DNA of 61,396 nucleotides, filler included, from Hausera hauseri (taxonomy: Eukaryota), in NCBI GenBank assembly GCA_046269625.1. It is 12 parts of 12 records of this genome, joined end to end, with 100 filler letters (N's around TTAATTAATTAA, not from the genome) between each part and the next. Parts side by side here need not be neighbours in the genome. Positions count along the whole stretch, not along the records: positions 42,441 to 48,389 come from JBJURY010164865.1; 11 more parts are not named here. One strand, 5' to 3'. Under the pieces are notes generated by a model. It saw only the letters and a list, made by a program, of their open reading frames with translations. It was not told the origin of the DNA and made no database searches. Both the position numbers and the translations under genes were made by a program. This document shows, one piece after another, positions 1 through 61,396 of the stretch. Numbering within the stretch: the stretch's first letter is position 1; every line of letters starts with the position of its first letter.

Positions 1-879
1 GTGCAGTCGAGCAAAGCAGAAAACATCTGTGTCCAGAAACGACCTTGGGCTCTGGACTGATTGGAGATCAGTGATAATCGTGGCGAGGCTGCTGTCGCCA
101 CTCGTTGTCTGCAGAAACGTGTGTGCGAGCATGACTGCAACTTACACGTACACATGTAATACACACACGCTTGCTTGAGCACACAGTGTCTCTTGCTCCT
201 GGACGACCACCTCCTTAATAAACCATACGTTTTCAATAAAAATGCTAATTATCTTTACACTGCAGCACAGTTAGGTTAACACCGGGCCTGTATATGTGTG
301 TACAAGGGAAATGGAGAACAGAGAAAGCATCCAAGGTACAAAATAAGCACTATTCATAGAAATGAAAAATATTTTACTGCACATTTCAATGAATAATTAG
401 ATGATTTTTATGCTTCTGCAGAGCTTGGAAGAGGTTATTCACTGACTGAATCAGATGTGTTAGAGATGGAAAAAAGTAAAACATGAAGGGCTGCAGCCCT
501 CGAGGACCAGGAATGCCCACCCCTGCTCTGAAATAACAGCAAAAAATAAGTGCTTCTGCTGCTGCGATATGAACAGAGAGAAACTGTTGGATTTATCTTT
601 TTTCCCCGCTTCAAAGAGAAAATAAGCGTTTAGGCAGAAACAGACAAAACAATTATAAAGATGGATTCCTCCGTTGTGTAAAACACTGAGTCGACACAAA
701 GTGTTGAACCGGAGCAGCCGGGCCCAGGCTCCTTCACAAGCATCTGATTCAAACAGCAAAACGGAGCCCAGTGAAGGTCTGGGGGTCAGAGTGAGGCCGC
801 TCCGGTGTTTAAAAATAGAAAACGAGGAGCTGGTAGCGGAACCTAATGAAGGTGGGGTGAACGGAGGTGAGCTGCTCAC

Positions 880-1067
880 CAGAGTGCAGAAAGTAGCTGA
901 TGTCTGCGTTGCTGCCCGTGTCCTTGTCCAGGGCCTTGACCCGGATGACCTCGGAGCCCGCGGGGGCCACGTTAGAGATGCTGGCCTCGTAGCGGGGGCT
1001 CAGGAAAGCGGGAGAGTGGTCGTTACAGTCCTCCACGTGAATGACTACTTTTGCAAAATTCCTTTTC
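880..1067 (-). CDS. Partial exon of a teleost-like FAT protocadherin (FAT2-like cadherin repeat)
   Basis: KRNFAKVVIHVEDCNDHSPAFLSPRYEASI...VKALDKDTGSNADISYFLHSG has the cadherin DxNDxxP and AxDxD motifs and the FAT 'KRNF' context. It is GC-rich, ends at a GTGAG donor (879-875), and its 5' side joins abruptly to AT-rich DNA near 1067. Confidence 0.8.
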
Positions 1068-1461
1068 ATATTATTAATCAGCATGAAGTTTTGTACTTGT
1101 AGAACCTGTAAAACTCCGACTAGAAGTAATATGTTGTTCCTTGTCAGTAAATGTTTTCCTTTGTTCATTTTTCCTGGACAGATCAATATTCATAATATGC
1201 AAAAAATGTTAAAATTTCTTATTTTGTTACGTACGCATGCTCGGACTTTGATAGTAAGAGTTCATTCAGTGTAACATCCGGTTGTTTCGATTGTTGATAC
1301 GAATTGAAATCGTCATTTCCGGGAGAATCAGTTTGACTGCTACCAGTCTGTAACGATTGTTCAAATGTAGCCATTTTACTTTCCTTATAACGAGACATGC
1401 AAGTTGTCGATGATTCACGAAAAACGTCATTGCTGTTTTTATATTGTGCACCTATTGCTTT

Positions 1462-2285
<824 letters not shown>

Positions 2286-2295
2286 TTAATTCCAA

Positions 2296-2818
2296 TGTAG
2301 TAAATAAAATAAATCCAAAATAGAGTAAAATCCAAAGAAAACAGCAGGAAGATTGACTATAAAGTTTTATTCAAAGTTATAAATCATTTAACAACTACAA
2401 TCAATAAATTATCAAAATCTATTTTTTGCATATTTACAATGATTAATTTCAATAACGCTTTAAAAAATATATCAGCACGGTCCATTTGGTTTACTTCAAT
2501 TGTGTTGCCGATCAATAATGAATGGTCAACTATATTGCGTTTGAAAAGAATCTGTGTAAATATTCGATGTTGTCATACATCAAATGGCTATTTCTTCAGA
2601 AAGGAATATTATAGACGTGTGAAGCGACGTAACCATTTATTAAATCGTTTGGGATTTGAGCTGACTTTAATAAAACAATAAGAACATCGTCGATTAATTG
2701 TCGCAAAACGACACAATGTCCTTGAGATTCTTGAAATAGATTGAGTGAGAGAAATTGAAGATTAACGATTTGCAAATCAGGTGACGAAACCGAGCGCCCT
2801 CACGGCCGCGGCACCACA
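2296..2818 (-). mobile_element. Putative 3' LTR of a gypsy element
   Basis: On the minus strand a purine tract ACGGGGGTGA is immediately followed by TGTGGTGCC..., with a candidate end ...TTTACTACA. It lies directly downstream of the integrase. Confidence 0.55.
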
Positions 2819-2918
2819 TCACCCCCGTGGCAAAAGAGAAACTATGTAAATGGAAAAAGAATGATGAAGATAATACAAGTGACAACAACGAATCGCAACA
2901 AGAAATAAAGCTTGGTTC

Positions 2919-4948
2919 CTATTCAGTCGTAGTACGGGTTAGTCGTTGTGTGCCATCAAAGAACTTTTTTCCTCTGTACGTATTGAACGTTACTCTGAAT
3001 GGCTTACTTGATAGATTTGTACTGGGTTGTTGAGCAATGTTTTGTGATGGAAATGGTAACGAAGATGAGTCCAGCAAAAAAGTTGATGTAATTGGAGGTG
3101 ATGAAAAATCATTTAGAAAATCGGTATAAGTGATGGCTGAGTTTGAATTGGATGTAGAATTGGTATCTGGAGTGTCGTCAATGAAGAAAGCTTGCTTCAG
3201 ATTCGAAATGTGGACGTTATAAGGTTTATCTTGGCGTAAGATTGTTGCCGTGTGAAATGAGAGATTCAGCAGTTTGTACGGGCCAACATATTGGGGTCTA
3301 AAATCTGACGGAGATTGATCCTTTAACCAAACAAACTTGGCAGAGTACAAATCCTTAGGAATGTAGGATTTGTTGCTGTTGAAAAGGCGACAGAATGAAT
3401 CTGCGCTGACCTTGACGAAATGAGTCTGTGCTGCACGAATGTTCTCATCTGTGGAATGGTCGTCGAGATCAGAAAGTTCAAACAAGGCTCGAATTGGAGT
3501 CCCAAAGAGTGCTTCGACTGGAGCACAACCTGTAGTGGTTGAAGGTGTGTTGCGCCATCCTAATAGAACAAAAGGTGGAATGGACGTCCAATTGCGATGA
3601 GCGTCAGCCAAGATTTTAAAGAGACTTTTATTGCACGATGGAACCTTTCAAGAAGGCCGTTTGCTTGAGGATAATATGGAGTAGTATAAAAATGGAATAT
3701 ATCCAAGCGTTTAACAAGTGATTTGAAAAGCTCAGACTTAAATTGTGGACCTTGATCCGTTATTATGTAGCGTGGGGAACCAAAACGACTAATACAGATT
3801 TTGATAAAAGCGTCGGCTACTGAGTCAGTGTTTGTGGAATGAAGAAAAACGGCTTCAGGCCAACGAGAAGCACGATACATTATATTAAGTATGTGTTGAT
3901 ACCCGTTATCGGCAGGTAAAGGACCAACTAAATCAATATGAACTGTATGAAAGCGTGATGTACAGGGAAAGTGGTTAAGTGGTGGTTCAATGTGTTTGTT
4001 GATCTTGTATTTTTGACAGGCTATGCATTCTTTAACACAGTCCTGTACATCTTTGCGCATTGATGGTCATACTACATAACGTTGAAGCAGGCGAAATGTT
4101 GCTTTTGAACCTGCATGATGGAGTGAATGCGTATGAACAAAGGCTAGCTTTTGTAAAGGTGGTGCTAGGATGACCCTTTTTAATGCGTGTATTAGATGTA
4201 TCAAAAGCTATTCCATCAGTGATCTCGTAGGATTTGAAAGAACTATGGAGATCTGTGGATGGTTGATTGGTCTTTAAGACTTCAGATGAGAAAATCGGTT
4301 CAACTGTAATAGATCCAACCGACCTCGATAGAAAATCAGCTACCAAGTTATCTGTGCCTGAGATATATTCCAAAGCAAAACCGAACGTAGAAAGGTATGA
4401 AATATGTATCTTTTGCCTCGGTGATGGCTCTTTTAATATGATGTGCAGCAGAGGTTTGTGATCAATTTGAATGGCGAACAGACGAGAGAGAAGTAAGTGT
4501 TTGAAGAGTTTTAATGCCAGAACTATGGCAAGTAACTCGCAATCAAATGTGAAGTAACGGCTCTAAGGTTGTGTTAGTTTCCTAGAATAAAATTCTAATG
4601 GCTCGTCGACACCATTAGAGATCTAGTGAAGTACAGTGCCAGTGGCTCTGGTTGAGGCATCGGTTGTAAGAATAAGATCTGCTTGGCTTTAGGATAAGCC
4701 AGTATTTCTACGATTTTAAGACCTTCGCGCAAATGACCAAACTTGGTTACCAGATCAGGAGTCCAGTAGATCAACTGCCTCTTTTTTCCTGAAGATAAAT
4801 GTGCGAAAGGAGCTGTGAGCTCAGAGCAATGAGGCGCGTATTTGTGGATGAAGTGGAGTGTGCCTAAAAAGCTTCTCATGTCAGTGGTAGTTGTTGGTAG
4901 AGTTATGTTCTTTAATTGTTGTAGTCGATCCGGTTGTGGAGAGTGGCC
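2919..4948 (-). mobile_element. Ty3/gypsy pol fragment (RT C-terminus, RNase H, integrase with GPY/F motif), frameshifted
   Basis: RSFLGTLHF, FYSRKL, ISGTDNLVADFLSR, CIACQKYK, VHIDLVGPLP, ITDQGPQF, YYPQANGLLERFH, PQYVGPYK. Confidence 0.95.
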
Positions 4949-5048
4949 NNNNNNNNNNNNNNNNNNNNNNNNNNNNNNNNNNNNNNNNNNNNTTAATTAA
5001 TTAANNNNNNNNNNNNNNNNNNNNNNNNNNNNNNNNNNNNNNNNNNNN
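4949..5048. other. Artificial contig linker (N44-TTAATTAATTAA-N44). Repeated at 9887, 14253, 19041, 25003, 29106, 33915, 38061, 42341, 48390 and 54509.
   Basis: Identical 100-bp spacers with stop codons in all frames. Confidence 0.99.
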
Positions 5049-6187
5049 TCGAATTCCCCCAGTTGGTTACAGCACAGCATAACTGTTAGCCACGTTTTGC
5101 TGAGCTTTCTACCTTTGTAATATTAGCCTCAATCTTTCAGCGTTTTGACAGGAAGGGCTCGCTAAATAATACCAATTTTATCCATGTTAAAGATGTATCG
5201 TGGAGAATATTCTTGCACCAAGCTTGGAATATGTGAAGTTCAATCTTGTACGCTATTGTTAACCACAGCAGCTGCTTCTCCATTCATCTTGCCACCGCAA
5301 ATGGTATGATGGACTTTGCAACGTTGCAACTATCCATTGGAAACTTTGAAGTCAGTTCAACTGCGTAGTGGAATGCTTTTTCTTGGAGAATTGGCCCAGA
5401 GATAGGAATTTTTGCTTGTTGCACCAGCGGAAACCATCGCCTAAACACATCATCTATCGGTGACACTACGCTGCTGACAGGCAAACGTTTGCAATTACAG
5501 TTGAAGTTGTGGCTTTCTGTTTCCATAATATCGTGCTTCTTACGGATCATGTACCGATAAGATCTTCTTTCTGCTGACTTCATACTTTTCTGCAATAAGA
5601 CGCTGGCTTACGCCAATTTCTAGTGAGACTTTAATGGCAAGAGTCAATCCTTTATTTTGTTTACTATTAGACATATCTCAAGAATAGATAGCGTTAATAA
5701 TGAGAGTGAAAGTGCAAACGTTAGTCAAGTGTGCGGAGGCGGTACAAAATAAGGCAGTCGTGCTGTAGCGTACTGAATGAAACAAATGTAAAGGCAACCT
5801 ACTTGTGTATGTGTGTAGTATGTGTGAACGTGTAATATAGGTGCGACTGTGTAGTATGGGTGTGAACGTGATACGTGTGAGTGTGCATCCATGCTACAGT
5901 ATTCACAGTGAGTAGTCCACGCTTTACATGTCGACAGCTATTGAGTGCATACAAATTATTTGGTTCTGCCCTCACGTAGTAAGACCGGATGGCGACATTA
6001 TGAGGGTTATTTAAATGCTTTGTGAGATTTACAGAGGCGCATTTTACGAGGTGACGCTTATTACGGGGTGCGACATTAGAGTTTAATTTAATCATGGATA
6101 ACTGGATAATAAATCCTTGATTTTAAAAATGGCGCTTTTGTACAGGTGGCACTCTTTATGCGGTGCGACATTTACGAGGTTTGACTG
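5049..6187 (-). mobile_element. Tigger/pogo DNA transposon, 5' part, degraded (CENP-B HTH + start of DDE)
   Basis: WF...IPISGPILQEKA, IFNMD, LTVMLCCN. The TIR CAGTCAAACCTCG starts at 6187 (minus strand) and is flanked by TA. Confidence 0.85.
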
Positions 6188-6799
6188 TATTTCTTTAATA
6201 CATTTCCATACATTTTTTACAATTTCCTTCGTTAAAATATATTTTTCAAACAAACAAACAAGCAAACGAATTTCACTCTAAATCTGGGATTTGATAACAA
6301 ATAATGTGAGTGACGTGAAAAGTTAATACTGATTGATACGATGGGAAAAACTTTAAACGAGATAGTTAAAATAACGCTTTTGGGGCCCTTAAATGTAACA
6401 GCATTTTGCACTTGTTCAAATCTCCCCCACTCGGTTTAGAAATTTTGAACTTTTACAAAATTTTCGTTTCTTTTTTCATGTTATTCCTTTTTTAATATTA
6501 CACAACCACATAATTCATTTATAACTTAAAGGATGTATCGATGAAAATTTACCAAGAGAAAATTTTAAACAGCTGAATTGTATATACAACGCGGGTTTCC
6601 TAAAATTAACGAAGGAAATTGGAGTTCTAAAATTAGCAGCAAAAAAATAAAAAAGAATGACGAATTGGTAGAATTAGTTGATAATACAAAACGAAAATGA
6701 TGATGTTATAAAAGTAATACAAAGGTTGAATTCCACAAGCGCAAATTCGTCTCACGAGCACCAATCGGCGATGTTATGCCATAAAATTGATGCACCAAA

Positions 6800-8575
6800 A
6801 TTGAAATGTATCGAATTGCCTAGTTTTAGAGGAGTCGTTTTCGATTATGAAAAATGAAGGCAAATATTTGATACGTCTGTCCATCGAAAATCGTTATCGA
6901 CTATCAAGAAGTAAATTCAGTTAGAGAGCTGCTTATCAGGTGAATCTAAGCAATTAGTCAGCAACAGTGATATATCTGAGGATTCATATAAATCTGCCAT
7001 AGACAAATTGGACCGTTACTACGGAAGAAATCAAAGAAATTATGCAGTCCCCCTGTCCGAAATTATGCCTTTTGGAGAAATATGAAAAGTAATATCAAGG
7101 AATTAGATATATTCGTCATATTAATGGATTCCGTTGTGGCGAGGTTAAAGAATCTGAAACGTGAAACAGAACTGGAAGGTGGATTGCTATGTGAAGGTCT
7201 GGTTCAGAAATGATTAGAAATCATGGTGCTAAGATGGAAACAATGTAGTTGAACTGAAACTGATAGCAGCCGAAGGAGTACATGAGAAAAATACCTTATT
7301 AACACAATGGTTAAAAGGAAGATATTCAATTTAAACAACAAAAAACTAATTTTTTACAAAAGGAGAAAATATGAGACTGAATACAAATAATAAATATAAG
7401 TCGAAGGATGAACATAATAGAAACCGAAAACAATGATAAAATAATGAACCTAATGATTGTGAACTACAATGTAAACAATCTAAAAGAAGCCCATGTAAAT
7501 ACTATCTCACTTTAGTTAGATTAAATCCACTTGGTTGGACTTTCGTAGAAGTCCTAAGTAACACAAAATCCATGGATGTACGTGATAATCTTGTGAGAAC
7601 ATATTGGACACGTGTAGATGACCAAAACACTGATATAAGAAATTTGTGGCAAATTGAAAACGTTATGGAAGAGAAGGAACCATGTCCAAAATTGAGGATG
7701 AGATCTTAAAAGGCAGAAGAATAAATCACTACAACAGATGGAGGGCGGCATAAAGTAAATCTTACCTGGAAACAAAAGTTAGATCAAATTCCGTAATCAA
7801 AATAATTAGCGGAAAGAAGACTAAATTATTTGCATAAAAAATTAAATTTGTATGATTTTGTGAAGATGGCTGACGAAAACATAATGAATGATTATGAAGA
7901 AAAAGGTTATATAAAAGTAGTTAGTGATAAACACGAATAATGGAAGTAGTAATTGGTTTCTGTCCTGCCCCACGTTCCAATAATCAAACCAGACAAAACT
8001 ACAACATAAGTCAGAATCGTATTTGATGCGGCTGCAAAGAGTAAAGGAAGCATTGTCAATGGCACTTTGTAGCATTTGGGACCCAGGCTACAACAAGATT
8101 TATTGGACATGATAACCAGGATGCAAAGAAACCTGTTTGTTTTAGTATGCGATATTTCAGAAATTCATCTACCAAAAGACAAAAAATATTTAAGGTTTTT
8201 GCTACAAAGAAACTGAGGTATAAAGTCGTTGGAATTTCAACGACTTGTATTTCAAATGAATTGTTCTCCATTTTAGCATAGTCTGCCGATATAACTGTGG
8301 AAATAATGTGCAGTCGACATACATTGGTGACTGCATAGATTCTATAGACTCCGAAGATCATGTAATTGAATTGTATCAAAAATTCAAAATCATGTGGAAA
8401 AAGGCAAATACTTGAGAAAGATCGAGCAAAGGAATTTATATTTCAATACGACCTCTTTAGAAATGAGATGAATGATAAGACAATAATTTGGCGTTTGAGT
8501 CCAAAGATAAATATCCTATCGAGATAACTAGAAGAAATGTATTGAACTCACTGGCAAAAATATTCGACCCATTGT
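6800..8575 (+). mobile_element. BEL/Pao LTR retrotransposon remnant (gag DUF1759-like, RT)
   Basis: IELPSFRG...LESCLSGE...AIDKLDRYYG; PHVPIIKPDKTTT*VRIVFDAAAK; GPRLQQDL; LAKIFDPL. Many stop codons. Confidence 0.85.
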
Positions 8576-10176
8576 TCAATCCTCAAAATTTACTTCGTAA
8601 ATGACAATAATTTATTATTTAATTAGTGAAGGGAATAATACATTTTTATATCAAATCGTTTTTGAAAGTAGTTGTACGTAATCCTACTTAACTGTTAGTC
8701 GGTAATTGTGGTTAAGAAGTCTATGAAGTTAATCAACTTTACTTACTACGGTTTAGTATCCTATGTCTTTAGTTAGGTAATTAAACGGGCGGTCGTTAGG
8801 TAGAGTTAGACCTAGACGACCAAATACCAAGTTAATTAGTGTTTATTTATTTACTTTCTTTACTTAATATAGAACAAACAATATCTAAAAATTTTATAAT
8901 TGATATTGAAATGCAATAAACAAATGAAAATTTTAACATACACGCAAAAATACAAAAAGTGACTTACAAGATGACATAGTAGACCATAAACAACAAAAGA
9001 TAATGTCTGATTCTAGTGATAAAATACACAGCTTATATACTTGACAAATGTACAAACATAAATGTCTATAATAGGACATTACGTTCAAATTAGGGTAGAA
9101 TCACTAAAATATATCCATAACACACACAGTTAATTTCTCTGTCATTTATTATAATCACTAGAAATTCTCTGTCCTTCCATCATGAACAAAATCTAATTTT
9201 ACATCTATATTTACGGATCATAATTCCAGATCCTTAACACATATCTTAAATTCCAGTGTGCTTTAAAGAACGCCTCACTTCTTCAATGCATCTCAGTATG
9301 TTTTTCAGGTGTAATAACAATAAATTACCGTTGAGACTGGCTCAAAGAGGGCTATACTGTGACATAATTCATTAGTATTTGTGGACTTCAGTGTTGCGTT
9401 AAACACCATTACCCCAGCTCTCCCTGTTGAACGTGTCAAACTCTTTGTTACTCTCCCTTCTGGCGATAAAAATTACACATTACATTAATGTAAGGACATT
9501 ATGCGTTACACCGACGCAATTTTGGAATTATGTCAAAAGAGCACTGAATAATGTTCATTTGCACAAAACGTTCTCCATCTACAAGAACATTTCATTTTCG
9601 TTAAGCGTATTTAGTCAATATACTCTTGCTTTTTAAATTTTATTTATTTATCTTATTAATGCAAGTTATTTTACTTAGTTGTTATTATTTCTGTTTTTTC
9701 ACTCCTGGGATGTGTTAAACTTAGGACTACAAAGCGCTGCAAAACGGACCACAAAGTACACACTTAGCACCACAAAGTACTCACCCCCAGGCGGCAGTTG
9801 TCCGGTCACCTCTGAGGACGTCGTAAAAGTAGAGGTCGTTTAGGAGGCGGTGGCTCTCCTGGTCGGCCTCCGTGGCAGAAGGGGCGNNNNNNNNNNNNNN
9901 NNNNNNNNNNNNNNNNNNNNNNNNNNNNNNTTAATTAATTAANNNNNNNNNNNNNNNNNNNNNNNNNNNNNNNNNNNNNNNNNNNNACTCGACGGGATGA
10001 CGCAGGTCGAACCACATGTGGCCCATCGGCGTTGCCATCGATGGTGTCGGTTTTGTTTTAATTACAACAATTAAAACGATACGTAAATAAAAGATTCGAT
10101 AAACTGGGACAGAAAGATAAAAATCATGCACCCATATCACCGAATCATCATATACTTACCGTCATTGTTTATACTA

Positions 10177-10516
10177 TCATGTTATTGCAGATCCAATCAG
10201 TCCACCCAGTAATGACGTGACAATCAGTAGAATTGCACCAAGGAATCCGCCATCTTTCTGGTACATGACCTCTCGTTTCAGTCGTTTACTACGGGAGTTG
10301 GCAAGGCCAATAAGCCGTTTTCGATACTTTAGTAAATTCCGCATTCCACAACCAATGTCAACGTGACCCACAACGATACTGTATAAAATTTCCATCAAAT
10401 CGTTTACTACAAATTGTGGGAATGATCGTAGCATGTTTTGCTTATGTCTCGTAGGTGCTTTGAGCAAAGCAATAAAGTACAGCAAACTACGTTTGAATCG
10501 AATTTTTTGGACGCAT
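10177..10516 (-). CDS. Polinton/adintovirus pX-like small protein with GG|FL protease site and C-terminal amphipathic helix
   Basis: ...KRLKREVMYQKDGGFLGAILLIVTSLLGGLIGSAIT; lies downstream of the packaging ATPase; 5' end frameshifted. Confidence 0.7.
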
Positions 10517-10540
10517 TGATGCTAATGAGACGTAGTTGTT

Positions 10541-10713
10541 TATAACCGTTGCGACTGTGACGGTAATTTGCGTCTAGCTGCTGCTGTTGTTGTTTGACGA
10601 AGCACAGAATTGATTAATCGCTTTACTGTAGCGGTTCGTTTTGATATACGTTTCTTGCCGAGCACCAGCTTGGAAGGTTTTCGTTTAACAATTGTTTTTC
10701 ATAAATTCCTCAT
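10541..10713 (-). pseudogene. Small Lys/Arg-rich putative virion core protein
   Basis: MRNL*KTIVKRKPSKLVLGKKRISKRTATVKR...; a homolog MKNFRKTFVERKPTKQVPKKKR follows the second ATPase copy (57972-58053). Confidence 0.5.
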
Positions 10714-10723
10714 TTTGTCACAA

Positions 10724-11386
10724 TCATATAGTCGGTTTTTGAATTTGTTTATAGACACATACAAAACCTTTCTGATTGAAAATGTCTGTTCGTACACTCA
10801 CGTCATCGGGACACTGCTGTGTAAAGTCAATGAACAAGTATCCGTGTGGCTCGGTTGTAGCATCATGATATGCATCTATTAAGTAGGCTCGATTGTGAGT
10901 AAATGCTTGTCGTGCAACATAATCAATGATAGTCTGATCACGGGGATTTTTGAACAGCATCAAATAGTGTACGTTTAGATTTCATGTTCGATGATGTCCA
11001 CCCTGATGGAACATGTTTTGCGTAGTGATAATAACCGTCACACCACAGTGCCGTGCAATCTTCGTGAACAGGTTGTTGAAGTCCGATTGTTTCGTCGTCT
11101 CTTGAAATAAATCGTCAATGACAATAACGTCACCGTTGCGCAATCTCTCTGAACAGATCTCACCAAATTCATCAATTACCGTTATCGATGATTTCAGTTT
11201 ACAAAATTCCTGATGTGTCAAACCGGACTAACCATAATCACCAACACCCTGATGCCAGTATATGTGATTGTACCGCGGTGAATGGGACATGTCACGGTAG
11301 TTCTGCAATAGTCTACACACAAAATGTGTTTTGCCACTTTCACTGGGGCCTACAATCTGGAAAATGGCATCATTCTGCAGCTTCAT
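10724..11386 (-). pseudogene. Polinton-type A32/FtsK-like DNA packaging ATPase
   Basis: One frame: MKLQNDAIFQIVGPSESGKT (Walker A)...VIVIDD (Walker B)...ARHCGVTVIITTQN...LFKNPRD...PHGYLFID, with two in-frame stops (11228-11230 and 10982-10984). Confidence 0.92.
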
Positions 11387-11478
11387 CTAATAATAATAAT
11401 GCAGCTTTTCCTCAACAAATGATTGGTTTATAATCGTGTTACACGAATATAAATAGCTACAGTATAAACACTGTTTTC

Positions 11479-11940
11479 ATAATTTTAGCTAATATCAACT
11501 ATCGCGGATATGTTACCGAGTGTAACATTAACACACTACCTTTTAATCAATGGAAACCGATGCAGCATGTCCTAAAGTGTCCACCGGATTTTACATGCAT
11601 CATATTTCAATCGGGAAAGTGTCGTGTTATGGGCTGACGCAAACCAATCACAGCTGAAAGCAGTAAGAGTAAACTACTACCAATCGGAATTGTCCTTGAC
11701 AAAATCCAATCAATAACGGTAACGACTCAGTTAGACTACCAAACAATCAATCTTTACAAATTAGCAATGACCGCTACTGAATGTACATATGAACCCAAAC
11801 TGTTTCTTGCACTGAGACTGACACCGTTTCGTCCGCTTTTTGTCAATGTGTTCAGCACTGGAATAATTGTTTTACTCGGTATTCGGACAGTGGACTATGA
11901 ACCAATTATTAATCAAATTAAAAACTACATAAATGTTTAG
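11479..11940 (+). pseudogene. TATA-binding-protein (TBP)-fold protein, element-encoded (not in ORF track)
   Basis: ILANINYRG...TCIIFQSGKCRVMG*RKP...IQSITVT...INLYKLA...YEPKLFLAL...VNVFSTGIIVLLG shows both TBP repeats (IFxSGK; YEPELFP; IFxSGKxVxxG). The start is ATA and there is one TGA at 11635-11637. Confidence 0.8.
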
Positions 11941-12283
11941 TGAACCAAAATAACATACTCTGCATACAAAAACAAACTATAAATACCATTCCCATGCTCA
12001 TTAAGACATTACTACCATGAAAGACGAATACGAAACTGTTTGATTTTATCGGTCGCGAAATGTCTCATGTACCCGATGATGATGGTAGTTTAAAGTGTCG
12101 AATGAATATTAAACTGCAAGGATACAAGGAAAAAGTCGGTATCAAAAGCCCGATTTAGCGTGTAGCAGAAGCACATTTTAATTATCAATAGATTTTGTTG
12201 TTTTACCGTTCTTCTTCTTCTTCTTCTTCTTTTATTAACCCAATTAGCAAGTAATGCAATTTTAAAAAATAGGCATAAGAATA

Positions 12284-12754
12284 ATGATTATGAATTATGT
12301 AAAGATTATCTTAACAGACAAAAATGCCTTTGTACCCAGACGTGTTACAGCAAACAGTGCAGGCTACGATGTGCTTTCCAATGCCATTGTGACAATTCCG
12401 AACAGCAAAATCAAATGCATAACGACTGAGACTCGATTGGCGATTCCGCCCGGTTACTACGGCCAACTTTTATCGAAAAGCGGATTGGCAAAGCTCGGAG
12501 TGACAGTTGTGGGCGGCGTCATTGATTCAGACTTTCGTGGTGAAATTAAGGTGTTGCTTGAAAACCAATCCGTGGAACTGTATGCTTTTTCGAAAGGCAA
12601 TGCAATCGCACAAATCGTTTTTCTTCGCTGTGAAGAGGTGGAATTCAGTGTAATGTCACCGAAACAATGGGGATTCTTTTGTGTCAATGAATCAACACGA
12701 AATGAACGCAAAGTATTTGGTTTTGGTGATATGGACAAAACCACCTATGTTTAA
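12284..12754 (+). CDS. dut: Trimeric dUTPase
   Basis: Motifs AGYDV, KSGLA, GVIDSDFRGEI, IAQIV and a degenerate motif 5; ORF is open. Confidence 0.93.
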   Translation: MIMNYVKIILTDKNAFVPRRVTANSAGYDVLSNAIVTIPNSKIKCITTETRLAIPPGYYGQLLSKSGLAKLGVTVVGGVIDSDFRGEIKVLLENQSVELYAFSKGNAIAQIVFLRCEEVEFSVMSPKQWGFFCVNESTRNERKVFGFGDMDKTTYV

Positions 12755-12809
12755 TAATTGTGATAATAATAATAATAGTTAGTTATTTTGTTTATATTAC
12801 AAACAAAAA

Positions 12810-13319
12810 ATGACTTTGTACGAGATAAGTAATGGGACAGGATTTATAGATATTGAAGCTTTCCAAGGTGATAATGCCTGGTACATAATAATGGAATTAT
12901 GCATTATGGACGTCGGTAACATTTTCAAACCGCTTGTGTACGTATTTAAGCCCGCCGTTACGTGGAATCATTTGACAGAAAAGGGGAAAATTACCAATGG
13001 ATATCTCATACGATGTCGTCATTGACTTTATTGGAACGAAGGCAATTCAACGTTTTGCGTATCATGTATCCTGCGAGACATTTGTGATCATTTTGACATT
13101 GAAAATACAATATTTTACATTAAAGATCAAATTGACGTACAAAAGTTTACACAACTTCATTCACAGTTTCCCGAGTTGCAAATGAAGACGTATTCAACAT
13201 CGAACAGCTCGCTAACGATGGTACCTGACAATATTATATGTCCGTATCGTTATCATAGACCGAATTGTGTTTACAAAAATTGTCTACGGCTTTGAATTGA
13301 CTATATTTCATCCAAGTAA
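12810..13319 (+). pseudogene. DEDD/DnaQ-like nuclease-family protein of Polinton-like elements
   Basis: FIDIEAFQ...IIMELCI...FKP..W..L...TN.YL...H*LYWNEG...CPYRYHRPNC; two in-frame TGA. Confidence 0.6.
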
Positions 13320-13434
13320 ATAAATGTTTTTCTCTGTTTCTTTTTTTCTTTCCATAAATAACGTCCGCCATATTGGTCAGTTGAATAATTCAAAACTATA
13401 AATATGAGTAGTTATAGTAATAACAATCATCATC

Positions 13435-27055: not shown

Positions 27056-27149
27056 AAAGCGTGGGATTAAAGAATAACAATATTAATAATCAATTACTTC
27101 ATATTGAGTCGTAGTAATATTGCAAGAGTGATGCATAAGATTTATTTAT

Positions 27150-27835
27150 TTATGCAATGACGGTTCCGTTTTTCGTTATTTCAACCTCTGCATCAAATAC
27201 ACTGTAAATATACATCACGGTAGACTGTTCCAACACGGGTAAAGTGAACCTCCAATCGCAGGTTTCCCTTTTAAGGTAATTGAACCTGCTCAACGTCATA
27301 GTCAGGAGCAAGGACAAATGTGAAGAATGGATAGGTGGACTTGAACAAATCCATCGATATGCCATTGTTGATGGTTTTGTTGAGCATACCCATGTTGCGC
27401 ACGATGGATTGCATATGTGCAAACATAATCACTAGACTCAAAGTTTTGTTTGTACGTCTTAACGAAATCCGCATTCCCACCGAAACTGATGTAATTTATA
27501 TTGCTATGTGTAAACGTTTCCGAATTGCTCGTATAACTTCCCGTTTGTTGAACAGTCGTTTGAAATGTAACGAGCACGAATTTCGGCAATCGCATGTCGC
27601 CAAACAGTGCATCTTTGTAAAACGTTGAACCTTTGGGTATGGTGTAAAAGACGAATTCTGTGCGTTTTAATGGGTAACATGCATTTGGTGATTCCAAGCT
27701 TAATCGATGTCCCTTGAGCACAGATGGTTCTACCTTTACACAACGTACGTATAATCGTGCCTCAGTAATTTTCAGTATGGGTTTGAGAATTGCAACGGCG
27801 GTTTTCAAACAAAAGACATTGTCGCTGCGTTTGAG
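27150..27835 (-). pseudogene. Polinton major capsid protein (double jelly-roll), C-terminal half
   Basis: LKITEARLYVRCVKV...YPLKR...LPKFVLV...YPFFTFVLAPD...GNLRLEVHF...YSVFDAEVEI. Confidence 0.85.
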
Positions 27836-28803
27836 CCGATGTAGATGCCACAGGTAGGTACATTGGATTATCGAGCTTGACAGTGACATTGTCGCCGGCA
27901 GTATACCTGCTGCTTTCCAGATAAATTGCGCGGAGTAGCGGTACAGGTATTCCACCGACCAAAATCGGTTCGGTGACGTTCACGTAAATGTACATTTGTC
28001 TTAGACCAGTTTTCAGTTTGGGTTTAAGTGTTGCAACACGTGCCGCCGCCGCAGCTGTCGATGCCTCAAACCGCTGTTTTCCAAAACCTAATACTATGGC
28101 CAAAGATTTGTCCAGTGAAATGTCGACAATTTCCTTAGCCAGTTCAAATTTAATGTACCCATTTGCATCTGACTCGAAAACTTTAAATATCTCCTTGTAC
28201 TTTTGATTTGAAGAAAAGTGTTGACAGATATGTGCTACACATTCGCAATAGACATTGTCTCCAATCGATACATATGACATTGACACCCTTTCCGTTGTAT
28301 AGGTAAATTTCACCGTTGTCTGGTAATATACGGGACTTAATCTTGGACCAACTGCATATTCACTTTTAATGTGTACCTTTGTACTCTGTAATTTTGTATG
28401 AAAATTTCTGCACCATCTCAGAGGACGGAAAGGTAACAGTAAATTCAAAATCTGTCATAAAATGTAAGTTTCGATCTAAAATAATAACACCGATTTTGCC
28501 GTGTGAACCATAATTTGCTTCTCTCATTCAAATGGCCAATTCCCCAACCGTTATTTTATTGTTTGTAAGTGTCAGAGGACAAAAATATGTTTTGGTTTTA
28601 GTAATACTTTTGTTGTACGTTATTTTCATATTACCTTTCAATGCCACCGGTGCGTAGGGAAAGTTAAATTCCGTCAGTGCAACCGCCCATTGTCCAGCAG
28701 ATAAATCCAAAGGATTTTTCCAATCTACAACGTATTCACTGGCGGAATTTTTCGGTCGAGTTGTTGGACAATTGTTGCTCGGCAACACCATGTGAATACT
28801 CAT
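27836..28803 (-). pseudogene. Polinton minor capsid (penton) protein 1
   Basis: MVLPSNN...PKNSASEY...PLDL..QWAVALTEF; C-terminal MYIYVNVTEPILVGGIPVPLLRAI...PMYLPV. Confidence 0.85.
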
Positions 28804-28845
28804 TTTCTCGATGATAGTGATGATAGTGATGACGCAGTTTGTTTA

Positions 28846-29105
28846 TTATCGACGACGTCGTAAATGTAACGTCAAATGTGTCGTTGACCCGAACAGAAAT
28901 TTAATGGGTTCCCAAAATTCATCAAGTATATAGACTGAAATACTGTGCACAATATTGTGAGGCAATGATAAGTACATAGGTCTGAACATAATAACGCGAA
29001 CAGTTTCACCCGATGATTTGTACGTGTCAGAATCCAGTTCGATAGAAGCCAGTAGTTGTTTACGTTTTCCACCAACAAGTATGGATTCGGTTAAGTCCGT
29101 TAAAA
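28846..29105 (-). CDS. Second penton/minor capsid paralog, C-terminal part (not in ORF track)
   Basis: Open frame LTDLTESILVGGKRKQLLASI...FRPMYLSL...ISVYILDEFWEPIKFLFGSTTHLTLHLRRRR*. Confidence 0.8.
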
Positions 29106-29205
29106 NNNNNNNNNNNNNNNNNNNNNNNNNNNNNNNNNNNNNNNNNNNNTTAATTAATTAANNNNNNNNNNNNNNNNNNNNNNNNNNNNNNNNNNNNNNN
29201 NNNNN

Positions 29206-29590
29206 ATTCTTATAGTGAATCGTATTTGCTTTCGAGCACACCCGGTCACATGTGCTAATCATCAATATTGGATGTATCCGAAAACCGATATTATAGATTT
29301 TTGCACACTTTCACATGTGCTGCGCACCTGCACTGTGCACCAATTGATGAGCACTAATGTGCAGTATCGATTAGCATTTGGTCCCAATCGATTCGACCAA
29401 TTGTTCAATGTTCAGCTATCAATTTGTGAAATGTGCAAAAAAATGCTGAGCAACGTGCTTAACGGTATCTAACGTTGCCTAGCAAATTTCCGATCGATAT
29501 GCTCCATGTGCGCCATCGATTGGCACTTGTGCAAATTTATTTATCGATTCGCACACCCCCGTCGGGGTGGTGCAGACTTCCCATTTTCTA
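29206..29590. repeat. Palindrome-rich 'common region', copy 1 (3' end with GC hairpin)
   Basis: Aligns by eye to 34330-34705 and 43850-44180; CACCCC..GGGGTG hairpin followed by CAGACTTCCCATTTT. Confidence 0.85.
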
Positions 29591-31299
29591 CCTACTTTCT
29601 GCAACCTCACCAAACGTAGGGGTGCTAACCCTTGGTTTAAAATCGCCAAGTTTTCCTTGAGGCACATGCCTAAACCTCTCATTTTCTCTGGAGGTTTGCT
29701 CTATTTTCTCCAACTCCTTCTCTACTTCTTCTATTTCTAAAACTTTTATCCCTACTTTGCCATCGTCAATCCTTTTATAGCTTTACCTTCCTTTTCAAAT
29801 TGTAATTTCCTTCTTTTAAATGGTGCTTCATTTACTTCCATATCAATGTCTACTTCTTGCTCTTTTACCCCCTGCGTAATATCCCAATCCATCGAGATCC
29901 TTTCATTGGCCCAACTTATTGACCATATTTTCTATAGATCTCTCTTCCTTGACTTTTACAAACTTATAATCTTCTTGTGGAACCCATTCCTGTGGTGCTC
30001 ATTTTTGCCCCATAAAATTGGTATATAGTATGTTTTACTTAAATACACAAACAAATGTAAATGAAAAAAATTTTATGCATCGTTTTCAATTCGTTTAATA
30101 ATTACATGCCGATTGAATTTTTTTATATACTGATTTATTCAGTTTTGTTATCCAATGTAACATTTCAGAAATCGTTTGGTGTTACTATTTTAGAAATTAC
30201 GTTCAGGCTAAAGTTAATGATATGTTACTTATTCAAGTCAATCCGTACAAATTAAATTTTTACCATTTTGTTAATTTTGATCTCGAGATATTACTGAAAC
30301 GAATTTGTCGGATTTAATTTTATGGAATATACTACAATGACCTTTTCGCTTCCTAATACTCAATCAGTATTACAGATGTCTCAAAATCTACCGAATTCTG
30401 ATGAAAAAAATTACAGATGTGAACGTTTTTCGTTGGGTCCAAATAATGCATACGATGATAAAATATTTCTCGTATCAAAACCAACCAACCAATCCACAAT
30501 TACGTACTTCCGTGCGATTAAATTATTCGAAAAATATGCAACCCTTCTCAATTCCACTTTAGGCTTCGTATTAAATTTTTCAAACAGCTCATAGCCAACT
30601 TGGAGCACTTGCCACACTGTAATTTGATGATCTTCCCATTTTCCTTTTGTGTTTTCTCATCTTTGCTGGAAAGGGAACATTTTGACTTAAATCTGACTTA
30701 CATCTAATACATCCGAAACAAACGATACTATTACCTTTAAAAAATTTCCTACATAAATATAAACCACTATCGTTCTTTGCTATTCTACATTTTCCTGCAC
30801 TTTTAACCTAATTTTAAGTTGTACTTCTACTACTTTTATCAACAATTCCCTTACACAGGATATTTACCATCTTTCTTTTACTTCTACTATCTGATCGGGA
30901 AACCGTAGTTCCCTAATCTTAATAAACATTCTAACTAAGAAATGCCAAAATTGGGCACTTCCATCTTTCAACTTATTAGGAATACTAACCGGTGAAATAA
31001 AGTTCATCTCTCAACAACAATCAAGGCTATACAATGAAAGACTGCTTTGAGTAACTGCTATAAAATTACGTTACAATATATAGATTGTGTTTTTGAAATT
31101 TTTTAAATTTCAGATTGTAACATAATTATATTTTGTATTAGTCAGGTTGTTTTACGTTATGAATTACTAAATAAATTTGTTTCAATAAATACATTTGTGG
31201 GTTTCCTTCAAATTCAAATAACCTATCCGGATACTATTGCATTTTATCTATAATTGAATTTAACAGGCTGCTGCTTTCCGCTAAGCAATGTATGCTGTC

Positions 31300-32550
31300 C
31301 ATTTATTGTCGGTGGTAAACGATAATGAAGATATTGACACCAGTGAACTAGTTCTGATGATGGTGAAAATGACATTGTACAGTCCACAGATGATCAAGGG
31401 CATATTGGTGCATTTGAGGGGCAATAGTAAAGAAAGTTCTGATGATGAAAATGAAAGAAATTCCCATCAAAGCAAAGGAAAATGTTTTGCGAATGATATA
31501 ACTCACAGCATGAATCACCCCTGGATCGTGTATGGCCGCGTAACATAATGCTCGAGAGACCCAGGAGATTAACTATTGTTTAATTAGAATTCAGGCCTTT
31601 CAACTATACATGCCAAAAGATATTTATAGGAGTGGCTGAAAGAAATACAAACAGAAAAATTAGAGGTCAGCTTCGCGTACCCAACAAAAGCTATTACTAC
31701 AGCAGGACGTTTCAATACAATAAAATATTAGTCTGTCTTGGAATTTTCATCAGAGCTGGCTGCAATCGAGACAACTTGACAGCCACTAGAGATATGTGGG
31801 ATAATGTCGATGGAAAACAGTTTTATAAATCCTCCAAGGGTTTAAACATATTCAAGTACTTTTTGAAGACAATACGATTTGATAATTACTGAACTGGTCA
31901 AGGTCGTTTAGCTAGTGATCGTTAAGCTGCAATATCGGAAGTATGGGATAAATTTATTTACAACCTTTGTCGGTTTTACATTCCTTGCTCAACTCTTACA
32001 GTACATGAACAACTTTAGGCTATAGAGGGATAGTTCCCTGTAGCATGTACATTCCTACAGAACCCAAGAAATATGGTCTCAAAATCTCTTGGATCTGTCT
32101 CTGAGAAAAATCGAAATGTCTTGTTTAGGTCTTCTCACGGCAGAGGTGATATTTCACGTGAAAATAGTAAACCGATATTGAATACTACTGATTACATGAA
32201 GGCAAAGTTGGTGTCGACTAAATGGACGAGAATTTAGCTGTGTTCAGCTGCGTTCGAAAAACCTTTCGTTGGACATTATTAGTGTTTTTCAACATGATAA
32301 ATGTGTTAGTTAATAACGCGTTTTGCACATGAATCCTGATGGATATCATAAGAGCCGTAAACAGTTTATGAGATAATTTTCTTATGATTTGGTTACAGTT
32401 ACATGACATACCTTTACCACTTATTATTTTAGGCGTACTGATAAGGGTTTACAATGTTCAGCATTTGTAATCATAACCCTAAAATTGTGTATGTGTCTGT
32501 GTCATGTAATAATTTCGTGACTGCATGCAAGTGTGTGTTTCCATAGTAAA
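31300..32550 (+). mobile_element. piggyBac (PGBD4-like) transposase remnant
   Basis: LGIFIRAG...IRFDN...AAISEVWD...LTVHEQL*..YRG...YIP.EPKKYGLKI...GVD. Confidence 0.88.
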
Positions 32551-34014
32551 GTCTTAATAAATGTTCCTAAGGTGATATTCATTACATCATATCTTACGCA
32601 ATATTTTTTGATCTCTGTAATTTTTATGGTTGTTGGTAGATTCATCAAAAACTACTAATTACTGCGAAATATTTAATTTGGATAATTCTTTTTCATTTAG
32701 GTACGTTTAAAATGTAACCAGGTGCATATGCATACTCTGACCACCTAATCATCAAATTGTACTGAATTTATAAATTTAGTTAAGCTCACTAATTCAAAAT
32801 ATTAAAATTGATATTCTGCGACTTATGGTCGAAAACCAAGATTGATTTCTAAAAGCCTGTCATTCCCGTTATATTTTATATAATCTTCATGATTAAACGA
32901 ACTCAACTGACAAAATACTGTTTGAAATTTTAAACCGATGCATATCATATTTTTTCTTTTTCAATTCTTCTAGCAAAAATCCATTTTAGTATCCGTCAAA
33001 GAAATGTGTTCATCAAATAGCATTTGTACTGCTCTCGGTTATTTCCGGCTCAATTTTGATAAATTTTCTTGAGGTAATTGCAGAAATGAGAAAAGCAGAG
33101 TAAAGATAAAAATAGGTTTTTTGTGTATTCTTTCGAATATTCTGATTGAAGTAATACTTTTGAAATTATTTTAAAATTATTTAATGTACACGTTAAATTT
33201 AAAATACAATGTAGCTTCCTAAGTTTTATGGAAAAGTAATTGCATCTAATTGCGTTTCTTGAATGAGAAAAATAAAATTATTTTTACGAATGTTTTAAAT
33301 AAAATAAAATTACGTGGGAGGTGACATTTTGAATCAATTGTATTACTTCATACCATCGACAGTTTGTTGGGTAATTATCAAGAAATGCTTAGTGTTTATT
33401 CAGATTCGAACTTCTGCACTGAACTGTCTCACACCAAGATGTTCTGCTAAGAGCGGAAACTTGTTGTTCAATGAAGAACAGAAGACAAGGTAACATATGC
33501 GAACGCTGGTAAAATGCGATTCTTAGAAGGGGCACTACTTTACTTCTAAACGCCGATTTCGATTAAATTCTGTATAATGGGTGTTTTCTAGAAATTTGCA
33601 TTGATCTATTGTTAAAATAAAAACAGCTTAACTTAAACAAAATTAAATTTTATTAACAGGTACATTAACAATGACAACTAATGAATATTAAAAAAATAAT
33701 TAGCGAGTTTTGATTATTCCATTTCGCCGAATAATGTCAACCTTCCTCCTAGTAGATTCCGCTAGTCATCGTATAACGTCTATCAAATTTTCGAAAGCCA
33801 TATTTAAAACGAGTAATCAGCTGTTCAGAATCCTTTGGCATAAACCTTTTTATAACATCTAGAAAATTTCATTCGGTAAACCTTCTAGACATTTAGTGAG
33901 ATTGTGTTCTTTTTNNNNNNNNNNNNNNNNNNNNNNNNNNNNNNNNNNNNNNNNNNNNTTAATTAATTAANNNNNNNNNNNNNNNNNNNNNNNNNNNNNN
34001 NNNNNNNNNNNNNN

Positions 34015-34705
34015 GCACTGCACAGTACATAACAATCTGCATCTTGATGTTCGCTATCTATCTTCACTTAACACCGGTCATTTCCATCAATCCTACGCTA
34101 CACAATGACCAAAATGTTAAAAGTGAAAAAGTGCCTTGGCAACCGTATCCAAGAACACACCTGATTCGCGTATTGCACTGATCGATAGTACACGAAGTAC
34201 TGCACCTTCCAGTATATATACCATATTAATATTATTGATTTTCAATTTATAGCGGAAAGGCCTATGGGAAGTCTGGCCCAGTTGGCAGTTATTCGAAAAC
34301 CAATCAATATATTTAAATTCTAACTGCACTACACACAGTGCATCATGTATGCTACCGATTGCACCCGGTGCCATGCCCCATTAATGAATATTGGTAATAT
34401 CGGAAATCCGATATTATTGATTTTTGCACACTTGTAAATGTTCTGCACACCTACACTGTGCACCAATCGATGCGCACTGATGTGCACTATCGATTAGCAC
34501 TTTGTCCCGATCAATTTGATCAATTCTGCACTGTGCAGCGATCGATTTGTGAAAAGTGCAAAAGTGCCCTTAGTAACCGTGCCTAGGGGCTCCGTCACCT
34601 AGCACTCTTCGGATCGATAGTGCTTCGTGTACAATATCGATTGGCACTATCGATTTATCGCCGCGTGCACCCTGCCCCCCAGGCGGTGGGCCAGAATCCC
34701 CATTT
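34015..34705. repeat. Common region copy 2 (3' part with hairpin)
   Basis: Shared blocks AAAAGTGAAAAAG, GCGGAAAGGCCTATG, TTTAAATTCTAACTGCAC, CGGAAATCCGATATTATTGATTTTTGCACAC and CAGAATCCCCATTTT. Confidence 0.9.
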
Positions 34706-35117
34706 TTACACTACTTCCTTCTGATAATTTGCATACATGATACCTGTATTCTGTCCTTCTGATCTCAACTGCATCTTTTAGATTGGTGGTTTTCGGGCAT
34801 TTCAGAAATCTGATCTGATACCCCATGAAATTTTGGACGGCTTTAAATTGATCCATCCTAAGTGCCTTTACTGTCCTTTTTGGCTGTGTCAGCAATTCAT
34901 CATCTTCGAACATCTTGATAAATTCGGCACATTCTTTATCAATTGCATCTAATGGTTTTGCGCTGATCTTCTTAATTTCTTCTTTTTTGGTACTGGAACT
35001 ACTGGTGGTGGCATTCGTGCAGCGTCTTCAAATGATTTAATAAATCCAACAATTATTTCATCATTAATATCCTCCATTCTTTTTTCAGGTTGAGTGAAAT
35101 ACTGGGAGTCCGTCATT
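34700..35117 (-). pseudogene. Hypothetical protein with basic NLS-like patch, frameshifted
   Basis: MTDSQYFTQPEKRMEDINDEII...PVPKKKKLRR, continued in another frame by MFEDDELLTQPKR... Confidence 0.4.
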
Positions 35118-35344
35118 TCACTGGAGCAGGAAACATCATTGCAATAAGATATTTTGAATAAATGAAAATTATAAGGGCGTCAATACACAATGTCTTGAAA
35201 ATTTTAAAATTCAAATTTGAATTTGAATTTTTGCGATATTCTAGAACATTCTAGAATATTCTGGAACATGCAAAAAATATTTCTGTTTTACTGCATCAAT
35301 TTATTTTACAAATCTAATGCGTTGTTTAACACACGCTTTAAACT

Positions 35345-35842
35345 ATGCCATTTAAGTGCTGAGCAATATTAATTACAAGGGCTTCACTACAGCTCCGTTA
35401 GATGGACTTCTATTCCAAAATAGATCTACACAATGTGCTTTACGATACCCAGAATTTACAATTATACTCTTTTTCAGCGGAAAATGTAGAATAATGAGCT
35501 GCAAACAACCTATCAATCTGTGCAGTTTACCCTTCAATATCAAAATTCAATCAACACAATCAATTAGAGTGATGTGTGATTTTTTTGAGCCGATAAATCT
35601 CAATCTATTGGCAATGAACAGTCCATCTATTTACGAACTTGAATTGTTTCCTGTACTTAGACTAACTTGTTATAATCCTATGTGTAAATGTGTTTCAAAC
35701 CGGAAAAATTGTTATTACCGGCTTGAAATTTTTCAATTATAGTGATTTTGTTATTAGGGCTTTAGGCAATATATTATTATCGACTTATGTCTCTTTTCGT
35801 AAAGCAACATGCGTGTATACAACTTTATTAACACAACAATAA
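35345..35842 (+). pseudogene. Second TBP-fold protein, frameshifted
   Basis: LSNINYKG...FTIILFFSGKCRIMSCKQPI...QSIRV...INLNLLA...YELELFPVLRL, then after a frameshift VNVFQTGKIVITGLK; collinear with 11479-11940. Confidence 0.82.
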
Positions 35843-35871
35843 TAATCTGTCATTATACCACCTCTACGTGA

Positions 35872-36123
35872 TCAATACTGAATATCAACCCCCTCTTCTT
35901 TGTCAATAATAGCGATTTCAGTTTCATCATCACCGTGCACACTGTGTTTGCAATCTTCGCAACATTCTTCAGACAATTCAGTATCTTCAGTTTGATTAGA
36001 TGCATCTACGTATTCATTTTATCCACCAAGGTCGCATTGAACACATGAATATTCTGAAACATCTTCGTAGGACGCATCATATTCTTTGTTCATATCAATT
36101 ACTAGATTATTAATAAAGTCCAT
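35872..36123 (-). pseudogene. Small acidic Cys-containing hypothetical protein
   Basis: MDFINNLVIDMNKEYDASYEDVSEYSCVQC...ELSEECCEDC...; one internal stop; TATATAAA about 100 bp upstream. Confidence 0.4.
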
Positions 36124-36289
36124 TATGCAAGTCATATTCTACATTTAGCACTTGTATATACACCCCAAGTAACACACTTTGTTTTAATGCACTAATTATA
36201 TACCGGCACCAAATTCAATTTATATATAGGTTTTCATTCATGGGAATCGAACGACGTCATTAGATTCTTCGAATAATTTACGCTTGATC

Positions 36290-37351
36290 AAGTATTCGAG
36301 TTCGAATAGCTAATTATTCGACTGTTAAGCTCGAATTCGAATATCTAACATCATATTCCGATTTAACATATATCACTTGCTATCCCCATACGCTCTCAAA
36401 TTTATCGATTCCCGCTTCACTGAGCTTTAAACGCACATTTTGCTTAATTAAAATATTGATTTTATATCTATATAATACATTTTCATGGAATAATTTTAAT
36501 GCATAAGGAGGTTTTCATAAATGATGAATCGATTGCCTTTGTTAGATTTTTTGAAAAGTTCAAAGTTCGATTTTCTAACTCGAAAATATTCGAATTTCGA
36601 ACCTCTGACTTGAGATTCGAGATCACCATAGTCGACATTCTATCTACTCCCGCTAATTATATTATGGAATTTTGAGTCATAGAAGCAAATAAAATCTATG
36701 GGCATTCGCCACAAGTTACACTTCCGATCGATTTTATTCGAAAACTAATTGATAAATTTAAATTCTAACTGCACATTTATACTCTGCACCATGTTTCTGT
36801 TCCAATGCACCCGGCCACATGTCCTAACCATCAATATTAGAAATTTCCGAAAATATTTATTGTTAATTTTTACACACTTGCGCACGTGTTTTTGCACATC
36901 ACAATATACAATAAGGTGCATCTCAACATGCTCTATCTACCTGTACTTGACCCTGATCGATTGCATCAATCCTGCGCTGCACACCACCAAATATGTTAAA
37001 AGTGAAAAGATGACTTACCAACCGTAACGAAAAGAACACTTGATTCGACTATTTTATTAACCGATAGTGCATCCAGTTCTCTACCTACTAGTATATGTCC
37101 AATATTGATATTATGGATTTTCATTTTATAGCGGAAAGGCCTATGTACCTTCGCCCTCAGTTGACGTTTTATCAAAAACCAATAAATAAATTTAAATTCT
37201 AACTGCACATTCACAGACTGCGTCATATGTGCTATCGATTTCACCCGCTACCGGGTTCATATCATCAATAGTGATATTATCGGAAATCCGATATTATTGA
37301 TTTTTGCACACTTGAACATATGTTTTCGCACTGCACAGTACATAACAATCT
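36290..37351. repeat. Common region copy 3 (TCGA-rich block + ~430-bp TGCAC-rich subunits)
   Basis: Collinear with 42945-43980; TTTAAATTCTAACTGCAC at about 36757 and 37191. Confidence 0.9.
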
Positions 37352-37961
37352 CCATGTTTTTCATTGCAACAAGTGCTCTTGCTTCTTCTGTACCTTAGCT
37401 TTACCTACACAGCATCTATACTATTCACAAGTAAACATCCTTGCAAATATTACTAATGTCTGTGTGAAACGTTTTTTAACCTTAGTAAAAGGCCTTGTTC
37501 TCAATCACCAAGACAGTATAACAGAGCATCCTGGTATCAGCTGGAGATAAGGATGGAGGATAATTGTGACTGCAATATACAAAGTGATCTCAGCCGTGTT
37601 ATTTCTTTACAGCTGATGCAGCAGGTACCCAAAGCATTCCAGTTGATTGACTGATTGGCCCTTTTTTGTCCTCTCAGGCAGTTTGAGATGAAGAAAATTG
37701 CCCAGATAAACAGCTTCTTTCATGACTAAGTCAATCAATGTTTGATCTACAACTCCTGTTACAGTCAAAGCATGCTACATTTCTGTTATTCTATTCTGCA
37801 TCTTTGTGTCTTTATGCTTTGCTCTCCAGTTTATCAAATAATGTAGCATCAAACATTGTAATTCCTTTGTGCAGAGATAACTTCCATGATTTAAAGCATT
37901 GGGAGATGTTGTCTTTTGTGCACAAATCTCCCATCCCAGAACCAAGTTTACCAACAATGTG

Positions 37962-38060
37962 TTTACTTACTTACTTATCCCTACGACCCCTTTGTGGAGC
38001 ATAGGTCGTCTACAAGAGCTCTCCAACCTTTCCTGTCCTGGGCCTTTCTTTCTATTTGGT
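37962..38060 (-). mobile_element. RTE-clade LINE 3' end with (TAAG)n tail
   Basis: QIERKAQDRKGWRALVDDLCSTKGS* followed by GATAAGTAAGTAAGTAA. Confidence 0.8.
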
Positions 38061-38160
38061 NNNNNNNNNNNNNNNNNNNNNNNNNNNNNNNNNNNNNNNN
38101 NNNNTTAATTAATTAANNNNNNNNNNNNNNNNNNNNNNNNNNNNNNNNNNNNNNNNNNNN

Positions 38161-41100
38161 TACATATTACCGACCCTTCCATTGACAGCATAATACAAAA
38201 GTACTTCAATGAGCATGCTATCGGAACTCAAAACCCATCGGATTTCCTTAAAATTGCATTTTCTCAGCTGAGTTCCTTAGGCGTCACTCCAATAAACAAT
38301 GCCGGTCTTCTTCGTAGGTATTTTCTTTCTTCTTTACCCACCTCTATCAGAGCGTTGCTAACTGTAGTGGACCATTCAACGGCACTCGAGAAACTCGCCT
38401 TACTGGCAGTCAGAAGTTTCGACCTCTTGCAATCAAATGGTTCACAACCAGTAGCTGCAGCAACCACTCACACACCATCACACACAGATAACATTTTATT
38501 TTTGCAACAACTGCAAATGATGCAGAAACAGTTCGACACCCTCCAATAGGCAATTTCTGCGATTACAGCACAACTCAGTGATTTATCTGTGCCTCGAAGA
38601 ATTGAAAACCGTGTTTCGCGCAATTGTGGCCTTTCAAGGAATTCTTTTCGATCCAGATCTTGAGATGGGAGAATAATTTGCTTTTATCATAACAAATTCC
38701 ACAGAGACGCAATAAAGTGTCTTTTGGGCTGTCGATTTTACGACTAACGTTATGCAGTAGACAGCCCAATCTGCATTTATCACACAAAGTATAAGTCCTA
38801 GGCTAGATCGCGGGTGTCAGGATGCAAATATTATAAAAAGCATTCTAGTTTTTCTCCATCTTCTTCGCTTCCTGCTCTCATCATTTCTATTCTTTTTCCC
38901 AACAAACCTCAAAAAACTAACAACGCCGCCACGGCACATTCTGGTATAGGCAATACCGCTGAATCGTCTGGCCGTCTCAACACCGCCTCGGCAGTTTTTT
39001 TGATAAAAGCTGCATTGCTCCCTGATAATGCCTCACACATAGACTTCCTTATCGATTCAGGAGCTGCATTTTCACTTCTTCCTTTGTCATTCGCTCCTAC
39101 ATCTAACACAGCTTTCTCTCCTCCACTCTAACTGCCTGTGGTTAACCCTTGAACATTGTAGGTACCACAAAATTTTCCTTCACATTCTCCAACCTACCAG
39201 GGAAATTCTTTCGGAAATTTCATATAGCGAATATTAGATCGCCCATAATAGGCTCCGATTTCCTGGCTGCATACGATTTGTTCGTCGACTATAAGCATAG
39301 ATGTCTCCTGCGCAGAAACTCCGTTGCAAACACCAACAAATGTTCACCAGACGACCAGTCATACACCTTGTCCTTCTCTGTTTACTCAATTGTCAATTTG
39401 ACATGCTGTTCATCGACTGATAAGAATAAGCTTAATAATTTATCCATATTTTCAATTGCATCAAGTGGCAACAAATCAATCTTGAAACAATCGGTTGAAT
39501 CGAATGTCGTTAATGAAGTGTTCAGTCATTCTACATCAGTTACAGTTACTGACTTTTCCAATAATATGCCCTCAACATTCTTTTAGTTGGAATCCAATCT
39601 CAAATCCCACATCAAAACTTTTTGTTTCCGCACTCTCAAGAAGGACATCAGTTTCAAGCCGCATTCTACAACTTATCACCACATAGTCACCAAACACCAA
39701 AGACCTATCAGACAAAAGGTCAGACCACTGTCACCTAGTAGACGAAAAGCCATTGAATCAGATTTCAATGAACTCGAAAAGGCTGGCATTATTCGAAGAT
39801 CCAAATCACCATGGGTTTCACCTTTGCATGTAGTGACAAAGAAAGATGGCACTTACAGACCATGTGGTAACTATCGGCAATTAAACAACTTAACAGCCCT
39901 GGATGCTTACCCTTTACCTCTCATAAAGGATATCCTGCACAGACTTACCAACACTAATACGTACTCCACAACTGACTTGCATAAAGCTTATCGTCAAATT
40001 CCGGTTGCACCTGATGATATTCCAAAAACTGCTGTTATTACTCCATTTGGCCTCTATGAATATATTTTTATGTAATTAGGTTTACGTAGTGCTTCCCAAA
40101 CTTTTCAACGACACATTGATACCGTCCTCGCAGGCCTTGACTTTACTCATCCATACATTGACGACATATTAGTTGTCTCCACATCTGTTAAACAGCATCA
40201 AGAACACCTCCGTATTATCTTTCATAGACTACATCACAGCAATTTGCAAGTCAATTTCTCTAAATGTATTTTTTTCAAAAACGTGTTAATTTTCTAGGCC
40301 ACGTGATCACTCCTAACGGCCACTGTCCACAACCGGATCGACTACAACAATTGAAAAACGTAATGCTACCAACGACCACGACAAATATCAGGAGTTTCAT
40401 AGGCACACTACACTTCATCCACAAATACGTACCGCATTGTTCTGAGATCAGAGCACCTTTCGCACATCTATCTTCAGGGAAAAAGAGACAGTTAATCCAC
40501 TGGACTCCTGATTTAGTCAAAAAATTCGATCACTTACGCGAAGGCCTCAAAGCCGTAGAAATACAGGCCTATCCGAAGACCAAGGCAGATCTTATACTTA
40601 CAACCGATGTCTCAACGACAGATACCGGTGCAGGACTATACCAGATTTCCAACGGTGTTGAGGAACCATTAGATTTTTATTCTAGGAAGCTTACACAACC
40701 CGAAAGCCGTTATTTAACATTTGACCGTGAATTACTCTCCATAGTTCTGGCAGTAAAACATTTCAAACACCTACTTCTTCCTCGTCCATTAGTTATTCAA
40801 ACTGACCACAAGCCACTTCTGCACATCTTGTCGTTAAAACAACCATCGCCGAGGCAAGAGCGACATATATCGTACCTGTCTACATTCAGTTTTGTTTTGG
40901 AATACATCTCAGGCACAGATAATTTGGTAGCAGATTTTCTATCGAGGTCGTTTGGCTCCATTACAGTTGAGCCGATTTTCTTATTCGAAGTTTTAAAGGC
41001 AAATCTACCTTCTGCTGACTTCCTTAGTTCCTTCAAATCTTTCGAGATCATTGATGGCATTGCTTTTGATACTTCGAATACCGGTAATAAAATGATCATT

Positions 41101-41985
41101 CTAACTCCACCTTTACAAAAGTTAGCTTTCTTCATACGCATTCAATCCATCATCCGGGTTCGAAAGCAACCTATCTCCTGCTTCAACGTCATGTAGTTTG
41201 GCCATCAATGCGCAAAGATGTACAGGGCTGGGTTAAAAAATGAGCTGCCTGTCAAAAATACAAAATCAACAAACATCTTAAACCGCCACTTTACCATTTC
41301 CCATGTCCATCACGCTTTCATACAGTTCATCTTGATTTCGTTGGCCCTTTACCTTCGGACAACGGATATTAATGTATCCTTACAATGATGGATCGTGATT
41401 CTCGCTGGCCTCAAGTCGTTCCTCTTCGTTCAACGAACACTAGTTCAGTAGCCGACGCCTTTATTAAAATCTGGATCAGTCGTTTTGGTTCCCCACGTTA
41501 TATAATAACGGATCAGGGTCCCAATTTGAATCGAAACTTTTAAAATAGCTTGTAAAGCACTTCGGGATATCCCATTTCCATAAAACTCCATATTATCCTC
41601 AAGCAAATGGCCTGCTTGAAAGGTTCCATCCAACAGCAAAAGATTCTTTAAAAATCTTAGCTGACACTCATCATAATTAGATGTCCATTCTACCATTTGT
41701 TCTACTAGGTTGGCGCAACACACCCTCTAGCACTACCGGTTGTGCTCCAGCCGAAGCACTCTTTGCGACTCCAATTCGGGCCTTATTTGAACTTTCTGAT
41801 CTCAACGACAACCTCACAGAGGAAAACATTCGTGCAGCACAATCTCACTTCGCCGAGGTCAGCTCAGATTCATTCTGTCGTCTCTTTAACAACAACAAAT
41901 TCTACATTCCGAAGGATTTATACTCCGCCAAGATTGTGTGACTGAAGGATCAATCACTTCGGGTTTTAGACCCCAATATATTGGC
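38161..41985 (+). mobile_element. Near-complete internal region of the same CsRn1-like gypsy family (gag-PR-RT-RH-INT), degraded
   Basis: Collinear with 15765-17915 and 3280-4948; IDSGA, YIDDILV, TDHKPL, NLVADFLSR, TDQG. Confidence 0.95.
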
Positions 41986-42340
41986 AGTAGTTGGAAGGGA
42001 GGAGTTTTCCCCAACCCCCCCCCCCCCAGGGAAGGAAGGAAACCAATAGGAGGAGAACACGTCATCACGGGGAAGGGAAACTGGCGAATGGGAAGAGGAC
42101 ACGTCATCGGGGGGAAGGAAGGAAGCCAATGGGATTAGAGGACGAATCAGAGAGCTTAGGGGCCAATTGGGTTTTTTCACCCCGGAACAAAGCGGTTTTC
42201 CTACCCTGGAACAAAGGGATTTTCCAACGCTGGAACAAAGGGGTTTTTCTACATTGAACAAAGCGGTTTTCCCTTTAATGAGAAAAGCATAAGAAATAAA
42301 AATTTATTTACATAAAATGGAATAATATCCATAGGCGACA
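41986..42340 (+). mobile_element. Polinton/Maverick terminal inverted repeat inserted in the gypsy integrase tail
   Basis: Begins AGTAGTT exactly where gypsy FRPQYIG breaks. Contains a poly-C tract, CCAAT and CACGTCA motifs, and 4 x ~24-bp GGAACAAAG repeats. Homolog at 50452. Confidence 0.75.
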
Positions 42341-42944
42341 NNNNNNNNNNNNNNNNNNNNNNNNNNNNNNNNNNNNNNNNNNNNTTAATTAATTAANNNN
42401 NNNNNNNNNNNNNNNNNNNNNNNNNNNNNNNNNNNNNNNNAATAAAGTATTCGATTGAATTTGTGGCCATAATAGATCCTCATGGTATTGTGGCAGGTTT
42501 CTGGCTCATGTATTGGAACCATACATTCTTGGTATAATTTGCACATCTAAAAACAAAATTATTTAACGACAACAAATACGAAAAGACTTATCATTCTGGA
42601 AAGTGATTTGCGGAACTGAATTTGGAAATAATGAAAAATATAGCTATGTCAGCACGCACTGTCTAATTTTGAGAATTGATGCGGTAAAACACACATATGC
42701 AAAATAATTTTGACGTATTAAAATACATGAAATAATGGTGGGGTAAATTCGGCAATGAATATTGTATAGCCAATGTGCATTTGTTTCAATGCATCAAATG
42801 CATGAATTTGTCACGTACCATTTTCTTGGTTTAGTTTTGCTGCATCAAGTATTTTAAATTATCGCGCACGCCATTTCCGAATATGTTATCGTACATGACG
42901 AATCGATTGGCAACATCATATTCTTTGAATAATGCACACATATT

Positions 42945-44180
42945 CGAATATTCGAGTTCGAATAGCTGATTATTCAAGTTTGAATATTCTTTTTGATCAT
43001 CTAACTTTTTATTTCGATGCAGCACATGCGACTTCCAATCCAGCTCCGCTATTAGATTTAACGATTTCCGCTTCATTGAACTTTGAATTCACATGATGCT
43101 TAATTCAAAATATTGATTTGGTATCTATATAGTACATTTTCATGACATAAATTTTATGCACATGGGGATTTTCCAATATAAGGAATCGATTTCCATCATC
43201 AGATTTTTCGAATAGTTCGAACTTTGATTTTCGATTTCGAAAATCCTCGAATATCGAACTATCAACTCGATATTCGAGTTCGGCATACTCGATTTCCTAT
43301 CTATCTCCGTTCAATGTTTGGTCAAATTTTGCTTTCTTACGCTTAAATAACACTGAAAAAATAACCATTTTGCACTTTCAATCGATATTAATTAATAACT
43401 AATCAATAAATTTAAATTCTAACTGCACGTTCATATATTACACCGTGTTTGTGTTCAAATGCACTCTGTGCCGAGTGCTAATCATCCATATTGGAAATAT
43501 CGGAAATTCGACATTATTGATTTTTGCACACATGTTTTTGCACTGCACACCATAGATAAGGTGCATTTCGATGTGCTCTATCTAACTACACTTGATCCCG
43601 TTCAATTTCATCAATTCTAAGCTGCACAGTTGCAAAAGTGCGTAAAGTGAAAAAGTGCTCCTGTACACCGATCAATAATCACAGCACACTCGATTTGTGC
43701 ACTGATTGAAAGTGTATCGTCTATTGCACGCGCCTGTATATGTGTCATTTTGATATCTTTGATTTAAGATTTATACCGGAAAGGCCTATGGCGGTTTGGC
43801 CGCACTTGCGGATTATTTGAAAAACAATCAATCGTTTTAAATTCTAACTGCACATTCATATACAGCATCAAATGCACTACCGATTGCACCCGGTCCCGAA
43901 TTCTAATGATCGATTTTTGAAATCTCGAAAATCCAATATTATTGATTTTTGACACTTGCACATGTGCTGCACACTTGCCCTGTGCACCAGTCGATGCATC
44001 TCAATGTGCTCTATCGATTAGAACTTTGTACCGATCGATTCGATGAACAGTGCATTGTGCAGCGATTGATATGTTAAAAGTGCAAAATGTGCATAGCAAT
44101 GGCGCTATATCAATCGGCAAATGTGCAAAATTGATTTATCGATTACCCCTCCCTCCGGGGTGGGCAGAATCGCCATTTTA
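42945..44180. repeat. Common region copy 4 (most complete), directly upstream of pPolB
   Basis: TCGA-rich block, two TTTAAATTCTAACTGCAC subunits (~43410 and ~43836), ACCCC..GGGGT hairpin, CAGAATCGCCATTTT. Confidence 0.9.
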
Positions 44181-44526
44181 TTACAACTCTGGTAATATAC
44201 ATTCACCAGAATCATGCGAATAAACCGTGTCAATCTACTATGGTGCAAAAATCGGCGGATGTCAATTTTATATATGCCCAACCTGTGAGGTGATTTCGTG
44301 ATTACATTTCAATGCGTTTCGACAACAACATCGATGTTATCTGTCATACTTTAGGAAACCGAAAAAATATCGTTCGAGAACACAAATATATGATAAACAT
44401 GGCCAAACAATTTGTATTAGACCAACAATTTCCAACAACACATCAACCAGCCAAGCGAGCAAACAACCAGACTAAAGAGTCCATTCCCATGAAAAAACAA
44501 AGACTGCAAAATCAAACTCTAAAAAT

Positions 44527-47500
44527 TTGAAACTTAATGTACAATCTGTTTTTGCTAATAATTATTTGAGTTTCTGTTTTTATGTTTTGCCCGACTATCT
44601 TATTTCTACTCGACCGCCTAAAGAGATTCTAACTACTTTACAAATGTACACTTCTCGGTTTCCATCTTGTAAGATTCAGTATGGTCTTGAAATTCTTTTT
44701 GAAAATTCTGAAGGTGACTTTAAGGAGGCATATATTTCACACAGAGCTGTACAATATAAGCAATCTTACCGGCAATCGGTAGCTGATAGTTTAAGTAAAC
44801 AAATTGAGAATTTTTCCGAAATGGGTAGTGGGTGGAAGCTTGTGAAAATTCTTAAATACAGTTTTCATATAGTGAAAACAAGACCACCACCTTATTTGTC
44901 TGGCAAGTCCTATATTCCTACATCTGACGCTTTAAATTTCGCAAAGGCCGTTATTAATGTGCAAAATGACGATATTTTGTGTTTCTTATACTCCATTCTT
45001 GCAGTCACCAAGTATTCTTATATCAATCATAATAGATTTAGAGTTGGAATTTACACTCCTTATTTAAGCGCGTTGAAATATTCTGTCGATGATATGCCGA
45101 TGAAAATATGCAACATAGGTAAATTTGAAAGACAAAATCCACAGTTGTCAATTAATGTTTTTCTGTTTTGTGAGGTGGACGATGTGGATTTTGATGAAAA
45201 TATAGTAAAACATTTATTTGTTGATATTTTGTATCGCAGCAAAAATCCCAATGGTACTGTAGTTAACTTACTGATTCTTGAGAATGGTGATCACTTTCAC
45301 TATGTTGCTATCCCTAACTTGAATCGCCGGTTAAACGTACAATCTAAAAACATAAGAATTCAATGTAAACATTGGTGTGAAAAAGGTTTACACAGCTTTA
45401 GATACGACACTGCTTATGCTAAGCATTTACCAATGTGTATGTGTAATTCTAAATGCATGACTTTGTATAAAATGCCAGAAAATAAGTTTTGTGAGTTTAA
45501 GGACTATGCAAAATTCATAAGTCCTCCTTTCGTTGTATATCCTGATTTTGAATCGGTTCTTTGCCCTGACGATAAGGTTAAACATATTCATTTGCCTGCT
45601 GCAGCTGGCCTTCTCTTAGTGTCCCCATCAGATATTAAATATAGGCAATTTGTTGTTGAAAATTCTATAGTCGAATTTTTAGCTTGTCTGGAGGATATAA
45701 TGAAAACCTTAGTTTTTCCTTTCTAAGAGAATGCAAAAAAATCGATGATTCTGTTAACTTCTGAATCGTCTCGTTTTAAAAATGCAACAACTTGTTACCT
45801 CTGTCATGAAACCGGTTCTCAATTTGGTTGAGATCACTGTCATGTTACGGGTAAATTCTTAGGCACTGCTTGCAACAAATGTAACTTATCACGTCAGGTC
45901 AGATTCAATTTACCTGTTATGTTTCATAACTTGCGTGGATATTACCTGTATCATACCTTGAAATACGCATTGAGTAAATTCGGAAGTTGGGAATTTAGTA
46001 TTATTCCACAAACAACAGAGAAGTTCCTAACAATGAATGCAATGATCCGCTGTTCAGGTAAAAAGTCAGTTACTATTAAATTTCTAGACACTTTGCAATT
46101 TCTATCGGCTTAACTGAAGACTTTAGCTTCAAAATTAGATTGTTACCCATTTACTGAGTCGTCTTTTCCTTCTGAAATTATTAATGGAAAAGGTATTTTT
46201 TCATATACTGCAGCCAAATCTTTCACTGACTTGCAGTCTATTAAGGAATTGTCGCCAAAATTGGATGTGGTTAGTGATACGTAAGCACAACTGGCTTGGA
46301 CGAAATACAGTTGTACCTGTCTTTTAGATTACGTGTTGGTATACATGAAACTCGAGGTATACTTGTTAGTCTGTTTTTGAGCGGTTTAGAAAAGAGGTTA
46401 AGTTGCAGGATGATTTAGAGGCAGTTAGTATCGTTTAAATTCCGGGTTTATCTAGGGCGACAGCATTAAAATCAAGTTCTTGTAAGATTGAGCTTATATA
46501 GGATCCTGAAATGTATCCGTTCTTTCAATCAGGTATTCGCGGCGGTATGATTTTTGTAAATAAGCATAAGGTTGTAACAGATGAAAGCACCAGTCTCTTG
46601 TATATAGATGTAAATAATCTCTATTGCTGGGCTTTATCTCAACCTCTGCCATTTGTGAATTTGACTTGGATATACGATGAGGACACATTAACAAGCCTGA
46701 CTGAGCAATTGCCTTTTATTAACACTGTTAGGGAAAAACGAGGCTTAGTTTTGAAGTCGACTTGAGCATTCCGGAAGACAAACATGGTAACTTTGATTAA
46801 CTACCTCTAGTCCCTATCAACCGATGTCCTCCTGGCTCTAAAGTAAAGAAATTTTCAGTGACACATGAGCGTAAGTATACTATATTGTTCACTACAGGCT
46901 CTTACAGTTATGCATCGAGTTAGGCGCTGTAGTTGAAAAGGTTCATCGGACTGTTGAGTTTGATCAGGAATACGTTTTTAAGGATTACATAGATATAAAT
47001 ATTGAAAAGAGGGCTGCAGAAAATAATCCTTTTGAAAAAGACTTCTTTAGGCTTAATAATAATATCTTATATTGGAAAACAATCGAAATTCTGCTAAAAA
47101 TATCAATCCTTAGACTGTGCAATAATGCTAAAAGCTTAGTTACATATGCTAGTAAGGCCCAGTTTAAAGAGAGCATTATAGTAGTCGATGATCTGGTTGC
47201 CGTTCTTCTCGATAAAGACATGGTCACCTTAGATAGGCCCTCATACATTGGTCTGGTTGTTCTGAATCTATCCAAATTATGAATGTATAAAATGAATTAC
47301 ATAGAGTTGTAGTCATATAGGCACCAGTTTTAGTGTGAACTTAATGTTTTTTCCGGTGACACTGACAGTTTCTTTCTTGAATGTCGCGGTGTTGATTTGC
47401 GAACACAGCTCTTACCGGCAATGATAGCCAATGAATAGTTGGACACTTTGAACTATGACAAGAGTGATCCACTGTACTCGACTCGTTTCGCGTCTGTAAT

Positions 47501-47834
47501 TGGAAGATTTAAAGACGAAAGTAAGAGCTACGTTGAATATCAAGAGTCAATTTTCCTACGGCCGAAATTCTATGCCCTCAAAACCCAAACGAAACCAGTC
47601 CTCAAATGCAAGGGCGTCGATCTCAAACAGTCCGATTTGCAGTTCAGCAACTACTTACAATCATACGAAACCGGTTGCAGTACCATGGTGGATCAGGAGC
47701 GAATTGGCACCAAAAATCACCAGCCGATGACAATCCATTCGAGAATAAAGGCGTTGGATCCATTTGATGACAAACGTCAGTGGATAACAAAGAACAAAAA
47801 TGTCTCATATGGACATTATTGTACAAATGTGTAA
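44527..47834 (+). pseudogene. Protein-primed family B DNA polymerase (Polinton type) with vOTU-like and endonuclease-VII-like segments
   Basis: GSGW; INVQNDDILCFLYS...HYVAI; VYPDFES (ExoI); V*DHCHVTGKFLGTACNKCN; FHNLRGY; KGIF; IRGG; YIDVNNLY; NNILYGK-like; GDTDSFF; GRFKDE; LRPKFY; DDKR. Confidence 0.95.
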
Positions 47835-47979
47835 ACATTTACTGTGTGCATATTTTCTGATTTATTTGTATGTTATAAATAAAATTTTATTGCATTTTTT
47901 ACGTTATTACATACAAGCATGATTATCTTTGCATGTAAACTACATTTTGAGTGATTTTTGGTTTAAACAATAGCTATTG

Positions 47980-48389
47980 ACTAGGGGTACATGACAATGA
48001 AAAAATATTCGAAAAGTATTTGAAAATCGAGTTTTTTCCAAAAAATGGAAATCGATAATTTTGATTTTATTTGATAGAGGATATTTTCCTGATCCCGACA
48101 AACTTTATCGCAGGTCACTACGACGTTTCGGGGCTGAGATATTGTGTTTTGAATATTTTGAGCACTGAAAATCCAATTTTATTTTAAAGTCTAAATCGTC
48201 GATTTTAATTGGAGTCGATAGAGAATTTTTTTCTGCATCTAACCCACTTGATTGCGGGTCATTATGATTTTTCGTTGCGGAGATATTTCATTTTGAAAAT
48301 TTTTTTCGAAATAATCGAATCGTTATGTATTCGAATGGATAAGTCATATTGACTTGCGACCTTTACCAGTCGATAGAGCTCAAAAAACT
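47980..48389. repeat. Degenerate ~150-bp tandem subrepeats (GATAGAG anchors), transposon subterminal-like
   Basis: GATAGAG at about 48073, 48217 and 48372 with similar flanks. Confidence 0.45.
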
Positions 48390-48489
48390 NNNNNNNNNNN
48401 NNNNNNNNNNNNNNNNNNNNNNNNNNNNNNNNNTTAATTAATTAANNNNNNNNNNNNNNNNNNNNNNNNNNNNNNNNNNNNNNNNNNNN

Positions 48490-50306
48490 AACGTTGTCAT
48501 CTGTGTTTCTCTAAAAATTGTCACTGCAACCGTCGTTTTCCCGTACACTATCATTGCATTTTGGTTTGCGCATAATATTCTGCAATCGTTTGTTTTTGTC
48601 AGCTTTGCCGTTTTTATTTTGTCGAAGACTCTTTTGTCAAAACGTTTGTGTCAACTCCCGTATCCAGTAAACCTTTAAATTCCTGACCGTTCATTTTTAA
48701 CCATACGCTAGGCCTTACTTGAAAATCATCGTAGTCGATTTTTTCAGTTGAAATCGCACTTAGCACTTCGTCATTGATGTTTCCATAATCCTTGGTCTAA
48801 ACTTCAATGATTTCCCTGTCATCAGATTCTCTAAGAAATTCGTCAGTAATATCTGTAATGTATACGCTACTACAATAGTTTAACACTTCAGGGTGTTCGG
48901 GGTTCGATTCATAAACTGTACTATAACTACTATTACTATTTTTACTATATTTACAGTTAAATATACTACTTTTACTATTTTTTTGTTTAACTACACTACA
49001 ATTTTTTTCTACACTACGATAAAGTTTAATAATTGAGTTACTTAGCATGCTACCTCTGTCTTTCTTGACATGGGAGCACGGTCGTTTCCCGATCGGTTTG
49101 TTTCGTTGTCGGATGTACCGTCTTACGACGAAACACTAAGTGGCCGTGGATATCGTTCGACGATCGACTCTTTCGTAGGTCTGCCGGAGTCGGTATATTC
49201 AACGTATTGCATATTACGATAGATCGCATTCGTCGTGTATTCGCGTTGTTCACGGCGTCTTTGGTAGCACTGCGATCCCAGGTGCCCGTTTCTTCTGCAG
49301 TGCGGGCATTTCACATATGGGCAGTCTTTCCAAATGTGGCCTTCTTCGTGGCATGCGTAGCAGCGTCTGCCTATTCCTTTGTTTTGTTTACTATTAGGCA
49401 GTCTCTTCTGATATGCCCTTCTCTGTGGCAATGCCAGCATTCTGTCTGTTTTTGGAATTTGATTTGTGGTTTCCGTTTCTCGGCCGGCTGTCGTCTTGTT
49501 GTTCGTTTGTTGTTCCAACCATATACGTTGTGCGCTTTTTATTGGGCCACACTTGCGTAAGACAGCGGTGCATGACTCTGTCCAAAATTCGCACCCTGAT
49601 GTATCCTTTCTGTACTTTGCTGTTTATAAGGTTGCGACCCCACTGAATGTAGTCCTTCCTTGTTGTCCACTTCACGAAGTTTTTCGATCTTTCGCATGAC
49701 GTCTCGAAAGTGTTCTACGAATTTTGCTTCACATGTACTGAATTCTTTCTTGGTTTCCCTGTCGTCCATTCAATGAACTAGAAAGGTTTTCACCATTTCT
49801 TCTTTCGACATGTCGTGTTGCAAGAGCTTCTCAACGAGCTCTTGTACTTTTATCAGGTATACTTCAATGTCGTCTGTGCCTTTCCAGTAACTTAGCAGTT
49901 TTGACATATCTTTTGTGACCGACAGCGGTTTGCTGCAGGTTTTGTGCAGTCTGTATTCCGAATTTGTTGTTTTCCTTGCCGCTTTGGTCTCTATTTAAAA
50001 CGATCTGCCGTGTTCAGATGGGAGTATTTTGTACACGATCCAATATTCCTCTTCGTTGAATAGCGTTATTCTCTTTACTGACTCGGTGAAATCGATCCAT
50101 TCCTGAAAGTCTTTAATAAATTTTTTTAGGTTCCTCTGTTCTAGCTGGGGTAGGTCAGCCATGTTAGAGTTGAGATATGCGAAAAAACGCGGAGTCTGTG
50201 AAACACCATTTATTTCAACGTCATGTTGTACATTAAAACTGAATTCTCCTTCATCGAGTTGGTGATTTGGCCGTTTGATAATTTCTTCGGATTGCATTGT
50301 TGTCAA
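48490..50306 (-). mobile_element. Second LTR-retrotransposon family: gag with three CCHC knuckles + protease, degraded
   Basis: CWHCHREGHIRRDC, CYACHEEGHIWKDC, CPHCRRNGHLGSQC; protease GLLDTG. Confidence 0.8.
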
Positions 50307-50451
50307 AAGTCCAAATAAAAAATTCTAACGCCTTATTTGATAAAAAGAAACAAATTTTTAATTTATATAATTTTTTGTTGGCGTTCATTTAACAAAAACG
50401 CCCTTTTTATAAAATTGAAAATATGTTTTACGAAAGTTAATGATTAATACA

Positions 50452-50550
50452 AGTAGTTAGATGTAAGGAGTTCGCACCAAAGCCCCCCCCCGGGGAAGGA
50501 AGGAAACCAATAGGAGGAGAACACGTCATCGGGGGACGTGAAACTGGTGT
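50452..50550 (+). mobile_element. Second Polinton-like TIR fragment
   Basis: AGTAGTT...C-tract GGGGAAGGAAGGAAACCAATAGGAGGAGAACACGTCATC, shared with 42017-42066. Confidence 0.75.
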
Positions 50551-51289
50551 AGAAACAAATTTGAATTCCAAAAAATCTACTTACGAAATTGGACGACGAC
50601 AGAAATTATTCGATGAAAATAATGACCATGCAATCGATTCCATCAGATGATCAATTCATTGATTAATCCATCCTTGTCAAAGGCTATCCAATTGAATTCT
50701 TATTAAATACTGGATAATCTGTCACCTTTATTACTCATCATTTTATTGGCCAGTTGTGTAATGGATTGCCGTTAAAATTCTTCTTACGATAATCAATAAT
50801 TGTGGCCAATGAAAAATTCCATCAATTTAGTCTTCTACCAAACACTCTGAATTGACTTCTGAATTAAACTGCAAACATGGTATTGATATGTGCCAAATTC
50901 GAATTACAAACTTTGTTCATTACCATTTACATGAATCGGCGTAAACCAGCACCAGACGAATATGGAGTAAGAAATTATGATTATATAAAAGGCACAAGGT
51001 CAGAAATTGTGTTACTTTTTGACTTTTTTGATAATTTTACTAAGCCGAAACTGTGCAGGATCGGTATCTGCTAAAACAAATGTACAAAAACACAACATAA
51101 AATTTTTCAACAAACATTCAACACCTTTTCAGTATAATATCTTTTGAGTTGTCGAGTGCATCTAGCTATTCACTACAGACTACAGGATTCGCCGTCTTAA
51201 AACCTATAAGAAAAGAGAATCGATTACAGTCAGCAATACAAACAATTAAAAAATAACTAAAATTACAAATGAATATCGATTATGCTATG

Positions 51290-53190
51290 AATTGAAAAGA
51301 GCGCAATTTATTTGGAATCTACAAGAATATTCTCGAGTAGTCTTACGAACGATGTTTTTACAGTTTACAATGGTTCAACGAGATTTGAGCGAACCAAATG
51401 TTTCTTGAACAATTAGTCAAGCCATCTGCGTCGAAGCCAGTCCCAATGTAAATGCAATCGAAGAAAATACAAAGTGAAAAAGGAAATTCGATTTCAAATT
51501 AACAAAAGGCACACGTCATTTTTCTTTGTTTGGCAAATTATATAATCATTACAATTTGGGTTATGATATTTTCCATTTTATGACGAAGTGAAAGGAAATG
51601 TGATAAAGGCACACAACATTTATCTAGAAGAATCAAAATTAATTTACCAGTGGTTTTTCATAATCTCCGAGGATATGATTTACATCATATTCTCAAATAT
51701 GCAATGAATTAATTGACTGATTGGAACTTGAAGTCTATGGAAAATTTTAGTCTCCAATTGTATGAATAAAATCACTTACAATTAGATTTATTGATTCATA
51801 TCAATTTATAAATGTATCGTTAGCTTCATTAGTGAAAAATTTACAGCAGTATCTCAATAACAAATTCAGCATTTACTAGCAGCTTGATACATGGAAAAGG
51901 TATATTCCCATATGATTTGGCAACATCTAGAGAAGTTTTGAAAAAATTACTGAACATCCTCCAAATGGAATTGAGTAACCGATCTTGAACATGAATATAC
52001 CCAGGATGTCTGGAGAAAATGGGCTGTAAGAATGTTATGGACTATATGTTGTTACATCAGAAACTAGATGTATATTTATTAGCTGATATTTTTGAAACAG
52101 AGGGAAAAATCACTGAAAGAAGATCAGTTGGATGCCATTAATTTTTCCAGTGTTCCCGTCCTATCATGGACATCACCTCTAAAATTATGGGATCATACAA
52201 CTGAATTGCTTTAACGTCCAGAATTGCAGTTTGTCGAAAGGGGAATCCGAGATGGCATGACCTTTATTAATTAGCATCATATAGTAGATAATGACAAAAA
52301 CAGAACTTTTGTATATTGATGTGAATAATTTGTATGGATGGGTTCTCAGTCAAAAACGTCAATAGATCGTAGATGAAGAAAAAATGAATGATTTTAACAA
52401 ACATCAATGAAATAGATCATGATGGACAGTATAGTTATGTTCTTGAAGTGAATTTGCAGGTCCCATTGAAATACAAGAATTTTTGTATGATTTGCCAATA
52501 GCTCCAGAACAAATGCATTTTCCCCGTTCAAAAGCTAAAAAAGTGCTGTTGACACATTGGAATAAGTCTAACTATGTTATAACCAACTAATAACCGAGGT
52601 TCACAGGATAATCAAATACAAACAGAATTATATATTAAAAATTATATAGACTCAAATTCTGGGAAACGAGCAAGGGCTACGAATGCATTTGTCAAGGACT
52701 TTTATAAGTAAAAAAGAATGCGTTATATATGGCAAATCAGTTGAAAATTTGAAAAGAAGGAAGAACATATGAATATGTAATACTGCTAAATATGTAGTTA
52801 CATATTATCGTAAGTTAACACTTAAAAAATCAATTAAGATTGTGGATAATTTAATAGCAGTATTACTGAATAGGGAAAAAGTGTGCATGAATAGACCCAG
52901 TTACATTGGTCAAGTCGTATTGGATTTGAGTAAATTTCGAATGTATCTGTTACAGTACACAGAACTGTCAAAATATAGAAAGGAATTTAATTGCAAAATC
53001 AATTTAGTAGCAGGTGAAACAGATTCTTTCTTTTTGGAATATGAGAATGTTAGTCTGGAATGTCAGTTACTCCTAGCAATGCTATGTAATGAACTATTTG
53101 ATTCAAATAATGATAACAAGTCTCATGCTTTATATTGAAACAAATTTGCGAGTCAAATTGGTAAATTTAAAGATGAAGGTGAGGGACGAA
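51290..53190 (+). pseudogene. Second Polinton pPolB, heavily degraded
   Basis: VFHNLRGYDLHHILKYA, FIDSYQF, GKGIFPY, LYIDVNNLYGW, NRPSYIGQVVLDLSKFRMY, GETDSFF, GKFKDE. Confidence 0.92.
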
Positions 53191-53699
53191 TTGATTTTAC
53201 AGGTTATGGTTAGTTTTATGACAAGGACTGTAGTTAATTTAATCACAGTTACTGTCGAAATATCTGAAAAGTTAATAAAAATTATATTTGTAAGTAATTT
53301 ATAGTATGATGGAAAAATATTTTTATAAAATATCCTATAGGATTCTTTTGGCGCAACATATTAAATTATAAATAAGAATAATGTTGCAGAATTTGTTTAA
53401 CGTTCTAATATGTCGATCTTACTAAGATCTTCATCACAGAACATCGGTCGGCCAGACATTTCGACACGAACTAAACAATGTCTACTCATCTTTTTGAACC
53501 TCGCACACACAATATGTTGTACTCTAGGTATATGCAACTGTAACAATTGTAAACGTTACTAAAAATGGCTCATAAAAATCTTGAAAAAATCTTAACCAAA
53601 CGATCAGTGCATATTTTTGACTAAAATTTATTGAGTCACTGCAATCCTTTGTATAAATCAGGGCTGCATAGTATTGGTCAGTAATCGTTTTAAAAACAG

Positions 53700-54150
53700 G
53701 TGGCAGTAATAAAAACATGTTATCGAAAACCAGTCGGTAATTGCCTAAAACCAATGACATTTTCACATTCCAATTGCATGTGAATTAACCAAAATGGAGA
53801 AACAATTAAAAGACAAATGTACTCCATAAAACTATTATTCCTATTTTATTGCAATGCCAAATGGTCTTCTGTCATGCAGATTTGTTAACAGGAACCTTAA
53901 TTCCGATGGCCATATAAAGTTATTGAGGGGGTTCTTTGTGCCAATCATGAAATTCAATTACGGCGATAAATTTGTTTTCCAGCAAAACAATTTTCCAGTG
54001 CGCATTAGTAAAATTGAACTGCTGACGCGGCTATCAAAGAAGTCCGATTTAAATTTAGTTGAAAACTGTTGGAAAATAATGAGATTGCGTGTACGATAGT
54101 GTCCAGTTTCAAACTAAAGTAAAAATGGAAAACAAAATTGCCGAAGTCAT
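53700..54150 (+). mobile_element. Tc1/mariner transposase remnant
   Basis: FVFQQNNFP...SKKSDLNLVENCWKIM corresponds to QDNA...SPDLNPIENxW. Confidence 0.7.
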
Positions 54151-54608
54151 TAAAGGTATAAATATGAATGATAGATAAAAAGTTATCAATCTTTCGAAAT
54201 TCCAGACGTAAACTTTTTCAAATTCTTGAAAAACACGAAAATTTGTGCAATGTATAATTAGTTATATATGTTTTAATAAATGTATTAAAAATATGACTTT
54301 TCTATTAAAAATTTTAAATATCTACAAATATTTTGTAAACGATGATTGTTATAATTAAAATTAATGAATAAAAAATAAATATGCTACATTTTCAATTTTC
54401 TGCGTTATTTTCAAAACGTTATTTATCTTTTCTTTTTGATAAACTGATTGTTGGTTTCAAAGTAAAATGTTGTAACAGAATCCGCTTTTTTCCTAACGAA
54501 CTTCCTTCNNNNNNNNNNNNNNNNNNNNNNNNNNNNNNNNNNNNNNNNNNNNTTAATTAATTAANNNNNNNNNNNNNNNNNNNNNNNNNNNNNNNNNNNN
54601 NNNNNNNN

Positions 54609-54741
54609 GTTCACAGTTTGCATGACATTGGTGATTAGTGTTCACAGTATGCATGACATTGGTGATTAGTGTTCACAGTTTGCATAACATTGGTGATTAG
54701 TGTTCACAGTTTGCATGACATTGGTGATTAGTGTTCACAGT
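54609..54741. repeat. 31-bp tandem minisatellite, at least 4 copies
   Basis: GTTCACAGTTTGCATGACATTGGTGATTAGT repeated head-to-tail. Confidence 0.95.
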
Positions 54742-55048
54742 TCAGTATATAATGTAATATCATTTTCCTTTAAGAATTTATCAAAATATTTTGATATTAT
54801 TCCTGCTTCTTTATCAAACAAAATTTTATTTGAAATTCTTTGATCATTTTCAAATATCAGTTCAAATGATTCTCTTAGTGTTTCTTGGGTTTTACTTTGC
54901 ATTGGAATTGCCCATCCAATATACACCAATTGCCTTGGTTTATAAATCAATATCAACTAGAATCTATTTGTATTTTTCAACATGTTTATTTGTTTGGCAT
55001 AACTGCTAAATCTGCTGCCCATGTATCATCTTTTTGATAAACATGTAT

Positions 55049-57015
55049 ATTGTATTCCGTAATATCTAATTCAAAATCAATTAAACAACAATGTCCAATA
55101 TGGCAAGTAACAAATTCCCAAAATCAAAATTTCAAAGACAAATAGATCAACCAATTGAAAATTATTCGGAATGAAAGTTATTCAGAATGACGTTTATCGA
55201 ATGCACCAATTCCAAAATACATAGATATCAAAAACCGGGAATAGCAAAATTCAAAAATTCAAGATGTCTGAAAAATCAATGTATTTGTTAACTCAATTGC
55301 CAAAAACTAAAACAATTTTGTACAATATTCAAACAACTTTTATTAGTGGATGATTGACAGGAATCCGTTAAACTCGGCACAACCAAACAATGACAAATAT
55401 GATACTGGGAAGCGTTATCAAATATAACACCGATTGAGTCGGAAATCGAATTCGTAGAAACAGATTTTCTATAACGGAGATTCTGATAGGAATTGTAGAA
55501 AATTAGAATTGAATTGACTATTTGAAGTAAAACTCCAACAATAAATGTAATCAATCAACAATTGATGACACTGAATACATTTAAAACAACACGGATGCCA
55601 GAAGCATAAATCATTTTGTGGCATTGTGACACAAATTTCACCAAAACTGATAACTTCTAGACATTTATGACATGCCCAAAATTGATGTTTTGCAACCGAA
55701 GCAATACGTTGCAAATTTGCTCTCATAGCAATTTAGACACTGGCGAATCATCTTTGGTTACAAAGTTTGTCGGATCAAGTTTACAATTAGTGACTGCACT
55801 GGAAACAGTGATTATATAATCAATTTTCAGTGTACGAACATGACATATCTGTATGGAAATCGAAAAAACAATCTTTACAAATGAGGCATTTTGGATCTGC
55901 CGTTATCGAATTAGCTCGGGATATTTCCCTGTTTCTATTTAATGTCGAAAATTCGTCGTCGTCATTCAATTGTTTGTTACAAAGAATACAATGAAGACAA
56001 TGTTTATGCCATAAATGCTTAAGTATTGTTACTGAATTGTCGTCATTTACATCGATAGGTTCACTGCATGATGTACAGACGAAGCGATCATTTATGCATA
56101 ACATTCTCAGCATGAAATAAAACTATTTTTCATTCGCTTGAAAGATTCTTTGTCTGTCATATTAATGTATCATGACAAACGTAACAACTTTTACATTCTG
56201 AATGTACTATAATCGTTTCATTGATTTCGTTTAATTCTGCTTTTGAAAATGTTGTGACAATCACCAGAAACTGCAGTACGAGAAAATCGGAAATTTTCAT
56301 TACCTTATCGGGTAATTCCAAAATCACTTCCTCACATACTGCACAAATGTTTTGATTAAGGCCGTAAAAACATTTCAAACATTTCCATAATTTCTGTAAC
56401 TCGGAATCATTTGAATCAAGAGCAAACCGAGAACCAACAAGATTAGAATGACAAATTCCGCATTGTAAATGTTCAGTATGATAATGTTCATCCAAAGCAG
56501 AAACATAAGTTTCATTGAAAATCAACTCATCACAACTTGAACATCTAGGATATCGTCGTTCATCAAAATGACGCAGACAATATGGTTCACAATTATCCGT
56601 ATTATTATCCCCGATTAATATGACTAAGGTCAAGTTTTTAACTTATCATAGTTTGCGACTTTATGTACTTAATTGATCCAACAAACTACAGCGTTTTTAA
56701 CTTTCGACTTTTCATATTTCGTTTATTCGACTTAGAAATTTTACAAGTATGATCGACGGCCTTCGAACAAATAGAATAATGAATTGACATCAAGATTTCC
56801 TTTTATTTCCCTGTATCTTATCGAAACATCATTTAAAAACTGTATAAGTTGGTTCATTGCTCAACTCGATGATTTCTTGTAGTTCATCTTCTAAATATCT
56901 CGGTTTTCAACGCAGAAAAACGGAACCCGCCTATGCGTCCGACGCGCAGGCAGCGGGAAACCCGGTCGTGCCCAACCGAATAGGCCGGAGAGCAACAGTC
57001 GACGCGGGCACCACA
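55049..57015 (-). mobile_element. LTR-like insertion (starts TGTGGTGCC) flanked by an ATGTAT duplication, carrying LIM coding sequence
   Basis: ATGTAT at 55043-55048 and 57016-57021; the terminus matches the first 9 nt of the LTR at 2818. Confidence 0.7.
55469..56620 (-). pseudogene. Multi-LIM-domain protein (Prickle/Testin/LIM-9-like) fragments
   Basis: YCLRH...PRCSSCDELIF...H.EHLQCGIC; CTSC...WHKHCLHCILC; CHKC...WHPCCFKCIQCHQLLIDYIYC. Confidence 0.85.
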
Positions 57016-57971
57016 ATGTATCTTCAGAAATATTTTTGGTTTTCTATATTCACGATGTAACTCATTTGAAAATTGTATTTGTTCATTTGTAAGTTCCGGG
57101 GTTCTTTTTTCTTTGTAATCATCTAGATTTTTGTAGTGGTTTTCAACTGCTTTGGATTTTGCATTTCTAGATAAATTACCACCAAACAATTTTTCGTTTC
57201 ATCGGAATTCTATTCCAAAAAAAAACAATTTGCTTTTCATTATGAGTTTTACAAGAGCTCTTCTTTTTAGTTTTTACCATTGTTGTCGGTCATTACCCGA
57301 GTTTCTTCACAGGATTTCTTCAATGAAGCGATAGATAAAGACTTTAGGGGTTTCCTCAATTTGGATGTGTTGCATTATTAAATTCCTTTTTAAACCTTTT
57401 TGCTTTAATTAATTCATAATTATATATTTCAAAATTTTTTCATATAAATTATCATATCTTACACATTTTGTAAAGGAATTTAATAACACTTGCATGTTTC
57501 TTTTCAAAACACACATGAGCCCACTTGACCCGTAAGATTGTTTGATAGAAGGTGTAATTCACCATATTTAGTTTTCAAGAATTTTGGTAAATATTTTGCT
57601 ATATTACACGTTGATTTTTAAATGTCACCACTAGTTTTATTTTGTGTCATTTTATTAATTATCTGTGTAAATGTATGTATTTGTGAGATGAATTTTGCTT
57701 CATAAATGTCTAGAATATTTTAAAATTAAATTATACTTTTATATGGTAATTTAATAATATTTATACAACATTTACAACTTGTGCATTCACTCCAAGTGTA
57801 TTTATTGTCTGATTTTACTATTATACGGCCTGTTTCAAAAATTTTACAATCTGAATTATTTCAACTCATTTTTACTGTATCTTTTTATAATGTTGGAAGT
57901 AATTGTATTATGAGGGCTATGAGTCAGTTTTTCAAAATTTTTTAATAATTTGAGGGTTCAGCATATAACCC

Positions 57972-58282
57972 TCATAATACAACTACTCGTTTCTTCTTTG
58001 GTACCTGTTTGGTTGGTTTGCGTTCAACAAATGTTTTTCGGAAATTCTTCATTTTACTACTCTTATCGTATCGAGTTTCGAATATGCTTATAGACATGAA
58101 CAACTTTCTGATTGGAAATATCTGTTCGTCCACGCATGTCATCGGGACACTGTTGTATAAAGTCAGTGAACAGATATCCATGTGGCTTGTGCATAACATC
58201 ATGATAAGCATCTGTCAAGTATGCTCGGTTGTGAGAAAATGCTTTTCGTGCAACATAATCAATGACAATATGATCATGGGAT
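57972..58282 (-). pseudogene. Second copy of packaging ATPase C-terminus + basic protein
   Basis: IDYVARKAFSHNRAYLTDAYHD...PHGYLFTDFIQQCPDD...RTDI, closely similar to 10724-10950. Confidence 0.85.
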
Positions 58283-60116
58283 GATGATGATGATTATTAC
58301 CTACATTATGGATATTTTTATTTCAACACTGTTCAAAATAAAATTATGTCAAAAAATAGTATTACTACTACTACTACTAAAGATATAAGAATTTAACATT
58401 AAAAAATATGTTAAACAATAAAACAACTTGATTGTGTTATCCTGTGGTAAATAAATGACTTCGATTGATTACTATTCAATATTACTTAAATTTATGTCTT
58501 AAACAAACATTTAGTATAGTTAAAAACTGGTCCGTTCATTACTGATGTTTATTTACGGTTACTGCTTCATTTACCTGTAAAAACAATCACTGGTTATATC
58601 AACATATAATCGGTGGAACAATCCAGTCTGCACTTTATTATACTTAGGTCGAATTTCGTATGTGCAGTTTCTAATGCTCATAATGCCAAAACGTGACATG
58701 TCACAATTTTTAAAAATGCTCCCATGTTAGAAACGGTCATGTATGTCACGTGGCTTACCAATCACGTGACAGTCACATGATCCCCCCATGCATTATGTGA
58801 TTGGTCAAGTGACCAATTGTTAAAAATTGTGAGTATATAATCGAGAACTGAAATTCTAAATTTAAATTAGAATCATTTTTTAATTTTAAAAATTCGACCA
58901 TAAATTTAAATTAAAAATGTAATATTAGAAGTATAATTTAATTTTGGAATTTTCGGAAAATTTGTTTCCAAATAAGTATTTTGAGACACCCCATAAAACG
59001 TTCAACAACCGGTCTTACTTTGCAATGAGTAATTACAAACGATTAAATTCTGCTTTAGCAGACATACGGGTGGTGGAGATTTTCCAACTCTACCCAAGCT
59101 GGGAAACGAGGTGGACGGTGTGGACGCGTCCGCGGTCAACATTAATAATTATCATATGTCTCTTGACTCAACAATCACGTGACACACCCACTCGTCACGT
59201 GAAGCACATGATCCGCCTAAGCGTCACGTGCTGCGTTGATGGATCCAGTCCCCTTTGTCACAGAACGCTCTTTTTCCCTTACTCCGCTTCTTCCATCTTC
59301 ATTAATAAAAAATTTTGTCAGTTTAAATGTTATTGGCTACTTCAATCATCTATAAATTTATTTGACATTGTTTGCATACCAATATTGGTGTGATCAGTAT
59401 GATTGATGTTTTAATTTCTACGAACTTGTGGGACATCCCTCGTAGTTACTTGATTATTTTAGTTAATTGGTTACTTCACCCCCTTGGATAACAATGATTT
59501 ACAATTTGCAGAAATGGTAGAAATACCCATCAAGGGGTTTTACATAACCACAACAAGAAGACATTTACACTTATAAAAGAATTTACTACTTATTCACGAA
59601 TATTCAATAGATTTCAAGTCACAAATGTATTTGTCAATATCATTATTTTCAGATCGCACAAATTCTAATGTACATTCGTTTTTGGTTTGATTCGAATATT
59701 CTTGGTTCAGACTAAACTGTTATTTTTGAGTTTTGTATATTTGCGCCGTTTATTTTATTAACGAATCCTAATAACACGCTGAATTACCGCATAATTGATA
59801 AACAATATTAAAAGGAAAGTTATGTAATCAAGCTTAATTTAATTACCTAATATACAATAAATTAATTATTACTCAGACTGTGTAGGCATGCAAATGTCAG
59901 TGAAAATCTTCTGTAACTGCATGAAATTGTATGGGAGGCAATGAATGCATACCGACGTTATTAAAAAATAAATAACAAATAAATAAGCCAGTATTAATCG
60001 TAAACCGGTATATAATACAGAGAAAACCATAAATATATTCATTGAACTATAGACGTAGTGCCGTCATATAGTTCCAATAAAAATAAAAATTTAAATATAC
60101 AATTTTTCACAATACA

Positions 60117-60382
60117 ACTTGATATATAAATATATATCCTTGGTTAGAATCGAAAAATATACCATACATTACTCTGAAATTATTGCATATTTGATTTCTT
60201 TTTTTGATTGCGTTAGTGTGTATAACTTTATGGTGTGTTTAGTTACCTTGGTATATTATGTAATCCATTTTTAAAATAAATCAAATGTAATACTTTTAGA
60301 GTAATGCATGGTATATTTTTTGATTCTAACCAAGGATATGTATATACGGTGCAAACAATGAAAGATTTGTATATATCAACTT
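60117..60382. mobile_element. MITE-like long inverted repeat
   Basis: ATATCCTTGGTTAGAATCGAAAAATATACCATACATTACTCT (~60134-60175) is inverted at ~60297-60339. Confidence 0.7.
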
Positions 60383-61396
60383 TATTATCAAAAACAACAA
60401 ATCGATACCACTGACGCACAGTGACTGTGCAGATCGATAACCTCGGTTTTGTAAATAGGTTCTTCTCAATAGGTTTTAAAAAATTGTTGTAAAAAGCGAT
60501 CCATACAAGTGTAAAGGTCCATGTATAAAAGGTTAAAAGTCTAAATTGTAGTTAGCGTGTCATTTATTATTAAAATGAACCAGACGTCAGTTTCCGAACC
60601 GATTTGTATATATTTAATTAAATTAAATCAGTCGGAAGTCGTGGACATTAAACAAAAGTCCAATAAACCAAATAATGGTAATTGCGAAATTGACAAATTG
60701 TTGAATAAATCATCTAATTGAATATTGTTGTTGGTGTAGATAACCCACGCACGACCAAAGTATAAATAGCAATGTAAGATAGAATAATTCAGAACATTCT
60801 GGCCTAGCCACTGTAGAGAAAAGGATTAAGAAAGTATTCTGACCGAAGTATTCTGAACGAAAGGTTATCAAAACTTACGTGATCGAGGCAATTCCGTACA
60901 GACGAAGTTGATTGTGATTAACGAACGTGAACGAAGATTGAGGGGCGTATATAGTCACAGGAAAATTTCAGATTTCCTCGACATTAACTTGCGAAAGCCG
61001 TATCTTTTATTGAGTAGTGAATTTATCGGTTGTATTGAATAAAGCTTATATTGCAAACTCTCTTTTATAGTTCTTTCATCGCCTCTTAAAGCTGATTTGA
61101 GTTACCATAAGGTTCCAAAATATTGATAGAATTTATAGATATGACTAGAGCTACTAAAACTGATTGCGAATGACCTCAAGCAGGACCCGCACCTACTAAA
61201 CTTAATTTAAATAAAATCATAGGGTACAAACCCGTTTTACCGACAAAATACCAAACGCATAGAAATATATATAGAGATAACAAAAATAATAAGGCAAGAA
61301 TAAATTCACTTAATATAGAATTAACTGCTGTTGAGCAAACCGATAAATTTAAAATTCCTCACAGAAGAAATAAAGTTCATAAAGACAATAAAATAG

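What the first reader, a model, noticed from the sequence alone, without database searches (positions are those of the whole stretch)
11479..11940. Polinton-like virus encodes its own minimal TBP-fold protein (two divergent copies)
Seen: a ~150-aa frame, absent from the ORF track, with both TBP pseudo-repeats. It sits head-to-head with the packaging ATPase. A collinear homolog at 35345-35842 conserves NINY.G, F.SGKCR.M, QSI.V, INL..LA, YE..LF..LRL and VNVF.TG.IV..G despite heavy nucleotide divergence, which implies past selection. Established: TBP homologs occur in giant DNA viruses (NCLDVs) but are not part of the Polinton/adintovirus core gene set. Inference: this lineage may have redirected host Pol II to viral TATA promoters with a private TBP lacking the N-terminal extension.
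Basis: partly seen in the sequence, partly recalled or inferred. Interest (0 to 1): 0.9.

Follow-up and report, generated by a model that had tools for sequence, protein, structure and literature searches.

The report
Polinton TBP with matching late-promoter box
A family of virus-like Polinton elements carries its own shrunken TATA-binding protein with a rebuilt DNA-reading surface, and its capsid and packaging genes share a TATAAAC-type promoter box, which suggests, without proving it, a one-protein switch for late viral genes.

Summary
Confirmed, with corrections. 11479-11940 is a broken TBP-family gene: Pfam PF00352 E 3.9e-11; its model matches TBP at Z 13.5. It faces a broken A32-type packaging ATPase. 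The window is 12 contigs joined by linkers, so the second copy (35356-35785) lies on another contig and belongs to another sub-lineage. They are not two copies in one virus.

Relatives are mostly open-frame genes under purifying selection. They lie in Polinton elements with pPolB, integrase, protease and a double jelly-roll capsid, and form one clade apart from the cellular TBPs sampled. The family keeps three of four intercalating phenylalanines and the TFIIB-side glutamates, shortens repeat 1 and fixes polar residues on the DNA face.

[CT]ATAAAC precedes 51 of 59 virion-module genes, 0 of 36 related TBP genes and 0 of 21 genes in five partial Polinton-type loci with no TBP hit. Best reading (inferred): an early-made viral TBP switches on late genes with host Pol II.

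A 2021 figure legend lists TBP in MELD viruses. This scan noted the gene twice before on other DNA, once with the box.

The parts
11479..11940 (+). TBP-family gene, copy 1 (decayed: one internal stop at 11635-11637, no in-frame ATG)
   Evidence: Pfam PF00352 E 3.9e-11; model and fold searches; breaks
11448..11454 (+). TATAAAT, ordinary TATA-like box 34 nt before the start region of copy 1 (putative early promoter)
   Evidence: sequence; relatives have TATAWA[ATG] in 21 of 36 TBP upstream regions
11463..11469 (+). TATAAAC 19 nt before the start region of copy 1: an exception to the pattern; too close for a usual TATA position; chance or an autoregulatory site
   Evidence: 0 of 36 related TBP genes have it
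11426..11432 (-). TATAAAC box 46 nt before the ATPase ATG; overlaps a CCAAT (11422-11426) by one base
10736..11386 (-). A32-type packaging ATPase, decayed (stops at 11228-11230 and 10982-10984)
   Evidence: tblastn 62%, E 4e-88 to L019 ATPase; family member L010 hits Pox_A32; stops
10747..10753 (-). TATAAAC box 40 nt before a short basic frame starting at 10713
10538..10544 (-). TATAAAC box before the C3 gene
10180..10521 (-). Conserved small virion-module gene (cluster C3; follows the ATPase in relatives; no Pfam hit; the label 'PW-like' is recalled)
   Evidence: 46% to L013, E 2e-32
10167..10173 (-). TATAAAC box 38 nt before an MG-starting frame at 10135, where relatives have cluster C20 (homology not detected here)
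12266..12754 (+). dUTPase
   Evidence: Pfam PF00692 E 5.4e-23
12810..13316 (+). Decayed homolog of cluster C5, shared with TBP-bearing Polintons ('DEDD exonuclease-like' is a recalled label; no Pfam hit)
   Evidence: 38% to L026, E 2e-29
13573..13920 (+). RING finger gene
   Evidence: Pfam PF13920 E 5.9e-06
35356..35842 (+). TBP-family gene, copy 2, on a separate contig (decayed: stop at 35353-35355, frameshift near 35680; homology runs to 35785)
   Evidence: Pfam E 6.1e-05; tblastn to L025 E 2e-38 in two frames; tree
34650..35027 (-). Homolog of cluster C1, the commonest neighbour of the TBP gene (20 of 53 loci), head-to-head with copy 2; no family found
   Evidence: 35% to L028, E 3e-10

Best explanation
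Both stretches are decayed copies of a real gene of a Polinton (Maverick/adintovirus) lineage: a ~150-aa TBP. Shown: the fold, the linkage to Polinton genes, purifying selection, a fixed rebuilt DNA face, and two promoter classes in the same elements. Inferred mechanism: the TBP gene and other accessory genes are transcribed first by the host machinery from ordinary TATA promoters. The viral TBP then binds [CT]ATAAAC boxes, mostly 30-45 nt before the ATG of the ATPase, capsid, PLA2-like and neighbouring genes. It bends the DNA with the three kept phenylalanines, reads the final C (and the C allowed at position 1) with its polar residues, and recruits host TFIIB and Pol II through the kept acidic stirrup. 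The shortened helices of repeat 1 would remove surfaces that host regulators use. The result is an early-to-late switch made of one small protein.
For: TBP fold. 53 related loci: 26 of 53 carry a Polinton hallmark gene, 11 of 14 among those of 5 kb or more, and 51 of 53 carry a hallmark or a shared accessory gene. Integrase, pPolB, A32 ATPase, adenovirus-type protease and PLA2-like domain by Pfam; double jelly-roll capsid by fold, E 1e-14. dN/dS median 0.21. In 164 family rows against 120 eukaryotic TBP rows (yeast numbers): F116 163, F190 164, F207 164, E186 162, E188 162 kept; V122 to R 163, T124 to M 164, N159 to S 160, L205 to N 164, I194 to R 157; V71 to N 53 of 58, and F99 not kept. Apart from I194 and the glutamates, these are positions that PMC12529657 Table 1 lists as TBP DNA contacts, and the herpesvirus mimic also turns V122, T124, V161 and L205 polar. 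Box: 51 of 59 virion-module genes vs 0 of 36 TBP genes; 13 of 14 vs 0 of 18 lineages; 43 of 44 YATAAA sites at -28 to -50 end in C; kept inside upstream coding sequence in two different frames (11 and 6 of 17); 0 of 21 genes in five loci without a TBP hit. Four consecutive minus-strand frames on the window contig each have the box.
Against: No binding, expression or timing data. The control is small: five partial loci, two near-identical, from other lineages, so the box could be a lineage trait read by another factor; the whole records could not be searched for TBP. Window copy 1 itself has TATAAAC 19 nt before its start region and would score as boxed by the same test. Some non-structural genes are boxed: C5 3 of 6, pPolB 1 of 3, integrase 8 of 9. 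One of the four phenylalanines and one of the two asparagines of TBP are lost, so DNA bending is not assured. Host TBP can bind a TATAAAC variant (PDB 1qn3, title seen; that this is TATAAAC and needs a Hoogsteen pair is recalled).
Confidence: 0.65

Rival explanations
1. The viral TBP is a general booster of the element's transcription (for example one that escapes host TBP inhibitors). The [CT]ATAAAC box is read by host TBP or by another host or viral factor, and the two traits co-occur only because they belong to one lineage.
For: The control loci come from other lineages. Host TBP has been crystallised on a C(-25) TATA variant (1qn3). Neighbours C1 and C13 have no known family and could be regulators.
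Against: The DNA-facing changes are nearly invariant over 164 rows, which points to a specific new target. The TBP gene of relatives avoids the box (0 of 36, where 1.03 is expected by chance; weak on its own) and uses ordinary TATA boxes in 21 of 36. The box holds in both deep TBP clades, whose ATPases are only 36-38% identical.
Confidence: 0.2
2. The protein is a decoy or a non-transcription DNA binder: it sequesters host TFIIB to dampen host transcription, or binds the element's ends for replication or packaging.
For: The TFIIB-side glutamates are kept while F99 and N159 are lost and repeat 1 is shortened. The gene often lies near the ATPase (18 loci).
Against: Three intercalating phenylalanines, P191 and a fixed set of polar DNA-face residues are kept. 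A promoter-position motif co-occurs with the gene.
Confidence: 0.1
3. The window sequences are decayed host TBP/TRF paralogs or retrocopies that only happen to lie near Polinton debris.
For: Both copies are broken. Copy 2 has no hallmark gene on its contig. TRF2/TRF3 were not in the tree.
Against: Relatives are linked to hallmark genes in 26 of 53 loci. The family is one side of a 100/100 branch against cellular TBP; AU p 0.04 against joining animal TBP. 30,991 contigs of one run cover the whole contig, TBP included, as a multicopy family would. Identity to solved TBPs is 18-25%.
Confidence: 0.03

Closest known systems
Cellular TBP (eukaryotic TBP/TRF, archaeal TBP; Pfam PF00352)
   Same: Two-repeat saddle fold (Z 13.5); N69, F116, F190, P191, F207 and the E186/E188 stirrup kept; C-terminal repeat of the same length (span 159-207 is 48 in both).
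   Different: About 150 aa; repeat 1 shortened (span 125-159 median 22 vs 34; helix 1 missing in the short clade); F99 lost; V71, V122, T124, N159, V161, I194 and L205 replaced by a fixed, mostly polar set; separate clade.
Beta/gamma-herpesvirus TBP mimic (KSHV ORF24, EBV BcRF1, HCMV UL87) and its TATT late promoter (PMC6541308, passages; PMC12529657, passages and section 15 with Table 1)
   Same: Works like it on the best reading: a viral TBP with a polar DNA face, a one-base variant of the TATA box before late genes, and host Pol II.
   Different: ORF24 is a 752-aa multidomain protein in a six-protein complex, keeps all four phenylalanines, binds Pol II itself and lacks the TFIIB glutamates. 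The Polinton protein is a bare ~150-aa core that keeps them. The box differs (C at position 7, not T at position 4). Herpesvirus rows are weak in the fold search (BcRF1 E 8e-3).
NCLDV TBP homologs (e.g. Heterosigma akashiwo virus TBP, asfarvirus B263R)
   Same: Virus-encoded TBP fold; these are the top named BFVD hits.
   Different: Named hits are 9-19% identical and 186-515 aa long, and score weaker than cellular TBP. Most NCLDVs pair TBP with their own RNA polymerase (recalled). No RNA polymerase or TFIIB gene appeared among the neighbour clusters scanned. Not included in the tree.
Polintons / Mavericks / adintoviruses, MELD viruses (Starrett et al. 2021, PMC8502044: passages, section 3.4 whole, one supplement searched)
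   Same: pPolB, rve integrase, A32 ATPase, adenovirus-type protease, double jelly-roll capsid and PLA2-like gene in related loci. The Fig. [quoted passage not shown]
   Different: The paper names TBP only in a legend; the figure is not held, so I could not see which virus carries it or whether it is this family. No analysis of the protein or of a promoter box was found in the searches listed in the report.

Membership tests
TBP family (PF00352) | Profile match above the curated cutoff | tested here: met
   43.1 bits vs 22.9 for copy 1; 23.2 for the N-part of copy 2; 63.1 for intact L010
TBP family (PF00352) | Two-repeat saddle fold | tested here: met
   Model pLDDT 94.0; Z 13.5, rmsd 2.5-2.7, 146-147 of 153 aligned
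Canonical cellular TBP | Four intercalating phenylalanines (F99, F116, F190, F207) | tested here: not met
   Three kept in 163-164 of 164 rows; no conserved aromatic at or near F99
Canonical cellular TBP | Hydrophobic DNA face with N69 and N159 | tested here: not met
   N69 kept (52 of 58); N159 is S in 160 of 164; V122 R, T124 M, L205 N
Canonical cellular TBP | Acidic stirrup for TFIIB (E186, E188) | tested here: met
   162 of 164 each; sequence only, binding not tested
Canonical cellular TBP | Groups with eukaryotic or archaeal TBP in a tree | tested here: not met
   Separate side of a 100/100 branch, 37 rows; TRF2/TRF3 and named NCLDV TBPs not sampled
TBP family (PF00352) | Binds and bends a TATA-type box and starts transcription | not testable with these tools
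   Needs binding and reporter assays
Polinton/Maverick/adintovirus | Protein-primed PolB | tested here: met
   L043 PF03175 E 3e-23 on the TBP locus; in the window only on other contigs
Polinton/Maverick/adintovirus | rve integrase | tested here: met
   L010 PF00665 E 1e-12; not on the two window contigs
Polinton/Maverick/adintovirus | A32-type packaging ATPase | tested here: met
   Window 10736-11386, 62% to L019; L010 Pox_A32 E 2e-06
Polinton/Maverick/adintovirus | Double jelly-roll major capsid protein | tested here: met
   L010 model matches PBCV-1, iridovirus and mavirus capsids, E 1e-14 to 1e-12; hhalign 77% to a PF21738 protein
Polinton/Maverick/adintovirus | Adenovirus-type cysteine protease | tested here: met
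   L041 PF00770 E 4e-05; remnant at window 26699-27052
Polinton/Maverick/adintovirus | Minor capsid (penton) protein | tested here: inconclusive
   Cluster C6 is labelled by position and size only; no Pfam or PHROGs hit
Polinton/Maverick/adintovirus | Terminal inverted repeats and target-site duplication | tested here: inconclusive
   None in the 4 longest loci, which are incomplete; window contigs are 4 kb fragments
Herpesvirus vPIC (ORF24/BcRF1/UL87) | Multidomain protein with Pol II-binding N-terminal domain | tested here: not met
   Median length 155 aa, no N-terminal domain; works-like only

The most novel reading that the evidence does not exclude
A widespread lineage of animal-associated Polintons runs a true viral early-to-late transcription cascade with a single 150-aa reprogrammed TBP that reads [CT]ATAAAC and plugs into host TFIIB and Pol II. 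It would be the smallest viral pre-initiation switch, an independent parallel to the herpesvirus TATT system, and a natural TBP with changed sequence specificity.
Probability: 0.55. Interest if true: 0.85.

Novelty: new variant of a known kind. Interest (0 to 1): 0.74.

Why it matters
How Polintons time the expression of their capsid genes, and whether they are real viruses, is an open question. A dedicated TBP with a matching box before virion genes is what a virus with a late phase would need and a mere transposon would not. It gives a direct test (one small protein, one 7-base box) and a sequence marker for late genes. The protein is also a natural experiment on TBP, one of the most conserved proteins known: which helices and DNA contacts can be dropped or made polar while the TFIIB side is kept.

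Tried and rejected
No whole genome is held, so intact copies in the same assembly could not be sought.

IMG/VR gave no TBP relative (0 of 42 stretches), no capsid relative (0 of 59) and three distant ATPases, which I did not use in the control count. A scan for giant-virus TBPs with P0141 failed (0 of 12), so none with a name is in the tree. The records behind the control loci are not held.

dN/dS between the two window copies is saturated. The careful 109-row tree did not finish; only its quick version was seen, and the 37-row careful tree is the one cited. In the fast alignment the columns for positions 69 and 71 were misaligned; I use for these. No RNA holder was listed for the stretch; this is no evidence on expression. 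The capsid cluster had no sequence hit in Pfam or PDB and was identified by fold. C1 and C13 found no family (Atlas scores 0.86 or less).

The paper on TBP bound to TATA variants is not held, so the Hoogsteen point is recalled.

Rejected: two paralogs in one virus (separate contigs, separate sub-clades); head-to-head layout as a family trait (1 of 18).

Full report
1. What is in the window. The window is not one molecule. It is 12 contigs of 4.0-6.8 kb joined by N44-12nt-N44 linkers. Copy 1 lies on contig 9987-14252 and copy 2 on contig 34015-38060. Copy 1 reads as 153 codons in one frame with a stop at codon 53 and no in-frame ATG. It also differs from its relatives at some otherwise conserved positions, as a decaying copy would. 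Read with X at the stop, it matches Pfam TBP (E 3.9e-11). The N-part of copy 2 matches at 6.1e-05, and its last motif lies in another frame. On contig 1 the packaging ATPase runs the other way from 11386 (62% to an intact relative, two stops), 95 nt from the TBP start region. A conserved small gene follows it, and dUTPase, C5 and RING genes lie downstream of TBP. Contig 2 has no hallmark gene, but it has the C1 gene that neighbours TBP in 20 of 53 related loci and repeats shared with a pPolB-bearing contig. In one public run 30,991 contigs (1,657 in a second) lie on contig 1 at 85-100% likeness and cover all 30 bins, which fits a family with very many diverged copies. The host is not known. 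Other contigs carry cadherin, LIM and dynein pieces, which suggests an animal, but the contigs are not physically linked.

2. The fold. A model from a 62-row alignment has pLDDT 94.0 and pTM 0.85. Foldseek gives 44 PDB matches at E 0.001 or less, and all of those listed are TBP. Re-alignment gives Z 13.5, rmsd 2.5-2.7 over 146-147 of 153 residues; the next fold is at Z 6.9. A profile search of PDB sequences found 35 sequences, all TBP or TBP fusions. Viral library hits are weaker, with named giant-virus TBPs at 9-19% identity.

3. The family. A profile finds 47 representatives at E 1e-30 or less and 284 at 1e-10 among 1.84 billion (the tail includes cellular TBP). None of the best 120 hits of a second search has an NCBI or UniRef record; those with a name carry an automatic TBP label. 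In metagenome contigs 53 of 124 candidate stretches encode relatives. Of these 53, 26 carry a Polinton hallmark gene (11 of 14 loci of 5 kb or more), and 51 carry a hallmark or a shared accessory gene. Pfam confirms rve integrase, pPolB, A32 ATPase, adenovirus-type protease and a PLA2-like domain. The ~410-aa gene folds as a double jelly-roll capsid. L010, L020, L042 and L046 hold TBP, ATPase, integrase, capsid and pPolB on one contig. Terminal repeats were not seen in these four incomplete loci. 50 TBP frames are 120 aa or longer; 48 pairs with 0.05 < dS < 1.5 give dN/dS 0.05-0.50, median 0.21 (pairs are not independent). In a 37-row tree the family is one side of a 100/100 branch against 8 eukaryotic and 3 archaeal-type TBPs (the latter labelled by eye) and one unassigned row. 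The AU test against joining it to three animal-type TBPs gives p 0.04, which is marginal with such long branches. The two window copies fall in different sub-clades. TRF2/TRF3 and named giant-virus TBPs were not sampled, so the origin is open.

4. Anatomy. I number by yeast TBP, through a plant-type TBP from the search results (P0088, offset 41, which reproduces the N and F positions in Table 1 of PMC12529657). Kept in 164 family rows: F116 163, F190 164, P191 156, F207 164, E186 162, E188 162. Changed and fixed: V122 to R 163, T124 to M 164, N159 to S 160, V161 to T/S 163, I194 to R 157, L205 to N 164. The 120 eukaryotic rows keep the canonical residue in 117-120 at these positions. N69 is kept in 52 of 58 and V71 is N in 53 of 58. 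No aromatic residue is conserved at or near F99. The second repeat has the normal length; the first is shortened (span 125-159: 22 vs 34), and the short clade, which holds both window copies, lacks helix 1. A Met lies within 6 residues of the first strand motif in 145 of 150 rows that have the motif. So the TFIIB side is conserved and the DNA face is rebuilt. PMC12529657 (passages and section 15) reports that the KSHV mimic ORF24 has polar residues at V122, T124, V161 and L205 but lacks the TFIIB glutamates.

5. Promoters. After dropping near-identical upstream regions, [CT]ATAAAC lies within 100 nt before 13 of 14 ATPase, 8 of 8 capsid, 9 of 10 putative penton, 7 of 8 PLA2-like, 8 of 10 C3, 4 of 5 C17 and 2 of 4 protease genes (51 of 59), and before 8 of 9 integrases; shuffles give under 0.5 per class. 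It lies before 0 of 36 TBP genes (1.03 expected), which have TATAWA[ATG] in 21 and TCAYT in 22. Other classes: C5 3 of 6, pPolB 1 of 3, C1 1 of 14, C13 1 of 8, C7 0 of 7, C22 (leucine-rich repeat) 5 of 5. Of 44 YATAAA sites at -28 to -50 before the module genes and C22, 43 end in C; none of 23 TATA-like sites before TBP does. By lineage (TBP identity 60%), 13 of 14 have most module genes boxed and 0 of 18 have a boxed TBP gene. Where the box lies in the upstream gene's coding sequence it falls in two different frames (11 and 6 of 17), so it is not one conserved peptide. As a control, five IMG/VR loci found by integrase similarity have no TBP hit in the DNA held, and 0 of their 21 module genes have the box; the ATPases of four have ordinary TATA boxes and the fifth an AT-rich stretch that also matches. 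This control is weak: the loci are partial, two are near-identical, several gene labels are provisional, and they are other lineages. On the window contig, four consecutive minus-strand frames each have the box (11432, 10753, 10544, 10173), and TBP has TATAAAT 34 nt before its start region. The contig holds 7 boxes against 2.3 in shuffles (7 of 500 as high).

6. How it most likely works. Shown: a conserved, selected, rebuilt TBP in Polintons, and two promoter classes in the same elements. Inferred (0.65): host machinery transcribes TBP early, and the viral TBP then binds [CT]ATAAAC and recruits host TFIIB and Pol II to virion genes. No RNA polymerase or TFIIB gene appeared among the neighbour clusters scanned, and a candidate GT-AG intron in one TBP gene (L033) fits nuclear host transcription. 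Rivals: a general booster with the box read by something else (0.2), a decoy or end-binding protein (0.1), a host paralog (0.03). In the window both copies are dead.

7. What is known. Starrett et al. 2021 (PMC8502044; passages, section 3.4, one supplement searched with no hit) and its preprint (10.1101/697771; passages) list TBP in figure legends of MELD viruses. The figures are not held, so I cannot tell which virus or family is meant. Ten full-text searches showed no paper that analyses a Polinton TBP or this box; most hits were seen only as listings with abstract openings. Passages read in PMC11131425, PMC12220804 and 10.64898/2026.06.19.733378 do not mention a TBP gene. PMC10675990 mentions it only for mirusvirus-like elements. 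Subscription papers, Repbase entries and preprint supplements were not visible and may bear on novelty. The closest working model is the herpesvirus TBP mimic with its TATT box (PMC6541308, passages; PMC12529657). The scan noted this gene twice before in other genomes; those notes are leads, not support.

8. Verdict. Real. A member of the TBP family but not a canonical cellular TBP, and a gene of a Polinton lineage. A new variant of a known kind (viral TBP-directed late transcription). Interest 0.74: the reduced and rebuilt protein, the matching box and a first control make an open question directly testable, but function is unproven and the gene's presence in MELD viruses was already noted in print.

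Noticed in passing
whole window: The window is 12 contigs joined by identical N44-12nt-N44 linkers; adjacency across linkers means nothing.
   Followed up: yes
L033:376-415: A 40-nt GT...AG stretch splits the TBP gene inside a conserved motif: a candidate spliceosomal intron in a Polinton gene.
   Followed up: partly
L010:1502-2135 and window 34650-35027 (-): Clusters C7 and C1 look like two exons of one gene that neighbours TBP in 20 of 53 loci. No family was found; an OB-fold single-strand DNA binding protein is my guess from recalled motifs, untested.
   Followed up: partly
window 26699-28803 (-): Decayed Polinton putative penton, major capsid and protease genes of the same lineage on another contig; no [CT]ATAAAC box was listed before them.
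   Followed up: partly
window 44626-47819 (+), 51599-53186 (+), 58084-58275 (-): Two decayed pPolB genes and an ATPase remnant of the same Polinton lineage on three other contigs.
   Followed up: no
window 29214-29600, 34015-34567, 36226-37342, 42881-44092: A ~430-nt repeat unit, 67-76% alike, shared by three contigs, including those with TBP copy 2 and pPolB; it seems to encode a repeated Cys-containing peptide.
   Followed up: no
integrase genes in L010-L050: Integrase is boxed in 8 of 9 loci (at -53 to -93), like virion genes, which would fit an integrase made late and packaged (inference).
   Followed up: no
L020:225-719, L005:4008-4316, L029:1918-3327, L042:7136-7993: Accessory genes in TBP-bearing elements: ubiquitin-conjugating enzyme, dual-specificity phosphatase, leucine-rich repeat protein, KilA-N.
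   Followed up: no
window 1710-2285, 3282-4948, 15692-17915, 38161-41985, 14402-15710, 55823-56642, 812-1189: Protein kinase piece, several related retrotransposon fragments (RT, RNase H, integrase), dynein motor, LIM and cadherin pieces on other contigs.
   Followed up: no
P0091, P0110, P0122, P0124, P0127, P0133, P0147, P0148: More distant TBP-like proteins in the profile search, seven of which form a separate group in the quick tree; their genomic context is unknown.
   Followed up: no

What the first reader, a model, noticed from the sequence alone, without database searches (positions are those of the whole stretch)
34015..37351. Terminally redundant 3,313-bp unit: a candidate circle made of common region + TBP + two small ORFs
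Seen: the first 24 nt of the contig (GCACTGCACAGTACATAACAATCT, 34015-34038) recur exactly at 37328-37351, after which unrelated DNA begins. Joining the ends rebuilds one continuous common region (TCGA block, three subunits, hairpin) plus ~1.5 kb of cargo. Inference: an extrachromosomal minicircle, a tandemly arrayed unit, or one segment of a multipartite element.
Basis: partly seen in the sequence, partly recalled or inferred. Interest (0 to 1): 0.85.

Follow-up and report, generated by a model that had tools for sequence, protein, structure and literature searches.

The report
Maverick transposon end, not a minicircle
The repeated "common region" is the end piece of a Maverick (a virus-like jumping gene of animals) lying on both sides of a few broken Maverick genes, and the apparent 3.3-kb circle is most likely a chromosomal repeat that the assembly collapsed, so this is probably ordinary genome debris rather than a new minicircle.

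Summary
The 24-nt repeat is real (34015 and 37328, exact, unique in the window). The "common region" is a Maverick/Polinton terminal repeat. Its three window copies stop matching in register at an ACT end; the end at 34698-34715 matches 16 of 18 nt of both termini of a 21.6-kb polymerase-plus-integrase virus contig. An intact Maverick carries the same TBP-like gene near its right end. The unit's TBP copy is broken, and the repeat is very high-copy and diverged in two public runs. DNA after 37351 is CpG-depleted (2 seen, 20 expected), likely from another, vertebrate-like genome, so the 24-mer marks a chimeric exit. The biological junction is 34715|34716, where a Maverick end is joined into a Maverick accessory gene. 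Best reading (0.72): two identical or near-identical ends in direct orientation around 1.5 kb of decayed cargo in an invertebrate chromosome, collapsed by the assembler. A free self-insertion circle (0.13) or single-end segments (0.06) are not excluded: the junction could not be tested with raw reads, and all three ends abut virus-type reading frames.

The parts
34015..34038 (+). 24-nt word, first copy (contig start), inside an internal ~434-nt subunit
34015..34288 (+). distal half of an internal subunit of the terminal repeat
   Evidence: 75% to 36894ff, 71% to 43540ff; alignment
34289..34715 (+). last subunit, GC-rich stretch and outer end of the Maverick terminal repeat
34698..34715 (-). 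Maverick terminus read inward (AGTAGT end motif); element ends at 34715
   Evidence: homology between the 3 window copies drops from 20-22/30 to 9-10/30 here; 16/18 to both ends of a 21.6-kb polB+integrase contig
34716..35116 (-). unknown basic ORF in two frames, likely cut at its 3' end by the terminus
   Evidence: no Pfam or Atlas hit
35239..35266 (.). six alternating GAA/TTC cores resembling a heat-shock element (motif recalled), between the divergent ORF and TBP-like gene
   Evidence: only such array in the window; also a 10-nt tandem repeat
35356..35791 (+). TBP-like pseudogene of Maverick type: non-ATG start, frameshift near 35677-35685, changes at conserved residues
   Evidence: Pfam TBP 6e-5; 77%/74% to intact P0001 in two frames; family alignment
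35875..36138 (-). small acidic Cys-containing ORF in two pieces
   Evidence: no Pfam hit
36226..36733 (+). TCGA-rich inner part of the terminal repeat (weak homology back to about 36140)
   Evidence: 74% to 42881ff
36734..37166 (+). subunit 1 of the second terminal-repeat copy
   Evidence: period 434
37167..37351 (+). proximal half of subunit 2, ending in the second copy of the 24-mer (37328-37351)
37352..38060 (.). tail from a CpG-depleted, vertebrate-like genome (inferred), ending in a LINE-like 3' end (RTE type, recalled); not part of the element
   Evidence: CpG 2 seen vs 20.3 expected in 37352-37930; X1 depth 2.7-4.25, no X2 cover
29206..29596 (+). sister terminal repeat (last subunit and end) in contig 7
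   Evidence: 74%; end at 29596
42881..44188 (+). whole sister terminal repeat (two subunits, about 1.3 kb) in contig 10
   Evidence: 70-74%; end at 44188
44236..47819 (+). broken protein-primed DNA polymerase gene, starting 48 nt beyond the sister end

Best explanation
The 'common region' is the terminal repeat of a Maverick (Polinton) element, and the 3,313-nt unit is likely a chromosomal piece of decayed Maverick arm flanked by two identical or near-identical copies of that repeat in direct orientation, which the assembler likely collapsed into a loop. Shown: the repeat ends at 34715 in a Maverick end motif; that end is joined directly into a minus-strand ORF; TBP-like pseudogene, acidic ORF, TCGA block and subunits follow. 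Inferred: an integrase joined a Maverick end about 1.5 kb inside the terminal repeat of the same or a sister copy (nested insertion, or a head-to-tail duplication that starts exactly at the end). Inferred: a chimeric molecule joining subunit 2 to vertebrate-like DNA gave the graph an exit at 37351, and the contig was cut one short word before that branch, which yields the 24-nt overlap. The unit would be a non-coding fossil with no function of its own.
For: End motif in register in 3 of 3 copies, identity 20-22/30 before and 9-10/30 after; (ACT)2 is the commonest Maverick end (PMC8097293 section 7). 16/18 match to both termini of a 21,601-nt contig with pPolB, rve integrase and a ~197-nt inverted repeat; best match in the window. 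Intact Maverick L017 has polB, A32 ATPase, rve integrase, C5 protease and the TBP-like gene followed by tandem repeats, a TCGA-rich block and a CCTACT candidate end. Its proteins hit contigs 3, 6, 8, 10, 12. TBP and polB are broken. Run X1: 40,834 contigs laid, 3,251 at 99%+ and 27,987 under 95%; summed depth 3.5e3-8.7e5 over the repeat, 256-3,064 over 34690-35634, about 4 over most of the tail; X2 shows the same profile. Exact X1 contigs: cargo 11.9 and 14.6, repeat 23.5, about 2:1 (one repeat contig only). Tail CpG o/e 0.10, lowest of 85 comparison windows 0.50. Contig 1 joins a GC-rich cadherin exon to AT-rich DNA mid-exon. Contig 9 also starts on a short shared word (27 nt; 1.3% of positions do).
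Against: All 3 ends in the window abut virus-type or unknown ORFs, none plain host DNA, and polB begins only 48 nt past one of them; nested insertion needs selection of viral contigs to explain this. No second, inverted repeat and no target-site duplication could be seen. Only one of the three ends is a perfect ACTACT; the others match the outside terminus 11/18. The pattern was designed after seeing L059, and 2 of its 4 hits are internal and likely chance. The 24-mer carries letters seen in no other window subunit, which fits one molecule meeting itself as well as two fresh copies. Contig 8 passes a 37-nt repeat twice, so a simple use-once k=25 assembler is excluded and the assembler is unknown. 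Single-copy depth of the invertebrate is not calibrated. A three-subunit repeat would be about 1.8 kb, above the 46-1,447 and 100-1,500 bp ranges read.
Confidence: 0.72

Rival explanations
1. A real extrachromosomal 3,313-bp circle made when an excised Maverick inserted its own end into its own arm (autointegration deletion circle), caught or amplified in this library.
For: The loop's only non-homologous junction lies exactly at the element end. The 24-mer is private to this unit. Deletion circles are described for other DDE transposons (PMC3952818 passages), and a circular one-TIR Maverick scaffold for C. bovis (10.1101/2022.07.12.499685 passage). Contig 4 has an exact 13-nt terminal repeat, so loops occur in this library.
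Against: The cargo is old and decayed (it differs from most copies in both runs). Exact-match depth is only 12-24, and the repeat:cargo ratio is about 2 rather than 1. The 37351-34039 joint is not among the 15 joints shown (73 hidden; such a contig could be counted as running over the end, so this is weak).
Confidence: 0.13
2. The contig path is a mosaic through many similar copies, and no single molecule has this layout.
For: Tens of thousands of 85-99% alike contigs and many subunit-hopping joints in X1; no listed piece spans the stretch; the run holds only 0.42 of sampled words; cross-organism joins occur in the bin.
Against: Exact X1 contigs overlap across the TBP gene (35365-35548, 35525-35795). 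X2 holds the same parts at about 90% identity, one piece running from 36169 into the TCGA block.
Confidence: 0.07
3. A segmented Maverick-like element keeps its genes on separate single-end circles or head-to-tail concatemers, each with one copy of the repeat (polymerase segment in contig 10, TBP segment in contig 8, a third in contig 7).
For: 3 of 3 ends abut different virus-type or unknown ORFs; polB starts 48 nt past one end. Segmented polB viruses with shared ends exist (Vesanto virus, PMC8363768 passages).
Against: The repeats are only 70-76% alike between contigs; TBP and polB are broken; contigs 3 and 6 hold ATPase and capsid genes with no repeat; contigs 7 and 10 run on into other DNA; the same TBP-like gene sits in an unsegmented Maverick.
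Confidence: 0.06
4. The common region is a non-autonomous Helentron/Helitron (HINE) with central tandem repeats that landed twice beside Maverick genes.
For: High copy number, internal tandem subunits and a GC-rich stretch followed by T's near the 3' end resemble HINE structure (PMC4067079 passages).
Against: It ends in ACT, not a T run or CTRR; no 12-15-nt inverted pair at the required distances; the end matches a Maverick terminus.
Confidence: 0.02

Closest known systems
Maverick/Polinton elements (adintoviruses) and their degraded genomic copies
   Same: (ACT)2-type end; long terminal repeat; pPolB, A32 ATPase, capsid and protease genes in the same bin; TBP-like gene near the right end of an intact relative (L017); most copies degraded, as reported for vertebrates (PMC8097293).
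   Different: The unit is 3.3 kb, has no core gene, and shows two repeat copies in direct, not inverted, orientation. The repeat is 1.3-1.8 kb, built of ~430-nt subunits, and appears far more abundant than the median 8 copies reported for vertebrate Mavericks.
Circular one-TIR Maverick scaffold of Caenorhabditis bovis (10.1101/2022.07.12.499685, passage)
   Same: One terminal repeat closing a loop between internal genes.
   Different: That is a 17.4-kb, largely complete element; here the loop is 3.3 kb, decayed, and not shown to be circular.
Autointegration deletion circles of Sleeping Beauty and piggyBac (PMC3952818)
   Same: An element end joined precisely to an internal site of the same kind of element.
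   Different: Shown there in transfected cells for cut-and-paste transposases; not seen for Mavericks in my searches, and circularity is untested here.
Segmented polB viruses (Drosophila Vesanto virus, bidnaviruses)
   Same: 3-6-kb pieces sharing terminal sequence; polB on one piece.
   Different: Those segments are linear with inverted ends, coding and at high copy; here the genes are broken, the repeats are direct and 25-30% diverged.
HINE/DINE-1 non-autonomous Helentrons
   Same: High copy number, central tandem repeats, GC-rich stretch near the 3' end.
   Different: No subterminal inverted pair at the required places, no T-run end; ends like a Maverick.

Membership tests
Maverick/Polinton | 5'-(AGT)2 // (ACT)2-3' type end motif | tested here: met
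   ACTACT at 34715; CCTACT and ACAACT at the sister ends; 16/18 to both ends of a polB+integrase contig
Maverick/Polinton | terminal repeat present twice, inverted, around one element | not testable with these tools
   contigs are 4-7 kb and show one end each; the two copies in contig 8 are direct; no genome held
Maverick/Polinton | 5-8-bp target-site duplication | not testable with these tools
   no paired ends available
Maverick/Polinton | pPolB, rve integrase, ATPase, protease and capsid genes within the element; 13-25 kb | tested here: not met
   none in the 3.3-kb unit. polB, ATPase, capsid and protease homologs lie broken on contigs 3, 6, 10, 11, 12; the only integrase hits were the gypsy ones. 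So a remnant, not an autonomous member.
Maverick/Polinton | cargo is of Maverick origin (TBP-like accessory gene) | tested here: met
   48% relative inside intact Maverick L017; second copy beside the ATPase in contig 3
Autointegration deletion circle | element end joined exactly to an internal site | tested here: met
   34715|34716
Autointegration deletion circle | covalently closed extrachromosomal molecule | not testable with these tools
   only Logan contigs were served; the joint was not among 15 shown of 88
Multipartite virus with a common region | near-identical common region on all segments | tested here: not met
   70-76% between contigs
Multipartite virus with a common region | intact coding segments | tested here: not met
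   TBP frameshifted, polB with stops and frameshifts
Multipartite virus with a common region | origin stem-loop with conserved nonanucleotide and a Rep gene | tested here: inconclusive
   hairpin not significant in 2 of 3 copies; no Rep among 42+22 window ORF pieces scanned in Pfam; nonanucleotide not searched
Helentron/HINE | 12-15-nt subterminal inverted repeats 2-4 nt from the 5' end and 38-60 nt from the 3' end | tested here: not met
   best pair in contig 8 is 11 nt with a mismatch, about 300 nt inside; the 16-nt pair of contig 10 lies 485 and 99 nt from the ends
Helentron/HINE or Helitron | T-run or CTRR 3' end after a stem-loop | tested here: not met
   homology ends in ACT; CTRR-like words lie beyond the end in 2 of 3 copies

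The most novel reading that the evidence does not exclude
A Maverick family has split into sub-genomic circles or head-to-tail concatemers that each carry one terminal repeat joined end-on to a different gene set (polymerase; TBP-like; others), and the window holds their endogenised, decayed copies. That would be a segmented Polinton with a viral TBP mimic under a heat-shock-like promoter.
Probability: 0.06. Interest if true: 0.8.

Novelty: new member of a known kind. Interest (0 to 1): 0.27.

Why it matters
As it stands it is a caution: terminal redundancy plus a shared "common region" in a bin of short contigs can be a collapsed Maverick end with a chimeric exit. Two smaller points are useful. 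First, a ~150-aa TBP-like gene is a recurrent Maverick accessory gene (one intact element here, two broken window copies, 125 clusters at E<=1e-10, a count that includes ordinary TBPs); in the papers searched I saw it only in figure legends of the adintovirus preprint. Second, if the circle reading held, it would be a natural trace of Maverick integrase acting on its own DNA, or of a segmented Maverick, either of which bears on the open question of the extrachromosomal Maverick life cycle.

Tried and rejected
Own genome: none held. Repeat motifs in viral contigs: 0 hits for two patterns. In metagenome contigs: 11 of 11 hits were chance, with no extended match. Repeat against the records behind L013/L014: 0 of 2; L015/L016 not held. 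Close TBP and polB relatives in viral contigs: none confirmed; the alignment search gave 5 loci, of which only L012 was read (ordinary giant-virus TBP). In genome contigs 40 loci came back; only L017 (the top hit) was read, the other 39 were not. No RNA holder listed. Rfam: one sub-threshold hit outside the unit. Basic ORF: no Pfam or Atlas hit. Tail as Pif1-like: no PDB match. Host identity: LIM fragment found no relatives; organism not identified. TBP in contig 7: not found. A 145-nt base monomer under the 434-nt period: not seen. Use-once k=25 assembler (Inchworm): rejected, as the contig reuses 37- and 26-nt words. Contig 4 as a seamless circle through dynein: rejected, the homology stops at the repeat. 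ACT side as the inner edge of the repeat: considered because polB starts there, rejected. L017's other end is not in its contig, so its CCTACT end is a candidate only. Arithmetic suggesting that X2 cover of the cargo begins near 34719-34724, just past the end, is a weak hint only. Earlier scan findings: 0 in four look-ups. Literature searches listed no paper on segmented, autointegrated or TBP-bearing Mavericks beyond those cited; only the listed titles were seen. No structure or complex jobs were run.

Full report
Setting. The window is 12 contigs of 4-6.8 kb joined by N-linkers. It holds animal DNA (gypsy, dynein-2, kinase, LIM) and broken Maverick/Polinton genes. No genome is held. The finding lies in contig 8 (34015-38060).

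Observation. The 24-mer is exact at 34015 and 37328 and occurs nowhere else. It is not a generic subunit motif: five other subunits match 10-16 of 24, and only 18 of 2510 positions in paralogous alignments start an exact 24-nt run. The two half-subunits fall in register; the loop is 3313 nt. The 'hairpin' of this copy is not significant (z -0.86).

What the common region is. It occurs in contigs 7, 8 (twice) and 10 at 70-76% identity: a TCGA-rich block, then two or three subunits of 425-434 nt. The three 3' ends stop matching at one register, CCATTTT plus nine bases ending in ACT, at 29596, 34715 and 44188; identity is 20-22 of 30 before and 9-10 of 30 after. (AGT)2//(ACT)2 is the commonest Maverick end (PMC8097293, section 7 read). 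Of 11 viral contigs found with a polymerase alignment, one began with a near-identical word. A pattern built from it matched both extreme ends of that 21,601-nt contig, which has pPolB, an rve integrase and a ~197-nt inverted repeat; 2 further hits were internal and are probably chance. The window's 34698-34715 matches that terminus at 16 of 18 and is the best match in the window; the sister ends match 11 of 18. The common region is therefore a Maverick terminal repeat whose outer end is at 34715. Lengths of 1.3 kb (contig 10) and about 1.8 kb (contig 8) sit at or above the published ranges of 46-1,447 and 100-1,500 bp.

Cargo. The TBP-like gene (35356-35791) hits Pfam TBP and is 77% and 74% identical, in two frames, to an intact 147-aa protein. 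It has a non-ATG start, a frameshift near 35677-35685 and changes at conserved positions. The family is large (125 representatives at E<=1e-10, ordinary TBPs included). The top genomic hit, L017, is an intact Maverick: polB, A32 ATPase, rve integrase, capsids (by position and similarity), C5 protease, TBP-like gene, then tandem repeats, a TCGA-rich block and a candidate CCTACT end. That is the order seen here: TBP, small ORF, TCGA block, tandem subunits, end. TBP is named in figure legends of the adintovirus preprint (10.1101/697771, passages). The other two ORFs are in pieces and have no known relatives; the basic one runs into the terminus. The true non-homologous junction of the loop is thus 34715|34716.

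Abundance. Two public runs hold the stretch (0.42 and 0.07 of words); X1 may be the source and is not independent support. Only contigs were served. In X1, 40,834 contigs were laid at 85% or more: 3,251 at 99%+, 9,596 at 95-99, 18,417 at 90-95 and 9,570 lower. Summed depth is 3.5e3-8.7e5 over the repeat, 1.4e4-7.4e4 over the 3' half of TBP and the acidic ORF, 256-3,064 over 34690-35634, and about 4 over most of the tail; X2 repeats the profile at about 1/40, with pieces about 90% alike. These sums are not copy numbers, but the pattern is that of an abundant, diverged repeat family. Exact X1 contigs have depth 11.9 and 14.6 (cargo) and 23.5 (repeat). Many contigs of both runs differ from the window copy in and around the broken TBP, so the decay looks private to this copy. 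The joint 37351-34039 is not among 15 joints shown (73 hidden), and a contig across it may be counted as running over the end; the test is inconclusive.

The tail. 37352-37930 has 2 CpG where 20.3 are expected (o/e 0.10); the lowest of 85 comparison windows is 0.50, the median 1.0, and the unit 1.05. X2 does not cover it; in X1 one exact contig of depth 4.25 covers 18 nt of the 24-mer plus 360 nt of tail. Its last 130 nt are high-copy, with an X1/X2 ratio near 740 against about 43 for the repeat. Contig 1 joins a GC-rich cadherin exon to AT-rich DNA mid-exon. I infer that the tail comes from a vertebrate-like genome by a library chimera; a methylated intron of the same animal is not excluded. 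Contig 9 also starts exactly on a 27-nt word shared with a paralog, which 1.3% of positions do, so contigs here break at short shared words. A branch at 37351 then explains why the contig starts 24 nt earlier. The assembler is unknown; one that uses each 25-mer once is excluded.

Mechanism. Shown: a Maverick end at 34715 joined into an accessory ORF, followed by a decayed right arm and a second direct copy of the repeat that shares a private 24-mer. Inferred: an integrase put an end of the same or a sister copy about 1.5 kb inside the repeat, giving end-cargo-end in the chromosome (nested insertion or head-to-tail duplication), and the assembler collapsed it (0.72). The same junction would arise in an autointegration deletion circle, as described for Sleeping Beauty and piggyBac (PMC3952818, abstract and passages); a circular one-TIR Maverick scaffold is reported in C. 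bovis (10.1101/2022.07.12.499685, passages). Decay, modest depth and the 2:1 ratio speak against a free circle but do not exclude it (0.13). A mosaic path gets 0.07. Unexplained: all three ends abut virus-type or unknown ORFs, and polB homology starts 48 nt past one. Selection of viral-looking contigs can account for this, but single-end segments remain possible (0.06); against them stand 25-30% divergence between repeats and broken genes (compare Vesanto virus, PMC8363768, passages). A HINE reading fails its end tests (PMC4067079, passages).

Verdict. A decayed piece of a new Maverick family with long, subunit-built ends: a new member of a known kind, not an autonomous element, and no evidence for a minicircle. 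Interest 0.27. The original Polinton paper was not held and is known here only through the papers above; supplements were not read.

Noticed in passing
window 14353-19040 (contig 4): Exact 13-nt direct repeat at both contig ends, at the point where a dynein-2 heavy-chain pseudogene breaks off; the contig is a mosaic of dynein, gypsy and other DNA. Looks like a microhomology loop (circle, tandem duplication or amplification artefact).
   Followed up: partly
window 1-1100 (contig 1): A GC-rich cadherin exon (FAT-like, recalled) is joined mid-exon near 1060 to AT-rich DNA with a kinase pseudogene: likely a cross-organism chimera.
   Followed up: partly
window 19141-25002 and 54609-55000: CpG-depleted, vertebrate-like DNA (contig 5; start of contig 12 with a 31-nt minisatellite) in a bin that is otherwise invertebrate-like.
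   Followed up: partly
window 35239-35266: Six alternating GAA/TTC cores, a textbook heat-shock-element pattern (recalled), between two divergent Maverick accessory genes; the only one in the window. Could be a 10-nt slippage repeat.
   Followed up: partly
window 9987-14252 (contig 3): Broken Maverick module: core protein, packaging ATPase, second TBP-like gene with a stop, dUTPase, exonuclease-like ORF and RING finger.
   Followed up: partly
window 25103-29105 (contig 6): Broken Maverick minor capsid (two pieces), major capsid and protease genes, by similarity to L017.
   Followed up: partly
L017 (contig in a bacterial MAG from genome contigs): An intact eukaryotic Maverick with a TBP-like gene, binned into a bacterial genome: contamination of that MAG.
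   Followed up: yes
terminal repeat copies, e.g. window 36226-37351: ATCGAT is about 20-fold and TGCAC about 11-fold denser than in the rest of the window; ATCGAT resembles the insect DRE promoter motif (recalled).
   Followed up: no
window 29597-31010 (contig 7): Beyond the sister end lie several broken unknown ORFs (one basic with an NLS-like motif, one with CxxC), then piggyBac-like fragments (recalled; Pfam gave no hit).
   Followed up: partly
window 55288-56642 (contig 12): Very divergent LIM-domain pieces whose order looks unusual for testin/prickle (recalled); no relative found.
   Followed up: partly
window 47950-48389: A separate repeat with a 144-nt period after the polymerase gene, unrelated to the terminal repeat.
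   Followed up: partly
L064: Another polB+integrase contig with an inverted repeat of at least 545 nt at 98%.
   Followed up: no

Follow-up and report, generated by a model that had tools for sequence, protein, structure and literature searches.

Short contigs of the Hausera hauseri genome carry a non-coding region that stands beside quite different virus-like genes, and the question raised by this locus is whether such a region is held in common by the parts of a modular virus, is an ordinary interspersed repeat, or forms the end of a larger element. An earlier note on the same DNA had taken the first of these views. The repeat is real, and is probably a known sort of feature that had been read backwards. 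In the reading which we favour, and judge likely, members of an endogenous Polinton/Maverick family end in this repeat, as a terminal (inverted) repeat whose outer edge is ...ACT, the DNA past that edge is target, and many relic or non-autonomous copies are present in the genome. What was observed in its support is that three copies share a fixed end, that a gene is interrupted there, that a conserved cassette lies on the opposite (block-A) side and that abundance is very high. A self-closing unit in one contig, the abundance itself and a TBP-like gene stand out as unusual.

Sequence window and depth data

The window, that is the whole stretch of DNA analysed (61,396 nucleotides), is composed of 12 unlinked contigs of 4.0–6.8 kb each, joined by N44-TTAATTAATTAA-N44 spacers, and because the contigs are artificially joined only adjacency within a contig is informative. 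Dynein, kinase, LIM, Gypsy-type RT, Tc5 and piggyBac remnants point to a repeat-rich animal genome. One Gypsy-like family is found in contigs 1, 4 and 9 (3282-4948, 15766-17915 and 38161-41985; 82% identical), its copies adjoining fragments of a kinase, a cadherin-like stretch and a dynein heavy chain. Contig 5, which is GC-richer, harbours an ORF of 351 codons (19141-20193, minus strand) with no Pfam match, presumably resembling a DIRS-type gag. The capsid-like ORFs of contig 6 (26690-29103, minus strand) also gave no Pfam match and a single-sequence predicted fold of pLDDT 29; by motif we take them to resemble Polinton major capsid and penton genes.

Depth was drawn from two public runs, X1 and X2, covering 0.48 and 0.07 of the sampled words of contig 8, respectively. 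X1 may be the assembly's own source and is not independent, and X2, at 0.07 of words, serves solely as a second depth profile. A total of 44,450 X1 contigs aligned to contig 8 at 80% likeness, and the depths summed over them are not copy numbers, as repeat units cross-map. Single-copy depth in X1 is about 3–4, with repeats hundreds to thousands of times deeper.

Architecture of the repeat

Four copies of the repeat, 70–76% identical, are present in 3 of the 12 contigs (7, 8 twice, and 10), all on the plus strand and together occupying 5.8% of the window. The diverged copies and their shared, ordered blocks were rightly described in the earlier note, pairwise alignments reaching E 5e-131 (copy 8b with contig 10, 70.0% identity over 1103 bp; copy 8a with contig 10, 74.2% over 558 bp; copy 7 with copy 8a, 73.7% over 395 bp); its four loci stand, with their extents corrected to those of Table 1. 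A profile search of the 12-contig window returned no fifth copy and no minus-strand copy, and the repeat motif had 0 matches in viral contigs and 0 in metagenome contigs.

The repeat is laid out as a block A of ~500 bp, itself a decayed duplication of ~282 bp, followed by tandem units of ~430 bp (spacing 425–434 bp) and then by a hairpin end, copy 8b breaking off mid-unit at 37351. Short palindromes are dense within it: its 3.5 kb contain 24 ATCGAT sites, as against 20 in the remaining 56.9 kb of sequence. The terminal unit is closed by a 17-bp inverted repeat, identified in copy 8a and in contig 10, and one matched G-C to C-G change between the two is only suggestive of covariation, two cases being compared. 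The linker before one internal unit (37143) shows no complementarity to the ends (8–9 of 17 positions). Rfam, applied over 29206-44700, gave four sub-threshold matches, all outside the repeat, and no known ribozyme or RNA family within it.

Table 1. Features of the repeat, its neighbours and related gene remnants, in window positions
Feature	Position	Strand	Remarks
Fullest repeat copy, 1,308 bp	42881..44188	+	Contig 10; proposed Polinton terminal repeat, outer end right
Sub-parts of the contig-10 copy	block A 42881-43386; unit 1 43387-43811; terminal unit 43812-44188	+	Unit spacing 425 bp
Copy 8a	34015..34715	+	Second half of internal unit and terminal unit; ends exactly ACTACT (34710-34715)
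Copy 8b	36226..37351	+	Block A, unit 1, first half of second internal-type unit; spacing 434 bp
Copy 7	29206..29596	+	Terminal unit from contig start; ends CCTACT (29591-29596)
17-bp inverted repeat closing terminal unit, copy 8a	34264..34280 / 34687-34703	+	15/17 paired
Counterpart 17-bp inverted repeat, contig 10	43788-43804 / 44160-44176	.	11 Watson-Crick and 2 G.T pairs
24-bp exact match to 37328-37351	34015..34038	+	Contig-8 start; closes 34015-37327 into a 3,313-bp cycle
ORF-A remnant	34716..35180	-	Contig 8; open frame into repeat end; E 5e-10 to L011
TBP-like gene remnant, frameshifted	35356..35791	+	Contig 8; 77% identical to P0008 over first 110 residues
Acidic ORF-B remnant	35857..36120	-	Contig 8; place and strand as acidic ORF of L012/L013
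Unrelated flank	37352..38060	.	Low depth to ~37930 (4.25 at 37390-37659); read as host DNA
Gene-start-like motif	42613..42647	-	Contig 10; shared with ORF-A 5' region of L012 and contig 8; 83% over 35 bp, E 0.002
Broken pPolB (protein-primed DNA polymerase B) gene	44263..47831	+	Contig 10, beyond repeat end
62 open codons running into contig-7 end	29597..29782	-	Contig 7, beyond copy 7
Contig 3 cluster without repeat	10727..12751	.	ATPase-like ORF (-), second TBP-like 11482-11931 (+), dUTPase 12266-12751 (+)

The end of the repeat

In contig 10 a GC hairpin (~44140-44172) is followed by CCATTTT (44173-44179) and by the end hexamer ACAACT (44183..44188, plus strand), and hairpins of -6.9 to -8.5 kcal/mol lie near all three ends. 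Similarity had been thought to stop at CCATTTT, but the shared sequence runs 9 bases beyond it in all three ends, 4 of the 5 columns at positions 5–9 after the motif being identical throughout (chance ~0.001 by simulation). Past the end, the flanks of the three copies match at 12–21 of 60 bases. When set in one register the end hexamers are ACTACT (8a), CCTACT (7) and ACAACT (contig 10), the Maverick motif (ACT)2-3' thus being exact at one of the three ends and within one mismatch at the other two. The three end copies are related, so that this agreement counts as one test and not as three. In its favour, hexamers within one mismatch of the motif occupy 295 of the ~60,400 window positions (18 of them exact). 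The commonest end of vertebrate Mavericks is given as 5'-(AGT)2//(ACT)2-3' (PMC8097293).

These ends, together with the internal layout, bear on a reading in which the repeat is a non-autonomous interspersed element in its own right (Helentron/HINE-like, MITE-like or satellite-bearing) with thousands of copies, whose viral neighbours simply come from repeat-rich contigs. We regard this as unlikely. Like HINE/DINE-1 elements the repeat is non-coding and high in copy, with central tandem units and a hairpin near its 3' end (PMC4067079 for HINEs). It makes up 5.8% of the window, and contig 7 has piggyBac remnants and no recognised viral gene. HINEs are described with subterminal inverted repeats of 12–15 bp near both ends and a palindrome 8–35 bp from the 3' end (PMC4067079), whereas contigs 10 and 8 contain 0 subterminal inverted pairs (at least 9 exact, or at least 11 with one mismatch; the 5' boundary is uncertain). 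HINEs also have T-run termini and TT as their target; here the terminus is not a T run, and similarity persists for 9 bases past it. The repeat goes about halfway towards the features of a HINE.

Two further terminal signatures were sought. The 3' terminus of Helitrons is CTRR, and the three ends do not share it in register, with CTGG directly after the end in contig 10, CTGA 5 bases on in copy 8a and none in copy 7, which again counts against the independent element. Common regions of nanoviruses and begomoviruses are marked by a rolling-circle stem-loop nonamer; this pattern, NANT(A/G)TTAC, is present at 0 of the 3 ends on either strand, and its absence speaks against a viral common region.

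Gene remnants beyond the end

The sequence beyond the hairpin is likely to be target DNA joined to the end, and not cargo, a reversal of polarity that follows from ORF-A being cut at the junction. When ORF-A of contig 8 is aligned with its relative in L011, the score has risen to 106 once the codon at 34721 is reached and gains nothing over the 22 codons that follow; the strong matches stop at 34742-34739. The L011 protein continues for 85 residues more past the contig-8 end point and is then followed by another gene, and the frame in contig 8 meets no stop before its entry into the repeat. Because homology ceases there while L011 continues and the frame stays open, the repeat end is placed inside a gene, and because homology halts at the codons just before the end, the position of that end is fixed independently of the hexamers. 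Among 1.84 billion representatives 0 homologues of ORF-A were found; the top Atlas score was 0.77, and the L011 form had no usable match.

Contigs 10 and 11 both contain a pPolB of the PF03175 kind. That of contig 10 is 43% identical to P0001, itself a PF03175 match at E 3e-31; the contig-10 frame has no in-frame ATG from the end to 44644, with core homology from 44617 and weak homology from 44263. Truncation of this gene at the repeat end is only suggestive (pairwise E 0.02), and the contig-10 pPolB was missed by a profile built on N-terminal Cys/His repeats. Since it lies beyond the end, it would relate to the contig-10 repeat as target. The second pPolB, in contig 11 (51570-53300), is more decayed and is not accompanied by the repeat. 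The flank of copy 7 has no Pfam match of note in three frames, and no homologues in a search restricted to one of the three, the least coding-like; piggyBac transposase remnants (PF13843) are located further on in contig 7, at 31584-32485, and no viral gene was recognised in that contig. The different genes that had been described after the end are indeed there, a pPolB remnant in contig 10 and a TBP-like gene in contig 8, but probably as targets.

The cut in ORF-A also bears on the proposal of the earlier note, that of an origin or packaging region shared within a segmented or modular Polinton-like virus, and on a variant of it with a shared terminal repeat as in Drosophila Vesanto virus, a multi-segment bidna-like virus; we now consider both very unlikely. 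In their favour, neighbours differ among the copies and no contig links pPolB to capsid-like genes, although such linkage is beyond the reach of contigs no longer than 6.8 kb. Against them, the copies are only 70–76% identical, and a segment would be expected to hold whole genes, whereas ORF-A ends 85 residues short of L011. L003, a relative of the pPolB, moreover has pPolB and weak ATPase, protease and penton matches on one 9.8-kb contig. The inverted ends of this Polinton-like viral contig (1-493 and 9332-9821) overlap the 3' end of its pPolB and may be a real repeat or an assembly artefact. Searches of viral contigs with three queries (pPolB, TBP and contig 6) gave no match; an alignment search of viral contigs with pPolB gave 10 loci, 4 with long matches, and the repeat was absent from these 10 pPolB-relative loci at E up to 1.

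The block-A side and its cassette

A TBP-based scan yielded four loci, of which L011–L013, all short contigs, were accepted and the fourth, a 33-residue match, was set aside. Their TBP is 55–59% identical to that of contig 8. L011 contains ORF-A and TBP and then a further gene; L012 and L013 contain TBP, an opposed acidic ORF and then non-coding DNA. ORF-B of contig 8 is borderline in its match to this acidic ORF (score 42; shuffled 95th percentile 40, maximum 47). The non-coding DNA of L013 is a tandem repeat of 153 bp, of which 1.9 copies run to the contig end, matching the contig-8 repeat by position, with a best DNA match of only E 8e-4 over 29 bp. Because these relatives display the gene/TBP cassette and then a tandem-repeat region of their own, the interior of the element is assigned to the block-A side, and the equivalent place of the L013 region beside the cassette argues against an independent element.

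TBP is regarded as an interior gene of the family because it also lies between an ATPase-like ORF and a dUTPase in contig 3, which is free of the repeat; this association had been reported in the earlier note and is confirmed, the ATPase-like ORF having a weak P-loop-family match (E 0.002–0.009). A second ATPase-like fragment, 79.5% to that of contig 3, occurs without the repeat in contig 12 (58003-58293). The TBP-like gene is short (~145 aa) and stands in a Polinton-like context, with intact relatives (P0008-P0023, L011-L013) in other samples; the term TBP is absent from the main text of the Polinton-related papers examined, whose supplements may list such genes.

In contig 10, the gene-start-like motif of Table 1 suggests that family DNA is present on the block-A side there too. 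The block-A neighbours of contigs 8 and 10 differ yet have this 5' motif in common, and two sorts of inner neighbour would fit either left and right ends or subfamilies. TTTCATT(T)AT recurs just upstream of several family genes (42636 and 35167, minus strand; L011 1190/1214; L012 239, minus strand, 300 and 324), a possible promoter or start-site element.

Abundance

In X1 the 14 repeat bins have a median summed depth of 98,350, the 7 bins of 34690-35634 one of 816, and the flank a depth of 4.25; among the positions listed, the median is 17,104 for 12 in the repeat and 662 for 28 in the cassette. In X2 the median is 2,159 for the repeat versus 17.6. The repeat accordingly exceeds most of the cassette in X1 by ~25-fold (listed positions) to 120-fold (bins), and the flank by thousands-fold. 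The ranking is not in doubt, with the repeat a highly abundant component of the genome and most of the cassette far less abundant, but multi-copy too. The earlier note had named many copies with host flanks and TSDs as the picture of an ordinary transposon, and the abundance supplies half of it. Depth is uneven within the cassette, the 3' part of TBP and ORF-B (35635-36174; X1 depth 14,000–74,000) being much deeper than ORF-A and 5' TBP, and this stretch may mark an abundant shorter derivative. Further out, within the flank, 37930-38060 has an X1 depth of 224,070 and no Pfam match, and its translation presumably resembles an RTE-type LINE C-terminus.

An excess of repeat over cassette of this size is far above the 4–6-fold expected from two ends with 2–3 units, and abundance is the main evidence against a plain TIR. 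Vertebrate Mavericks have a mean of 22 copies and a maximum of 287 (PMC8097293), and 1,676 validated regions are given for one coral (PMC11131425). Relic or non-autonomous copies are posited because the abundance exceeds the vertebrate Maverick counts. The very high summed depth is also what an independent element would show, and for a repeat so abundant, presence in 3 of 12 repeat-rich contigs requires no special tie to viral genes; if the abundant copies are short TIR derivatives, the two readings overlap.

A self-closing unit in contig 8

The start of contig 8 matches the last 24 bp of copy 8b exactly, and this match ends precisely where copy 8b breaks into unrelated DNA (37351), the unit types on either side of the overlap continuing each other. 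Public contigs with exact matches have depths of 14.6 and 23.5 inside the unit versus 4.25 and 2.7 in the flank (3–9 times). A tandem array, a free circle or collapsed near-identical nested copies all give such a picture, and the closing joint 37351 to 34039 is not among the joints listed (15 of 101).

A 3,313-bp unit closed by an exact overlap, and deeper than its flank, speaks in favour of a segmented virus, and the modularity seen in the earlier note survives to the extent that the unit closes on itself, with ORF-A nevertheless cut at the junction. Vesanto virus segments share terminal repeats (PMC8363768), and pPolB, a non-coding region shared by different genes and a unit of ~3.3 kb are further likenesses to Vesanto and to nanovirus-begomovirus common regions. 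Vesanto segments have inverted repeats at both ends (PMC8363768), whereas the contig-8 cassette, alone in being flanked by two copies, has them in the same orientation; its genes are interrupted or degraded, and the unit joins low-depth, host-like DNA at 37352. Titles and abstract openings of the literature matches listed include no segmented Polinton. What remains of the cis-acting region formerly proposed is a likely end or origin region of a Polinton-type element, with segmentation unsupported.

The low single-copy depth of X1, set against that of its repeats, raises another concern, namely that the end junctions are assembly chimeras, in which the graph branches at the natural end of the repeat and is continued into the highest-coverage repeat. 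The 24-bp overlap resembles a k-mer overlap and, among the matches listed, no public contig bridges the three end junctions (31 bases each side). A graph needs reads across a join, however, so that each join exists in some molecule, and chimeras would change linkage further out but not the fixed position of the end; they would explain the bias towards viral flanks and not the nature of the repeat. We hold this explanation to be highly improbable.

Comparison with Polinton ends

Polintons replicate by protein-primed synthesis from short terminal repeats, and their ends are joined by an integrase. By analogy, replication would here start from the AGT-repeat terminus with pPolB as its primer, and a retroviral-like integrase would insert the ...ACT-3' end into its target. 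That target would often be one of the family's own genes, in a nearby copy or within the same molecule. Most copies would be relics or non-autonomous derivatives that keep the end region and have been amplified, and a low-coverage assembly would favour repeat-to-repeat joins. A Polinton of 13–25 kb is flanked by two inverted copies of its repeat and by a target-site duplication of 5–8 bp (usually 6 bp), whereas each contig here offers a single end. For the inverted partner, 0 minus-strand copies were found in the 12 contigs, each of at most 6.8 kb, and none of the 40 ORFs scanned was a Polinton-type integrase; by eye, integrase-like ORFs can be made out in contigs 1 and 9, within Gypsy-like DNA.

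The repeat resembles the TIRs of Polintons/Mavericks (adintovirus-type) in its (ACT)2-like end, perhaps in its length (~1.3 kb in contig 10) and in the nearby pPolB, ATPase-like, dUTPase and RING genes, and its decayed coding sequence has a parallel in vertebrate Mavericks, 96% of which are degraded (PMC8097293). The 1,308 bp of contig 10 fall inside the Maverick range of 46–1,447 bp (PMC8097293), with 100–1,500 bp also reported; the length would be 1,803 bp if copies 8b and 8a are a single repeat. It differs from Polinton TIRs in its ~430-bp tandem units, its inner 17-bp inverted repeat, a far higher apparent abundance and the TBP-like gene inside. Terminal repeats in direct orientation, as multiple or tandem insertion of Polintons leaves them, recall the direct repeats derived from Polinton TIRs at C. 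elegans eri-6/7 (bioRxiv 10.1101/2024.01.15.575659) and tandemly integrated polintons (bioRxiv 10.64898/2026.10.13.758929), from which the present case differs in that the end has been joined into one of the family's own genes and the unit seems to be self-closing.

Implications for the family

Retroviral integrases can also join an end into its own molecule, as intramolecular integration, and the contig-8 cycle is the picture that would be expected of an end joined into its own gene. Extending this, the family may repeatedly join its own end into its own genes and so give rise to circles or tandem units of sub-genomic size, each with a single terminal repeat and a handful of genes, as in the 3.3-kb TBP unit; full-length helpers would amplify these, and they would re-enter the genome in thousands, as a defective-interfering or proto-segmented population. 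We offer this as a speculative and rather improbable extension, and none of the literature matches listed for Polintons contains the word autointegration. If true, such self-joining would be direct genomic evidence for the use of ends by a Polinton integrase, and would show a way in which modular units could arise from a monopartite element. The terminal-repeat reading, if true, would add to the Polintons an unusually abundant family that has a TBP-like gene and whose terminal repeat is long and built of tandem units, and would mean that a Polinton end in short contigs can mimic a viral common region.
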